A stretch of DNA of 44,514 bases, from positions 1-44,514 of the forward strand of contig JALOAB010000002.1 in NCBI GenBank assembly GCA_023229045.1. Reading direction: 5' to 3'. The position numbers were made by a program, and so were the translations under genes. Below the pieces are notes generated by a model, which saw only the letters and a program-made list of their open reading frames with translations, was not told the origin of the DNA and did no database searches. The stretch comes from Fidelibacterota bacterium. GTDB lineage: Bacteria > Fidelibacterota > UBA2242. Of this stretch, positions 1-44,514 are shown piece after piece (positions within the stretch are counted from its first letter, which is position 1; each line of letters starts with the position of its first letter).

Positions 1-127
1 ATTCTCATCACGCAGACCGCCACTACATATAAGACCTCGTTTCTTACAAAGAAGCGGGGTTTTTTTAAGGATTTAATTACTGGCAGAAGTGCCATATTCT
101 TAATAGAAGTATAACTTATACTACTAT
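1..127. repeat. Terminal direct repeat, copy 1 (identical to 44388-44514)
   Basis: Read directly: bases 1-127 (attctcatcacgcagaccgcc...ataacttatactactat) recur base for base at 44388-44514. This implies a circularly closing or terminally redundant 44,387-bp unit. Confidence 0.95.
35..66 (+). terminator. Intrinsic terminator inside the terminal repeat
   Basis: 11-bp stem CCTCGTTTCTT/AAGAAGCGGGG (two G.U pairs), 3-nt loop ACA, then a run of 7 T. Confidence 0.6.
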
Positions 128-634
128 AAGCACAGCTTATAATAGCGTTTTTGACAATTTAATAAAGGTTACGGAAAACAAACTCTTGCCTTGTTAGGTG
201 AAAAGACGACCTGATGAAAAAGATGCTGATTGTAGTATGGTAAGTTTATCCTCCAACAAGTAAATGTAGCTTAAGTGCTGCTGGGGTAATACTTTCCAAG
301 TTAAGGTTCTGGGACTGTGTTTTTTTCACGGCTAAGCCACGTTAAAAACAAATAATCAGGGGCAGAACGGCAATCTACTAAAAAAAGTGGGAGCAATGAC
401 TTCAGGGTGTCAACTCTCGACCCAAATGAGTAGGAAACATCTATTAGCTGACTAAGCTACATTGCCAAAAGAACAGTCTTATAAAGTTATTAGCGTAATC
501 CTCTACTCTAACGGGGATAAAAACCCCTGCTTTTTACCCTTTTAGGTGTTCCTGCGGCAAACCTGCTTTTGTAGATATAGGGGTAGAAGCTGCTAACCGC
601 TACCCCTGTAAAGAGTGTTATAAAGTGTTAAGGT

Positions 635-823
635 CTAAGAGTTAGCCTTCTCCTCTCTTTCTTTCTCCCAATCCTCAATTTGCTTCCTTGACCATCGAGG
701 CTCAGTCTCCCCGATAATCGGGTTCGGAAATAGGCCTTTTTTCCGCCAGATTAAAATTGTCTGCTTGCTCACGGTGAGCATAGCCGCAATGTCGGCCAGT
801 GTGTAAAATTCTTTTTCGGTCAT
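635..823 (-). CDS. AlpA/excisionase-type helix-turn-helix DNA-binding protein (62 aa)
   Basis: Taken from the internal ATG: MTEKEFYTLADIAAMLTVSKQTILIWRKKGLFPNP..RWSRKQIEDW, an AlpA/Xis (MerR-like HTH) pattern. GGAG lies 9 nt upstream. The ORF-track start at 853 would overlap the upstream small ORF. Confidence 0.7.
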   Translation of the reverse strand: MTEKEFYTLADIAAMLTVSKQTILIWRKKGLFPNPIIGETEPRWSRKQIEDWEKEREEKANS

Positions 824-827
824 TGTT

Positions 828-1001
828 TTACTCCATTCCTTTTGAATTGACAAAATAATTTAGTAGTCTGTCCGGCTGATTCGGCCTACGGGTTTCTGTT
901 CGGTGTTTGTGCCTGAAAGCATACCAATCAGCAGGGGTTGAAGTCCAAGCCGGACGCTGTAAACTCCGGCTGTCGCTTAGTCTAGTTGTTTGTTTTTCCA
1001 T
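828..1001 (-). CDS. Hypothetical 57-aa protein (below the ORF-track cut-off)
   Basis: ATG preceded by AAGGAAAAAGCT, and its TAA lies 4 nt before the next start. The sequence MEKQTTRLSDSRS...NSKGME is not obviously protein-like. Confidence 0.3.
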   Translation of the reverse strand: MEKQTTRLSDSRSLQRPAWTSTPADWYAFRHKHRTETRRPNQPDRLLNYFVNSKGME

Positions 1002-1065
1002 AGCTTTTTCCTTTAAATGTTATAAAAAATGTTACTCTTAACTGCTTATTTCATAAGTTTTTACG

Positions 1066-1093
1066 TTGACTTTCAAAGCCAAAATGTTATAAT
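1066..1093 (+). promoter_or_regulatory. Sigma70-like promoter oriented antisense to the leftward genes 1123-1970
   Basis: TTGACT (1066-1071), 16-nt spacer, TATAAT (1088-1093) on the + strand, inside a gap between leftward genes. Confidence 0.4.
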
Positions 1094-1122
1094 GTTTTAG
1101 CTATTTGACAAGTCAATAGGGT

Positions 1123-1296
1123 TTACTTCTTTTTGCCCTGTTCTATCGCCTTGATAATCGCCATTGTGCAAGAAATAATTACTATTGTCATCATAGCCAC
1201 TGATATATCAGCAGGGTCGATTCTTGGCCAATTAAACAATATAGCAGAGCAACAAGCCAAAGTCGCCAAAGTGAGTGTTATTTTGTAGGCTGTCAT
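1123..1296 (-). CDS. Small membrane protein (57 aa, two hydrophobic segments)
   Basis: MTAYKITLTLATLACCSAILFNW...MMTIVIISCTMAIIKAIEQGKKK. Purine-rich AGAAAGAGAGAAAAA precedes the ATG. Below the track cut-off. Confidence 0.45.
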   Translation of the reverse strand: MTAYKITLTLATLACCSAILFNWPRIDPADISVAMMTIVIISCTMAIIKAIEQGKKK

Positions 1297-1340
1297 TTTT
1301 TCTCTCTTTCTGCCCTGTGGGGCATTACCATGTTTCAGTC

Positions 1341-1373
1341 GAAAAAAGTTTAATAAAGTTTAGTCCGCAAAAG
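1341..1373. repeat. 33-nt direct repeat, copy A (29/33 identical to 1607-1639)
   Basis: gaaaaaagtttaataaagtttagtccgcaaaag versus gataaaagtttaataatgtttaacccgcaaaag. It spans the stop codon and 3' flank of the 1360-1590 gene. Confidence 0.85.
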
Positions 1374-1590
1374 GTGAAATGTTAAACTGATTTTTAATTT
1401 GCCTTACAATATCACAGGCAGCCGCAGCAGATACGCAATAGTCATCTTGAATAGCTTTAGCGGCTTCATCTTGCGCCAAACCTATATACTTGTCATAGTC
1501 TATATGCGCGGAACTACCGTCGAAAAAAAACAATCTGGCATTAGATTTGTAAAAAACGTGGCTTCTGATTTTTTTTGGTTTGGTTTTCAT
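1360..1590 (-). CDS. Hypothetical protein (76 aa)
   Basis: ORF track. GAAGGGATTAGGA lies upstream of the ATG. No family recognised. Confidence 0.55.
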   Translation of the reverse strand: MKTKPKKIRSHVFYKSNARLFFFDGSSAHIDYDKYIGLAQDEAAKAIQDDYCVSAAAACDIVRQIKNQFNISPFAD

Positions 1591-1606
1591 AATCCTAATC
1601 CCTTCA

Positions 1607-1639
1607 GATAAAAGTTTAATAATGTTTAACCCGCAAAAG
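1607..1639. repeat. 33-nt direct repeat, copy B
   Basis: See copy A. It lies between the stop of 1674-1970 and the start of 1360-1590. Confidence 0.85.
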
Positions 1640-1673
1640 TCCGCCCCTTATCACAGAGGCGGTAGTCTGGGGG

Positions 1674-1970
1674 CTATGCTGACAAGTGTAATTGATAAGT
1701 TATTTCTCGCCCTGTTTTCCAGTTTCTGAATTTTTTGGGCTTATTGAAAAACCCAAGTTTTGCTAAGTCTTTCGATAGTGGGATTATACCCTCAACTAAG
1801 GCATCCCAAACTATTGCTTCAAGCCAAATCATTCTCGATAGCATTTTTTGGTCGGGATAAGAGCATTCTATTTGTCCAAACTCTATCATTCTTTGCTTTG
1901 TATAGTTATACTTTCTCGCCAGTTTTTTATATTCAGCCAGTCTGTTCCTTGTTAGTTTTTCGATTTTCAT
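1674..1970 (-). CDS. Hypothetical protein (98 aa)
   Basis: ORF track. GAAGGGG lies 7 nt upstream of the ATG, and a near-consensus leftward promoter sits at 2024-2052. Confidence 0.6.
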   Translation of the reverse strand: MKIEKLTRNRLAEYKKLARKYNYTKQRMIEFGQIECSYPDQKMLSRMIWLEAIVWDALVEGIIPLSKDLAKLGFFNKPKKFRNWKTGREITYQLHLSA

Positions 1971-2023
1971 TTTTTAACCCCTTCAAATAAGTGTTATTAA
2001 ATTTTCAGTTTACTACTATAAAT

Positions 2024-2052
2024 ATATTATCGACTATTAGAGCGTATGTCAA
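2024..2052 (-). promoter_or_regulatory. Sigma70-like promoter for the leftward block 1970-635
   Basis: On the - strand: TTGACA (rc of 2047-2052), 17 nt, TAATAT (rc of 2024-2029). Confidence 0.5.
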
Positions 2053-2136
2053 TACCTTTTTTTGTATTTTCTTAAATATTCTTAAAATCAGCAGAATAGT
2101 GCTAAAAAGAATTTTTTAAAATAGGTCAGATTTTTG

Positions 2137-2166
2137 TTGACAAGGATAACGTTCATAGTGTAAAGT
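2137..2166 (+). promoter_or_regulatory. Sigma70-like promoter for the rightward packaging/structural arm
   Basis: TTGACA (2137-2142), 18 nt, TAAAGT (2161-2166). It is divergent from the 2024-2052 promoter. Confidence 0.4.
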
Positions 2167-2233
2167 TAAGTGATAATAGAACAAAGCTCGTTTTTCGGGC
2201 GTATAAAGCGATAAGCACTAAAAAAGGATTGAA

Positions 2234-2536
2234 GTGATTATGGCCAGTAAAAGCAAGCTTCCAAAAAGTCTTATAGCATTTCAAAAAAAACTATCGGCCA
2301 TAGCCAAAAAACTTAACGGCGTAAAACCTTTTCGCTTGGATATAAAGAACAAAAGCTTATTAAAAAGCTCGAAAGTAAGAAAATGGATTAAGGACGTAGA
2401 AGCTCAATTAAATACCCCCGAAAACATTGATAAGTTTCATAAAGACTTAATGAATAAGGTGTTGTATGGTATACAGCCGAATACCCCAAAAACTCACCAG
2501 AATAAACTATCCATCGAACCGCAAAATTTAACTTAA
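2234..2536 (+). CDS. Hypothetical basic protein (100 aa)
   Basis: ORF track (GTG start; alternative ATG at 2240, MASKSK..). AAGGA at 2224-2228. Lys-rich, no family recognised. Confidence 0.55.
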   Translation: MIMASKSKLPKSLIAFQKKLSAIAKKLNGVKPFRLDIKNKSLLKSSKVRKWIKDVEAQLNTPENIDKFHKDLMNKVLYGIQPNTPKTHQNKLSIEPQNLT

Positions 2537-2540
2537 AAAC

Positions 2541-2927
2541 GTGATTATTATGGCTAAGAATAAAGAAACAGGACTCACAGATAAACAAGACGACTTCTGT
2601 CATCAGTATATTATTGACAAAAACGGCGATAAGGCAGCTATAAGAGCCAAATATAGCCCAAAAACAGCAAGATTTCAAGCATCGTATTTATTAACAAAAC
2701 CCAACATAATCGCCAGAATCGCTGAATTACAGGCTAAAATCAATGAAAAGAATGAAATATCGGCTGAAATAGTCGTTAAAAGGTTTATTGATTTAGCCGA
2801 CAGAGCAAACCAAAAAGGCGATTTAGTTAATGAAAACCGCGCTTTAGAGAATCTCGGCAAGCATACTGGCATATTCGAGCGTGATAATGAGCAGAAGCGG
2901 CCACAGACTAACATAACACTATCATAG
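2541..2927 (+). CDS. terS: Terminase small subunit
   Basis: GLTDKQDDFCHQYIIDKNGDKAAIRAKYSPKTARFQASYLLTKPNIIARIAELQ matches the Terminase_2 (P27-type TerS) pattern as I recall it. It sits upstream of TerL. An alternative ATG is at 2550. Confidence 0.75.
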   Translation: MIIMAKNKETGLTDKQDDFCHQYIIDKNGDKAAIRAKYSPKTARFQASYLLTKPNIIARIAELQAKINEKNEISAEIVVKRFIDLADRANQKGDLVNENRALENLGKHTGIFERDNEQKRPQTNITLS

Positions 2928-2940
2928 ATAAGGGGTTATA

Positions 2941-3288
2941 GTGAATTGTCCAATATGCGACAAAGTGATTGAACAGGTTGACGGTAAACGTGCTAAGAAG
3001 TATTGTAGTCAGACTTGCAAACAGGCTTTTTACCGCAAAAGCAAGGATAGTGCGATTTTAGCCCAAAAACAAGGATTAGAAAACGCACCAGAATCGGCTA
3101 CAATTGACGATAACGTAACAATTGATAACGTAACGCCCCATATCGTAACATCAAATCGTAACAAGGACGCAGCAGGGAATGATAATCCTACTTTGGCTTT
3201 TAAAAGTTTTCTACTTGACGTGTCGTCATACAGACGTATAACATATAGTTATGGCAAAGAAAGTTTTATATCCAGAGATGTTAGCTGA
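2941..3288 (+). CDS. Zn-ribbon protein (CxxC...KYCSxxC) with a repeat-encoded middle
   Basis: MNCPICDK...KKYCSQTCKQAFYRK. GTG start after AAGGGG. Contains the CGTAAC periodic repeat. Confidence 0.55.
   Translation: MNCPICDKVIEQVDGKRAKKYCSQTCKQAFYRKSKDSAILAQKQGLENAPESATIDDNVTIDNVTPHIVTSNRNKDAAGNDNPTLAFKSFLLDVSSYRRITYSYGKESFISRDVS
3101..3162. repeat. Four CGTAAC motifs at about 15-bp spacing (tandem ATTGA..TAACGTAAC units)
   Basis: CGTAAC at 3114, 3129, 3144 and 3157. AATTGACGATAACGTAAC is followed by AATTGATAACGTAAC. Confidence 0.8.
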
Positions 3289-3697
3289 AATAACAAAGTT
3301 GAATACAGATGGCTTAACGATAGGTTCGATAGCTGCTCGCTACGGGGTTTGCAGTACCACATTAAGTTCTTTTTGTAAGAGGAACAATGTAGCATTGATT
3401 AATCATAGTCCTCGTTATGCTGGAATAGAGGGTGTTCTTCACCAAAAAGAAAGGCATTTGCGCCGTCACATACAAAACCCGGCATTACGTAAGGCAAGAT
3501 ATGCGGTTTATGTGGCTATTAAGCAGGGTAAATTACCAAAGGCAAGAGACTGTGTTTGTTTATATTGTGACAATATGGCTTATGTTTGGCATCATCACAA
3601 GGGTTACGCTAAAGAGAATTGGCTTGACGTTATTCCGGTATGTTCTAAACACCACGGTTTAATCCACAAAGGAGTCCACAATAGATGTCAGGATTAA
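3251..3697 (+). CDS. HNH endonuclease (terminase-associated) with an N-terminal HTH
   Basis: CVCLYCDNMAYVWHHHKGYAKENWLDVIPVCSKHHGLIH gives the HNH/Cys-box motif. It lies between terS and terL and overlaps the terL start. Confidence 0.85.
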   Translation: MAKKVLYPEMLAEITKLNTDGLTIGSIAARYGVCSTTLSSFCKRNNVALINHSPRYAGIEGVLHQKERHLRRHIQNPALRKARYAVYVAIKQGKLPKARDCVCLYCDNMAYVWHHHKGYAKENWLDVIPVCSKHHGLIHKGVHNRCQD

Positions 3698-5226
3698 CAG
3701 CAAATGTTAGTAGTAAGCCATACCAGAGCGGTTTTTTGACTTCTTTGGAGCGTTTTCCTGCGATGATAGCCGGTTGGGGCACAGGTAAGACTATGTGTGC
3801 GATTTTGAAAGGTCGGATAAACTCGCGGGCTTTCAAGAACAATTTAGGTTTAATAGTGAGGAAGAACTTCACTGATTTGCGTGATTCGACGTTGAAGGAT
3901 TTCGAGTTATACACAGGAATTAAAGTTCCTCAGCACACCAAGGAGATAGTTGACGAGAACGGCAGTGTAACGATGTTCCGGCACGGTGACGAGTTGAGTG
4001 GTTTACAGAACGTCAATTTAGGTTGGGCTTACATTGAGCAGGCAGAGGAATTTGATTCGGACGATACATTCGGTATGTTGAGGGGCAGGTTGAGGCGGAA
4101 ATTAGAGCCTGATGTGAGTATATGGTCAGATCCATCTTTTAAGGTTGGGCCGGTTCACAGGCCGTTTATAGAGAAATTACAGGAATTGAAGCCTCAGCAG
4201 TTATTTCTGATAGCCAACGCCAATGGTCATAACTGGTGTTGGGAATATTGGATTAGGGGTTTACCTGCGGTAATGAGTGATTTGATTTACGAGGAGATGT
4301 CTCGTGAGACAAAAGTTCCGGTTGAGGAGCTTAAAAAGTTAAGTTCTTCTGACCAGTACAAGTGTTTTCAGGCGACCACGTTTGACAATAGGGATAACTT
4401 ACCTGACAGTTTTATATCTGATATGATAAAGTTAAAGACCGAGAACCCCCAGAAGTACGAGCAGTATGTAATGAACTCTCACGAGGCGTTTGACTTAATA
4501 GGCTCGTTTTTTGCTTCTCAGATGAGTCAGGCTTTGATAGCCAAGCGAATAGGGCCTGTTCCATACGACCCGATGGCTAAGGTATTTACTTTTTGGGACA
4601 TTGGTGATATTTACACAGCCATTTGGTTTGTTCAGTTCCAAGGGCCTCAAATTAAGCTAATTGACTTTTATTACGATAACAAGGGTCAGGGGATTCCGTT
4701 TTACTCTAAGGTTTTAATGGAAAAGGGGTATAATTACGGCGAGCATTGGGTAGGCCCTGATTTAGACCCTGAGCACGGCGGGAACAGGAAGTCTATGCAC
4801 ACCGGCAAGTACACTATTGACATTGCCAAAGAGCACAACATTAAATTTAAGGTAGTAGTTCCTCACGATGTAGATGACAGGATAAAGGCTTCTGCCGACC
4901 TGATAAGTCAGTGTTGGTTTGACGAGAAGAAGTGTTCTGAGGGGATAGACGGTTTAATACACTTCAGGAAGAAAAGAAATGATGCTGATTCGACTAAAGA
5001 CCACATAGTTTACCACAAGACCCCGATAGACGGCTGGACAAGGCATATAGCGGATGCTTTTGGTCACTTGGCTATGGCTCACAGGTATTTGAATATTACT
5101 GGTCAGAGGTTCGGCAGGTCGAGTCAGGATGCACCTATAAGGCGTAGGCAGAAGGAAAGCGATAGTATATTAACCAGAGGCCTTCATAGTAAAGTCTTAT
5201 CACAGGGGTTAAAAAAGGTGGTATGA
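3685..5226 (+). CDS. terL: Terminase large subunit
   Basis: Walker A AGWGTGKTM and Walker B-like AYIEQAEE. 513 aa with a C-terminal nuclease-like half (WDIGD...DAFGH). Confidence 0.9.
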   Translation: MSGLTANVSSKPYQSGFLTSLERFPAMIAGWGTGKTMCAILKGRINSRAFKNNLGLIVRKNFTDLRDSTLKDFELYTGIKVPQHTKEIVDENGSVTMFRHGDELSGLQNVNLGWAYIEQAEEFDSDDTFGMLRGRLRRKLEPDVSIWSDPSFKVGPVHRPFIEKLQELKPQQLFLIANANGHNWCWEYWIRGLPAVMSDLIYEEMSRETKVPVEELKKLSSSDQYKCFQATTFDNRDNLPDSFISDMIKLKTENPQKYEQYVMNSHEAFDLIGSFFASQMSQALIAKRIGPVPYDPMAKVFTFWDIGDIYTAIWFVQFQGPQIKLIDFYYDNKGQGIPFYSKVLMEKGYNYGEHWVGPDLDPEHGGNRKSMHTGKYTIDIAKEHNIKFKVVVPHDVDDRIKASADLISQCWFDEKKCSEGIDGLIHFRKKRNDADSTKDHIVYHKTPIDGWTRHIADAFGHLAMAHRYLNITGQRFGRSSQDAPIRRRQKESDSILTRGLHSKVLSQGLKKVV

Positions 5227-5435
5227 AGTTGATAAAGAAAATAACCAAGTTTTTCAGGAAGCACGATTTCGAGGAATCTTCGAGTTTAATCCAGCTTCCT
5301 GATGGCGCAATTATACCTTGGGGTGTCTTAACTTGCCGTAAGTGCGGAGATAAGAAGTTGTGGATTATTGCTTTGTCTGGACTTATGGCTTTTTTATTTT
5401 ATCACGGTTGCGATAGAAAGGAGCGTGTATCATAG
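5223..5435 (+). CDS. Hypothetical protein (70 aa, one hydrophobic segment, CxxC)
   Basis: ORF track. ATGA overlap with the terL stop. Confidence 0.45.
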   Translation: MKLIKKITKFFRKHDFEESSSLIQLPDGAIIPWGVLTCRKCGDKKLWIIALSGLMAFLFYHGCDRKERVS

Positions 5436-5503
5436 GCGGCGGCGGAAGTCCAAAAATAAAAAAACCGGTAAGAAAAGTAACTGCCCAGCCGGTGGCGGGC
5501 ACT

Positions 5504-5623
5504 ATGAGCGAGGCGGAGTCGAGGAACACTAAATTAGCGGCTGCGCTGCTTACTCAGGGCTGGAATAGTCCGCCCAAACTTGGTGTTTCGACAATGAGAA
5601 ACAAGGGTCTATTAGGACTATAA
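5504..5623 (+). CDS. Possible 39-aa ORF just upstream of portal
   Basis: MSEAESRNTKLAAALLTQGWNSPPKLGVSTMRNKGLLGL. The stop lies 1 nt before the portal ATG. No clear SD; below the track cut-off. Confidence 0.25.
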   Translation: MSEAESRNTKLAAALLTQGWNSPPKLGVSTMRNKGLLGL

Positions 5624-5624
5624 G

Positions 5625-7403
5625 ATGTGGGAAACTAAAACATTATACGACCGATTGGCTTTAATGCTCAATGAGAAGATAAATTCTTATTCGAGGTTAA
5701 AGAACGACCGTGAGCTTATAGCCGAGTATTTCAGGTTAGACCTTCAGGTTGAGGTCGATTCCAAGACTAACTCTCTGATTTTGGGTAGGGGTATTTACGA
5801 GGGTACTGCGCCTTGGGCGGCGAGGATAATGGCGACCGGCTTTCAGGGTAAGTTAATGTCCAAGTCGATTGACTGGATTGCCTACACAATGAGCGAAACA
5901 TCTTTAATTGGCATTGACCCACTGGACATTTGGGTTCAGCAGGTAAAAGAGTATATGACTGACGTTTACCAGAGGGGAAATTTTTATGACGTTCAGCCTA
6001 ACTTCACGTTAGACGGCCTTACGGTCGGAAGTCCTGTGATGTTCGCAGAGGAAGATTTGCGAACTAAAAGGATAATGTGGATTCCCCAGTATTATAAGCA
6101 TTGTTATTTATTTTATAATAAATTCAACGAGGTTGAGGGCATAATTATTAAAGACCCCAAGTGGACGGTCAAGCAGATATACGATAAATTCACTACTCAG
6201 GGCAAGTCCGGCGCGGAGAGACTGGCGGAGTGTAAAGAGAAGTTCTCTGCCTGTCTGTATAAGAAAATCGAACAGGGAATGTTCAGCGACGAGCATACGA
6301 TTATCAGGGCGGTCTTTTACGGTAACGACCCTGTTTGGGATAGACCTGAGTTTAAAAAGCCCATAGGCAATCCCCAGTGGATAAGTGTGTACTACGAGGA
6401 ATCACCCAAAGAAGACAGAAAAGACATTCCATTGAGTGCCTCTCCTTACTGGTCGAGGCCGTTTGTTGTCTGGGACTATAATAAGAAGCCTTGGGATGTA
6501 GGGTCATCCACTCCGGCCTTTGAAGCCTATCACGATACCCTAAGTCATCAGCAGGTACATAAGAACTTCATTGAGCTTGCCCAAAAGAAGGTCAATCCTG
6601 CTATGTACTATTTGAGTACAATGGACAATAGAATTGACTTTAATCCGGGCGGTTTAATGCCGGTCGAGCCTGACGAATACAATCATCCGCCCAGACCAAT
6701 CGAGGGATTGGGTGATATACTCTTAAATAAAGAATTAAGTGACATTTTCAGTGCGGCGATTAAGAGGCACTTCCATTTAGACCAGTTACAGACGTTCTTA
6801 GAGAGATTAAGACAGGGCCGTGCGCCGCTGACTGAGTTAGAGACTATGAAGTTAGACGGTGAGAGCGCCTCGTTTTTAAGTCCGTTCATTGAAAGTCACT
6901 CTCGGTATTTAAGTGCCTGCGATGAGGTAATGATGGGCATTGAGGTCAGGGCGGCCAGAGAGGGCGGGCCGTTCGCGCCGGATGTAATGGCCGAGATTAC
7001 CGATATAGTCGTTCAGAACTCCAAGAAGCCCGTAAATACTATTTCGATAAGACCTGAATTTATCGGGCCTTTACATAGAAGTCAGAAGCTTTACCAGAAA
7101 ATCGACCCGATAAGAACGGGCGTGGCGATAGCCTCTGAGATAGGTCAGGTACTTGGCGACCCTGAGCTTCCGAAGATTATGATTAGAGGTTACGAGACTA
7201 TTGATGACGCTTTACAGGCAGTGAACTTCCCGCAGAAGAACGTCAGGACTAAAGACGAATACGAAAAGACTTTAGACGAGATTACTCAGGCAAGACTCCA
7301 GCAGCAGCAGATGGAAATGGCCTTGCAGGCCGCTAAAGTCGTTCCGCCGAGTAAAAAGATTGAAGAAGGCTCTCCGATAGCTGAAATGGCAGGTGCGGTA
7401 TAA
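5625..7403 (+). CDS. Portal (head-tail connector) protein, T7 gp8-like
   Basis: 592 aa located after terL. The N-terminal YSRLKNDRELIAEYF resembles the Y.RLKNDR block I recall from T7 gp8. The C-terminus is Gln/Ala-rich. Confidence 0.85.
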   Translation: MWETKTLYDRLALMLNEKINSYSRLKNDRELIAEYFRLDLQVEVDSKTNSLILGRGIYEGTAPWAARIMATGFQGKLMSKSIDWIAYTMSETSLIGIDPLDIWVQQVKEYMTDVYQRGNFYDVQPNFTLDGLTVGSPVMFAEEDLRTKRIMWIPQYYKHCYLFYNKFNEVEGIIIKDPKWTVKQIYDKFTTQGKSGAERLAECKEKFSACLYKKIEQGMFSDEHTIIRAVFYGNDPVWDRPEFKKPIGNPQWISVYYEESPKEDRKDIPLSASPYWSRPFVVWDYNKKPWDVGSSTPAFEAYHDTLSHQQVHKNFIELAQKKVNPAMYYLSTMDNRIDFNPGGLMPVEPDEYNHPPRPIEGLGDILLNKELSDIFSAAIKRHFHLDQLQTFLERLRQGRAPLTELETMKLDGESASFLSPFIESHSRYLSACDEVMMGIEVRAAREGGPFAPDVMAEITDIVVQNSKKPVNTISIRPEFIGPLHRSQKLYQKIDPIRTGVAIASEIGQVLGDPELPKIMIRGYETIDDALQAVNFPQKNVRTKDEYEKTLDEITQARLQQQQMEMALQAAKVVPPSKKIEEGSPIAEMAGAV

Positions 7404-7672
7404 TGAGTGACACTAAATACCGAGCCGAATTAGTTCAGGCATACAGGGGCGCAGGGGTTGCTTTCCTTGCGAGGAAGCTGTTAAAAGTCTTTAAGAAGAT
7501 TGAAACCGAAGAAGATAGAGTCGTACATAACTATATGATGGAAGATATTGACATTTTACTGGAAAAAAGAGGTTCTGAATTTTTAAGAGTTGTGGCAAGG
7601 GACATTTTAGAGCTTGCCGAAATTAATAAGGAGATAGCCGATGCCGAGACCGAAGAAAAACCAAAACGCTGA
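7403..7672 (+). CDS. Hypothetical acidic head-module protein (89 aa)
   Basis: TAATG overlap with the portal stop. Confidence 0.55.
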   Translation: MSDTKYRAELVQAYRGAGVAFLARKLLKVFKKIETEEDRVVHNYMMEDIDILLEKRGSEFLRVVARDILELAEINKEIADAETEEKPKR

Positions 7673-7955
7673 AAATATAAACGAAACAAAGCAGGTAGTT
7701 GAGCCGACAGACATTCCTAAACCTGCGGCAGAGCCAGTCGAAAAACCTAAGAAGTTATTAATAATGGAATTGGAAGTGCCGTTATATATCACGGGTTTTA
7801 AGAACCGCGCAGACTTCGAGGACAATAGGCTGGAGACTTTTATATTCCACAATAGAATGAAGAACCGGCTCGAAAGAGCATTAATTGACAGGTGTTACAT
7901 CCCTAACCAGAACGGAAAGCTGGTTACTAAATTTACTTTGTTTGAGAAAGGATAA
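7641..7955 (+). CDS. Hypothetical head-module protein (104 aa)
   Basis: Strong AAGGAG 7 nt upstream of the ATG. Confidence 0.6.
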   Translation: MPRPKKNQNAENINETKQVVEPTDIPKPAAEPVEKPKKLLIMELEVPLYITGFKNRADFEDNRLETFIFHNRMKNRLERALIDRCYIPNQNGKLVTKFTLFEKG

Positions 7956-7959
7956 GAAG

Positions 7960-8760
7960 ATGGTAGAATGGATTAATGAATTTCAGCACGAAAGCCTTAC
8001 TGACCCGCAGGTAAAAGAATCTTTTACTAAGGCGATGAGTAAGTACGAAACCAAAGAAGCGGCCATTGTCGGGGGCTTTAATGCTATACAGGCAGTTGGC
8101 AAGCCGTTTAAGTTACCTGAATCACTGGATAAACTTCCAGACGATAAGACCAGACAGGAATTTCAGTTGGGAGTTAGTAAACTTTTAGGTGCGGTCGAGA
8201 AACCGGAAGATTTGAAAGATATTGACTGGCTAAAAGGTTCGACCCTTGAGAACGATACCCCACAGGAAGACTTGGTAAAAAAGATTTCCGAGATTGCCGT
8301 TGCCAAGAAATGGCCGAAATCGACTGTTCAGGATTTAGTTGAGTTCTGGAATGGATTGCAGGCTTCTGAAAGAAACAAGATTGCCGAATCCCAAAAACAG
8401 CAGGATGCCGAGCTTCAGGAAAAAGCAAAAGTAATTAAAGAGTCGTTTGTGAAGATAAGCGGCAGTGAAGATAATCTAAAGGTCGATAAAGACCTTCTTC
8501 AGAGTATGTTCAGAAACCACGCCGGACTAAGCGGCGATGAATATGACGCTGTCGGTGACGAGCTTGCCGGATTGCTTCTTGGCGATGTGACTAAAGCCCC
8601 GAATATGGCTAAGGGATTGATTATGCTGGCAAGGCAATTTAAAAGCGGTGATACTAATAATGGTTCTGGCGGTACGTCTAAACCGACAGCTAAATCAGCT
8701 TACGAGCAAAGAAAAGAAAGATGGCCTAATTCTCCGCAGATGTGGGGAAGGCCGGAGTAA
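7960..8760 (+). CDS. Scaffolding protein candidate (266 aa)
   Basis: Start taken at MVEWINEF (GAAAGGA upstream). Acidic and helical-looking, between portal and capsid as in T7-like modules. Called from position and composition only. Confidence 0.55.
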   Translation: MVEWINEFQHESLTDPQVKESFTKAMSKYETKEAAIVGGFNAIQAVGKPFKLPESLDKLPDDKTRQEFQLGVSKLLGAVEKPEDLKDIDWLKGSTLENDTPQEDLVKKISEIAVAKKWPKSTVQDLVEFWNGLQASERNKIAESQKQQDAELQEKAKVIKESFVKISGSEDNLKVDKDLLQSMFRNHAGLSGDEYDAVGDELAGLLLGDVTKAPNMAKGLIMLARQFKSGDTNNGSGGTSKPTAKSAYEQRKERWPNSPQMWGRPE

Positions 8761-8766
8761 TATACT

Positions 8767-9003
8767 ATGGTAGCTTTAAAAGACGGAAAAATGCTGACGC
8801 AGGCCGGACTTAATAGAGTGCTATGGAAATTACTCCACGCTGTCGGCGGCAAATTCAGTATTTCAACAAGAAACCTTAATAATTTCGAACAGGACAAAGC
8901 GATTAAGATTGATTACGATATTGGCTCAGACACTTTTACTCTCAGTCTTACAAGGGTTAAACCCGAAGAAGAATCGAGAATAATTGTTCCGAGAACAGGA
9001 TAA
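8767..9003 (+). CDS. Hypothetical protein (78 aa)
   Basis: GGAG upstream. No family recognised. Confidence 0.5.
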   Translation: MVALKDGKMLTQAGLNRVLWKLLHAVGGKFSISTRNLNNFEQDKAIKIDYDIGSDTFTLSLTRVKPEEESRIIVPRTG

Positions 9004-9188
9004 CCCCTCGAAAGAGATACGGTTTTGATTTAAAAATCAAGACACCTTAACTCTGATGAGTTGAGCCTTGTGCAAACCCGAAAGCAGGGTAGTTAGGTGC
9101 TTACTTTAAGCGCAAGGACGAGCCTCGAAAGAGACACCTCTCCGAAATAGTTTAGTTTAACGTAAAATTCTATTTTAGGAGATTTATT
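9004..9188 (+). promoter_or_regulatory. Structured 185-nt leader upstream of the capsid gene
   Basis: Duplicated CCTCGAAAGAGA(T/C)AC (9006, 9123) and AGACACCT (9040, 9132). Hairpins: TTTTGATT-TAAA-AATCAAGA and GCCTTGTGC/GCGCAAGG. Long-range pairing: CACCTTAACT/AGTTAGGTG. Confidence 0.35.
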
Positions 9189-10214
9189 ATGTCAGAGTTA
9201 GGTTTAGATACCAGAGATAATCTGATTAACGCATTAAAACTGGTTAAGAATGACAGATACACCAGTTTTGCGAAGGTCCTGAACGAAAGACGACCGTTTT
9301 TCCAAGACCTTTTGATTCAGTCTGCTAACGGTATTTTGAGTGATGAGGATTCAAGGGTTACGTCCATTCCGACACCCCAGATTATTAATGTCGGCGATGG
9401 TCACGATGCCTCAGTTGTTCGTTGGGACACCTTCAAGGAAAACATCAGCATATTCAAAGACAGATGGCGTTGTCCGCTTGATGTCGCTGATTTACAACCT
9501 GATTTCGCTGCTTACAGAGCAGACCAAGAAGACCAGCACTCCGAAGGTTTTATGCAGGGCGTTACAAATCATTTCTTTTATGGCACAAGCGTAGCGACAC
9601 CGACAAAGTTTGACGGCCTCGATGTTAGGTACAAAACACCGGACAACGGTGACAGTACTTATGATGCCCTTAATCCAGACCCGACAACTGCTGCTGATTT
9701 TGGCGTGTTCGATGCCGCCGGTACTGGCTCACAAACAATGTCAATATGGCTGGTTCAGCACAGCAAAGAAAAGTTTTGTGGTATTTCACCGATTAACGAC
9801 CCCCAAATGGGTCTTAGGGTGACTGATTCAGGTCTTGTGTATGCTGATGCCGAAAATTCAAAAGAGCGTCAGGAATACAGGACTGAGTTTTCCTATAAAG
9901 TCGGTCTGAAGATTAAAGACATTCGTTCCGTTGCAAGAATCAGAAATATTGATTCGAGAATTTCACAGATTGACCCAAGTGTTCTCCAGTTGATTTATCA
10001 GGCCCGCAACGAAGTGTTCAAGGGCAATGAGCCGGTGTTTATGTATATTCCCAAACGTATGCTGACATTCTTCCAGATTATGGCTGAATCGAAACAGAAC
10101 GTGCTTTACGACAAGAACAACATCTACGAAGTTCTGATGTACCGTTTCGGGGATATGATGATTCGTGCCGAAGATGCCCTGAGCATTACGGAAACCGCAG
10201 TTACAGCGGTCTAA
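9189..10214 (+). CDS. Major capsid protein
   Basis: 341 aa with a strong AGGAG, directly after the scaffold region and followed by a strong hairpin. The block SIWLVQHSKEKFCGISP...YRTEFSYKVGLKIKDIRSVARIRNI resembles capsid families I recall. Not searched. Confidence 0.75.
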   Translation: MSELGLDTRDNLINALKLVKNDRYTSFAKVLNERRPFFQDLLIQSANGILSDEDSRVTSIPTPQIINVGDGHDASVVRWDTFKENISIFKDRWRCPLDVADLQPDFAAYRADQEDQHSEGFMQGVTNHFFYGTSVATPTKFDGLDVRYKTPDNGDSTYDALNPDPTTAADFGVFDAAGTGSQTMSIWLVQHSKEKFCGISPINDPQMGLRVTDSGLVYADAENSKERQEYRTEFSYKVGLKIKDIRSVARIRNIDSRISQIDPSVLQLIYQARNEVFKGNEPVFMYIPKRMLTFFQIMAESKQNVLYDKNNIYEVLMYRFGDMMIRAEDALSITETAVTAV

Positions 10215-10249
10215 CAAATTAAAAACATTTTTTATGAAAGGTATATATT

Positions 10250-10747
10250 ATGGGAGCACGCGAAAATTTAGGTGTTCTTCAGGAATCAGCGACTACTATT
10301 ACTGAAGCAAGGGCTTCTACGAATTACATAGATTTGGCGGAGACTAAACCTCAGATTGGCGTTGGTCAGGGTACTCCTTATCTCTGTATTCGCACAGCAG
10401 TTGCGCCGACAGGAACAGTAGATACGCTTAGTATCGAAGTTCAGGTAGATGATAATTCTTCATTCACAAGTCCGAGAACTGTATTTTTCCCGTTTGCCGT
10501 TGGTTCGTCAGACCCCTATACAGGCGGCGGTGTGGCTGAGGCATTGCAAACCCATCCTCGCCTTGCTACGGCAGGCGCGTGGATTTTCAGGGGTCAACTG
10601 CCTTATGAAGTCGAAGAAAGATACTTGAGACTGTATTTTAATAATACAGTTTCAGCCGGTGCGTTTGCGATAGACGCTTGGTTAGAAAAAGGCCCTCAAT
10701 CTGATTTTGGCAATCAGGTTTTGGTGTCCCCTGTAGGTAATCCGTAA
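10250..10747 (+). CDS. Capsid decoration/cement-like protein (tentative)
   Basis: 165 aa immediately after the MCP. The pattern PYLCIRTAV...LSIEVQVDDNSSF...RYLRLYFNNTVSAGAFAIDAWL resembles jellyroll cement proteins of BPP-1-type phages, from memory only. Confidence 0.4.
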   Translation: MGARENLGVLQESATTITEARASTNYIDLAETKPQIGVGQGTPYLCIRTAVAPTGTVDTLSIEVQVDDNSSFTSPRTVFFPFAVGSSDPYTGGGVAEALQTHPRLATAGAWIFRGQLPYEVEERYLRLYFNNTVSAGAFAIDAWLEKGPQSDFGNQVLVSPVGNP

Positions 10748-10758
10748 ATTTAATATTC

Positions 10759-10807
10759 GGGGCTGGGCTAAGGGACTTCTTACTCCTTTCGCCCTTGCCC
10801 CACTTTT
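10759..10807 (+). terminator. Strong hairpin / attenuating terminator after the capsid genes
   Basis: About 15 bp imperfect stem: GGGGC-GGGC-AAGGGA / TCCTTT-GCCC-GCCCC, 8-nt loop, then ACTTTT. Confidence 0.5.
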
Positions 10808-10820
10808 AGGAGATATACAA

Positions 10821-13238
10821 ATGAAGAAACTCATATTTTTAATTCTGTTCTGCCTTATGGCGGCAATAGCGTTTTCGGCACTTACTTACGGGCCGGACCA
10901 CTATAGGCGGCGTACTACATATCTTGGTTCTGGTAATACGAGACTTGACCCTCTTTATCTGTTTATGAATGAGATAGATGGTTATTTGTCCGGTTCTAAT
11001 GCCCTTACAATGATATTTTTCGACCCTACGACAGAACCAACGGCGGCAGATAAAGGTCTGGTGTACTATGACGGTGCCAGTAATACCTTAAAGTTTTACA
11101 ATGGCTCTGCTTGGACGGCTTTAGCAACTGCGGCAGGTAACAGTCTTGACCTATCTTATGACGCTGGTGCTGGAATTACTGTTGATGCAGGTGCGGTAAC
11201 ACTGACAACTTCTGCGGATTCAGATAGTGCGGCTCTCGATATAGTTCACGGTGAGACTGGTGCTTATCCTGCTCTTTCTATTTCCAATGCCGGTACTGAC
11301 CCTGCTATCGAGATTACTACATCGGGAACTGGTGCGGACATTACCGGAACATCTGCGACTTGGAGTATATCTAAAACAGGCGCAATAACCTGCGTAGGTA
11401 TAACTAATACTGGTACAGTAAATTTTGACTCCGCTGATGTCCATTTTGACGCTACTGACGCAGGTAAAGATGTCTATTGGGACGATTCACACGAAACTTT
11501 TGGTTTTTTCGACAATGCAATATTAGGGTTTGGCAACACTACTACTGCGCCTGATGTTTCGATTATGTGGGACGGCTCGAATCTACTGATAGAATCCGCT
11601 ACTGAAGATACCGGCGAGATTCAAATCGGGTCTACTAACGCTATTGATGTTGTTATTTACGGCAATACCAATACTAAAAAAGCGATGTTTAACGCCAATA
11701 CAGCGACATTAGAACTGACGGATTACGATGTGCAATTTACCGATAGCGGTATCCTTATGTTCGGAAGCGATGACGACTTTACTATTTATTCGGATACAGC
11801 TAACATTTTGGAGTTTGACCCCGCTGTTGCCGGCAACGAAATCAGGTTCGGTACTTCCCACACCGATGCTGTTGATATTACTTGGTATGGCGACTTATCT
11901 GGAGATACCGTTACTTTTGACGAGGAAAACTGTGAAGTATTGTTTACTGATATAAACTTACGGCTTGACGATGATGCCGATTTAATTTTTGGTACTAACA
12001 ATGATTTTACTATTGATTCTGATACCGCAGCCACACTTGATATTATACCTGCGGCTACCGATGAATCGGCGGCTATCAATATTGGCGCAGATGAAAAAGG
12101 TATTGACGTTAGTTTCTTTGGTGCTACATCCGGCGACAAACTGTGGTGGGACGCAAGTGAAGAGGAACTATTCCTCGAAGATGTCAAACTGATAGTCAAC
12201 GAAGGCTCGGTGATTTCGTTTGAAGCCGCCGACAATGCTGTAGACTGGACTATCCAGAGTGCTTCTGCTGAAAAGCTGGAGTTTATACCATCTGAAACTG
12301 ACGGCACTTCGGTCTTTGCTGTTGGCAATGCAACTAATACATCTGACCTGCTTTGGTACACTGAAACCGCAGGTTCAATTATCAATATAGATGCTACCGC
12401 AGATTTGATGTATTTTGACGGCGTTGATTTAAGACTTAATGACGGCGACATATTGAAATTCGGTGACTCTGACGATATTACTATTGCGTTTGACGGTACT
12501 AATGGCGACCTTGACATTTTAGGTTCAGGCCTTGAGGTGTCTTTTGGTGTAAGCGGCGAAGGCATTGACGTTATTATGCACGGCGAAACCGCCGGTGAAT
12601 ACTTTATGTGGGACGAATCCGCTGATAGCGTAATTGCAAACTGTGGGAATGTTTCTTTGACCACTGTTGACGCAGAAGCCAACCAGTTCAAAATTGACGC
12701 TACCGGAACAGTTGCCGGTTATGCCGTTGTTATTGAGACTACGGATGGCGGAGTTCAGATTAAGGCCGATGGTGCGGATAACGGTGATATTGCCATTGCC
12801 GCTGGCGATGATATGACTCTTACCGCTGGCGGAGATTTAACGCTGGCCGTTACTGGTTCGTTAAAAATGGGCGGTGCGTTAATAGCCAACAATAGGATTA
12901 CAACTATTGTTGACCCAGATGACCGTATTTTGACTGCTGCTGAATCAGGTTCAACTATTGTATTTACGATGACTGGCGGTGCTGCTACCTGCACACTCCC
13001 AGAGGCAACTGCTGATAATATCGGTATGTGGTTTATTCTTGTCGATGGTAATCCAACGTCAGGCAGAGACCTGTCGGTTGACCCTGAAGGAACTGGCACT
13101 ATTAATGGTAACGGCGCAGGTGAAAAGATTACCTGTGAAAACGACCGAGACGGCGAAGCGGTGTATATTTTTAGTACGGCTGCCGATACTTGGTACGCTG
13201 TTTTTCTTGGCTCATCTACGGTTTGGACTGAAGAATAA
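10821..13238 (+). CDS. Fibre-like structural protein with five ~77-aa repeats and an N-terminal signal-like helix
   Basis: AGGAG RBS. N-terminus MKKLIFLILFCLMAAIAFSA. YYDGASNTLKFYNGSAWTAL fibre-type motif. Repeats anchored on ILGFGNTT.., ILMFGSDDDFTIYSD, DLIFGTNNDFTIDSD, SVISFEAADNAVDWTIQS and ILKFGDSDDITIAFDG. Confidence 0.6.
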   Translation: MKKLIFLILFCLMAAIAFSALTYGPDHYRRRTTYLGSGNTRLDPLYLFMNEIDGYLSGSNALTMIFFDPTTEPTAADKGLVYYDGASNTLKFYNGSAWTALATAAGNSLDLSYDAGAGITVDAGAVTLTTSADSDSAALDIVHGETGAYPALSISNAGTDPAIEITTSGTGADITGTSATWSISKTGAITCVGITNTGTVNFDSADVHFDATDAGKDVYWDDSHETFGFFDNAILGFGNTTTAPDVSIMWDGSNLLIESATEDTGEIQIGSTNAIDVVIYGNTNTKKAMFNANTATLELTDYDVQFTDSGILMFGSDDDFTIYSDTANILEFDPAVAGNEIRFGTSHTDAVDITWYGDLSGDTVTFDEENCEVLFTDINLRLDDDADLIFGTNNDFTIDSDTAATLDIIPAATDESAAINIGADEKGIDVSFFGATSGDKLWWDASEEELFLEDVKLIVNEGSVISFEAADNAVDWTIQSASAEKLEFIPSETDGTSVFAVGNATNTSDLLWYTETAGSIINIDATADLMYFDGVDLRLNDGDILKFGDSDDITIAFDGTNGDLDILGSGLEVSFGVSGEGIDVIMHGETAGEYFMWDESADSVIANCGNVSLTTVDAEANQFKIDATGTVAGYAVVIETTDGGVQIKADGADNGDIAIAAGDDMTLTAGGDLTLAVTGSLKMGGALIANNRITTIVDPDDRILTAAESGSTIVFTMTGGAATCTLPEATADNIGMWFILVDGNPTSGRDLSVDPEGTGTINGNGAGEKITCENDRDGEAVYIFSTAADTWYAVFLGSSTVWTEE

Positions 13239-13243
13239 TTAAT

Positions 13244-13270
13244 GGGCGGTGAAATTCCGCCCTTATTTTT
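13244..13270 (+). terminator. Intrinsic terminator
   Basis: GGGCGG-TGAAATT-CCGCCC followed by TTATTTTT. Confidence 0.65.
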
Positions 13271-13282
13271 AAGGAATTTGAT

Positions 13283-13981
13283 ATGAGATACTTAATCTTA
13301 TTTTTGTTGATGATTATATTTATTTCAGGCTGTAACCCTGAACCTGTGGCTGACGACACTTCTCAACCTATGCTTGCAGGTGCTTTAGCTAATCCTTTTT
13401 ACGCCGGTCAGCCTGCGCCTCTTGCGACTATTCAGCCGATGGCTAAACTTATTGCTACGGTAACAGCCGATGCCAGCGAGCCGAACATATCCACTAAAAA
13501 CTGGCAGGACTCGATAGCTGATTTTGTACCTATCCCAGCCTCTTGGAACGGAGTATGTCTTAGTTTCTACGGTTACGGAGACGGTGACGGCGCAGGCGAC
13601 CCAAACGATTCTACCTTCAGTTACGATATTTACTTGATTGACTATTTTGGCGGTGTAATGACGGTTGCCACAGGTAATACCGGAACTATCGGCGCACAGC
13701 AGTTAAGTCATATTCCCTATGACGGAACATTAATTGGTTCTGCCACAGACCCGAACTCAAGCTACTGTTGGGCTGACGACCTGAACGAAGGGACTGTTAG
13801 ATATGGACTTAACGGTTCTGGAAGTGTAATCAAATATCTAACTTATTACGATAACCAAAGTACCAATGGTAAGGCCGAAGTATGTTTTGATAGGAAGCAG
13901 GCTTATGGAATATGGGTTTATATCTATGATATGACCAGCCAGAGCGTAACAAGTGTAACTTGTGTCGCTAATGGCTATTAG
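13283..13981 (+). CDS. Predicted lipoprotein (232 aa) inside the virion module
   Basis: MRYLILFLLMIIFISGCNPEP: hydrophobic leader plus lipobox I-S-G-C. AAGGAA RBS. Confidence 0.65.
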   Translation: MRYLILFLLMIIFISGCNPEPVADDTSQPMLAGALANPFYAGQPAPLATIQPMAKLIATVTADASEPNISTKNWQDSIADFVPIPASWNGVCLSFYGYGDGDGAGDPNDSTFSYDIYLIDYFGGVMTVATGNTGTIGAQQLSHIPYDGTLIGSATDPNSSYCWADDLNEGTVRYGLNGSGSVIKYLTYYDNQSTNGKAEVCFDRKQAYGIWVYIYDMTSQSVTSVTCVANGY

Positions 13982-13990
13982 GAGAATAAT

Positions 13991-14962
13991 ATGAGTTGGA
14001 CAAACCAAAAAATAATTAATAAAGCTCTCGGTAAAATAGGCGGGGCAGGAAATCAGCTTGGTTCTGAACCGTTTATATCAGACGTTACTGCCCAAGACCC
14101 TATTACCGTATTTGCTGTTAATACTCTTGAGGTTGTTATCCGCAAGGCTATAGAGGACTTGGCGTTAAGGGACTGCCCTTTTCGAGAGAGCCTTAAATAC
14201 GCAGATTTAGGAACTGAGCTTCACGCTCAAGATGTCGATATAGCGTCTATTGCTATTGGCGTTGACCCGTTTCCAATTACCATAACTACCGCAACCGACC
14301 ATAATAGAACAACCGGTGATATTGTATATCTGACTGAAATACTCGGTACAGGCGGAATAGAAGACCTTAATAACGCTGCTTATACAATTACAGTGACCGG
14401 CGATAAAACATTTACTTTAGATGACACTACTGGCGAGGGTTATGTTCATACAGCTTCTTCCGGAGTTGTAGCTTATACACCTGAAGTCGGCGGATGGGCC
14501 TATGCCTTTGCGCTGCCAAGTGATTATATCGCTATGGTTGCTCAATTACAGGAAAGTTTCAATTCTACCACAAAAGGCCGACAGAAATATCGGTTCGAGA
14601 CGATAATCAATCGAGATGAAACCGGTATGATTCTTTTGACTAACGACCTGTCTAATACTGCCGGTACGAGTGCTTTTGTCCAGTATGTAATTTATCAGGA
14701 CAATCCCGTAGTGTACTCTAATCCGCTGGTAGAATGTGTTGCTACGCTTTTGGCTGCCGAATTGTGTCCTATGGTCGGTAAGGGAATGGACGAAAGAATT
14801 AAACTCTTGCAAGAATATCAGCAGGTCAATATCCCAGAGGCAATGAAATTTAATACCTCTCAATATAATAATCTGTCGAAGTTCGTACCCAACTTTTTAG
14901 GCGGACGCGGTGAAGCAAACCAAGAGGACGGTTCTAATCAGAGAGCAAATTCTAATGCGTAA
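13991..14962 (+). CDS. Head-tail adaptor / tail tubular protein A-like (gp11-like), tentative
   Basis: The N-terminus IINKALGKIGG..GSEPFISDV resembles gp11-type starts. It directly precedes the nozzle gene. It contains an extra small domain (GDIVYLTEILGTGGIEDLNNAAYTITVTGDKTFTL). Confidence 0.5.
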   Translation: MSWTNQKIINKALGKIGGAGNQLGSEPFISDVTAQDPITVFAVNTLEVVIRKAIEDLALRDCPFRESLKYADLGTELHAQDVDIASIAIGVDPFPITITTATDHNRTTGDIVYLTEILGTGGIEDLNNAAYTITVTGDKTFTLDDTTGEGYVHTASSGVVAYTPEVGGWAYAFALPSDYIAMVAQLQESFNSTTKGRQKYRFETIINRDETGMILLTNDLSNTAGTSAFVQYVIYQDNPVVYSNPLVECVATLLAAELCPMVGKGMDERIKLLQEYQQVNIPEAMKFNTSQYNNLSKFVPNFLGGRGEANQEDGSNQRANSNA

Positions 14963-17900
14963 AATACTGTGGCTGTTAATATTATTAAGTGTTTTGTGTA
15001 TCGCCGCCGATGAAATGCGGTACACACCTACTTTAACGTCCTTCAATAACGGCCAAGTCTCGCCCTTAATGGAAGCTCGTACCGACTTCGATAAGTACAA
15101 AAGTTCCTGCCGCAGACTTGAGAATATGTTCGTTACCGCGCAAGGGCCTGTAACTCGAAGGCCTGGGACTAAATACATCTGTGAGGTTAAAGATTCTAAT
15201 TATCCAACGAGACTGATTCCGTTTGAATATTCCACTGAGGATACATATATAATTGAGGCTGGCGAAGAATATATGCGGTTCTTCAGGTCTGGCGGCCAGA
15301 TATTAACCGGACAGGGGACGGAATATTTAGGCGCATTAACGCCTGTTGCTCACTGGACTTGTAATGATGATGAGCCATCGACAACGGTTGTTGACGCAAT
15401 GGGTTCGCACGATGGCACAGCTACGACTTATACAAGCAATTTAAGTGAAGTAGGAAATGTAAACGACTGCTTTAACCTTGGCGGGGATAGATATTTTGCC
15501 GTTCCTGACCACGCAGATTTTACTTTCGATGATTCGGGTGATAATCCGCTTACTTTGACTGGTTGGTTTTTTGTTACAGATACAGGCGAAACACAAACTT
15601 TAATAGCCAAATGGGAAGATGGTGTTGCCCAAGAATATAAACTTTGGATGGACAAGGACAGAAAATTAACATTAACTCTTTCTACGGCTATAGCGAACTT
15701 AAGCGGTAATTGCGTATCGCAGTGGAAACTCAATGAGACAAGCGGAACGACCATAACAGATTCACAGGGAACACAGGACGGTGTTGCTTCTACTGATACG
15801 GCTGTTCTTATGGCTGCTGGCGCGACTGCCAATACCGGAACGAGTTTTGATTTAGATAATCAGTATTACGTTAATGTCGCTGACCACGCAAGTCATACCT
15901 TTGGAAACGGAGCGGCTGATTCAGCTTTCAGTTTAGCGGCGTGGGCTTATGTACCCCAAAATCCTGCGGATACTATTATTTCCAAGCGCGACGATACATC
16001 AGGTGCATTGAAAAGGGAATATATCTTATACGCTTCTCTAAGTGATATTTATTTCACCATTTCCGACAATAGTACAGGTGGTTATCGGCGAGTACAATCA
16101 AATAGTAATTATTTTAATTGGTCGCCAAGTTGGGGTTGGCATTTTATTGTCGCTACCTATGATGGTACTGGCGGCACTAACGCGCAGAATGGAATGGAAA
16201 TATACATTGACGGCGTTAATGAAACTAATGCCAGAGAGTCGAGCGGCACTTATGTCGCAATGGAAAATACAGCCGCGCCTGTTTTGATAGGAGCGCACGA
16301 AGATACATCTGGGGTAATAACAGGTCTTTGGAATAAAAGAATTGATAACGTAATGATATTTAATAAAGAGCTTTCAGCGGGAGAGGTGCTTGCTTTATAT
16401 AATGGCGGAGAAGGAACAGAAAACATCGTTATTGGTAGTACTACTTATGCCAAGACCGATGAAGCCATTGATATAGGCTGGCACTTTATAGCCGTAACTT
16501 ATGACGCTACCGGCGGGGCAACTGCCGCCGACCATATCACCTTCTTTATTGACGGCAGCGAAGTTGCTTCGACCGCCTATAACAACGCAGCCTATACTAA
16601 TATGAGTAATTCAGCCGCAAATGTAACGGTAGGCTCTGAAAACGGCCAGCACAACTGGGCAAGCAGAATTGATAATATAGCCATATTTGATGTTAATTTA
16701 ACCGCCGCAGAAATAGCGGGGTTATATACGGTTGTACCTTATGAGATTACTACTCCCTATGATTCCAATGAGATATGGGACTTAAAATATACCCAAGTAG
16801 ACAACGAAATGTATATCGTTGACGGAAACCATATTCCCCAGAGGCTTGCAAGGGCAGGGCATATAGACTGGACGTTGAGTGATTTCGATTACTCGACCGG
16901 CCCGTTTATGGCCGAGAATAAAGATACTTCAATAACCATAGACCCGCCAGAAGCTGCGTCTGACATTACAAGTGGTGACTATGCCATAGCAAGTACGGAA
17001 ACCGCTGGTTATACAAAGGACGAGGCGTTTGACAATCTTTATTTAGTAGTTGGTAATGCTTGGCGCGCTACTGGCAAAGAAAACCAGTGGATAGGCCAAA
17101 TTTTTGGTGCTCCAAAAACAATTAAACGCATTAAAATTCATCCTTGCGTTTATGAGTCAAACCTCGATATGTGTATGAAGTACATTAAAATCGAGGCATC
17201 TAAGGACGGTGTGACTTATGTAAAAGTTCCTATAAATAGATGGCTTGGAAGGTGTGAAAGTTATAATGGTGATGAGGCTTGGGTAGATTACATAACGACA
17301 TACGCCGAGTACATAGACCTGTACCTCAATAATGATACGGCTTATCAGTATTGGCGCGTCTGGATATATGACAACTGGGGCGATGCTCTTACCGGAGTAA
17401 TGGAAATAGAAATGTTCGAGAAGCAATCGGGCGTTTATACCGCATCGTCTAACATTTTTAACGAAGGACACACTGGCTCTATCTGGCGGATTAATCAGGA
17501 ACGAGGAACGTCAATATTAAAAGGTACTGCCGCAGCCGCAGCAATTAACGCTGACAGAACTTACGTTTCCAATACTACGCCTTGGTTCTCAGGGGGGTAT
17601 AGTTTCGTAACGAATAATTCATCGCCTAATTTTACTGTAACCCTCCAGAGAAGCACTAACTGGGGTGCAACTTGGCAATCTGCTCTAACGCCGTTAAATA
17701 GCGCGGATTTTGATAATCCTGCCGAGACAGAAAAAACTGGAGCGATTTACAGGGTCAAGATAAGCGACTACGTTTCCGGTACTTGCAATTATACACTAAC
17801 AATTACTGACCAGACTAATCACGGAATAATAAGAATAAATTCTTATGTCAGTCCCACGTCTGTAATAGCAACGGAATTGGTACCATTAGTCCATTCAGAC

Positions 17901-19193
17901 CCGACTATGACTTGGAGTGAAGGATATTGGAGTAATTATAGGGGCTGGCCTAAGACGGTCGAAACTCATCAGGAACGACTCGTTTTCGGCGGGTCGAAAT
18001 CTTTCCCGCAGACTCTATGGTTCGGCAAGGCTAATCCAGATAATTACGAAGATTTTACAGAAGGTGCTCTTGATGACAATGCCTTTACCGTAGCCCTTCC
18101 GGGACAGAATCCTATCCAGTGGGTAAGCAGCAGGGATTATTTAATGATAGGAACTTCAGGTTCAGTAGGTAAATGGGGCGAGCAGGGCAAGCCCGTTACT
18201 CCTACCAGTCCGAGCTATCAGGAACAGTCTCGCGTAGGTTCTTCTAAGTTAATGAATGTTCTGGCCTCTGACGCATTGCTTTATATCGAAAGAGGGGCAA
18301 TGAAGGTCAGGGAATTTGTGTATTCACTTCAGTATGATAAGTATATGTCACCTGACTTGACCTTACTATCGGAGAATATTCTCGAAAGCGGAGTCAGGGA
18401 TTTGGTTTTTCAGGAGAGACCTGAGCCTATTTTGTGGTGTGTTAAGAACAACGGTGATATAGCCACAATGACATATCAGAGAGAACAATCTATCACAGGC
18501 TGGGCGATACATAATACTGACGGTGATTTCGAGTCTATTGCCAGAATACCGGGCGCAACAAGTGAAGATGAGATTTGGGTAACAGTGGCAAGGGAAATCG
18601 ACAGTGTTACAAGACGATATATCGAGCAGTTTCAGCCGAGAGATTGGGGAACTGATATTAACGACTGTTGGTTTGTTGATTGTGGACTTGCTTATGACGG
18701 CGTGGATGGCAATAACTTTGACGGGTTAGACCACTTAGAAGGGTTAAGACTGTCCATTCTTGGCGATGGCGTTATCGAGCCTAACGAAGTTGTAACTTCT
18801 GGAGAGATTACTATCGACCGAGACGCAGGGCGTGTAACTGCCGGACTGCCTTTTACTTCAGTAATCGAGACGCTTCCTTTGTATTTTGACGAACAGGACA
18901 AAGCCCACAATAAGAAGGTAACTACATTAGGGTTTGATTTATACAAGACTGGATATTGTAAATATGGGGTAGGAACTGATTCGACTTTAATGAATATTAA
19001 TTTCGAGAACGATATGAATACCGACCCTAACGCCACTGTCCAAGACCTCTATACCTCTGTATATAAATTAATGGGCGTAAGATGCCCTTGGGGTTCGTTA
19101 CAGAAGAACACTATAAGACTTGAAAGTGATGCACCTCTGCCATTAACTTTACGGTCAATATCATTAGATTTGAGGATTTATCCGCCGCAATGA
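14955..19193 (+). CDS. Nozzle / tail tubular protein B-like (gp12-like) with nested LamG and discoidin-like inserts (about 1412 aa)
   Basis: MRYTPTLTSFNNGQVSPLMEARTDFDKYKSSCRRLENMFVTAQGPVTRRPG resembles the conserved gp12-type N-terminus (from memory). LamG signatures: IDNVMIFNKELSAGEVLALY and IDNIAIFDVNLTAAEIAGLY. F5/8-C-like block: NQWIGQIFG..IKRIKIHP..IEASKDGVTYVKV. Start 14955 overlaps the upstream stop; the alternative start 15015 removes the hydrophobic leader. Confidence 0.65.
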   Translation: MRKILWLLILLSVLCIAADEMRYTPTLTSFNNGQVSPLMEARTDFDKYKSSCRRLENMFVTAQGPVTRRPGTKYICEVKDSNYPTRLIPFEYSTEDTYIIEAGEEYMRFFRSGGQILTGQGTEYLGALTPVAHWTCNDDEPSTTVVDAMGSHDGTATTYTSNLSEVGNVNDCFNLGGDRYFAVPDHADFTFDDSGDNPLTLTGWFFVTDTGETQTLIAKWEDGVAQEYKLWMDKDRKLTLTLSTAIANLSGNCVSQWKLNETSGTTITDSQGTQDGVASTDTAVLMAAGATANTGTSFDLDNQYYVNVADHASHTFGNGAADSAFSLAAWAYVPQNPADTIISKRDDTSGALKREYILYASLSDIYFTISDNSTGGYRRVQSNSNYFNWSPSWGWHFIVATYDGTGGTNAQNGMEIYIDGVNETNARESSGTYVAMENTAAPVLIGAHEDTSGVITGLWNKRIDNVMIFNKELSAGEVLALYNGGEGTENIVIGSTTYAKTDEAIDIGWHFIAVTYDATGGATAADHITFFIDGSEVASTAYNNAAYTNMSNSAANVTVGSENGQHNWASRIDNIAIFDVNLTAAEIAGLYTVVPYEITTPYDSNEIWDLKYTQVDNEMYIVDGNHIPQRLARAGHIDWTLSDFDYSTGPFMAENKDTSITIDPPEAASDITSGDYAIASTETAGYTKDEAFDNLYLVVGNAWRATGKENQWIGQIFGAPKTIKRIKIHPCVYESNLDMCMKYIKIEASKDGVTYVKVPINRWLGRCESYNGDEAWVDYITTYAEYIDLYLNNDTAYQYWRVWIYDNWGDALTGVMEIEMFEKQSGVYTASSNIFNEGHTGSIWRINQERGTSILKGTAAAAAINADRTYVSNTTPWFSGGYSFVTNNSSPNFTVTLQRSTNWGATWQSALTPLNSADFDNPAETEKTGAIYRVKISDYVSGTCNYTLTITDQTNHGIIRINSYVSPTSVIATELVPLVHSDPTMTWSEGYWSNYRGWPKTVETHQERLVFGGSKSFPQTLWFGKANPDNYEDFTEGALDDNAFTVALPGQNPIQWVSSRDYLMIGTSGSVGKWGEQGKPVTPTSPSYQEQSRVGSSKLMNVLASDALLYIERGAMKVREFVYSLQYDKYMSPDLTLLSENILESGVRDLVFQERPEPILWCVKNNGDIATMTYQREQSITGWAIHNTDGDFESIARIPGATSEDEIWVTVAREIDSVTRRYIEQFQPRDWGTDINDCWFVDCGLAYDGVDGNNFDGLDHLEGLRLSILGDGVIEPNEVVTSGEITIDRDAGRVTAGLPFTSVIETLPLYFDEQDKAHNKKVTTLGFDLYKTGYCKYGVGTDSTLMNINFENDMNTDPNATVQDLYTSVYKLMGVRCPWGSLQKNTIRLESDAPLPLTLRSISLDLRIYPPQ

Positions 19194-19603
19194 CAAACGA
19201 ATTAGATACAAGGCCGATGAAGATTGAGCATTTCCTTGCTGTTATGGAACAGAACGAAAAGTTCTACCCTGAGTACGCCAAACTTAGTTTGGAAGATAAA
19301 ATCAAGGTCGCACAGTTGAATATTGACACTGGAATAGCCGAATCTCATTATATAGACGGCAAACTAATAGGTGTTACAGGAATAAGGTACAGGGGAATCG
19401 GAGAAGCTTGGTTCATCGTGAACCCTGAAATAAGGGCTAATAAATTCCTATTATTTAAAAGAACTCAAAAGACGTTACCGAGAATGAGAGATGCCATAGG
19501 AATCTGGCGGTTATACGCAACCAGTAAGATTAGTGAAAACTTCTTAAAACATTTAGGATATGAACCTGAACCGACAATGTTTTGTTGGACACGAACAGAA
19601 TGA
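19190..19603 (+). CDS. GNAT-like acetyltransferase-fold protein (tentative)
   Basis: DGKLIGVTGIRYRGIGEAWFIVNPE...ISENFLKHLGYEPE resembles GNAT beta4-alpha3 and the C-terminal ..FL..LGF.. pattern. ATGA overlap with the nozzle stop. Confidence 0.35.
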   Translation: MTNELDTRPMKIEHFLAVMEQNEKFYPEYAKLSLEDKIKVAQLNIDTGIAESHYIDGKLIGVTGIRYRGIGEAWFIVNPEIRANKFLLFKRTQKTLPRMRDAIGIWRLYATSKISENFLKHLGYEPEPTMFCWTRTE

Positions 19604-20262
19604 ACGAATACTTCAAACAGCAGTGGCGAAAAGCGATAGAATCTCAGCCGTTCTGGGAATCGGTACACAGAAGATATGACCCTGTTTCAATTACTTTAAT
19701 TGCGGTAGCTGCCACAGCCGGTGGCATTGCTGCTTATTCTTCTTATCAACAAGGCAAAGAGGAAGAAGAATTAGCCAAGCAGAGAGCTGCGATTGACCAA
19801 GAGAACGCTTTAATGGCCGAACAGGAAGCTGCTGACCAAGCCCGAATTGAGGAAGAAAAAGGTCAGAAACTTCTTTCGAGACAAAAGGTGATGTGGGCTG
19901 CGTCAGGGGTAAGGTCTAATGTCGGCGCACCGTTGGTAGTAGAAGCCGAGACAATGAGGGATATTTCAGTTGAAAAAGGATTTATCTTAAAGAGAGGCCA
20001 GAATATGGCTCGTAATTACCGTATGCAGGCTGCGTATGAAAAAGCTTATGGCAAGTCTCAGAAACGGCAGTCTAATTGGGCTATGATGAGTACCCTAATG
20101 GGTGCAGGTGCACAAATAGGTTCGCAGATGTATGACGCAGGGTTATTCAGCCGTTCTGGCAATGGCACTCAAACGCCAAAGATAGGCGGCACGGGTTTCT
20201 CCGGCAGTAAGACTTATAGAAGCGACACAGGTTATAATTTTGGTAATATTTGGAAATCGTAA
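19600..20262 (+). CDS. Internal virion / ejection-type protein (TM helix plus coiled coil)
   Basis: Start at MNEYFKQQW (ATGA overlap). Contains ITLIAVAATAGGIAAYSSY followed by an E/Q/A-rich coil. Occupies the gp14 position. Confidence 0.5.
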   Translation: MNEYFKQQWRKAIESQPFWESVHRRYDPVSITLIAVAATAGGIAAYSSYQQGKEEEELAKQRAAIDQENALMAEQEAADQARIEEEKGQKLLSRQKVMWAASGVRSNVGAPLVVEAETMRDISVEKGFILKRGQNMARNYRMQAAYEKAYGKSQKRQSNWAMMSTLMGAGAQIGSQMYDAGLFSRSGNGTQTPKIGGTGFSGSKTYRSDTGYNFGNIWKS

Positions 20263-21888
20263 ATGGATATACCACTCTTTCAGCGCGAAAAAACAGCAGG
20301 CTTTACGCCAATGCCGAAACCGCCTTATGAACTGGCGGACAAAAGCGGCCAGCAGCAGTTTGCTCGTACTATGGGCGCGATAGGAACAAACCTACTCGAT
20401 AAGTACCTGCAAGCTCGTCAGGCTAACGAGGAGAGTCAGTTTATCGGTCAGGTCAAGTCTGCTCAGGCAGGTTTTAGGAATTGGCTGCAAGAGAACCCTC
20501 AGGCTACGCCGGAAGAAATGTTCGCCGAGCGGGATAAGATGGTTAAGGGTATTGATGACATAAGCGCAAACAATAAATTTTTGCCCGCCACTAAGAATTA
20601 CATTAAGAATTTCATTGCCTCTAATAAAGAGAAAATGATTAAAGACGCTGACTACGACATTACCGCTATCGGTATGCAGCAGCAGATGACACAGCTTAAC
20701 GCCAATATCGACTTGCTTGAAATGGAAGGTGATTACGCAGGTGTCGAAAAATTGGTTGACGATTCTCCATTAAGTCAGCCGGAAAAAGACCTTGCCAAAG
20801 CGAAGGCCAAAGTGAAGATAGATACCCTAAACCGCGCCAGAGACATTGAGGCGGTTAGGGCTAATTATCAGGCTGTAATAGATAACGGTGGCACTAAAGA
20901 GCAGGCATACCAAGTTGTTGATGAAGGAGTTAAACTGTTTGGTTTATCTGCAAAAGAAAAAGAGACTCTTGGCAACAACCTTGATAATTACGTTGAAGGC
21001 AGGATTAAGAAAGCCGCAGATAGTAAACACGAAAAAACTATGTCTGCTTATAAAGATTTTGCGACCAAGCTTGTTACTACCGATGTATCTATGAATGACA
21101 TAGAATCGGCTGGCTTTGATAAGGACGTAAAAGAAGGTTGGCAGGCTATTATCAAAGGTTCGACCGAGCCTGCACCATTAGCAACTACCGGAGTGGGTTA
21201 TTCGGCGGCGTTAGATTCTGTGATTAGCAGTCAGGTTATCGGGAAAAAACAGGCTTATGACGAAATATTAAAGGCAAGATTTATTGATAAGACAATTAAT
21301 AATGATACTTATTTGTGGGCTATATCAAGAATTGAAAATCCCTATCCTAAGCATATAACCGTAATGGTAAAAGGCATTACGAAATCAGCAGAAAGCTATT
21401 ATTACCATAAGGGAATTGGTATTTTGGGGCGTGATTTTTTGACGGATAAAGAGGAGCAGTTACTTGGTGAAAAAAATGCGGCGTTTATAAGCTGGCTCGA
21501 AAATGAAAGTAAAGACGGTAAATATCCTGACGGTAAGACTATGTACTCTAAAATGAGGGAAATTGGCGTTGCTATTGAAACACCTGAAACATTACCGAGA
21601 GAGCCTATTATTGCACCTAAAAAAGCAGACCCCTTATACATTACTAATGACGAAGATTACGATAAACTTGCTGGTGGGACGAGATTTTATGACGCTCTTA
21701 CCGGACAATGGATGATAAAACCCTCTAAGACAAGTATAGGTATTAGGGATATACAAAATGACGAAGAAACAGTCAGGACGTGGATGTTAAGCCCCGAACA
21801 ACCGATAGTAAAACCTTCTGAACAGCCCATAGACAAAAAACAAATTGAAAAATGGGAATCAGAATTTGGCATAGACAGGTATAAATGA
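20263..21888 (+). CDS. Internal virion protein (541 aa)
   Basis: Called from position after nozzle/gp14-like, size and helical composition. No catalytic motif seen. Confidence 0.5.
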   Translation: MDIPLFQREKTAGFTPMPKPPYELADKSGQQQFARTMGAIGTNLLDKYLQARQANEESQFIGQVKSAQAGFRNWLQENPQATPEEMFAERDKMVKGIDDISANNKFLPATKNYIKNFIASNKEKMIKDADYDITAIGMQQQMTQLNANIDLLEMEGDYAGVEKLVDDSPLSQPEKDLAKAKAKVKIDTLNRARDIEAVRANYQAVIDNGGTKEQAYQVVDEGVKLFGLSAKEKETLGNNLDNYVEGRIKKAADSKHEKTMSAYKDFATKLVTTDVSMNDIESAGFDKDVKEGWQAIIKGSTEPAPLATTGVGYSAALDSVISSQVIGKKQAYDEILKARFIDKTINNDTYLWAISRIENPYPKHITVMVKGITKSAESYYYHKGIGILGRDFLTDKEEQLLGEKNAAFISWLENESKDGKYPDGKTMYSKMREIGVAIETPETLPREPIIAPKKADPLYITNDEDYDKLAGGTRFYDALTGQWMIKPSKTSIGIRDIQNDEETVRTWMLSPEQPIVKPSEQPIDKKQIEKWESEFGIDRYK

Positions 21889-24227
21889 GATACCATACAG
21901 AAGCAATTACGTTAGAAAGATTCGACCCTGAAAGTGATGGTTATGACTATCAGGCTGCGATTGACTCTGGCAATATAGCTGACGAAAAGACTAAACATTG
22001 GGGTTCTATCGACCCCCGAACAGGTATGGTTCTTAAAGGTAAAAATCACCCGACTTGGAATCAAATGGTTGAAGAAGAAGTCAAACTTGGCAATACCGTT
22101 ATTAAAGCTGATAATGGCCGTTATTATTCTGTAAAATTACCAAAATATTTATCGGAAGCCAAAATTGCCGAGCCGGAAACCGGATTCGAGGATAATACTC
22201 AAAATGTCTTAGAGCGAGCGAATCGAGATTTTGATTTTGCGGTAGAAAACAATTTACCTCTTGACGTTTTTGACGCGCTAAAAAGGGAGTGGGCAACATC
22301 AAGTGGATTACAGAAAAAAGTACCGTTTTACGGCGGTCTTTATGGTCTTTATGAACACAGTGAAATGATAGATACAGCCCAAAGATTAAAAAATCCAAGT
22401 CGATACGAAGAAGCGTATTGGTATGAATATCAAGATGCTCAAACTCGTCTGCCTCAGGAAAAATTAGATGAGATGTTCGGGGACAAAGAAAAATTTATAG
22501 AGCAGTTTAAACAGCAGGACGAAAAAGTAATATCGGCCTATTTGAAGTATATATCAACTGATAAAACAGTTATGAACAAGATTGCTACGGGTGTATCAGT
22601 CTTGCCGACTTGGGCAATCGAGTTTTGGGCTACTGGCGGACTGGCCTCTTTAGGTGATGACGCTGCAAGAAAAGCCGGAGAAAAAATATTAGGTGCTTAC
22701 GCTAAGACAACGGTAGGTAAAATGGCTATGTGGTCTGCTCAGATAAGCGCAGGCGGCGTTACCCGTTCTGCCGGATTAGGTCATCAAGTCTTAGAAAAAA
22801 TGTCACAAAGACAGTTAGACGTTGTTTTAGGTCTTAGAGAAGAAGAAGGCTGGGCAATGTCGGCTTTGGTTGCGTGGGGTGATACGGTTATTGAGGCAGC
22901 ATCTGAATCGGCGGGCGAGGGACTAACTACGGCTGGCGGCGTGGTGTTGGGCAAACTACCATTTGGCTCTAAAGTCGTTCCTGCCCTTGAAAAGGCTTGG
23001 ATTGCAGCTACTGGAGGCACTAAAGGTGAATTTGCCAGAAAACTGTTCTCTAAGGGCGGCTATTCTAATATCTTAGGTGAAATCGGCGAGGAAAGAATCG
23101 GTACAATTCTAAGGGCTGTAACTGAGGTAGATGACTTTGGATTGGGCAAAGATGCTTCAATGATAGACCGGCTAAAGACCGGACTCTTGCAGGATATACA
23201 TAACATTGGCGTTGAGATAGGCGTACTGTCTGTTCCTATGGCTGGACAGTTTGCTTTGAGTCAGGTTGCCGAATTAGGCCGAGAAAAGTCTGATTTTGAC
23301 TCTACGCAATTCGACCAGAAGGAACAACTTGAGCCGACACCATCTGCGGAAGTTATTGAGGATATTACCGCAGACACAGAAGGTAAGCAGCCACCTTCCC
23401 AGCCCCCCACAGAGAAGCCTGCGGAAAGACCAAAAGAGCCTGAAATTACAAAACCAGTAACCATTGAAACAGCTAATACCAGTAAAGAAGTTGATGAAAT
23501 TGCGAAACAGATTATATCGCAAGGAATAGACCCCACTAAAACATCGGCAAGACAGGCTGATTTACAGGAAGATAGAGCGTCTTTGGGGCTTGATGGCATT
23601 GCTTCAGCAGAACGTAAGGCTTGGCAGGTATCGCTTCAACAGGCCAAAGACCGCAATATTATAAGCTCGGCTTTGAGAATAGCTGCTGAGATAAATGCTA
23701 ATCCGAGACCGTTAAATGATGTCGAAACAGCAGGCTTGGTAATGAAAGCAGCACAGTTAAAAAGAGAGCATAAAAGTTTAATGCAAGAGATGGATAAGTT
23801 AACAGAAAAGGCGGATATTAATTCAAAAGCTACACAAATAGACGCTGTTGAGAAGGAATTTGACGCTCTTACGCAAGCTATTTATAAAAGCGGCACTGAA
23901 AAAGGCAGGGCGTTAGCCTCACAGAAACTAACCATCAATCAGGATTTCGACTTACTATCCCTGAAGAATAGGGCTAAAAAGAGTAAGGGTCGAGAACTGA
24001 CAGAAAAAGAAACTGCCGCACTCGAAGAAAGAGCCAAAGCCCTTGATGTCAGGGAGAAACTAATAGCGCAGAGAGAAAAACAGATTAACGAAAAACAGGT
24101 AAAGCGAATTATAAAAGAGGGCAGTATCAGTAGGTACGCAAAAATGAACAGGTCTGAAATTGATTTGGAGTTGGATTCGCTTGTATCGAGGACGAAACAG
24201 TTAATCAAAGAAGGATGTTTAAACTAA
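21885..24227 (+). CDS. Internal virion protein (780 aa)
   Basis: ATGA overlap with the upstream gene. Has a central hydrophobic/Gly-rich block, a Pro/Glu-rich linker and a C-terminal coiled coil. Confidence 0.5.
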   Translation: MRYHTEAITLERFDPESDGYDYQAAIDSGNIADEKTKHWGSIDPRTGMVLKGKNHPTWNQMVEEEVKLGNTVIKADNGRYYSVKLPKYLSEAKIAEPETGFEDNTQNVLERANRDFDFAVENNLPLDVFDALKREWATSSGLQKKVPFYGGLYGLYEHSEMIDTAQRLKNPSRYEEAYWYEYQDAQTRLPQEKLDEMFGDKEKFIEQFKQQDEKVISAYLKYISTDKTVMNKIATGVSVLPTWAIEFWATGGLASLGDDAARKAGEKILGAYAKTTVGKMAMWSAQISAGGVTRSAGLGHQVLEKMSQRQLDVVLGLREEEGWAMSALVAWGDTVIEAASESAGEGLTTAGGVVLGKLPFGSKVVPALEKAWIAATGGTKGEFARKLFSKGGYSNILGEIGEERIGTILRAVTEVDDFGLGKDASMIDRLKTGLLQDIHNIGVEIGVLSVPMAGQFALSQVAELGREKSDFDSTQFDQKEQLEPTPSAEVIEDITADTEGKQPPSQPPTEKPAERPKEPEITKPVTIETANTSKEVDEIAKQIISQGIDPTKTSARQADLQEDRASLGLDGIASAERKAWQVSLQQAKDRNIISSALRIAAEINANPRPLNDVETAGLVMKAAQLKREHKSLMQEMDKLTEKADINSKATQIDAVEKEFDALTQAIYKSGTEKGRALASQKLTINQDFDLLSLKNRAKKSKGRELTEKETAALEERAKALDVREKLIAQREKQINEKQVKRIIKEGSISRYAKMNRSEIDLELDSLVSRTKQLIKEGCLN

Positions 24228-26287
24228 TGGCTGACTGCACTGAATTAGCTGAAAATATCGTCCAGATAGGTATGAACCTTGCTACCAGAGAAGATATTAA
24301 AACCTTCGATGATATGGTTATGGAAATGCTGAAACTTTTCCCTGAATTGTCGAGAGAAGGTATTTCACAGGCATTCTTAGAGGTTCAAGAATCCAGAAAA
24401 AAGGTCACTGCCGACATTCAGAAGAAACTGACAGCTATTTATAACGAGCCGAAAATAGAGAAGAACACAAAAGATAAAATCAGCGAATTGAATAAGTTCT
24501 TAGAAACTGGCGAACTACCTGCCAAAAAGAGCAAAAAACCAGCCCCAATGAAAATAGAGCAGCTTCGGGCGACAAGAGATAATCTTCGTAAATGGCTGGA
24601 AACAAGTGACCCTGCTATGAAGAAAAAATTAGGTCAGGAACTAACTGAACTGGTTGGCCAGATAGAATCCGGTGAAATTCAGATGGAACATCGAGAAGGA
24701 AGGTTGCACGATGAAGTCCAGCAGATTAAAGACGAAATAGACAGCCTTAAAAAGCAAATTACTGAATCTAAATTAGAGCAGAAACTTCAGGATAAAATTG
24801 AGATTTTGCAGTCCCACTTGGAATCAGGAACGTTACCCAAGACTAAGACCAGAGATATAGCAGGTTCGGAATCAGTTCAAATGCTCAAATCAATTATTTA
24901 CGACCTTAGAAAAGAGCTTAACCGCAGTGAGCCTGCCAGAAAAAAGAGAATTGAAAAGAGTATTGCTGATTTAGAACAGAAACTTAAAACAGGCGATATT
25001 CTACCCAAACCCAAACCACCGCTGGCTGAAAGCGAAGAATTAGACAAATTGATTTACCAAAGGGATTTACTTAAAAAAGAAATTCAAGACGAGATACGAA
25101 ACCTCAAGCCCTTGACTTTGTGGGGCAAAGTAGGCGCAGGATGGGATTTAGTAAGATTGGTAATGACGACAGGTGAGTTTTCTTTCGCACTTAGGCAGGG
25201 CGGGGTTTATGCAATGACGCACCCCTTTAAGTGGTCAATAGCAATGGTAAACGCTTTTAAAAGTTTTGCTTCTGCTAAAGGTTTTTACGATGTCAATAAA
25301 GATATTTTCTCAAGAGAAAACGCCCCTAATTACAATAAGTCTGGATTAGTGCTTCTTCACGAAGGTATGTCTTTGACCCGTGCTGAAGAAGTTATTATGA
25401 ACTACTGGATAGACAAAATGCCGGTTATGCGCAATTTTAACCGAGCAGCTATCAGCTTCTTCAATACGATGCGGGCGGATATGTTTGATATGGGTTATCA
25501 GACATTAGGCCGAACCCAATCTATGACACAAGGAGAGATGGAAGTTTGGGCTAACTATATTAACGTAATGACCGGCAGGGGTAAATTAGGCATCGGTTCT
25601 ATAAGCCTTGAGCCTGCGGCGTTAGCCTTTAACAGGCTTTTCTTTTCGGCCAGATATGTCGCAAGCCGATTCCAGATGTTGACTGGACAACCATTGTGGC
25701 ATAGTGCAGGAAAAGGCTCGTTACGAGTCAGGACAATGGTAGCTAAAGAGTATATCAGGTTAGGTCTTGGCCTTGCTACTGTCTTTGGATTAGGAATGTT
25801 AGTTGGTGCTGATATTGAAGATGACCCTCGTTCAACAAACTTCGGAAAACTCAAGTTTGGGAATAGAAGGTTAGATGTAATGATGGGGCACGCCCAAGTT
25901 ATAACCCTGATGTCCAGATTATTAAGTGGAAAAACAAAGACAGGAAAAGGTGAAATTGTCGCTTTATACGGCAAAGAAAAGAAATACGGCGGTCAGGACA
26001 TAGAATCCGTTCTTGTCAAATTCCTAAGAAGCAAGTTATCCCCTCAGTTCGGCTTTATGATGAACTTGATAACAAGGGAGACTTATTTAGGCGAAGAAAT
26101 AACATTATTAAATACAACTACGCAACTTTTATACCCTATGACCTATGGCGATATTTGGGATGTTATGAAAGAAGAAGGTATGCCGACTAATGTTTCATTG
26201 TCAATTTTGACGTTATTGGGTATGGGGTTGCAAACTTATGAGCCATATGAGAAAAAATCTGAATTTGGTAAAAGAAAAAGAATTTAA
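24227..26287 (+). CDS. Internal virion protein with coiled-coil repeats and a C-terminal membrane-like domain (686 aa)
   Basis: TAATG overlap; AAGGA 12 nt upstream. Repeated FLETGELPAKKSKKP / HLESGTLPKTKTRD / KLKTGDILPKPKPP. Hydrophobic C-terminal half. Confidence 0.5.
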   Translation: MADCTELAENIVQIGMNLATREDIKTFDDMVMEMLKLFPELSREGISQAFLEVQESRKKVTADIQKKLTAIYNEPKIEKNTKDKISELNKFLETGELPAKKSKKPAPMKIEQLRATRDNLRKWLETSDPAMKKKLGQELTELVGQIESGEIQMEHREGRLHDEVQQIKDEIDSLKKQITESKLEQKLQDKIEILQSHLESGTLPKTKTRDIAGSESVQMLKSIIYDLRKELNRSEPARKKRIEKSIADLEQKLKTGDILPKPKPPLAESEELDKLIYQRDLLKKEIQDEIRNLKPLTLWGKVGAGWDLVRLVMTTGEFSFALRQGGVYAMTHPFKWSIAMVNAFKSFASAKGFYDVNKDIFSRENAPNYNKSGLVLLHEGMSLTRAEEVIMNYWIDKMPVMRNFNRAAISFFNTMRADMFDMGYQTLGRTQSMTQGEMEVWANYINVMTGRGKLGIGSISLEPAALAFNRLFFSARYVASRFQMLTGQPLWHSAGKGSLRVRTMVAKEYIRLGLGLATVFGLGMLVGADIEDDPRSTNFGKLKFGNRRLDVMMGHAQVITLMSRLLSGKTKTGKGEIVALYGKEKKYGGQDIESVLVKFLRSKLSPQFGFMMNLITRETYLGEEITLLNTTTQLLYPMTYGDIWDVMKEEGMPTNVSLSILTLLGMGLQTYEPYEKKSEFGKRKRI

Positions 26288-26360
26288 AAAAGGACTAACT
26301 AATGGGCAACTGCCCCGAACATAACGAAAGATATACTCACTAAGAACAAAGGAATGTTGT

Positions 26361-26636
26361 ATGACAGACAAAGAAATTGAGCAACTCGTGAAGCTAACGG
26401 CAAATGAAACGGCTGACAATGTAATTGACAAAGCCAAAAAGGAATGGGCAAAAGACATTAAGCTTCACGCCCTTGAATGTCCGGCTGGCAAGAAAATAGA
26501 TGTACTGGTCGAAGCCCACGAAGAGAAAAAAGACCACAAAAAATGGTTGGCAAGGGCTGTTATTGCACAGGGTATTCTCTTTGCTTTCTATTTAGCTAAA
26601 GATTTATGGAGATTTATATGGACTGTCGGAGAATAA
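26361..26636 (+). CDS. Small protein with a C-terminal TM anchor (holin-like candidate, weak)
   Basis: AAGGAA RBS. WLARAVIAQGILFAFYLAKDLW forms a single hydrophobic helix. Confidence 0.4.
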   Translation: MTDKEIEQLVKLTANETADNVIDKAKKEWAKDIKLHALECPAGKKIDVLVEAHEEKKDHKKWLARAVIAQGILFAFYLAKDLWRFIWTVGE

Positions 26637-26815
26637 ACTGGTTTGCTTTAAGGCTTTGCGGTGTAGCAAATACCTTACAGAGCTGCGTTGACACGCTTAA
26701 AGAAACACTGAAAAGCGATAAAAGTTACTTAGTTACGGAACTGGATAGCGAAATTAGCAGGCTCGAAAACGAAGCGGAATCTATTAAAAAGGAAATTGAC
26801 GACGACAATGCTTAA
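26618..26815 (+). CDS. Small coiled-coil protein (65 aa)
   Basis: Start taken at MDCRRINW (GGAGA 5-6 nt upstream). Acidic coiled-coil C-terminus. Confidence 0.4.
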   Translation: MDCRRINWFALRLCGVANTLQSCVDTLKETLKSDKSYLVTELDSEISRLENEAESIKKEIDDDNA

Positions 26816-27608
26816 CAAACTTATTATGTTTCTGATTTTGGTAGTAGTTGCCTTGTCTTGTGCAAATCGAAGCCGAGAGCGATACTCTGACAGCTATCGG
26901 GACAGGTATAATCCGAGTATTGTTTCAGATGTTAACTGGTCAGACTTAGAGCCTAATTTAGTAGTTTGGTATAAGATGGACTGCAATGAGCCAAATACTA
27001 CCGTTCTTGATAGTAGTGGTAATGGTTATCACGGAACATCTATTAGGAACACAAATTTAATGTCGGTCGATGGTGAAGTCGGCGGGGCATTTCAGTTTGA
27101 TAATGACTGGTTTGATACTGTTCAATCTTTTGAGTCGGTGTTTAAAGATAGTTTTAGCATTAGCTATTGGCTTTTGGTTAATGAATCTTATGTAATTAAT
27201 GGCATTGTTTTTATTCAGGCGACGGCATTGAATCAAGTTGAATTATCAGTACATAAAATTAATGAGTATTCTTTGGTTTATGCTTATTACAAAGCTCATA
27301 CTTTTGACCCGATAGTATTAGAAACTGAGGTCAACATTCCTATTAAGTGGAATATGGTTACAATGACCGTCAGGAACATAGACGGCGTTCACGCCGTAAT
27401 GAAGGTTTATTTTAATGGTATAAAAATAGCCGAACAAACCAAAAATGTTTATATGCCCGAATTTGTGATAGTAGATAAAACTTTTAGAGTCGGAGATAGT
27501 TTGGACGGCTTTGACGGTGGTTCGACAGGAATGATGGATGAGTTTATGCTTTTTAACAAAGCACTATCTCAGACAGAAATAACCGTGTTATATGAAAAGG
27601 AATATTGA
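26808..27608 (+). CDS. LamG (Laminin_G_3)-type lectin-fold protein with an N-terminal signal-like leader
   Basis: MLNKLIMFLILVVVALSC... leader. WYKMDCNEPNTTVLDSSGNGYHGT...FQFD and MDEFMLFNKALSQTEITVLY are typical LamG_3 start and end signatures. Confidence 0.65.
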   Translation: MLNKLIMFLILVVVALSCANRSRERYSDSYRDRYNPSIVSDVNWSDLEPNLVVWYKMDCNEPNTTVLDSSGNGYHGTSIRNTNLMSVDGEVGGAFQFDNDWFDTVQSFESVFKDSFSISYWLLVNESYVINGIVFIQATALNQVELSVHKINEYSLVYAYYKAHTFDPIVLETEVNIPIKWNMVTMTVRNIDGVHAVMKVYFNGIKIAEQTKNVYMPEFVIVDKTFRVGDSLDGFDGGSTGMMDEFMLFNKALSQTEITVLYEKEY

Positions 27609-27609
27609 A

Positions 27610-29856
27610 ATGACCAAGAAAATGATTTTGGTTTTTGTTTTGATGCTGGCAACTGCCTCTTTCGGAGTATCTTTTACACGAAGCACAACTGCCTATCTTG
27701 GCAAAACTTTATATGATATTAATGCACCTCGAATTGAGAAGATGTACATTCCATCTGCCACAGACGGTCAATTTAGAACCAGTGAAGGCGGGGCAGGCGT
27801 AACAGTCTGGCCGCAAGGTGTATATGACGAAATAATGTATGGGGTAGGCTCAAACGGGTATTTGTATTCTTCGGAAGATGGTTATACTTGGACGGCAATC
27901 AATACCAGTCCTACAATTAACGGACTTCACGTTATGGCTAACGGCGGCCTAATTGCTGTAAAAAATTCTGCCGGTTCATCGACAAAAATTTACAAGGCTT
28001 CTGTGGCCACAGGCGAACTTGTTTTTGACGGTAATGAAATAGATTTCGGAGCAACTACAAAGGCTACTGTTCTGGACTGGTCAATTACTTCAAATGACAA
28101 TACTGTTTTGATATGCGAGTACGCCAAAGTTCCGGCTGATGTAAACGGCGGGAGATATATATTTCGTTCTGCCGATAGCGGGGCGACTTGGGACACCGTA
28201 GTCGATGCTAATGACTATGTGGCTGGCGGTGTTAATCACTGGCACGTTGTGGGTTATCATAGCGGGTCAAGCCGGTTCGTAGCGTTCTCAGGTGATGGCA
28301 ATACTAATAGACTCGCTTTGTATTCTGATGATGACGGAGTTACTTGGCAGCAGATACCAAATACAGTAACAGGAAATTTTTACGCCCAACCGGTCGCTTT
28401 ATATGATGACGGCGACCCTAACATTATGTACTTTGCAGATGACGGTTATTATACAAGCGGGTGGATTAATATAGTAACCGGCGAGTATGGCAGGCACGGC
28501 AATATCTTTTCAGATTTGTCCAGCGTTAAAACCTATGCTTGGACAATCTGCAAAGTTGACGATATATGGTATTCTGGCGGATATGATGATTCCGGTAGCA
28601 ATCGCTATCCGTGTATTAGGGTATCTCCTGACGGTGAGAATTGGACTGTCTATCACCAGTTTGCAGAAGCCGACAATACTAATGGAATGTTCCATTTCGC
28701 CGGTGTTATACCAGACTCTAACGGAAATGACAAATTACATTTTAAGGCAATGTCATCTTCGTTTCAGCATTTTGTCATTAGTCCCGCAGAAATAACAGAG
28801 GCTAATGGCATTGTAGTAATGCCAGAAACGTCTAATCTATTCTTATCCATTGCCAATTCTACTATTGATACCGGCACTTCACCATATAACTGGAGTACGG
28901 CATCGTCATTAACAGTAGCAAGAGAAACAAGTACGGCAACGGATATATACTTGGGGGCAGGGGCGTTAAAAGTTACCGGCGGTGATTCTAACCCAGCGAA
29001 CCTCGATTTCACTTCGCCTATTGTTGATGCAACTAACGGCCAGACGTTTATTGGCAGGGCAAGATTAAAAGCAAATACCCCTGTCGATGTGGATATAACA
29101 TGGGCAAGAAGGACAGGGGCTTCGACTTGGACTAAGGTATCAAGTACAACACAGACGGCAAGACTCGATAAAGAGTTCCGAAGTTTTGAGACTTTGCCGT
29201 TTACAATAAGTTCTGCTGACTGGAATGGTGTGAGGATGTATTTTACAATTAAACAAGGCAGTACCGCTGCTCAAATATTTCTTGACAATCCGATGATAGT
29301 CCTTGCTCCGCATAGGTTGTGGGTGAACAATGATGTCGCCTCGCCTGTCACAGCAGCAGCAGACAGGCTAAGTTATAGCTATAATACCCTTTCAAGTTGT
29401 AGCGACTCGTTCTACGTCAAACCGCTATCCAGCAGTGCAAACTATGCGGGCAGTGGTAATAGGTACATAAAAACTTGGTACAAAGATTCGGATAATTACA
29501 TATCGTTATACTACAGCCCTACAGACGGTAAATTCAAACTTCAGCGTACAATCGCCGGAGATATAAAAACCGCCGCTGAATCCGCTGTAGCTGTTTGGCA
29601 GCCTCAGAATATATTCAAGATTACATTTACGAGCAGTTCAGAAAGTGCTGCGGCTGAAATTGTTATAGGCGGTAAAACTTTTACTGTAACTGATTCGTCA
29701 ATTGGGGCGATAAACAATACCACGATAACGGGTATTGTTGGCGAACCATCCTATGTAAATATGTTCCCCTGTACTTATGCAGAAGGAGAATTTATTAGTC
29801 AAGGTAATGGGGAATTTCAACGCGGCAGGCGTGATGGTGCAAGGTCAAGATACTAA
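27610..29856 (+). CDS. BNR/Asp-box beta-propeller (sialidase-like) plus carbohydrate-binding-like protein; tailspike/depolymerase candidate
   Basis: Leader MTKKMILVFVLMLATASFG. Four SxDxGxTW-type boxes: SSEDGYTW, SADSGATW, SDDDGVTW, SPDGENW. AAAGGAA RBS. Confidence 0.65.
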   Translation: MTKKMILVFVLMLATASFGVSFTRSTTAYLGKTLYDINAPRIEKMYIPSATDGQFRTSEGGAGVTVWPQGVYDEIMYGVGSNGYLYSSEDGYTWTAINTSPTINGLHVMANGGLIAVKNSAGSSTKIYKASVATGELVFDGNEIDFGATTKATVLDWSITSNDNTVLICEYAKVPADVNGGRYIFRSADSGATWDTVVDANDYVAGGVNHWHVVGYHSGSSRFVAFSGDGNTNRLALYSDDDGVTWQQIPNTVTGNFYAQPVALYDDGDPNIMYFADDGYYTSGWINIVTGEYGRHGNIFSDLSSVKTYAWTICKVDDIWYSGGYDDSGSNRYPCIRVSPDGENWTVYHQFAEADNTNGMFHFAGVIPDSNGNDKLHFKAMSSSFQHFVISPAEITEANGIVVMPETSNLFLSIANSTIDTGTSPYNWSTASSLTVARETSTATDIYLGAGALKVTGGDSNPANLDFTSPIVDATNGQTFIGRARLKANTPVDVDITWARRTGASTWTKVSSTTQTARLDKEFRSFETLPFTISSADWNGVRMYFTIKQGSTAAQIFLDNPMIVLAPHRLWVNNDVASPVTAAADRLSYSYNTLSSCSDSFYVKPLSSSANYAGSGNRYIKTWYKDSDNYISLYYSPTDGKFKLQRTIAGDIKTAAESAVAVWQPQNIFKITFTSSSESAAAEIVIGGKTFTVTDSSIGAINNTTITGIVGEPSYVNMFPCTYAEGEFISQGNGEFQRGRRDGARSRY

Positions 29857-29884
29857 GTCATTTTCTTTTCTCTTCTTCCCTCCG

Positions 29885-29912
29885 AAGCCACTCTCAATGG
29901 GTGGCTTTTTTT
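29885..29912 (+). terminator. Intrinsic terminator ending the rightward arm (convergence point)
   Basis: AAGCCAC-TCTCAATGG-GTGGCTT followed by a T run. Confidence 0.7.
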
Positions 29913-30076
29913 AATAGTCTATTTGCCCGCCCGATAAGCTCATCTGCCAGTCTTGATGTTGGCGTACTAACTTCTCTGGGAAGCGTGCAGTCGTTATCGG
30001 GGTTAGTACCTTTGCCCTTATCTGAACTGCGTTCTCTGTTGAGGATATTTCTTACCGGATAGTGTTCGTCAGTCAT
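29894..30076 (-). CDS. Hypothetical protein (60 aa), last leftward ORF
   Basis: ORF track. Its ATG overlaps the TGA that ends the post-TAG extension. Its 3' end overlaps the convergent terminator. Confidence 0.35.
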   Translation of the reverse strand: MTDEHYPVRNILNRERSSDKGKGTNPDNDCTLPREVSTPTSRLADELIGRANRLLKKATH

Positions 30077-30207
30077 TTGGGGGCTTTCTTTGCTTGCTCA
30101 AGCTCGTCTTTAAGTTGTTCAATCTGTAAGGCCATTGCTTCGTTATCCGCTATAATCTGCGTTACAGGTACGTTGCCAGCCTTATAGGTAGCAAGCTCTT
30201 TTTCAAG
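30073..30207 (-). other. In-frame 44-codon extension following the TAG stop of 30208-30849
   Basis: Same frame after TAG: LEKELATYKAGNVPVTQIIADNEAMALQIEQLKDELEQAKKAPK*. It repeats the preceding LQAELAEFRAYNEGDNAIVVIE unit. Confidence 0.4.
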
Positions 30208-30849
30208 CTACTCGATAACTACAATAGCATTGTCGCCCTCATTGTAGGCTCGAAATTCGGCAAGCTCGGCCTGTAACTTCTTGTTTTCTTCCTGCAATCT
30301 TCCAGTTATATCCCCCGCTTGAAAACAGCTTTTTCTTAAACCCTCGTTCTCAGCCTCAAGCTGCTGAATACGCTGCTGTTGGCATTGTATTTTGCACACT
30401 ATCTCTTCTTTTGCTTTATCAAGTACGCAGTTTGAGCCGCTGCATAAAAATATATCATTAACGCCTAACAAGGAGCAAAGAGGTTTTAAAATATCTTGGT
30501 ATTTTCCAACCAAATGTTTAGCTCCTTTATAATGAGACTCAAGATGCTTGATATATAAATCATCTTTCCGTTTTGTTTCTGTAATCTCTTCGGTCAGGTG
30601 GTCGATGATGTCGCAGGCTTGTATTAAATCTTTGTTGAAGGGAGACACAAAACCTTCTAACTCTCTTTTGTAAAACAGCTCGGCTCTGACCCTTTTCGTA
30701 AACTCTCCCTGCTCTGAATCCGAAGGGGGTTGTTCTTGCTTGAGAAGGGCAAGGGCTTCTGACAGTCTTTTTTGGTCAGCCATATAAAGTCGTTCGTTAC
30801 TACTAATTTGCTCAAGTTTTTCTATCGCCTGCTTTACGCTATCGTTCAT
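30208..30849 (-). CDS. Coiled-coil protein (213 aa), unknown function
   Basis: ORF track. AAGGAACAGGAAA upstream. Heptad-rich N- and C-termini. Confidence 0.6.
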   Translation of the reverse strand: MNDSVKQAIEKLEQISSNERLYMADQKRLSEALALLKQEQPPSDSEQGEFTKRVRAELFYKRELEGFVSPFNKDLIQACDIIDHLTEEITETKRKDDLYIKHLESHYKGAKHLVGKYQDILKPLCSLLGVNDIFLCSGSNCVLDKAKEEIVCKIQCQQQRIQQLEAENEGLRKSCFQAGDITGRLQEENKKLQAELAEFRAYNEGDNAIVVIE

Positions 30850-31003
30850 TTTCCTGTTCCTTAAAAACTGTTGAATTACTTAAATAAAACTTCTTATTAC
30901 AAGCCTCGTCCTCGTCAGTTCTCGGCTGATTAAAATACGGGCTTAATTCGTTCCGGCATACGCCGTCTAATCGGCAGATACAGTCTTGGCATTTGGGGGT
31001 CAT
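30839..31003 (-). CDS. Cys-rich 54-aa protein (below the track cut-off)
   Basis: MTPKCQDCICRLDGVCRNELSPYFNQPRTDEDEACNKKF... ATGA overlap with the upstream stop, and overlaps the next start. Confidence 0.5.
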   Translation of the reverse strand: MTPKCQDCICRLDGVCRNELSPYFNQPRTDEDEACNKKFYLSNSTVFKEQENER

Positions 31004-31254
31004 CTGATTTGACTCCAATCTTTTAACATTCTAATCAGCTTTTCAGCACAGCCATAACATATTCTTTTGTCCTTGAAAATATTCCCGCGAAAATTACAGA
31101 TAACGATTGCTTTTTCCCCACATTCATCACAAACATCACAGGCATCAAATTTGCCTTTAGGTTTAGATATTTTTCTATGGCCTTTTCTGTGTCGAGTCTT
31201 GCAGGTATATCCCTCGTGAAGCTTACCACATTTTTCACACAGCACGGTTCTCAT
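31000..31254 (-). CDS. Zn-ribbon protein (84 aa)
   Basis: CEKCGK..H..C, CDVCDEC and CYGC pairs. ATGA overlap upstream. Confidence 0.6.
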   Translation of the reverse strand: MRTVLCEKCGKLHEGYTCKTRHRKGHRKISKPKGKFDACDVCDECGEKAIVICNFRGNIFKDKRICYGCAEKLIRMLKDWSQIR

Positions 31255-31808
31255 TTGAAACTCACTAACGGTTTTATTATATAACGGTTTCTTAATAGTT
31301 TACTTAACCTTCTCGGCGATATTCTTACTTCGCGCTTAAGTAATTTTTTGACAAGGAACAGGAAGAAAGCGACTATTTCTGAGCAGTACCATTTATTCTT
31401 ATCCTGAACCGGCCAAGGCCAGAAGAAACCGAATATGCCTTTATGGTCGTAGGGTTTGCCGATTTCCGACCAAATCGTATCTTTGGCCTTATAGAACAAA
31501 TCATCTTCTACTTCCATTTCCAGACAGTCCCATCGGTCAGGGTGCTTTAGGACTTCATCGGTAGGGGCTACCCTAACGCCCTTCCATTGCCCTCTTGTCG
31601 TAGATGAGAAACATTCGCCGACATAGTACGCATTACCTGAATCGCTCACAATTTCAAAACTACCGTAGTCGTCCGGCCACCATACTTCAACGTGGCTGTA
31701 ACCTTCTGTGCCCCAATTACAGGGCAATACCCCTGTATAGATACTTATGGCATCATCGAGTAGTTTGCCGTCAACTTTGGCTTTATAGAATAATACCCTT
31801 ATTTTCAT
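31251..31808 (-). CDS. Permuted papain-fold (YiiX/C92, NlpC/P60-like) protein, tentative
   Basis: His block GYSHVEVWW lies N-terminal to Cys block KWYCSEIVAFF, the order and CSE(L/I)V motif I recall for YiiX-like enzymes. Strong AAGGAG RBS. Confidence 0.4.
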   Translation of the reverse strand: MKIRVLFYKAKVDGKLLDDAISIYTGVLPCNWGTEGYSHVEVWWPDDYGSFEIVSDSGNAYYVGECFSSTTRGQWKGVRVAPTDEVLKHPDRWDCLEMEVEDDLFYKAKDTIWSEIGKPYDHKGIFGFFWPWPVQDKNKWYCSEIVAFFLFLVKKLLKREVRISPRRLSKLLRNRYIIKPLVSFK

Positions 31809-31960
31809 TTGTCAGTCTCCTTATTAAGCCACTGCCGTCCTATTACATCAACCTCAACAGAGTGCTTTACGTTGACACTCTGGAATTTGAATAAAGCTGT
31901 TATGGCTATTATGGTTATCGCAGCGGCTATTACTATTGTGATTGTTACAGAGGGCTTCAT
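31805..31960 (-). CDS. Single-pass membrane protein (51 aa, below the track cut-off)
   Basis: MKPSVTITIVIAAAITIIAITALFKF.. AAAGG upstream. ATGA overlap with the next gene. The + strand ORF 31809-32018 is its shadow. Confidence 0.55.
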   Translation of the reverse strand: MKPSVTITIVIAAAITIIAITALFKFQSVNVKHSVEVDVIGRQWLNKETDK

Positions 31961-31991
31961 TGGTTTACCTTTAATCGCTGATTACGCTGAT

Positions 31992-32432
31992 TCAAAATTC
32001 GATATAACCTTTTTCTAATAACTCTTTCAAGGTTTCAAAATCTGACCATCTGATTAAAGCGTCTGAAAATCCATACATAACATCAAAATCACCTTTGGGA
32101 AAATCGCCGATGATATATAATTTTTTGCCCTTACCTACTGCATATCCGCCCTCTAAATGTGATGATTTACTGCAAGGCAAAACCATTACGACAACATCAG
32201 CCCAATCAATCCATTTTTTATCTTCGGCAAAAGCCTTCTTGCCTTGCTCGCTGTTTACCATTTTGATAGCGTCTATATTTTCAGGGCTATCGAGTTCTGA
32301 CCAGTGAAACACAAACCGACCAGTACTATCATCACAAAACAAATCAACTTCGTGTCCCCACTGGCGAATTGTCTTTGCTATATCCATACAAATATCACAG
32401 TTTTTCCAAGATGAAGCTATATATACTTTCAT
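31992..32432 (-). CDS. Nucleoside 2-deoxyribosyltransferase-like protein (146 aa)
   Basis: Start at MKVYIASSWKN (GGTGA RBS). WADVVVMVLPCSKSSHLEGGYAVGKGKKLYI matches the Rossmann-like NDT/DNPH1 pattern with a conserved Glu. Confidence 0.55.
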   Translation of the reverse strand: MKVYIASSWKNCDICMDIAKTIRQWGHEVDLFCDDSTGRFVFHWSELDSPENIDAIKMVNSEQGKKAFAEDKKWIDWADVVVMVLPCSKSSHLEGGYAVGKGKKLYIIGDFPKGDFDVMYGFSDALIRWSDFETLKELLEKGYIEF

Positions 32433-32436
32433 TCTT

Positions 32437-32889
32437 TCACCTTTCAAATAACGCCTTCTGGTTTTTCTTGTGCCAACGCCATAACGCCTTTTTATTTCTG
32501 TTAAAATAAGGGGCATAATTTAATGATGATTCCCTAATCTCGACTATGCCGTTATCAGCCACGCTCAATAAGCCAATGCCCTGTTCCATAAATTTATAAC
32601 AAGTTTCGAGTTTTATTTTATCGACTATGACTTTTGGCATTGCTGCGTAAACTTGATTTGCGTATCTTCGGTGATTGCGGCATTGCATAAGCACACCTTG
32701 AAAGTCCCTGATTTTCAACTCAATGGCAAATACACGCGCAAGCTTAGGTATGCGCCTGCTTGTTTGTGGGTAAAACTCAAAGCCGACTACATCACAGTTA
32801 TTCATCGACCAACATTCGTGGGCAACTTCAAGACCTTGGTCAGCAAGCCACTTTATAATATGCAACCGTAAATCCTTTTCCGTTGTCAT
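32437..32889 (-). CDS. PD-(D/E)xK nuclease, MmcB-like
   Basis: CDVVGFEF...FAIELKIRDFQGVLMQCRNHRRYANQVYAAMP resembles the D...E(I/L)K..DF......Y....Y.A.P signature of MmcB-type proteins (from memory). Confidence 0.5.
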   Translation of the reverse strand: MTTEKDLRLHIIKWLADQGLEVAHECWSMNNCDVVGFEFYPQTSRRIPKLARVFAIELKIRDFQGVLMQCRNHRRYANQVYAAMPKVIVDKIKLETCYKFMEQGIGLLSVADNGIVEIRESSLNYAPYFNRNKKALWRWHKKNQKALFER

Positions 32890-34415
32890 TACTTCACCTC
32901 AAACAGAGCCTTCTGGCCCTGACGCTGTTCCTTTACTGGTACGCCGGTAGATACTTCGGTTAGCCTTGTGGACGCAACATCGGTTATATACTTTGGGTTT
33001 AATTCTATGCAGACATACTTTCGGCCTAACTGAGCTGCTACCTTACCTGTGGTGCAACTTCCCCCGAAGCAATCTAAAACAATTCCATCTTTCGGGCAGC
33101 CCGCTAAAATGCAGGGCGTTACTAATTCTTCTGGATATACAGCAAAATGTACACCATTGCCAGTATCAACAGCTATATTCCAGACTGAACGGCGGTTGCG
33201 CTTTTCGTAAGTTTTGCCAAGTATCTCATTATTGCCAGAATGAATTGTGTTGCCATCAGCGTTGGGAATTGCACCGGAACCGTAAATTGCAACCCGACCC
33301 CGAAATCTTCTACCTGAATAGCTTTCCTCATCAACAGAATCTTCTTTTATGGCCTCGTGGTCATAAAAATACTTAGCCGACTTAGACAGTAGGAAAATAT
33401 ACTCGTGAGACTTGGTGCATCTATCCGTAACACTTTCCGGCATAGGATTGTTTTTTGACCATATTATGTCTTGTCGTAACCAATATCCTTGTTCGTACAT
33501 TGTTTTGGGTTCATCAAAATCAATAATGGCTTGCTGTCCGTTATGTAGTGCCATTAAAGATTGGTGGGCTTTTTCGGCTTTATCTCCTGACGATGGACAC
33601 CCCAAGAGTAATCTGGCTTCTTGTTTTTTGCCAACAAGATAAGGATATATCTCTTGAACAACTTCTCTGCATTGATTTGACCGTAAGTTCCATCTATACA
33701 GAGGTATGTTGCGTTTCTTTAATTTAGTTTCTCGTTCAACACAACATATACTACCCATACCTGTTATTACTAAACATCGTTTCACAATAGATTCGTGTGT
33801 ATTTGCGACCTCAAGACCAGCCCCATAACTATCATTTCTTCTGATATATCCTTGTCCATTGCTTTGGCCTGTCTTTCGCTTATGGATAAACATACACCCT
33901 TCACCATCTATCATTGCTGCCAACCATATTCTGTCGGCCTCATTTTTAATCTTGCCAATATAATATGGTTGTTGTAATGCCTTTGCCACAGCCCAAGGAA
34001 TACCACAGAGGTCTTTAGGTTTGAGTCCCATCGGGCAACCTGTTCTTGCTTGATACCCTTTGCTAAGTTTGCCGTGTTTCCAACCAGTGTCATCATCTTT
34101 AGTGCCAACGGCGTGTTGTGTGGCATAGCTATCCCCTAAATTCAGCCACAGCGTTCCTTCTTTTTTCAGAACCCTTTTAACTTCCCTGAAAACATTGACC
34201 AGATTATTGACGTATTCCTCCGGTGTTTTTTCTAATCCTATCTGGCCGTCAATGCCATAATCTCTTAATCCCCAGTACGGCGGACTGGTAACTACGCAGG
34301 ATATAGAATTATCAGGAAAGCCCCTTAATACGTCCAGAGCATTGCCGCAGATAACCATTCCGCTATCGTCCCTGTAAACTACCTCGCCGCTATTAAATTG
34401 GGTCTGCCAGTTCAT
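32889..34415 (-). CDS. Beta-class N4/N6 DNA methyltransferase interrupted by a LAGLIDADG-like domain
   Basis: Motif IV VVTSPPYWG, DLCGIPWAVAKAL, then an insert of about 160 aa (WLAAMIDGEGCMFI...), then GYWLRQDIIWSKNNPMPES and SHEYIFLLSKS, and motif I VLDCFGGSCTTG. The start at MNWQTQF (GAAGG 10 nt upstream) is preferred over the track start at 34463. Confidence 0.8.
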   Translation of the reverse strand: MNWQTQFNSGEVVYRDDSGMVICGNALDVLRGFPDNSISCVVTSPPYWGLRDYGIDGQIGLEKTPEEYVNNLVNVFREVKRVLKKEGTLWLNLGDSYATQHAVGTKDDDTGWKHGKLSKGYQARTGCPMGLKPKDLCGIPWAVAKALQQPYYIGKIKNEADRIWLAAMIDGEGCMFIHKRKTGQSNGQGYIRRNDSYGAGLEVANTHESIVKRCLVITGMGSICCVERETKLKKRNIPLYRWNLRSNQCREVVQEIYPYLVGKKQEARLLLGCPSSGDKAEKAHQSLMALHNGQQAIIDFDEPKTMYEQGYWLRQDIIWSKNNPMPESVTDRCTKSHEYIFLLSKSAKYFYDHEAIKEDSVDEESYSGRRFRGRVAIYGSGAIPNADGNTIHSGNNEILGKTYEKRNRRSVWNIAVDTGNGVHFAVYPEELVTPCILAGCPKDGIVLDCFGGSCTTGKVAAQLGRKYVCIELNPKYITDVASTRLTEVSTGVPVKEQRQGQKALFEVK

Positions 34416-34434
34416 TACTTTAACCTTCGTTCCT

Positions 34435-35325
34435 TTAACACCCGAAATTATCGCTCTCTGCATACTCCATCTGGAGCATTACCGTTAAATCGTCAATCCA
34501 CTTCTGCAATAAAGCGTGATAGGATATACAGCCCCAACCATCATCGCCCCATTCCTCTCCCCAGCTATTCGGGAATATGAAAGCACCTTTTGTATGAACA
34601 TTTGTCTTGGTGTTGCAGATTACCTTATTATCGTCATAGTCCATCAAGGAAACTTCGTGCAGGCCAAGTAATGTGTCAGACGGCAATGGTACTGGTATTG
34701 CGCCGGGGCTATCCCCCAACTCCATAGACGACCTTATCTGTATGGCCGCTGCGACTGGTATGCCGTCCGCAATATACTCTTTAGCCTTTTGAAGCAGGGA
34801 TTGGCGGTTTATTTTAGGCGGGTCAAGCCTAAACCATTTTAGGGATTCATAGTTATCCGCTACGGCCAACTGCATAGCTGTTAATTCCTCGTCAAACCGG
34901 TTGTTATTGTCGTGGTGGTATTTTAGTTCAAGTGCCCCGAATTTCCTTTGTGCGTCCCTTGAGGCCGAGCCTGTCGAGCCTGTATCACCCGTGAGATTCA
35001 ACAGCCATCGGGAACATTTATAATTAAAAAGTGCCGAAGCGTGGAAGTCTTTGCCTTTTGTCCGCTTAATGAAATACCCCGTGTCGTAATACATCGTCCG
35101 TCCGGTACAAGAGCCTAACTCTCTTTGGTTGACTATCGGAGGGCAATAGACCCTATTCTTTGTCTTAGTAGGAATAGACTTACCGAATGGCAGTTTAAAC
35201 TTGGAAAGCATATCCGGCACAGAAACTTTTTTTGGTATAACAGTTTGCTCGGTATAATCATCTTCTGTCCGCACGTCAGGTTTTCTGCCCAGTCCTACCT
35301 TTTGTCCGTTAGATAATGTAATCAT
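34435..35325 (-). CDS. Papain-family (C1) cysteine peptidase
   Basis: All catalytic blocks present: VNQRELGSCTG (Gln, Cys), GLHEVSLMDYDD (His), FPNSWGEEWGDDGWG (Asn-Ser-Trp). Confidence 0.75.
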   Translation of the reverse strand: MITLSNGQKVGLGRKPDVRTEDDYTEQTVIPKKVSVPDMLSKFKLPFGKSIPTKTKNRVYCPPIVNQRELGSCTGRTMYYDTGYFIKRTKGKDFHASALFNYKCSRWLLNLTGDTGSTGSASRDAQRKFGALELKYHHDNNNRFDEELTAMQLAVADNYESLKWFRLDPPKINRQSLLQKAKEYIADGIPVAAAIQIRSSMELGDSPGAIPVPLPSDTLLGLHEVSLMDYDDNKVICNTKTNVHTKGAFIFPNSWGEEWGDDGWGCISYHALLQKWIDDLTVMLQMEYAESDNFGC

Positions 35326-35358
35326 TTTATTTTCCTGTTATCTTATGTATTATTCCCA

Positions 35359-35392
35359 CCCTGCCCGCCATCACGGGACGAGCAGGGCTTTT
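35359..35392 (+). terminator. Terminator-like hairpin oriented against the leftward operon
   Basis: CCCTGC..CCG..CGG..GCAGGG followed by CTTTT on the + strand only. Confidence 0.25.
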
Positions 35393-35407
35393 GCTTCCGT
35401 GCAACTC

Positions 35408-35782
35408 TTACACCGTGTCAGTCTGTGTCTGGGACTGTGGCTGTTCTTCGTCTGGGATTATTTCGACTAACGCTTTCATAACTGCAAATCTTTCGGCTAT
35501 GTCGGCATCGCTTGGCAACCAATGCGTTATTGACTTAGCCATTTCCGGTGCGGCTGTCTGCTCTTTGGCTAATAGCCATTCCCTTAACAACTGGATTAAG
35601 AGCATTAGTAACTGAAATTCTGCCGAACCCATCTTTGGTTTGGATAACGCCAGAATTGACACAGCCTGCGCCTTTAGGTTTGCTACGGTGTCCGTCTCGG
35701 TTTCGACCGGCGGCTCTGGCAAATTGAATAGCTTCCGTAAAATCCTAATAATAATTTTCAGCCAAAATACTTTGTCCTGCAT
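35408..35782 (-). CDS. Hypothetical protein (124 aa)
   Basis: AAGGAG 8 nt upstream. No family recognised. Confidence 0.6.
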   Translation of the reverse strand: MQDKVFWLKIIIRILRKLFNLPEPPVETETDTVANLKAQAVSILALSKPKMGSAEFQLLMLLIQLLREWLLAKEQTAAPEMAKSITHWLPSDADIAERFAVMKALVEIIPDEEQPQSQTQTDTV

Positions 35783-35820
35783 ACTACGTTCTCCTTAAAT
35801 AATGTTTGTTAATAAACTCG

Positions 35821-36051
35821 TTATTTCTTGCCCTTTCTTGGCTTTGAGGCTAACTTACTACCCTTAACACCTTTTGACGCAGCCTTGCCCCTGCAAACGG
35901 CCTTATTTGACGTTTTATGGCCTGTCTTATCTTCCCACAAAGCCTCTAATTGAGCGTTTGTCAAGGGTTTATCATCAACCGTCTTAACAAAGGCCGGAAT
36001 AAAGCCCTTCTCATACTCTTTCTTCGACATTATGATAAACTTCCTTGCCAT
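35821..36051 (-). CDS. Hypothetical protein with a basic tail (76 aa)
   Basis: Start at MARKFIIMSKK (AAGGAA 6 nt upstream). The track start is a TTG. Confidence 0.55.
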   Translation of the reverse strand: MARKFIIMSKKEYEKGFIPAFVKTVDDKPLTNAQLEALWEDKTGHKTSNKAVCRGKAASKGVKGSKLASKPRKGKK

Positions 36052-36064
36052 ACGATTTCCTTTC

Positions 36065-36427
36065 TTAAACAAAAATTTTAGGTGGTAGTGGAATACTTTC
36101 TTTCATTGGCCGCCACAAATGCAGGCAATTATTAACATTATTTACATAATCTTTTTTAGCCGGATGAAGTTGCATTACAACCTCATCATCACGCCAGAAG
36201 ATTTCTTTGAACATACACATTTCTTCCCAAGTAGGACATCGGAATAGTCTCTTTGGTGTTCCTCGATTATAAAGGATTGATATACTTGCGTGTTCCCAAT
36301 CTCCGCCATAACTGAAAACATACCCAAAGCCGATTCCTTGGGTATAAAAAATGCCTGTCAATCCATCTTCACCTTCTCGCTCGATAGTACCTTTTAGTTG
36401 ACTCTTAATTTGCTCAACAGATTTCAT
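36065..36427 (-). CDS. Conserved phage protein of unknown function (..WEHASIS..CPTWEEMC..LHLW.. family)
   Basis: The motifs GGDWEHASISI, RCPTWEEMCMFKEIFW and NCLHLWRP match a widespread prophage family I recall. Function unknown. Confidence 0.6.
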   Translation of the reverse strand: MKSVEQIKSQLKGTIEREGEDGLTGIFYTQGIGFGYVFSYGGDWEHASISILYNRGTPKRLFRCPTWEEMCMFKEIFWRDDEVVMQLHPAKKDYVNNVNNCLHLWRPMKESIPLPPKIFV

Positions 36428-36905
36428 ATTTACGTTTCTCCCAATACGTTACCGCTATTGCTACTGCCGACCATAAATCCTTGCTTATACCGTATAAAGG
36501 CCCCGGCTTCTTTTTTGTTCCTACTTGCGGACATTTACCGCCGCCCGAACCTTGGAATTTATCTAACAACGCTTGCCTGATATTAGAATCTTTTGCCCTT
36601 CGAGAGCCGCATAAGTGAGTTTTAATATCGCTGCGATAAATCCTTTCCTTCTGAACATCGCCGAGAGCTTCCCAGAATCTACCTATCCACCAGATAGTTT
36701 CAAAGACTTCCTTGCCGACCGGCATACCATAACTTTCAATCCACTCAAAGACAAATACTCTTCTATCGGTTTCAATGTTATATAGCTGCGCCAACAAATC
36801 AGTATTGCAATCAATTCTTTTGCTAAGAATCTTCTTGGATTCGCCGTCATAAATAACCCAAGCTGATTTTGTTGTACCGGGGTCAATGCCTATTATTATG
36901 TTCAT
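36414..36905 (-). CDS. RuvC-like Holliday-junction resolvase
   Basis: MNIIIGIDPGTTKSAW (Asp1), FVFEWIES (Glu), KDSNIRQ and KDLWSAVAIA (Asp) blocks. Confidence 0.6.
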   Translation of the reverse strand: MNIIIGIDPGTTKSAWVIYDGESKKILSKRIDCNTDLLAQLYNIETDRRVFVFEWIESYGMPVGKEVFETIWWIGRFWEALGDVQKERIYRSDIKTHLCGSRRAKDSNIRQALLDKFQGSGGGKCPQVGTKKKPGPLYGISKDLWSAVAIAVTYWEKRKYEIC

Positions 36906-36965
36906 TGCTCTGTCCTTAAAGGTTTTCCTGTAATTGTAAATCTTCGGGAAATTGCTCTGCTCATC

Positions 36966-37199
36966 TTAACTCCCTTTTATTCTCTTAATCTCAGCCTCGA
37001 TAGTTTCTTCTGAAATTACCCTTGTTAAATAATAATCCCCTGCTAACTTGGTTGCTTGACATTTGCTTAACGCCCCTTGCAAGCTCTCTAATTGGCCTGT
37101 TTCGCGGCCTTCGTTAAACAAATATTCGTCTCTGTTTCTGCCATACAAAGCTATGTGGCCTATTTTCTTTTCCCATTTTTCAAACGCACTCTTTGCCAT
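36966..37199 (-). CDS. Hypothetical protein (77 aa)
   Basis: AAGGAG 7 nt upstream, within the end of the preceding gene. Confidence 0.55.
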   Translation of the reverse strand: MAKSAFEKWEKKIGHIALYGRNRDEYLFNEGRETGQLESLQGALSKCQATKLAGDYYLTRVISEETIEAEIKRIKGS

Positions 37200-37500
37200 T
37201 AGGGTTCTCCTTGAGGTCTAAGGCTCTAAAATGTTCACCGCACACAAGCATATAGCCATTAGAAGTTGGTATTCCACTGGTTCTTTGTTTTTTGCAATTC
37301 GGCCATTGACAGGTTGCGGCAAGATAAACGTGAGGGTCGTTCCAACCTAAGACATCAAAGGCTTCTTCAAGGGCAGACAATCCCATAGTAGTATATCCGC
37401 CATATTTATCATCCCAGCCTGCAAACTGAAAACACATACCTTCTAAGGCGTTTTGCAGTTTGGCATTGCGGTCTAATACTTCTTCGATTTGTTTATCCAT
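37180..37500 (-). CDS. Hypothetical protein (106 aa)
   Basis: GAAGG upstream. Cys/His pairs CQWPNC...CGEH. Confidence 0.55.
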   Translation of the reverse strand: MDKQIEEVLDRNAKLQNALEGMCFQFAGWDDKYGGYTTMGLSALEEAFDVLGWNDPHVYLAATCQWPNCKKQRTSGIPTSNGYMLVCGEHFRALDLKENPNGKECV

Positions 37501-37514
37501 AACTCACCAACCTT

Positions 37515-38213
37515 CTACTTTCTTTCTGCACTCTGTTCACGCCTGTCCTTGCCTTCAAACTTGATTACTTTCGCCAGCTTCAATCTACTGGCTATCCGGC
37601 TATCAAAACTCTTTTCAATCTGCTCAAGGTTCTTATTGCTACTGATTACTGTCGGCAACATCATTTCCTGCCGTTTATTTAATAAAATATAAAGCGTTAC
37701 ATACGCAAAGTCCGACTCATCTTTCGTCCGCAACCCCAAATCGTCAATAAACAGAATATCGCAGTCAATTAAGGGCTTAATATAATCCCATTCGGTTTGC
37801 TTGGACATTGGGGCGTAACAGCTTCTAATCTGTACGCAGAACTCATCAAGGCTGATTTTCTTGCAGTCTAACCCCTGATACACGCCCTCTCTTATCATTG
37901 CTGCCATAGCGTAGGTCTTGCCAGTCCCGACACCGCCGTAAAGGAATATGTCTGTATCAATTACAACGACTTTAGCTTCTCTGCTTAGATGCTCTAAATT
38001 TGCCCCGATATATCGCTCGCTAACCTGCGACAGAATAATTTTTTCCTTTGTCTGATTAGATGTTAAATATCTGTGGTATCTATCCTGACACCGCTTGCAC
38101 CACTTCCGGCCAGAATCTTTAATCCGAACCTTGCACTTCTCGCAATACTCAGCGGATATAATTTCCCGCAGGCTTTGCACGTTCGTCAGTATTTGGTCTG
38201 CTTCTTTGCCCAT
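37515..38213 (-). CDS. DnaC/IstB-like AAA+ helicase-loader ATPase
   Basis: Walker A LYGGVGTGKTYAM, Walker B ILFIDDLG, N-terminal CxxC..CxxC. Confidence 0.75.
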   Translation of the reverse strand: MGKEADQILTNVQSLREIISAEYCEKCKVRIKDSGRKWCKRCQDRYHRYLTSNQTKEKIILSQVSERYIGANLEHLSREAKVVVIDTDIFLYGGVGTGKTYAMAAMIREGVYQGLDCKKISLDEFCVQIRSCYAPMSKQTEWDYIKPLIDCDILFIDDLGLRTKDESDFAYVTLYILLNKRQEMMLPTVISSNKNLEQIEKSFDSRIASRLKLAKVIKFEGKDRREQSAERK

Positions 38214-38877
38214 AACTACTCCAAGTTCTCAACTTTAGTTTCCAGTTTTTAACAGGCTTGCCCTGCGTATCGACCCACCCAGAATCATTAAATCCCTTAA
38301 AAAAGGTTTCGGCGTTCACGTTTGATAATTCAGGGTTAGACTCGATATACTCTTTAACTTCTAAAAATGTTGGAGGCACAAATTTACTGTTACTGTTACC
38401 TTTACTTTTACTGGTACTTTTACTATTACTTATACTATGGGGGCTGTTTAAGGGGCTTATACAGGGGCTTGTATAGCCCCTTGTAGCCTCTCTTATATCT
38501 TCTGTGTCTAATAGTCGTAAGATGTTATTTGAACAGTCTTTATATTCCAGAAGAATATTTATTACGGCAACGTGAGCCGCATTATTTATCTTTAAAGGTA
38601 GGTTGCGTTGGTGCTTTAAAAAATTTCTTATCCATAGGTGCGTTTCGTTAAGTGGTTCGGTTTTTTCCTTAATCTTTTCGAGTGCTTTTTGAGTTTCTTC
38701 TATTGTCATTCCAATTACAAAAGATGCTAATTCAGTGTCAATTTCCCAAATACCTGCAATATTGCAGTTGTCAATGATATAGAGAAATAGCAGTTTTTCC
38801 GCAGGCGATAGACTTCTAAACCATTTATCCTGCCATTTCTCGGCCAATGTAAACCGGATTGTCATTTCAGTAGCCAT
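38149..38877 (-). CDS. Phage replisome organiser / DnaD-like replication initiator
   Basis: WFRSLSPAEKLLFLYIIDNCNIAGIWE N-domain, Ser/Asn/Lys linker, and C-terminal FFKGFNDSGWVDTQGKPVKNWKLKLRTW block. Confidence 0.7.
   Translation of the reverse strand: MATEMTIRFTLAEKWQDKWFRSLSPAEKLLFLYIIDNCNIAGIWEIDTELASFVIGMTIEETQKALEKIKEKTEPLNETHLWIRNFLKHQRNLPLKINNAAHVAVINILLEYKDCSNNILRLLDTEDIREATRGYTSPCISPLNSPHSISNSKSTSKSKGNSNSKFVPPTFLEVKEYIESNPELSNVNAETFFKGFNDSGWVDTQGKPVKNWKLKLRTWSSYGQRSRPNTDERAKPAGNYIR
38384..38437. repeat. Nine tandem hexamers TTACTN (AGTAAN on the coding strand) in the organiser linker
   Basis: ttactg ttactg ttacct ttactt ttactg gtactt ttacta ttactt atacta, encoding SISNSKSTSKSKGNSNSK. 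Confidence 0.85.
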
Positions 38878-38887
38878 AATAAAAGGT

Positions 38888-38942
38888 GGGGTGTTCTCCT
38901 GCTAAGGAACAACACAGCATTTCTGATGTGTTCAAACACCCC
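38888..38942 (-). promoter_or_regulatory. 5' leader hairpin abutting the organiser start
   Basis: 8-bp arms GGGGTGTT/AACACCCC enclose a second AACACA/TGTGTT hairpin. The only AGGAG sits at the stem base, about 19 nt from the ATG. Confidence 0.35.
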
Positions 38943-38987
38943 ATTAAATTGTGGATTAAACTGTATTGTTCGCTTAGCATACTCGCC

Positions 38988-39016
38988 TATCTACCATAAA
39001 GCCTTTCGGCTGTCAA
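38988..39016 (-). promoter_or_regulatory. Sigma70-like promoter for the replication genes
   Basis: - strand TTGACA (rc 39011-39016), 17 nt, TAGATA (rc 38988-38993). Confidence 0.45.
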
Positions 39017-39029
39017 GGAAAAAATAAAA

Positions 39030-39470
39030 TTAAATCATTCCGTTTGTTAATTCTTTTAACAAGCAAACCCTGCGGCAATACTTTTTGGCAAGGCCGAGCT
39101 TCTTAATGTCGTGCTTATTCTGAAAGACCATATCAATTATTACTTCCGGCCTGTACTTATTCAGCAGCCGTAGATTTCGTTTGGTCTTGGCGGTAACATA
39201 GCCTTTGGCTTCGAGATAATAGAACGTGCCGTCATTATTGATAACGTCAAAATCTACGAGATAACGGTCGTCAGGAAACTTGAATGTCGTCTGTTCATAT
39301 GCCCAATCCTTAATATGTCCGCTGTCTTTAAGTAGCTGCAAGTATTGAGCGACCTTGCTTTCTAATATCGACCGGAAGGTATATGTTTTTCCGGCAATGT
39401 CCATTGTAACCCTCTTGTTTTTGTAATCCATTACCAACCTTCGGTTTGGCTCGAATCCCATCTTTGCCAT
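39030..39470 (-). CDS. DUF1064-type PD-(D/E)xK nuclease-like protein
   Basis: YKNKRV..GKTYTFRSILESKVAQYL...YLVDFDV...YYLEAKGYVTAKTKRNLRLL matches the DUF1064 pattern as recalled. Strong GAGGAG RBS. Confidence 0.6.
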   Translation of the reverse strand: MAKMGFEPNRRLVMDYKNKRVTMDIAGKTYTFRSILESKVAQYLQLLKDSGHIKDWAYEQTTFKFPDDRYLVDFDVINNDGTFYYLEAKGYVTAKTKRNLRLLNKYRPEVIIDMVFQNKHDIKKLGLAKKYCRRVCLLKELTNGMI

Positions 39471-39594
39471 TCTTTACTCCTCTATTTCAGTAATTCGGGG
39501 TTATAAAAACCGGCGACAGCATTTCAATAAGACTATAACTGTTTGGTTGTTGTTTTTCGTTCGCCCAACTACAAGTCAGGACTTCCGCCGCCGG

Positions 39595-39906
39595 TTAATC
39601 AAACAAAGTTTCCTTTTCGATTTTCAGTTTCCATTCATATTCAGGCATATCATAAATACCTGTTTTCTGCGTTATACATTTTTCGATAACCCCTCTTTTG
39701 GTCAGGTTCGTTATCGCCCGCCTAACCGAAGTTATCGGCCATTGTTTACCCTGTGATTCAAAATGATTCCAAACATAAGACGGTGTAAACTTTAGGTGCG
39801 GGTTATCTACGAAGAAGTCTAATATCAAATCTTCCTGATTCTTAGCCCCCTGTTCGGCCTTGCCGAGAGCAGGGTTCTTTAAGTGCGATGTGTTGTAGTA
39901 GGTCAT
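39595..39906 (-). CDS. Winged-helix DNA-binding protein (103 aa)
   Basis: WPITSVRRAITNLTKRGVIEK recognition-helix/wing pattern. Confidence 0.5.
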   Translation of the reverse strand: MTYYNTSHLKNPALGKAEQGAKNQEDLILDFFVDNPHLKFTPSYVWNHFESQGKQWPITSVRRAITNLTKRGVIEKCITQKTGIYDMPEYEWKLKIEKETLFD

Positions 39907-39913
39907 TGTTTAT

Positions 39914-40528
39914 CTATTTGACTTTAAAATCTTTATGTTTGACTTTTGCTATAATACGCTCACCTTTTCTGCTGAACAACCCTACTTTGGGTCGCATTAC
40001 CAATCCCTCTGCTACAAAATCGCCCCACATAGACTTATAGCCACACCGGACTATTTCTATGGCTCGCTCAAGTGTTCCTTCGCCAACTTGAGGCACAATG
40101 CTTAATTCTAACTTATTACCAATATCGAGCACGTCCTCTCGCCTTAACCACCACCTATCAATCAGTATGTCAAACAACACTATGCTTTGGTCTTGTCTGT
40201 AAACGCCGCCTTTACGTATTCCCGCGCCATAACCCTCACAGTATAGACACATTGTTAGGTCTGGGTACTTATCTGTAAGGTTTTTGGTTAGTGTCGAGGC
40301 ATTGATTGAATCTATTAGTTTGGCAGGAATCGGGGCATTGTCCGTTTTTCCGCAAATTCTAATGTTTTGACCATCCCAATATATTCTGATATTTGTACCG
40401 TCAATTTTTTCAGTAAACTCCCAGATGTTACCTTTGAGGTAGCTAAATTCAGGTATAGACCATTGCCCTAAAATAAAATTGCCACGCTCATCTCTTTTGT
40501 AAACCGATTGAATTTTGTGATATTCCAT
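39914..40528 (-). CDS. ATP-dependent RNA ligase-family nucleotidyltransferase (204 aa)
   Basis: Motif I EKIDGTNIRI, III LYCEGYG, IV VLFDIL, V AEGLVMRP / IIAKVKHKDF. Confidence 0.65.
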   Translation of the reverse strand: MEYHKIQSVYKRDERGNFILGQWSIPEFSYLKGNIWEFTEKIDGTNIRIYWDGQNIRICGKTDNAPIPAKLIDSINASTLTKNLTDKYPDLTMCLYCEGYGAGIRKGGVYRQDQSIVLFDILIDRWWLRREDVLDIGNKLELSIVPQVGEGTLERAIEIVRCGYKSMWGDFVAEGLVMRPKVGLFSRKGERIIAKVKHKDFKVK

Positions 40529-40531
40529 CTT

Positions 40532-40687
40532 TCATTCTCCAATCTTTTGCCCGTAAAACTGCTCTAATATCCGTCGTCTGCCGTTCTCAATATTGGCATA
40601 GTCAGGCTGTGATATGCCTAAATAGTCGGCCACCTTCTTTTGGGTTAGGTATTGGCCGGGTCGTTGTCTTAATTCTTTAAGGTTCAT
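40532..40687 (-). CDS. XRE/Cro-type HTH regulator (51 aa)
   Basis: Start at MNLKELRQ (ATGA overlap). LTQKKVADYLGISQPDYANIENGRR. Confidence 0.65.
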   Translation of the reverse strand: MNLKELRQRPGQYLTQKKVADYLGISQPDYANIENGRRRILEQFYGQKIGE

Positions 40688-41136
40688 TTCTTTAGTTCTT
40701 TCCAATTCTTCTGTGGTTCTGGAACGTAGATACTCCATTGTGAGGCTGCGAAATTCCGGCACTTATCAAAGAAGTCCGCCATTTCCAAAGTATTCATATC
40801 CCGCATAGTCAGCCTCTTTTCATCTCTAAAGACCGGACACATTGCATACATATAATCTTTCAATAAGTCCGGCGATATTTCAATACCTGTCGGGTCGGAC
40901 AGCTTAAAGATATAGCTTGTGTCGTAGCCTCTGTCATTAAAGACCTCTAAGACTATCTTACTGAATAGGCCGAACCACGCGCCAAGCTGCCTATTTGTTT
41001 TTGATTGGCGGTATTTTGTTAGGGTTTCTTCTATCATATCGGTTGGCTTGAAAGAACTCAAAAATCGCTTTCTTTGTTCCTTCATTTCCTCTGATAGCAG
41101 AAATATCCCATCTTTGGCTCGGCCTGTGAATTTCAT
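40684..41136 (-). CDS. Hypothetical recombination-module protein (NinB-like pattern, weak)
   Basis: RQSKTNRQLGAWFGLFSKIV loosely resembles the RS..QN..(Y/W)W.. motif of NinB/DUF1367 proteins. Located between the SSB-tail and XRE genes. Confidence 0.3.
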   Translation of the reverse strand: MKFTGRAKDGIFLLSEEMKEQRKRFLSSFKPTDMIEETLTKYRQSKTNRQLGAWFGLFSKIVLEVFNDRGYDTSYIFKLSDPTGIEISPDLLKDYMYAMCPVFRDEKRLTMRDMNTLEMADFFDKCRNFAASQWSIYVPEPQKNWKELKK

Positions 41137-41144
41137 TGTTTACC

Positions 41145-41534
41145 TCAAAAGGGAATATCTGAATCGTCAATCTCTGGTTCTGGCTCTGGGTCGGCAGGCT
41201 GAACGATTTGATTTTTTGCTGCCCGAACCCTAATGCCTCCGACAAGTTTGCCGCCGAAAGAAATGTTCGGGTCGTGGTAAAGAACAATTTTCTTGCCAAT
41301 CCAGTTATCGAAATCACCGCTTCCAGTTATAGACTGGATAATCTGGCCATTGGTTGAATTGAGAATGAAGGGCTTATCAACCTCTTTTAGTATTAAAGCC
41401 CATCGCAATTCTTCTTCTGCGCCTTCTTTGGCCACGTTAACTTCCTCGTAGTTATCAATGGTTACAAGGATTGGCTTTTGCACCTCTTTTTGTGTCAGAA
41501 ATTTACTTTTCTTCAAATCATTTACACTTGGCAT
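41145..41534 (-). CDS. Putative ssDNA-binding protein with an SSB-type acidic C-terminal tip
   Basis: Ends ...EPEPEIDDSDIPF, the canonical bacterial SSB C-terminal D-I-P-F tip. The body is not an SSB sequence I recognise. Located next to the Cas4-like exonuclease. Confidence 0.45.
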   Translation of the reverse strand: MPSVNDLKKSKFLTQKEVQKPILVTIDNYEEVNVAKEGAEEELRWALILKEVDKPFILNSTNGQIIQSITGSGDFDNWIGKKIVLYHDPNISFGGKLVGGIRVRAAKNQIVQPADPEPEPEIDDSDIPF

Positions 41535-41600
41535 TGCTTACCCTTTCATAATTAAGTTGTTTTTATGTGTTTAAATCTTCCATTCTTTGTTCGCTTGGCA

Positions 41601-42269
41601 TCATTTAATTCTTTTTTCTGTTTCTTCGCAGAGTATTTTGAAACTACAATATTGACATTCTTTGCTTTTACCGTCTTTGTTGATAAAGCATCTTGGCTCG
41701 GCTTTTGGTAGTTCGTCCTGTTCCCATAACCTTCTTAATTCTGATAATTCCATATCAAGTTGAGCAAGCCAGTAATCGTCTAACGGCTGGACAAATTCCA
41801 TAATACATAAATCGTCTTTGCTGACGAAAACAAGTCGGCCAAAATCCTTTTTTAATTCTCTGGTATAGTACATTACTTGCAGCCAGTTAGGATATTTCTC
41901 TTTTTTAATATCGTCCTTTTTAAACTTAGACATATACCAAAAAGATTTACTGTGCTGGCTTTTAATGTCGATTACTTCGTTGCTGGTAACTATATCGGCA
42001 TAGCCCTTAACATCATCAGATTCGACCAAAACTTGTAATTGATAGTCTTTTGGCAGCAGACTAACTACAAAATCCTCAAACAGATTGCCCGCGTTAAAAA
42101 CCCTTAATGTTCTTTTGTCCGGTGGATTAGACTGAGGCTCGTCTTTGCGATTCCAGTATTGAGCGCGATAACACCGTCCGAAACTTGACGGCGACCATTT
42201 TCCGGAACGCTCTCTGGGCTGCCTAATCAGACTCTTGTCTATCAACTGCTGAATCGTCTCTACTGACAT
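41601..42269 (-). CDS. Cas4/RecB-like PD-(D/E)xK exonuclease with a 4-Cys cluster
   Basis: N-terminal FGRCYRAQYW. YADIVTSNEVIDIKSQ (D..D/E.K). C-terminal ECQYCSFKILC (Cx2Cx5C). Confidence 0.7.
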   Translation of the reverse strand: MSVETIQQLIDKSLIRQPRERSGKWSPSSFGRCYRAQYWNRKDEPQSNPPDKRTLRVFNAGNLFEDFVVSLLPKDYQLQVLVESDDVKGYADIVTSNEVIDIKSQHSKSFWYMSKFKKDDIKKEKYPNWLQVMYYTRELKKDFGRLVFVSKDDLCIMEFVQPLDDYWLAQLDMELSELRRLWEQDELPKAEPRCFINKDGKSKECQYCSFKILCEETEKRIK

Positions 42270-42402
42270 TATTTCCCTTTCTCAATCTTTTTGCAATACT
42301 TGCTCGAACAAACTTTTCGTAACAATCTGTCGCATCGAAGTTACATTGTTCGACTATGCTCGATTGCTTTAACATCTGGAACACTTTCAGGTCGGTCATA
42401 TC
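42223..42402 (-). CDS. Hypothetical protein (59 aa)
   Basis: Start at MTDLKVFQ (ATGA overlap with the upstream stop). 47-nt overlap with the exonuclease start. Confidence 0.35.
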   Translation of the reverse strand, partial: DMTDLKVFQMLKQSSIVEQCNFDATDCYEKFVRASIAKRLRKGNNVSRDDSAVDRQESD

Positions 42403-42623
42403 TCTAACTCCTTGATGGCTTCTTTCCACTTGTCGTGGTAAGCCTTTGAATCGGCTTCCAATTCGGCTTTAGTAATCGGCTCGTAACTTATTACAAGCGT
42501 GCCAGTTTGTTTCCATAGCCGGATTTCGTCTGTCGGGTGTTCGGCTATGTTGACTAACAGCAAGTCTGCTCTGGTATATTCGTATATTGTTTTGCTATTT
42601 ACCAATGCGAGATATTTAGCCAT
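42396..42623 (-). CDS. Hypothetical protein (75 aa)
   Basis: AAGGAAAGAAAGAA upstream. Confidence 0.55.
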   Translation of the reverse strand: MAKYLALVNSKTIYEYTRADLLLVNIAEHPTDEIRLWKQTGTLVISYEPITKAELEADSKAYHDKWKEAIKELEI

Positions 42624-42720
42624 TTCTTTCTTTCCTTATCAACCCGAATAATCTATTATGCCTTTTCTTTGTAAATGCTCTCTCTCTGTATAGGTAAGGG
42701 ATTTTTTGCCCTTTTTGGCT

Positions 42721-42915
42721 TTACGCCAGATGTTCTTGGTTTTTTTGGTCTTGAGTTTCATTATCTCTTTCTAATAAAAATCTTTCGAGTAAGCATTTTG
42801 CACACATCCCACTTCTTGTTCTATATGTCCTACAATGCGGACACTGGTGATAAGTATGTATTCCATCTGCTAACTCATATTCAATATCCGACAAAAATTT
42901 TCTAATTCGCCCCAT
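42721..42915 (-). CDS. Zn-ribbon protein (64 aa)
   Basis: Start at MGRIRKF, overlapping the upstream gene end. CPHC...CAKC. Confidence 0.5.
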   Translation of the reverse strand: MGRIRKFLSDIEYELADGIHTYHQCPHCRTYRTRSGMCAKCLLERFLLERDNETQDQKNQEHLA

Positions 42916-43072
42916 ATCTTCGCACACACCGAACAACGTCAGGGTGATAAATATAGGTGTTGCCATACTTTTCGGCTTGTATCAAGCCCTCGCGTCTCAG
43001 GACAGCTAATCTGTACCGGACTACATAAACATCTAATTTTAACTTTGTTGCTATTTGTTCGGCTGTAAGCAT
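42902..43072 (-). CDS. Winged-helix DNA-binding protein (56 aa, below the track cut-off)
   Basis: MLTAEQIATKLKLDVYVVRYRLAVLRREGLIQAEKYGNTYIYHP.. AGGA 7 nt upstream. First gene after a promoter-like site. Confidence 0.6.
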   Translation of the reverse strand: MLTAEQIATKLKLDVYVVRYRLAVLRREGLIQAEKYGNTYIYHPDVVRCVRRYGAN

Positions 43073-43098
43073 AAGTTATTCCTGATTGTTTTTTCTTA

Positions 43099-43127
43099 AT
43101 ACTAATAACCTTATCGGTGGATTGCAA
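43099..43127 (-). promoter_or_regulatory. Sigma70-like promoter for the early/regulatory leftward genes
   Basis: - strand TTGCAA (43122-43127), 17 nt, TAGTAT (rc 43099-43104), in an AT-rich 157-bp gap. Confidence 0.35.
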
Positions 43128-43229
43128 ACAATTTCCTTAAAGATTTTTAAAATTTATTTTTAAGCATTTCCAAGATTGCGTTATATTGCAGCCGGAGGCT
43201 TCGTCTGGCACTTTTACGAGTCTAAATTA

Positions 43230-43607
43230 CTATCTGTCCAATTCTCGTTTTACTTTCCGCCAATAGTTTTCTGTCGCCTTTTTTTGGTGGCCGTTTGGCC
43301 CGCCATTAAACTTTCTGGCGCGTTCTTCTATTGTTCCGCCGTAGTGATTAAGGTAGATATTCGCCATTTCGATAGACTTGGCTCTGGAGTATCTATCTTG
43401 CAGAGTATATTTATCCTTGCCGATTATGCGGTTCACGTCCTTGACAAAAATAGGGTGAATCTGTAAGCAGCCGACCGCAAGGCCGCCGTCCCCGATTGCT
43501 TGGTCATTGCCAGAGCTTTCGACCTGAATCAAGGCTTGAATCAACCTGTCGTTGTCAGCTTGACTAATCCCTACAATCGTTATAACCGCTAAAATCGTTA
43601 GTCTCAT
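43230..43607 (-). CDS. Lytic transglycosylase (SLT-domain) endolysin candidate with a signal peptide
   Basis: Start at MRLTILAVITIVGISQA. LIQVESSGNDQAIGDGGLAVGCLQI is the SLT E-S motif block. Confidence 0.7.
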   Translation of the reverse strand: MRLTILAVITIVGISQADNDRLIQALIQVESSGNDQAIGDGGLAVGCLQIHPIFVKDVNRIIGKDKYTLQDRYSRAKSIEMANIYLNHYGGTIEERARKFNGGPNGHQKKATENYWRKVKRELDR

Positions 43608-43617
43608 CTTCGTTCCC

Positions 43618-43758
43618 CTAAAGCTCAAAATAATAAATTCTGTGTAGATATTTGACAACTTGTGTCATAGTTTTTGTTATCGCCCTTTGGATAGTCGGTA
43701 ATTCGGCCTGCCAATTTGCCCCCAAAGCCAGAGCAGCTAATAAGATTATAGTATTCAT
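43618..43758 (-). CDS. Small protein with an N-terminal hydrophobic leader (46 aa); holin/spanin-type candidate
   Basis: MNTIILLAALALGANWQAEL.. AAGGAA RBS. Below the track cut-off. Confidence 0.45.
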   Translation of the reverse strand: MNTIILLAALALGANWQAELPTIQRAITKTMTQVVKYLHRIYYFEL

Positions 43759-43804
43759 AATATTTCCTTATAATAACAGGGCTTCCCTGCCCTTCGCCAG
43801 TCCG

Positions 43805-43948
43805 TTATCTCTGGGTGTTTACGGTCGTCCAGTCCTGCAAGTCCTGCCCGAATCCGTGTACGGTCGAGCAGCCGGAGGCCGATAGAACGATGTAAAATAT
43901 CGCTACTATCGCAGTCCACTCAACCACCTTAACAAGTAACTCTTTCAT
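43805..43948 (-). CDS. Entericidin (EcnA/B)-like small lipoprotein (47 aa)
   Basis: MKELLVKVVEWTAIVAIFYIVLSASGCSTVHGFGQDLQDW.. compared with the entericidin mature start GC-N-T-x-R-G-x-G-x-D-I as recalled. AGGAG RBS. Below the track cut-off. Confidence 0.55.
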   Translation of the reverse strand: MKELLVKVVEWTAIVAIFYIVLSASGCSTVHGFGQDLQDWTTVNTQR

Positions 43949-44108
43949 AATGCTTTCTCCTATCCCTCAATTCTATTAACTGCCCCCGCCACTTAGCCAC
44001 AAAGCCAAGCAACTTTTTTCTACTTTCGGGGCTTCTTTCTTGTTGTAATAAACCCATTGCGTCATCTATGGCATCGAGTAACATTCTTTCCCTGTGTGTT
44101 ATTCGCAT
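43929..44108 (-). CDS. Hypothetical protein (59 aa), first gene of the leftward arm
   Basis: MRITHRERMLLDAIDDAMGLLQQE.. AAAGGGG RBS. Overlaps the next start by 20 nt. Confidence 0.5.
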   Translation of the reverse strand: MRITHRERMLLDAIDDAMGLLQQERSPESRKKLLGFVAKWRGQLIELRDRRKHYERVTC

Positions 44109-44130
44109 ATTGCACCCCTTTCTACAATAA

Positions 44131-44159
44131 ACTCTAATCTATATTTCGACAAATTCCAA
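44131..44159 (-). promoter_or_regulatory. Candidate leftward promoter
   Basis: - strand TTGGAA (rc 44154-44159), 17 nt, TAGAGT (rc 44131-44136). Confidence 0.3.
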
Positions 44160-44166
44160 AAAGAAC

Positions 44167-44195
44167 TTGACAAAAAAATTAAGATATGTTAAAAA
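44167..44195 (+). promoter_or_regulatory. Candidate rightward promoter, back to back with the leftward one
   Basis: TTGACA (44167-44172), 17 nt, TAAAAA. Confidence 0.3.
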
Positions 44196-44291
44196 ATTAT
44201 TACTAAGGCAGGCAGATAGACAGAAAGGTAGGACGGTTACACTTGAGATACCTAACCCCTAAAATTTTTTTTATTTTCCCGAAGATTTTTC

Positions 44292-44321
44292 TTGACAGGC
44301 ATATTGCAGGTTGTGTAATAT
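44292..44321 (+). promoter_or_regulatory. Near-consensus sigma70-like promoter with no downstream ORF
   Basis: TTGACA (44292-44297), 18 nt, TAATAT (44316-44321). Confidence 0.5.
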
Positions 44322-44327
44322 GGCAGT

Positions 44328-44453
44328 ATGATATCACGATATATTGACAATTTGGCATTTTACGGCGGTTTGTGTATCGCAAACCGTATTCTCATCACGC
44401 AGACCGCCACTACATATAAGACCTCGTTTCTTACAAAGAAGCGGGGTTTTTTT
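44328..44453 (+). ncRNA. Candidate ~125-nt non-coding transcript (promoter-to-terminator unit across the junction)
   Basis: Bounded by the 44292 promoter and the 44422-44453 terminator. Contains a CGGTTTG-tgtatcg-CAAACCG hairpin (44366-44386). No SD-preceded ORF. Confidence 0.3.
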
Positions 44454-44514
44454 AAGGATTTAATTACTGGCAGAAGTGCCATATTCTTAATAGAAGTATA
44501 ACTTATACTACTAT
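44388..44514. repeat. Terminal direct repeat, copy 2 (identical to 1-127)
   Basis: Same 127 bases as 1-127. The window ends inside the repeat, so its true length cannot be judged. Confidence 0.95.
44422..44453 (+). terminator. Same intrinsic terminator (second repeat copy), downstream of the 44292 promoter
   Basis: Identical hairpin plus T7 run. It lies about 100 nt downstream of a near-consensus + strand promoter. Confidence 0.6.

Follow-up and report, generated by a model that had tools for sequence, protein, structure and literature searches.

A probable patchwork of separately exchangeable accessory genes at the variable end of a phage early operon

Do nine closely packed leftward genes at positions 30839-35782 of the window (the whole 44,514-nucleotide stretch analyzed) act together as one unit, or were they brought together separately? 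The original prediction read them as a candidate co-functional anti-defence or host-takeover module that combines base modification, a nuclease and proteolysis of host factors, with co-expression enforced by translational coupling. Our analysis indicates that the interval is the variable tail end of the early operon of a divergent podovirus-like phage, which comes from metagenomes and has no close relative in GenBank. The interval is a patchwork of separately acquired, separately swappable accessory genes and not one multi-gene anti-defence machine, and the stretch is therefore largely ordinary. Upstream, the leftward operon encodes DnaD-like and DnaC-like loaders, resolvases and an RNA ligase, and a terminator-like hairpin (29884-29908, plus strand) lies between the leftward arm and the convergent tail-gene arm.

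Gene junctions and coupling

All nine predicted open reading frames (g9 to g1 in the direction of transcription) were present on the minus strand, and every predicted start/stop junction could be read directly in the sequence. ATGA overlaps join g2 to g1 (31000-31003), g3 to g2 (31251-31254) and g4 to g3 (31805-31808), the ATG and TGA of the g6/g5 junction (32430-32439) are 4 nt apart, and g7 and g6 meet in TAATG (32887-32891, 1-nt overlap). However, the chain is broken by spacers of 31 nt between g5 and g4 and of 82 nt between g9 and g8. At the left edge of the predicted interval the weld extends further, as g1 overlaps by 11 nt a 213-aa gene outside it (30208-30849, minus strand); this last gene of the leftward arm, with weak coiled-coil matches only, is part of the same welded run. 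Of 11 start sites examined, 10 have an SD-like motif; it is absent at g2 and at an alternative g7 start (34463).

Tight coupling had been taken as a sign of co-function, an argument undone by the finding that tightness is genome-wide: gaps of ≤4 nt occur at 6 of 9 cassette junctions and at 30 of 53 elsewhere in the genome (Fisher p = 0.72). The tail-gene block (14910-26287) contains a run of junctions as tight as those of the cassette, and unrelated early genes of Mycobacterium phage Amochick are chained by the same 4-nt overlaps. In favor of a nine-gene module, the overlaps are real, canonical 4-nt or 1-nt overlaps are mildly enriched (4/9 in the cassette versus 8/53 elsewhere, p = 0.06), and no internal terminators were found in the cassette. 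The lack of internal promoters and terminators above shuffle expectation equally fits the distal part of one long operon. The ATGA and TAATG welds would stem from a compact genome and polycistronic expression; they would not mark stoichiometric co-function.

Predicted products of the cassette genes

Both papain-like assignments of the original prediction held. The g3 product (31251-31808) is a permuted papain-like NlpC/P60 enzyme of the YaeF/YiiX/G6R-like type, as judged from its permuted His..Cys order (invariant H39, Y120 and C142) and from structural matches to YaeF/YiiX/poxvirus G6R-type proteins. Its AlphaFold 2 model (pLDDT 88.8) matched BFVD entries, annotated C92/OPG091 proteins among them, at E 4e-12 to 1e-3, while the Pfam C92 match fell below cut-off (15.7 vs 27 bits). 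We found 57 homologues, many on contigs of 43-52 kb; methyltransferases aside, g3 alone among the cassette genes is conserved over a broad group of phages. It matched phrog_1128 at 6e-20; the name of that family, ‘enoyl-CoA hydratase-like’, is a misnomer. Overlapping g3 by 4 nt, g4 (31805-31960) encodes a protein of 51 aa that has a single hydrophobic helix at its N-terminus. For g8 (34435-35325), Peptidase_C1 (PF00112) scored 23.8 bits, above the Pfam gathering cut-off of 20.7, with an intact and invariant catalytic set (Q67/C73/H223/N253), no signal peptide and a GC3 of 0.49. Only 11 homologues were found, and those at ≤35% identity lie in cellular contexts; g8 was probably captured from a cellular genome and would be a cytoplasmic papain-type peptidase of cellular origin.

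Together with the membrane protein g4, g3 would work as an amidase of the permuted NlpC/P60 type on a substrate in the envelope, with a lipoprotein/lipid-peptide bond or peptidoglycan as the proposed target. More broadly, an auxiliary cell-envelope or lysis unit used late in infection could be made up of g4-g3, possibly joined by g2 and g1 and perhaps also by g8; a small membrane protein would then accompany a cytoplasmic hydrolase of papain fold whose targets are peptidoglycan or lipoprotein/lipid-peptide bonds. In favor of this reading, a lipid-peptide amidase function has been proposed for permuted NlpC/P60 enzymes (PMC3142127), and in several other phage loci the gene upstream of the g3 homologue encodes a TM protein or lipobox lipoprotein. 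In six loci (L020, L026, L028, L029, L030 and L046) the homologue follows tail genes and has such a coupled upstream gene, although the majority of g3 homologues are found among early genes and have unrelated neighbors. A membrane-anchored SLT-like lysin directly follows the g3 homologue in L040 and L045, and Alicyclobacillus phage MMB025 carries a C1 domain in a bona fide multi-domain lysin with a phrog_1128 gene 1.1 kb away. The best near-full-length PDB neighbor of g3 is the T6SS effector TseH, but this match was not significant (E 0.48). Moreover, g3 and g8 have neither signal peptides nor wall-binding domains, and the phage already encodes an N-terminally anchored SLT-domain protein, with small membrane and lipoprotein ORFs nearby (43230-43948). 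On balance we regard an envelope unit as a doubtful though serious candidate, and one compatible with a patchwork reading of the remaining genes.

The g7 product (32889-34415) is a DNA methyltransferase of the beta N4/N6 class whose motif IV reads SPPY (PF01555, N6_N4_Mtase, E 3.5e-47; PADLOC MTase_II, 9e-99). Its start is most likely the ATG at 34415, which has an SD-like motif and lies 19 nt after g8, whereas starting at the alternative ATG, 34463, would give a 29-nt overlap with g8. The predicted LAGLIDADG-like insert was borne out along with the methyltransferase fold: an in-frame 477-nt insertion (33495-33971) encodes a complete single-motif LAGLIDADG-type endonuclease domain of 159 aa. 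This domain is homologous to free-standing LAGLIDADG/HNH-annotated phage endonucleases (tblastn E 2e-11 to 6e-4), shows a weak I-OnuI match and has a GC3 of 0.30 compared to 0.39-0.45 in the remaining g7; no intein junction residues were found at the insert. It is polymorphic between strains: the L017, L022/23 and L049 methyltransferases lack it. In L004 and L007, a ~700-bp insertion at 34243-34264 carrying a free-standing HNH endonuclease ORF (PF01844, 7e-11) splits g7 just past the SPPY motif, and no Rfam intron was detected there. As a conserved gene, g7 would have drawn these two different selfish endonuclease insertions. It is the one plausible counter-restriction gene of the cassette, which would methylate phage DNA, probably at N4-cytosine because of its SPPY motif, and thereby blunt host restriction.

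Directly downstream, g6 (32437-32889) had been predicted to encode an MmcB-like PD-(D/E)xK nuclease. The fold was upheld for this stand-alone 150-aa protein by motif and predicted structure (conserved E25, D33, E57-x-K59 and Q69; AlphaFold 2 pLDDT 92.4), with the best PDB fold neighbors all being weak matches to the restriction-endonuclease fold. The MmcB identity was rejected, since Pfam MmcB matched 0/44 family members, and no model in Pfam, PDB, PADLOC or NCBIfam matched g6. Its family is large and uncharacterized, comprising 1,161 representative clusters. The protein would be a small structure- or damage-specific nuclease of the stand-alone kind seen in phage recombination modules.

That g7 and g6 instead form a phage-borne Type II restriction-modification pair, serving superinfection exclusion, host-DNA degradation or addiction, appears very unlikely. 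The two genes are coupled by TAATG and remain adjacent in L017, g7 fits Type II methyltransferase models, and the g6 fold resembles HindIII/BsaWI-type enzymes (TM about 0.46-0.48). Yet g6 matched no PADLOC restriction-enzyme model, its family consists of stand-alone ~150-aa proteins, and strains with an HNH-split g7 still carry the locus. Five of six independent g6 contexts have no adjacent methyltransferase, the closest homologue (85% identity, L054) being the only one to retain methyltransferase remnants upstream, and two of the six adjoin YqaJ-type recombination genes.

The nucleoside 2-deoxyribosyltransferase-like assignment of g5 (31992-32432) is backed by phrog_12607 (1e-22), with matches below both Pfam cut-offs. 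In unrelated phages, homologues of g5 sit in regions devoted to replication and nucleotide metabolism, and as a nucleotide-pool enzyme it would adjust the deoxynucleoside/nucleotide pool. Read from the sequence, g1 (30839-31003) and g2 (31000-31254) encode, respectively, a 54-aa Cys-rich protein, found only in this phage lineage and matching no family, and an 84-aa Zn-ribbon-like protein with three CxxC pairs and no significant family match; proteins with at least two CxxC pairs followed a g3 homologue in 0/28 cases. The 124-aa product of g9 (35408-35782) gave no family matches.

Gene exchange and co-occurrence

The sibling phage L017 is ~98% identical, with common flanks at 97.5-98.6% nucleotide identity, but lacks g5, g9, the 213-aa gene, a RuvC/DUF7694 block and the LAGLIDADG insert of g7. 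All breakpoints fall at gene boundaries. The exact ORF and RBS of g5 (32442-31993) were exchanged for an unrelated 186-aa gene, g9 is replaced by genes of 94 and 99 aa, and genes of 353 and 69 aa occupy the place of the 213-aa gene. The loss of g5 and g9 individually from so close a relative confirmed the predicted accessory nature of the genes. A hairpin in the g9-g8 spacer (35358-35388, minus strand; 12-bp stem, no U-tract, dG -24.3 kcal/mol, z -2.3) belongs to the block shared with L017, directly beside the g9 breakpoint, and may serve in RNA processing or attenuation or mark a module boundary. The g4 and g3 genes are kept together in siblings L017-L019, and the sub-blocks g8-g7-g6 and g4-g3-g2-g1 are each intact in both sibling genomes; co-function within either sub-block may therefore occur, with retention in two near-identical genomes carrying little weight either way.

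Beyond this lineage, the families did not travel together, an outcome that the original prediction had itself named as refuting a joint function. At 27 IMG/VR loci with g3 homologues, g1, g2, g5, g6, g8 and g9 were absent by tblastn or HMM, the sole exception among cassette families being the ubiquitous N6_N4 methyltransferases, found within 10 kb of the homologue in about 9/27. Methyltransferases excepted, no other cassette family was found in the six g6 contexts, and none around g8 homologues (three cellular contexts with unrelated neighbors) or g5 homologues (five phage contexts); sampling for g6 and g8 was thin and many contigs were short. When g3, g5, g6 and g8 were searched by tblastn against 50,697 GenBank phage genomes, the matched record sets were disjoint. 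Although DNA is a conceivable substrate for the methyltransferase, the deoxyribosyltransferase-like protein and the nuclease fold alike, a nine-gene module is very unlikely, given this lack of co-occurrence, the individual exchange of g5 and g9, the genome-wide coupling and the absence of dZ or hypermodification pathway genes alongside g5.

Overall, the segment is probably best read as a promoter-distal, hypervariable accessory (“moron”/nin-like) part of a long leftward early/replication operon, with genes that act independently. They would have been acquired one at a time and swapped one at a time among related phages, for which the spread of GC3 across neighboring cassette genes (0.30 to 0.52) also counts. 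Individual genes may have a counter-defence role.

Comparison with known systems

In the lambdoid nin region and in phage morons, accessory genes cluster at the far end of early operons. The cassette resembles them in lying downstream of replication genes and in its many small ORFs, which are tightly packed, overlap and differ in function, with methyltransferases and nucleases among them. In both, relatives exchange single genes in a mosaic fashion, and the breakpoints coincide with gene boundaries. In contrast to lambda nin, no cassette gene is homologous to nin genes, and the cassette is not followed by an antiterminator/late-gene junction, as the arm ends convergent with tail genes.

As a solitary PF01555 gene in a phage early region with strong matches to Type II models, g7 is similar to phage orphan methyltransferases, which phages such as the lactococcal 936-type are reported to have acquired for protection against restriction (PMC4190342). 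It differs by its in-frame LAGLIDADG-type domain and by being HNH-split in other strains. In T4-like phages, free-standing homing endonuclease genes are known to split other genes, as mobE does in Aeh1 nrdA and mobA in T4 gene 60 (PMC2988022). The HNH ORF of L004 and L007 likewise interrupts a functionally critical stretch, directly behind catalytic motif IV, and leaves g7 as two ORFs, each with a start and a stop codon; no intron was detected. Here, the interrupted gene is a DNA methyltransferase and homing is putative, and the insertion in the g7 allele of the window is a different one that is in-frame and unspliced.

Prokaryotic C1A papain-like peptidases (xylellain, 3ois; cellular homologues P0003-P0008) share the invariant Gln/Cys/His/Asn with g8 and 31-35% identity over the full length. 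Unlike them, g8 is encoded by a phage, a rare situation, as a detectable relative occurs in only 2 of the 50,697 GenBank phage records, and g8 has a degenerate form of the N-terminal GW.PD.PD.RD motif that its cellular homologues conserve. Finally, g3 shares with YaeF/YiiX (MEROPS C92) and poxvirus G6R a His before the catalytic Cys, an invariant Tyr and a small cytoplasmic single domain, and it structurally matches viral proteins annotated as members of that family. Solved YiiX/BcPPNE structures nevertheless fall outside its top 50 PDB matches, and the g3 family forms a distinct phage clade, phrog_1128.

Genome setting and gene junctions of the cassette

The nine leftward (-) genes at 30839-35782, numbered g1 to g9 from left to right, are probably the variable accessory genes at the tail of the early operon, assembled as a patchwork of the moron or nin type; as a feature the region is of an ordinary kind, with some unusual parts. 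The products are a Cys-rich 54-aa protein (g1), a Zn-ribbon-like protein (g2), a permuted NlpC/P60 protein (g3), a 51-aa membrane protein (g4), a nucleoside deoxyribosyltransferase (NDT)-like protein (g5), a 150-aa PD-(D/E)xK protein (g6), an N4/N6 methyltransferase (g7), a papain C1 peptidase (g8) and a 124-aa protein (g9). An exact 127-bp direct repeat at both window ends (1-127 and 44388-44514) indicates a complete circular or terminally redundant phage genome of ~44.4 kb. The window sequence also constitutes a 44.5-kb metagenome contig, and the same phage is present in at least eight metagenome assemblies; no close relative was found among GenBank phages by megablast of the region, and no tRNA or Rfam family was found in the window. 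A rightward (+) arm (2234-29856) carries terminase, portal (called T7-like solely from distant matches) and tail protein genes. A long leftward (-) arm, which extends to 30208, converges on this tail arm, with a terminator-like hairpin (29884-29908) between the two; 5' of the cassette it encodes an RNA ligase, an endonuclease I-like protein, DnaD-like and DnaC-like loaders, a RuvC-like resolvase and a DUF7694 protein.

All nine predicted ORFs are present, and each of the start/stop junctions quoted for them proved exact to the base. The welded run extends leftward beyond g1 into a 213-aa gene (30208-30849, -). Spacers of 31 nt and 82 nt separate g5 from g4 and g9 from g8, respectively, and the start of g7 is most likely at 34415, where an SD-like motif is present and which gene callers choose, so that g7 begins 19 nt after g8 without overlap. 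SD-like motifs individually precede most of the cassette genes, g2 being the exception, and no promoter or terminator signal rose above shuffle expectation. Tight coupling had been taken as a mark of co-function, yet the cassette is not special in this respect, as gaps of ≤4 nt occur at 6 of its 9 junctions compared to 30 of the 53 junctions elsewhere (p = 0.72). Canonical 4-nt or 1-nt overlaps, a comparison independent of start-codon choice, were found at 4/9 cassette and 8/53 other junctions (p = 0.06), and an equally tight run of junctions is present in the tail genes (14910-26287). Chaining of the same kind joins unrelated early genes in Mycobacterium phage Amochick. Overlaps of start and stop codons in phage operons should be read with caution, as a background feature that joins genes swapped singly by close relatives.

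The g9-g8 spacer contains a stable 12-bp hairpin (35358-35388) that lacks a U-tract and directly adjoins one of the mosaic breakpoints relative to the sibling phage described below; possible roles are those of a processing site or of an element marking a module boundary.

Distribution of the cassette families and comparison with a sibling phage

The original prediction treated the nine genes as one co-functional module, which is unsupported by both their distribution and their inheritance. When the families were searched for together in other phages, a test set in advance as one that could refute the module, no recurrence was found outside this lineage. Across 50,697 GenBank phages, the record sets matched by g3, g5, g6 and g8 in tblastn searches do not overlap: g3 matched Ralstonia P2-like phages only, g5 matched mycobacteriophages together with Nostoc, Rhizobium and Paracoccus phages, g8 matched two unrelated records and g6 matched none. 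Likewise, none of 54 loci (670 kb) outside compared loci L002-L009 and L017-L019 held more than one of these four families. Neither tblastn nor HMM searches detected g1, g2, g5, g6, g8 or g9 in 27 IMG/VR contigs with g3 homologues, where N6_N4 methyltransferases were the sole recurring cassette family (~9 of 27), and g3-g2 was never seen as a conserved pair (0/28 loci). No cassette partner lay beside g6 homologues in six independent contexts, apart from methyltransferase remnants at an 85%-identical one. Relatives of g8 at ≤35% identity are cellular genes with unrelated neighbors, g5 homologues are located in ordinary replication and nucleotide-metabolism regions, and no relatives of g1, g2, g4 or g9 were found outside this phage lineage. 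Single-protein locus searches for g8 and g3 in viral contigs gave no match.

Comparison with the sibling phage (L017, 48.9 kb), whose flanks are shared with the window at 97.5-98.6% nucleotide identity, identified gene-by-gene exchange. In this genome, exactly the g5 ORF and its RBS (32442-31993) have been swapped for an unrelated 186-aa gene, and g9, the 213-aa gene, the RuvC/DUF7694 block, the RNA ligase and a LAGLIDADG-type insert in g7 are also missing. All breakpoints between the two genomes fall at gene boundaries. The cassette is therefore not kept or lost as one unit, since g5, g9 and the LAGLIDADG insert are singly absent or replaced. Within the cassette, GC3 ranges from 0.30 to 0.52 between adjacent genes. 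A nine-gene anti-defence system, if true, would be a new kind of phage weapon; the evidence says otherwise. The sibling also encodes a large virion/tail-region protein of 980 aa (L017:17022-19964) with an ART-PolyVal (ADP-ribosyltransferase) Pfam match, whose window counterpart is 780 aa long, with ~600 nt of the sibling gene unaligned to it.

Peptidase-fold, nuclease-fold and deoxyribosyltransferase-like genes

The assignment of g8 as a papain C1 peptidase, rare among phage-borne genes, is borne out by a score above the gathering cut-off for PF00112 (23.8 vs 20.7 bits) and by catalytic residues Q67, C73, H223 and N253 (Gln/Cys/His/Asn) that are invariant in nine sequences. Permuted NlpC/P60 proteins are defined by a catalytic His located N-terminal to the catalytic Cys and a signature Tyr (Xu et al., PMC3142127). 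In g3, H39, Y120 and C142 do not vary across 26 sequences and follow this permuted His-before-Cys order, and its confident structural model (pLDDT 88.8) matched viral proteins in BFVD annotated as YaeF/YiiX C92 or OPG091/G6R (E 1e-5 to 7e-4, TM 0.46-0.57). The predicted YiiX/C92-like fold is partly upheld, through residue order; however, PF05708 scored below its gathering cut-off (15.7 bits, E 0.016; cut-off 27) and, beside the BFVD matches, the model had no significant match in the PDB, with YiiX/BcPPNE absent from the top 50. Single-sequence and profile searches of PDB sequences returned nothing useful for g3, g5 or g6. The family matched by g3, phrog_1128, is annotated as “enoyl-CoA hydratase/carnithine racemase-like” (e.g., Ralstonia phage RSA1 ORF26); because the fold of its members is permuted papain-like, this name seems to be an annotation error that has been propagated.

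Among the alternatives to a patchwork, there is some support for g4-g3 as an envelope or lysis sub-unit. In six loci, the gene coupled 5' to a g3 homologue encodes a lipobox lipoprotein or TM protein, with small lipobox lipoproteins often translationally coupled (L026, L029, L030 and L046), and a membrane-anchored SLT-like lysin lies directly downstream (3') of g3 homologues in two loci (L040:9041-9595 and L045:10539-11108). These neighborhoods fit the proposal that the permuted NlpC/P60 fold cleaves lipid-peptide bonds (PMC3142127), and g3 would represent a phage clade of such enzymes often found beside lipoprotein and lysis-type genes. A C1 domain also occurs within a real multi-domain lysin of Alicyclobacillus phage MMB025 (2980-5241; Peptidase_C1, Ig-like, glycoside-hydrolase-like and PG_binding_1 domains). 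On the other hand, most g3 contexts have no connection to lysis, and the window already contains an SLT-domain lysin candidate with an N-terminal hydrophobic anchor (43230-43658; PF01464, E 7e-9), for which reason g3 was rejected as the primary endolysin. A likely lysis cluster (43230-43948), located close to where the leftward arm begins, comprises this candidate, a hydrophobic ORF of 46 aa and a lipobox-bearing (LSASGC) ORF of 47 aa. MMB025 (L016) is also the sole place where both Cys-peptidase-fold families come close, with a phrog_1128-annotated gene (1326-1832) 1.1 kb upstream of the lysin; the g3 HMM did not detect this gene at E ≤ 1e-3.

For g6, predicted as an MmcB-like PD-(D/E)xK nuclease, the motif and fold stand and the MmcB label does not. 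Its signature is E...D...ExK, with E57 invariant and D33 and K59 nearly so, and its confident model (pLDDT 92.4) gave SfsA, XisH (prob 0.93), YaeQ, HindIII and BsaWI as top PDB folds, all restriction-endonuclease-like and weak (E ≥ 0.01). PF06319 matched none of 10, then 44, family members (E ≤ 0.1 to 1). The protein instead belongs to a large family of stand-alone ~150-aa PD-(D/E)xK-fold proteins (~1,161 representative clusters; members P0079-P0224) covered by no model or entry in Pfam, NCBIfam, PADLOC or the PDB, and whose consensus had no match in GenBank phages. YqaJ recombination genes adjoin two g6 homologues. A restriction-modification pair formed by g7 and g6 is disfavored, because g6 matched no restriction-enzyme model in PADLOC and its family mostly lacks an adjacent methyltransferase (present in one of six independent contexts); the PADLOC scan matched methyltransferases only.

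The gene g5 encodes a putative nucleoside 2-deoxyribosyltransferase-like protein: residues 2-126 match phrog_12607 (nucleoside deoxyribosyltransferase, E 1e-22), but PF15891 (19.2 bits) and PF05014 (17.9 bits) fell below their cut-offs of 30 and 28.8. A Glu within SSHLEGGYAVGKGK is a candidate catalytic nucleophile. A link between NDTs and dZ phages has been proposed (bioRxiv 10.1101/2025.10.22.683976); a role for g5 in a dZ or hypermodification pathway was rejected, as PurZ/DatZ-like genes were absent among the scanned window products and g5 is missing in the sibling.

The methyltransferase gene and its insertions

The prediction of g7 as an N4/N6 methyltransferase holds, with a PF01555 match (E 3.5e-47) and the motif order of the beta class, in which SPPY (motif IV, residues 60-63) is N-terminal to AdoMet motif I (FxGxG), here FGGSCTTG near the C-terminus. 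Although the g8-g7-g6 block is intact in both sibling genomes, it is very improbable that it forms a functional unit in which g7 would mark phage DNA, g6 would destroy unmarked host or competitor DNA, the captured peptidase g8 would remove a host factor and the unspliced in-frame LAGLIDADG domain of g7 would be a self-protecting homing nuclease. Of the genes in the variable accessory tail, only g7 has a plausible counter-defence role.

The LAGLIDADG-like insert proposed for g7 was also recovered (33495-33971), as a 477-nt, in-frame insertion that encodes a putative LAGLIDADG-type endonuclease, complete and with a single motif (“LAAMIDGEG”), of the size of one LAGLIDADG monomer. It matched genes annotated as LAGLIDADG or HNH endonucleases in tblastn searches (E 2e-11 to 6e-4) and I-OnuI weakly (E 0.22), with no match in Pfam. 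The insert is polymorphic between strains, absent from the sibling and more distant alleles, low in GC3 (0.30) and flanked by locally divergent sequence. An intein was rejected, as the junctions (...ALQ/QPYY... and ...KTMY/EQGY...) carry the wrong residues and the sole HN precedes Gly, and no intron features were found in the insert. It may be an unspliced homing endonuclease domain, either domesticated or still mobile.

A second, different insertion was observed in two strains of the same phage (L004:5584-6284 and L007:1597-2297), where ~700 bp with a free-standing HNH endonuclease ORF occupy a site corresponding to window positions 34243-34264. This divides g7 just after SPPY into two ORFs, each with a new tail or leader peptide. 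A group I intron was rejected with no Rfam match at E ≤ 1 (L004:5300-6600), as was a split intein, given that the leader of the L004 C-fragment is only 21 aa and lacks HN+Cys/Ser/Thr. Overall, the methyltransferase gene g7 has been the target of two distinct selfish insertions of the endonuclease type, one of them an unspliced in-frame domain, and its HNH-split form is similar to the genes split by mobE and mobA in T4-like phages (PMC2988022).

Follow-up and report, generated by a model that had tools for sequence, protein, structure and literature searches.

The closest precedent for the locus described here is the 'lone LAGLIDADG' domain of PF01555 methylases in actinobacteriophages, for example gp79 of Mycobacterium phage Taj; it is present in nine related cluster-F phages and has been judged to be vertically inherited (Gosselin et al., 2023, PMC9957025; Arsenault et al., 2025, PMC11855218). 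The window, by which we mean the whole 44,514-nt stretch of DNA analysed, carries an insert that resembles it: in both cases a LAGLIDADG domain lies in frame within a phage N6_N4 methylase with no detectable intein domain or intron, and it is predicted to fold on its own without disturbing the fold of the methylase. The Taj domain spans aa 63-160 directly after motif IV (DPPY) and matches Pfam LAGLIDADG_1 (PF00961) at 7e-16, whereas the insert described here occupies the motif VI/VII loop, at about PF01555 positions 67-70, and gave no match in a direct Pfam search with the insert alone. The host methylases are only 24% identical, no Mycobacterium phage record was matched in a tblastn search with the insert (E ≤ 1e-3), and an occupied/empty polymorphism with donor-type flanks belongs to the insert described here. 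The actinophage domain is the closest precedent, from which the window insert differs in site and lineage; judged by these sequence comparisons, the two insertions share the same architecture and are of independent origin.

Single-motif LAGLIDADG homing enzymes are homodimers that make site-specific double-strand cuts with 4-nt 3' overhangs. The insert has the fold of three such enzymes, I-CreI, I-CvuI and I-MsoI, together with their length of about 150-160 aa, their one motif and equivalents of their residues D20 (E188) and K98 (K279). However, these are free proteins from self-splicing rRNA introns, whereas the insert is embedded and has neither a start nor a stop codon of its own, identity to them is 12-18%, and the empty site shows no obvious pseudo-palindrome. 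LAGLIDADG inteins (PI-SceI and the actinophage methylase inteins) are likewise in-frame mobile insertions in a conserved motif region of a host enzyme, spread by their endonuclease with co-conversion of the flanks, but the insert has no Hint domain and no terminal nucleophiles, and Gly is at the +1 position. The ShiLan domain and other hidden HNH insertions (PMC11855218) provide an example of splicing-free mobile insertions that keep the methylase frame open and are presumably tolerated as a loop or domain; there, the HNH is encoded in another frame and the in-frame translation is disordered (PMC11855218), whereas here the in-frame product is a predicted folded endonuclease and the other frames are empty. 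Free-standing LAGLIDADG genes of phrog_5046 (in Caulobacter phage CcrRogue, Xylella phage Bacata and cyanophage PP) are homologous over the full length of the insert at 26-32% identity but have their own start and stop codons, and are often mis-annotated as 'HNH endonuclease'. A closer free-standing relative (L089) is 51% identical and keeps the linker motifs.

The host methyltransferase (MTase) gene is a beta-class PF01555 open reading frame at 32889..34463, on the minus strand as are all features of the gene given below. Its longest form encodes 524 aa; the ATG at 34415, a candidate start with a GAAGG ribosome-binding site 8 nt upstream, is probably the true start, giving a product of 508 aa. 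PF01555 matches the reading frame in two stretches (E=3.5e-47), with profile position 67 picked up again at residue 324 (Pfam). The AlphaFold2 model matches the folds of M.BceJIV, CcrM, M.PvuII and M.RsrI (E about 1e-11 to 1e-12), and sequence matches in PDB were 2zie, 6pbd and 1boo. The N-terminal MTase segment (33972..34415) contains motif IV, SPPY (34275-34286; aa 60-63), a TLWLNLGDSY block, a hypervariable loop of low model confidence (aa about 113-150) and helix 155-164 (GIPWAVAKALQ). The C-terminal segment (32889..33488) contains motifs VII-VIII (GYWLRQDIIWSKNNPMPES, KSHEYIFLLSKS), a target-recognition-like variable region at aa about 375-425 and the AdoMet motif I, DCFGGSCTTG (33045-33074; aa 464-473). 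Location of SPPY N-terminal to motif I is the circular permutation of the beta class, to which the protein is assigned along with its Pfam match and MTase fold. SPPY is a motif that we take to indicate an N4-cytosine MTase, and the base modified is probably N4-cytosine. SPPY, motif I and the other MTase motifs are at least 90% conserved in an alignment in which 119 of 120 homologues bear the insert; on this measure, the host gene is still constrained despite the insert. A papain-family peptidase-like gene is located directly upstream of the MTase gene, and no tRNAs were found in the window.

The original prediction was that two blocks of PF01555 are split here by about 160 aa. Both blocks, DLCGIPWAVAKAL and GYWLRQDIIWSKNNPMPES, were found and are 161 aa apart, and 33489..33971 corresponds exactly to Q165-Q325, 483 nt that are all coding. 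In one such homologue (P0002; 349 aa, 97% identical overall and 98% over MTase core columns) one block directly follows the other (ALQADGWWLRQD), and the split is therefore a true insertion rather than an alignment artefact, well beyond anything that chance would give. Independent runs and one JGI contig yielded the same assembly of the occupied haplotype. The insert had also been read as a single-motif LAGLIDADG fold, and AlphaFold2, fold searches and a family profile all agreed with this. AlphaFold2 folded the insert as H-E-E-H-E-E-H (alpha-beta-beta-alpha-beta-beta-alpha) with a pLDDT of 93-98; an insert-only model had a mean pLDDT of 95.9, with DSSP elements H11-24, E25-32, E48-57, H60-70, E74-80, E86-97 and H98-111. 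In a Foldseek comparison with PDB, all of the top 50 matches were LAGLIDADG enzymes, with I-CreI first (E=1e-6, TM 0.62-0.64) and the homodimeric I-CreI, I-CvuI and I-MsoI leading the list; the best matches in BFVD were free-standing viral LAGLIDADG enzymes. With a single sequence, the best PDB match of the insert was only I-OnuI (E=0.23), and given this and the Pfam result above, a family profile and fold comparison were needed to show homology. The insert-family profile matched I-MsoI at 9e-19, single-chain I-CreI at 5e-16 and I-CvuI at 4e-13. The insert alone matched phrog_5046 (E=4e-18), its homologues comprised 1378 protein clusters (E ≤ 1e-3), and its distant sequence relatives were Pfam LAGLIDADG_1/_3 proteins, PF00961 being matched by 14 of 29 alignment members. 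The 161 aa of the insert equal the length of its free-standing relatives. From the models and profiles together, the insert is a complete I-CreI-type LAGLIDADG homing-endonuclease domain.

Two functions had been suggested for such a domain, a nested homing element or a domesticated DNA-recognition module, and the evidence favours the first over the second. We consider it probable that the insert is an in-frame, splicing-free homing element inside the MTase gene. The main alternative, which we regard as unlikely, is that an old LAGLIDADG insertion has been domesticated or is inherited purely vertically, serving the MTase as an added module for DNA binding or nicking that changes its targeting or activity, and that the polymorphism arose by ordinary recombination among mosaic MTase genes. 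One line of evidence against this alternative comes from the catalytic residues. The LAGLIDADG motif, WLAAMIDGEG (aa 180-189; 33897..33926), aligns with LAGFVDGDG of I-CreI and I-MsoI; within it E188 (codon 33900-33902) is the equivalent of I-CreI D20, and K279 (K115 of the insert; codon 33627..33629, in YPYLVGKKQEARL) is the equivalent of I-CreI Lys98 (PFLKLKQKQANL). Domesticated LAGLIDADG domains such as those of WhiA and maturases commonly lose catalytic residues, whereas E188 and K279 are invariant in 119 of 119 insert-bearing MTases, and each is at least 90% conserved once free-standing relatives join the alignment. Conservation of this kind suggests that the insert endonuclease is likely to be active. 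The inserts in these MTases are themselves diverged (51-79% identity, the near-identical P0001 apart) and not near-identical across hosts, which would fit vertical descent, as would the actinophage precedent, judged to be vertically inherited (PMC9957025, PMC11855218).

A second line of evidence is that an allele without the insert, the empty allele, exists: L001, the contig of a sister phage, lacks the insert but matches the window at 98.4-98.9% identity to either side of it. The occupied allele differs from L001 by a net 477 nt together with substitutions at 22 of 63 flanking nt, against a background of 1.3% (binomial P about 1e-25). These differences are dense in the 5' flank (33972..33992; 10/21 nt, 4 synonymous codon changes) and in the 3' flank (33450..33488; 12/42 nt compared, 5 synonymous changes), and both flanks look like co-conversion tracts. 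The window-type flank residues A158 and K161 (5') and Y327, S336 and N338 (3') are nearly confined to insert-bearing alleles, the flank residues of L001 are typical of insert-free alleles, and the window MTase core is closest to insert-free proteins. In the metagenomes, the joint 33449->33993 has 66 nt in place of 543 nt; three runs (X3, X4 and X5, of landfill and groundwater samples) contained both alleles, X1 and X2 only the occupied and X6 only the empty allele. A third haplotype (L163), a single 1557-nt contig, is 56-90% identical in its 5' part and nearly identical over the insert and 3' part (two differences in about 1,100 nt); apart from L163 (99-100% identical), all relatives are too diverged for a dN/dS estimate. 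A 24-nt block (AAAGACCTCTGTGGTATTCCTTGG; 33993..34016), encoding KDLCGIPW, is common to the three haplotypes and both breakpoints abut it. In a three-way alignment and an identity profile against L163, the breakpoints of the L001 difference and of L163 meet at the insert boundary.

It is difficult to reconcile domestication or purely vertical descent with an exchanged segment that comprises precisely the insert and, beside it, 21 and 39 nt of donor-type flank between genomes that are 98.5% identical, with two independent breakpoints at the insert boundary, or with the co-occurrence of both alleles in single samples. On the other side, phage MTases are highly mosaic, with divergence of many contigs at 34154-34157. 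A near-identical occupied/empty pair was found only once: a second such polymorphism was not found in lineage L082, in which the insert is fixed in four soil runs, and this fixation would also fit the alternative. Homodimeric LAGLIDADG enzymes usually recognise pseudo-palindromes. The best palindrome at the empty site matched 5/11 half-site positions, no better than background, an absence that agrees with the alternative and is mildly unfavourable to the site as a target of a homodimeric LAGLIDADG enzyme. The pattern would be the same whether the insert was gained by homing or lost through recombination with an empty allele, and it fits either direction.

The site and distribution of the insert also bear on the homing reading. 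The insertion separates motif VI from motif VII, in the loop that connects helix 155-164 to strand 328-336. Among 18 PF01555 proteins with a relative of the insert, the profile resumes at 69-70 directly after the insert in 10, and the reported best stretch of the remaining 8 lies elsewhere and is uninformative on the site; on contigs, the insert is flush against the MTase part or parts at 22 of 25 loci, with both parts immediately adjacent in 15 of these. The insertion site thus appears to be fixed across very diverse PF01555 genes, and the use of one site in such divergent MTases argues against domestication. The best 120 homologues of the insert-free allele included 118 with insert-free lengths (297-426 aa); 71 of those 118 were placed in alignment A5, and all were checked and lack the insert. 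The embedded form was absent from cultured phage records, and megablast of 19.5 kb of the window gave no match. A scan of genome collections returned only one close match, at 50% identity, in a Chryseobacterium MAG, and a degenerate-pattern metagenome scan yielded 13 loci, none pairing a near-identical insert with a new background.

At 50% identity, the insert family falls into at least 53 clusters. Identity of the insert correlates only weakly with that of the MTase core (r=0.19), some pairs having cores 42-47% identical yet inserts 74-82% identical, and a neighbour-joining core tree, which carries no support values, has 12 changes of insert state. These patterns suggest that insert and MTase core evolve decoupled from each other, although stronger constraint, instead of transfer, could explain why the insert is the more conserved. 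On the core tree, insert-bearing sequences for the most part group together, a point in favour of the domestication alternative, and with this clustering on a tree without support values much of the distribution may be vertical.

Another possibility is that the domain is removed after translation, by non-canonical splicing or by proteolysis, releasing a free endonuclease; we regard this as very improbable. It has no direct support, though a papain-family peptidase-like gene lies immediately upstream and the end strands of the insert, if paired, would bring its ends together. DSSP assigned these short strands at 167-168 and 323-324, at opposite ends of the insert, and they would presumably pair into a two-stranded neck. 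Y167-Y168 of the conserved N-terminal linker QPYYxGxIKxExD (33933..33971) form one strand, and the conserved C-terminal linker IDFxxPxxMYEQ (33489..33527) contributes the second and returns the chain to MTase strand 328-336. Inteins begin with Cys, Ser or Thr (or Ala) and end in His-Asn, followed by Cys, Ser or Thr at +1. The original prediction that splice-junction residues are absent was borne out: the insert starts Q165-P166 and ends E324-Q325, and the next residue (+1) is G326, a glycine that does not vary in any of the three alignments of whole proteins (of 9, 121 and 134 sequences); neither position 1 nor +1 is Cys, Ser or Thr. The insert was also predicted to be too short for Hint plus endonuclease domains, and the LAGLIDADG fold and its linkers do fill all 161 aa. 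No Hint or intein family was matched by Pfam in the MTase reading frame even at E ≤ 10. With no Hint blocks and with these terminal residues, an intein was rejected. Simple proteolysis, for its part, would break the chain within the Rossmann-like core, after helix 155-164 and before strand 328-336, and the peptidase gene is also present in the L001 phage, which has no insert.

Removal at the RNA level, through an intron or translational bypass such that the insert is never part of the MTase protein, has in its favour that introns often encode the homing endonucleases of phages. From ShiLan there is also the caution that in-frame readability can mislead (PMC11855218). Against this, no group I or II intron family (E ≤ 1) and no other significant Rfam match was present in 32800-34600, and an intron was rejected; the 483 nt are coding throughout, with conservation at the amino-acid level right to both junctions; and AlphaFold2 folds the continuous chain confidently. 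An out-of-frame endonuclease of the ShiLan type was likewise rejected, as the four alternative-frame reading frames in and around the insert have no homology. We consider RNA-level removal highly improbable. The only in-frame ATG or TTG codons of the insert are at L181 and M184, and because both lie within the LAGLIDADG helix and no stop follows the domain, a separately translated endonuclease is also unlikely. We infer that the domain is retained in the mature MTase protein. It is equally improbable that the insert is the target-recognition domain of an MTase subfamily, for although beta-class MTases do have variable inserts for DNA recognition and LAGLIDADG is a DNA-binding fold, the insert is absent from an allele 98% identical over core columns and from the great majority of 55-64%-identical homologues (118 of 120 insert-free by length, so not a standard domain of most homologues, as it might have proved), the beta-class position for such a domain is after motif VIII (between VIII and X), where a variable region is indeed present at aa about 375-425, rather than the VI/VII site, and from the topology of a Rossmann-type fold the helix-to-strand loop should lie away from the active-site edge.

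With occupied and empty alleles both present in natural phage populations, the insert resembles a selfish mobile element whose permanent presence as an added domain is tolerated. We propose that the homing element acts as follows. Lacking its own start and stop codons, the insert would be translated as an internal domain of the MTase, which would tolerate it because it is attached by a conserved two-stranded neck in the loop from helix 155-164 to strand 328-336. In co-infected cells, the fusion protein may dimerise via its LAGLIDADG helices, and the dimer would cut the uninterrupted site ...GCTTTACAG|GCTGATGGTTGG... in MTase genes of related phages. Repair of the double-strand break off the occupied allele would then copy the 477-nt element along with short stretches of donor flank. 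Endonuclease activity, the target, dimerisation and continued MTase activity are proposed here from the sequence comparisons and structural models.

Homing endonuclease genes are thought to persist in essential or useful genes only with removal by an intron or intein. We tentatively suggest, with somewhat less than even confidence, that in-frame residence without splicing is a widespread third lifestyle of these genes besides introns and inteins, in which the enzyme is active as a permanent MTase domain, perhaps co-dimerising with it, and homes between phages in nature. The insert could also be a kind of intermediate in the interconversion of free-standing and host-embedded endonuclease genes. 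The window and L001/P0002 form a natural near-isogenic occupied/empty pair that makes the case experimentally tractable, and a compact natural meganuclease-methyltransferase fusion with defined linkers may interest engineers of meganucleases and of targeted methylation. If a folded LAGLIDADG domain does stay in its host protein and still spreads, then a permissive surface loop would suffice, and selfish elements would have more ways to colonise genes. This would help to explain the mosaic nature of phage MTases, which are key counter-defence genes against restriction.

The window, about 44.5 kb in length, looks like a phage genome: it encodes a large terminase, a portal protein and a DnaC-like loader in two divergent gene arms, and no tRNAs were found in it. 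Its PF01555 methyltransferase lies in a 524-aa ORF at 32889-34463 (-), the numbering of which is used here for residues. This longest ORF begins at 34463, within the upstream gene. The true product is probably one of 508 aa starting at ATG 34415, because this codon lies clear of the upstream gene and is preceded at 8 nt by a ribosome-binding site (GAAGG); it also agrees with the start called for P0002, the 349-aa insert-free methyltransferase of a sister phage contig, L001. PF01555 (N6_N4_Mtase) matched the ORF in Pfam (3.5e-47) in two stretches, the second restarting at profile position 67, residue 324. The insert is exactly Q165-Q325 (33489-33971), and in the alignment with P0002, which is 97% identical overall, the two flanking blocks adjoin (ALQADGWWLRQD). 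Judged by this comparison, the split of the methyltransferase blocks described in the original prediction is real. When homologues were aligned, 119 of 120 of them insert-bearing, SPPY, DxFxGSxTT and other methyltransferase motifs proved at least 90% conserved, so selection probably acts on the enzyme while it carries the domain; SPPY presumably indicates N4-cytosine specificity.

The insert enters the methyltransferase at the loop joining helix 155-164 to strand 328-336, which corresponds by sequence alignment to the Q112-G115 loop of CcrM. In Rossmann-type folds helix-to-strand loops lie opposite the active-site edge, and on this topology the insertion loop would face away from the methyltransferase active-site edge. 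DSSP assigned short strands at 167-168 and 323-324 in the AlphaFold2 models, within the conserved linkers QPYYxG and xMYEQ. The two strands are predicted to form a paired neck that would hold the insert ends close to each other, as fits insertion into a loop.

Two further features of this locus were noted. The gene directly upstream, 34435-35325 (-), encodes 296 aa with a weak match to papain-family cysteine peptidases (PF00112, 5e-5), an uncommon feature for the early or replication arm of a phage genome; the gene is also present in L001. Within the methyltransferase, a loop at residues ~113-150 (34044-34160) is hypervariable, varies from homologue to homologue in both length and sequence, and is modelled with low confidence (pLDDT 54-57). 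Many metagenome contigs follow the window through the conserved TLWLNLGDSY block but part from it at 34154-34157, which suggests that this segment is exchanged modularly among methyltransferase alleles, possibly in connection with specificity.

The single sequence of the insert matched nothing in Pfam, and its best PDB match was I-OnuI (E=0.23). The PHROGs library returned phrog_5046 (4e-18), a family of ~160-aa free-standing phage proteins labelled "HNH endonuclease". At E<=1e-3 an exhaustive HMMER search with the insert returned 1378 clusters, which fall into three groups: relatives embedded in 400-750-aa proteins, free-standing proteins of ~150-170 aa, and proteins of ~300 aa with two matched stretches that are Pfam LAGLIDADG_1/_3. 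A family profile built from the embedded and free-standing relatives matched I-MsoI (9e-19), single-chain I-CreI (5e-16) and I-CvuI (4e-13), pairing WLAAMIDGEG with LAGFVDGDG and YPYLVGKKQEARL with PFLKLKQKQANL. E188 and K279, the equivalents of I-CreI catalytic D20 and K98, are invariant in 119 insert-bearing homologues, in which N221, equivalent to Q47 in a by-eye alignment, is at least 90% conserved. The AlphaFold2 model of the whole protein (pLDDT 86 overall, 93-98 over the insert) has the LAGLIDADG order of elements, H175-188, E189-196, E212-221, H224-234, E238-244, E250-261 and H263-275, followed by two further helices. The top 50 Foldseek matches in the PDB for a model of the insert only (pLDDT 95.9) were LAGLIDADG enzymes without exception, and the homodimeric single-motif I-CreI, I-CvuI and I-MsoI headed the list (E ~1e-6, TM 0.5-0.65); the full-protein model gave these matches too. 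The best matches in the viral structure library BFVD were free-standing phage LAGLIDADG enzymes. The single-motif LAGLIDADG fold originally predicted for the insert is therefore borne out by model, structural matches and family profile alike.

Another BFVD match, A0A516LD89, a viral UniProt protein of 533 aa, aligns with the insert model across 162 columns and may already represent this methyltransferase-LAGLIDADG architecture in the databases. Embedded inserts in four homologues (P0019, P0024, P0067 and P0080) carry ~12 extra residues in the beta1-beta2 hairpin (e.g. GTPNYSTYTRQDGTTTEYDRKNDTF), and may have altered target contacts since this region belongs to the DNA-contacting sheet in LAGLIDADG enzymes. 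Free-standing relatives in phrog_5046 and GenBank phage records, including those of Caulobacter phage CcrRogue, cyanophage PP and Streptomyces phage Samisti12, are widely annotated 'HNH endonuclease' or 'HNH homing endonuclease', which looks like systematic mis-annotation of this LAGLIDADG lineage.

The original prediction left two roles for the insert, a domesticated module or a nested homing element. The evidence favours the latter. L001 (7.1 kb) has the gene order of the window and is 98.4-98.9% identical to it either side of the insert; where the window has 543 nt (33450-33992) L001 has 66 nt, and the net difference amounts to 477 nt or 159 aa. The flanks (21 nt upstream and 42 nt downstream) hold 22 differences with nine synonymous codon changes, against a 1.3% background (binomial P ~1e-25). 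The window flank residues A158, K161, Y327, S336 and N338 are found in 7-53% of insert-bearing alleles versus 0-7% of insert-free ones; at four of the five positions L001 has the usual insert-free residue (74-100%), and its Ala at 336 occurs in 36%. By these frequencies the window flank residues are donor-type. The methyltransferase core looks insert-free by descent (mean identity 58% to insert-free proteins versus 53% to other insert-bearing ones). The simplest history, read from the one near-isogenic pair found, is that the insert and short donor flanks were imported into an L001-like gene, a direction that we infer. Import of this kind is the classic signature of double-strand-break-repair homing. 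A third, insert-bearing haplotype (L163/P0001), represented by a single 1557-nt contig (ENA ERZ27247771 k141_227049), is 56-90% identical to the window at the nucleotide level over the 5' part of the methyltransferase, and from a 24-nt block (33993-34016) onward is near-identical including the insert, with two differences over ~1,100 nt. Two independent breakpoints thus abut the insert.

Allele presence was read from assembled contigs of public metagenome runs. In groundwater run X4 the empty joint had a depth of ~59 and the insert contig 7.1; both alleles also occurred in landfill runs X5 and X3, X1 and X2 held the occupied allele only and X6 the empty allele only. In a second insert-bearing lineage (L082) the insert was fixed in four soil metagenomes. 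Separately, five nucleotide differences clustered at 32916-32922, near the methyltransferase 3' end (QRQGQK versus QRAGQK), divide the window and L163 haplotypes from the L001/X4/X5 haplotype in otherwise identical sequence.

Other identities could be discarded. A target-recognition domain would follow motif VIII, and the insert lies between motifs VI and VII; among the nearest relatives of the empty allele it is almost always absent. An intein was excluded, as originally predicted: no Hint family was found in the ORF by Pfam at E<=10, the insert starts Q-P and ends E-Q, the +1 residue G326 is invariant, and the length is that of the free-standing enzyme, leaving no room for a splicing domain. 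An intron was rejected since no Rfam intron family matched and protein-level conservation continues across both junctions. A ShiLan-type hidden ORF fails because the alternative frames lack homology. Lacking a stop codon and any internal start codon that could be used, the insert can be translated only within the methyltransferase. A wastewater 'RNA-Seq' metagenomic run (X17) yielded two contigs, neither spanning a junction, that match the insert interior exactly (33567-33851), a hint of transcription for which DNA carry-over is an alternative source.

All 18 long proteins (440-916 aa) tested that had a relative of the insert and a PF01555 match were methylases, and in 10 the profile restarted at position 69-70 directly after the insert; two proteins matching LAGLIDADG families only were ordinary endonucleases. 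Among 25 viral and metagenomic loci tested, including one MAG contig, the insert was flush against whatever methyltransferase part the contig held in 22; both parts were present and adjacent in 15, gaps occurred in two, and one was free-standing. This last, an ORF at 2818-3645 of viral contig L089 (IMGVR_UViG_3300028610_001120), is 51% identical to the insert, has no methyltransferase flanks and retains the linker motifs, GIKNRDERIWLAA... and ...IDFSEPVPGY; either an escape from the embedded element or its ancestor could be represented here. The embedded form is essentially confined to viral and metagenomic sequence: of 185,579 species genomes scanned one had a close match, and cultured phages had none. 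On a neighbour-joining core tree without support values (61 insert-bearing and 73 insert-free sequences) the insert state changes 12 times, insert and core identity correlate weakly (r=0.19), and some pairs are 74-82% identical in the insert but 42-47% in the core, a pattern consistent with largely vertical descent and occasional transfer.

This type of architecture has already been published. A "second", non-intein LAGLIDADG domain is present in the PF01555 methylases of nine cluster-F actinophages, e.g. Taj gp79 (Gosselin et al., 2023, PMC9957025), and this "seemingly lone LAGLIDADG" "appears to be vertically inherited" (Arsenault et al., 2025, PMC11855218). The insert is an independent case, as the Taj gp79 domain occupies another site (aa 63-160, directly after motif IV), is PF00961-positive and belongs to another endonuclease lineage, the two methylases are 24% identical, and Mycobacterium phage records contain no match to the insert (tblastn, E<=1e-3). 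In contrast to the actinophage domain, the insert family is much larger, and there is direct evidence, from populations, of its gain or loss accompanied by co-conversion; our literature search found no description of it.

We propose that the element began as a free-standing gene for an I-CreI-type endonuclease, which was fixed in frame where a phage methyltransferase has a permissive loop, so that the endonuclease is now produced as one domain of a fusion protein. The fusion, probably dimerising through its LAGLIDADG helices, would cut the uninterrupted methyltransferase genes of related phages during co-infection, in or close to the sequence coding for the conserved ALQ/GW(W/Y)LRQDIIW, and repair would copy the element in along with flanking donor sequence. 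No palindromic symmetry was found at the empty site, which counts against this mechanism, as does the limitation of the near-isogenic evidence to one pair. On balance a homing element that does without splicing and is still mobile, or was so until very recently, seems likelier than a domain that is purely domesticated.
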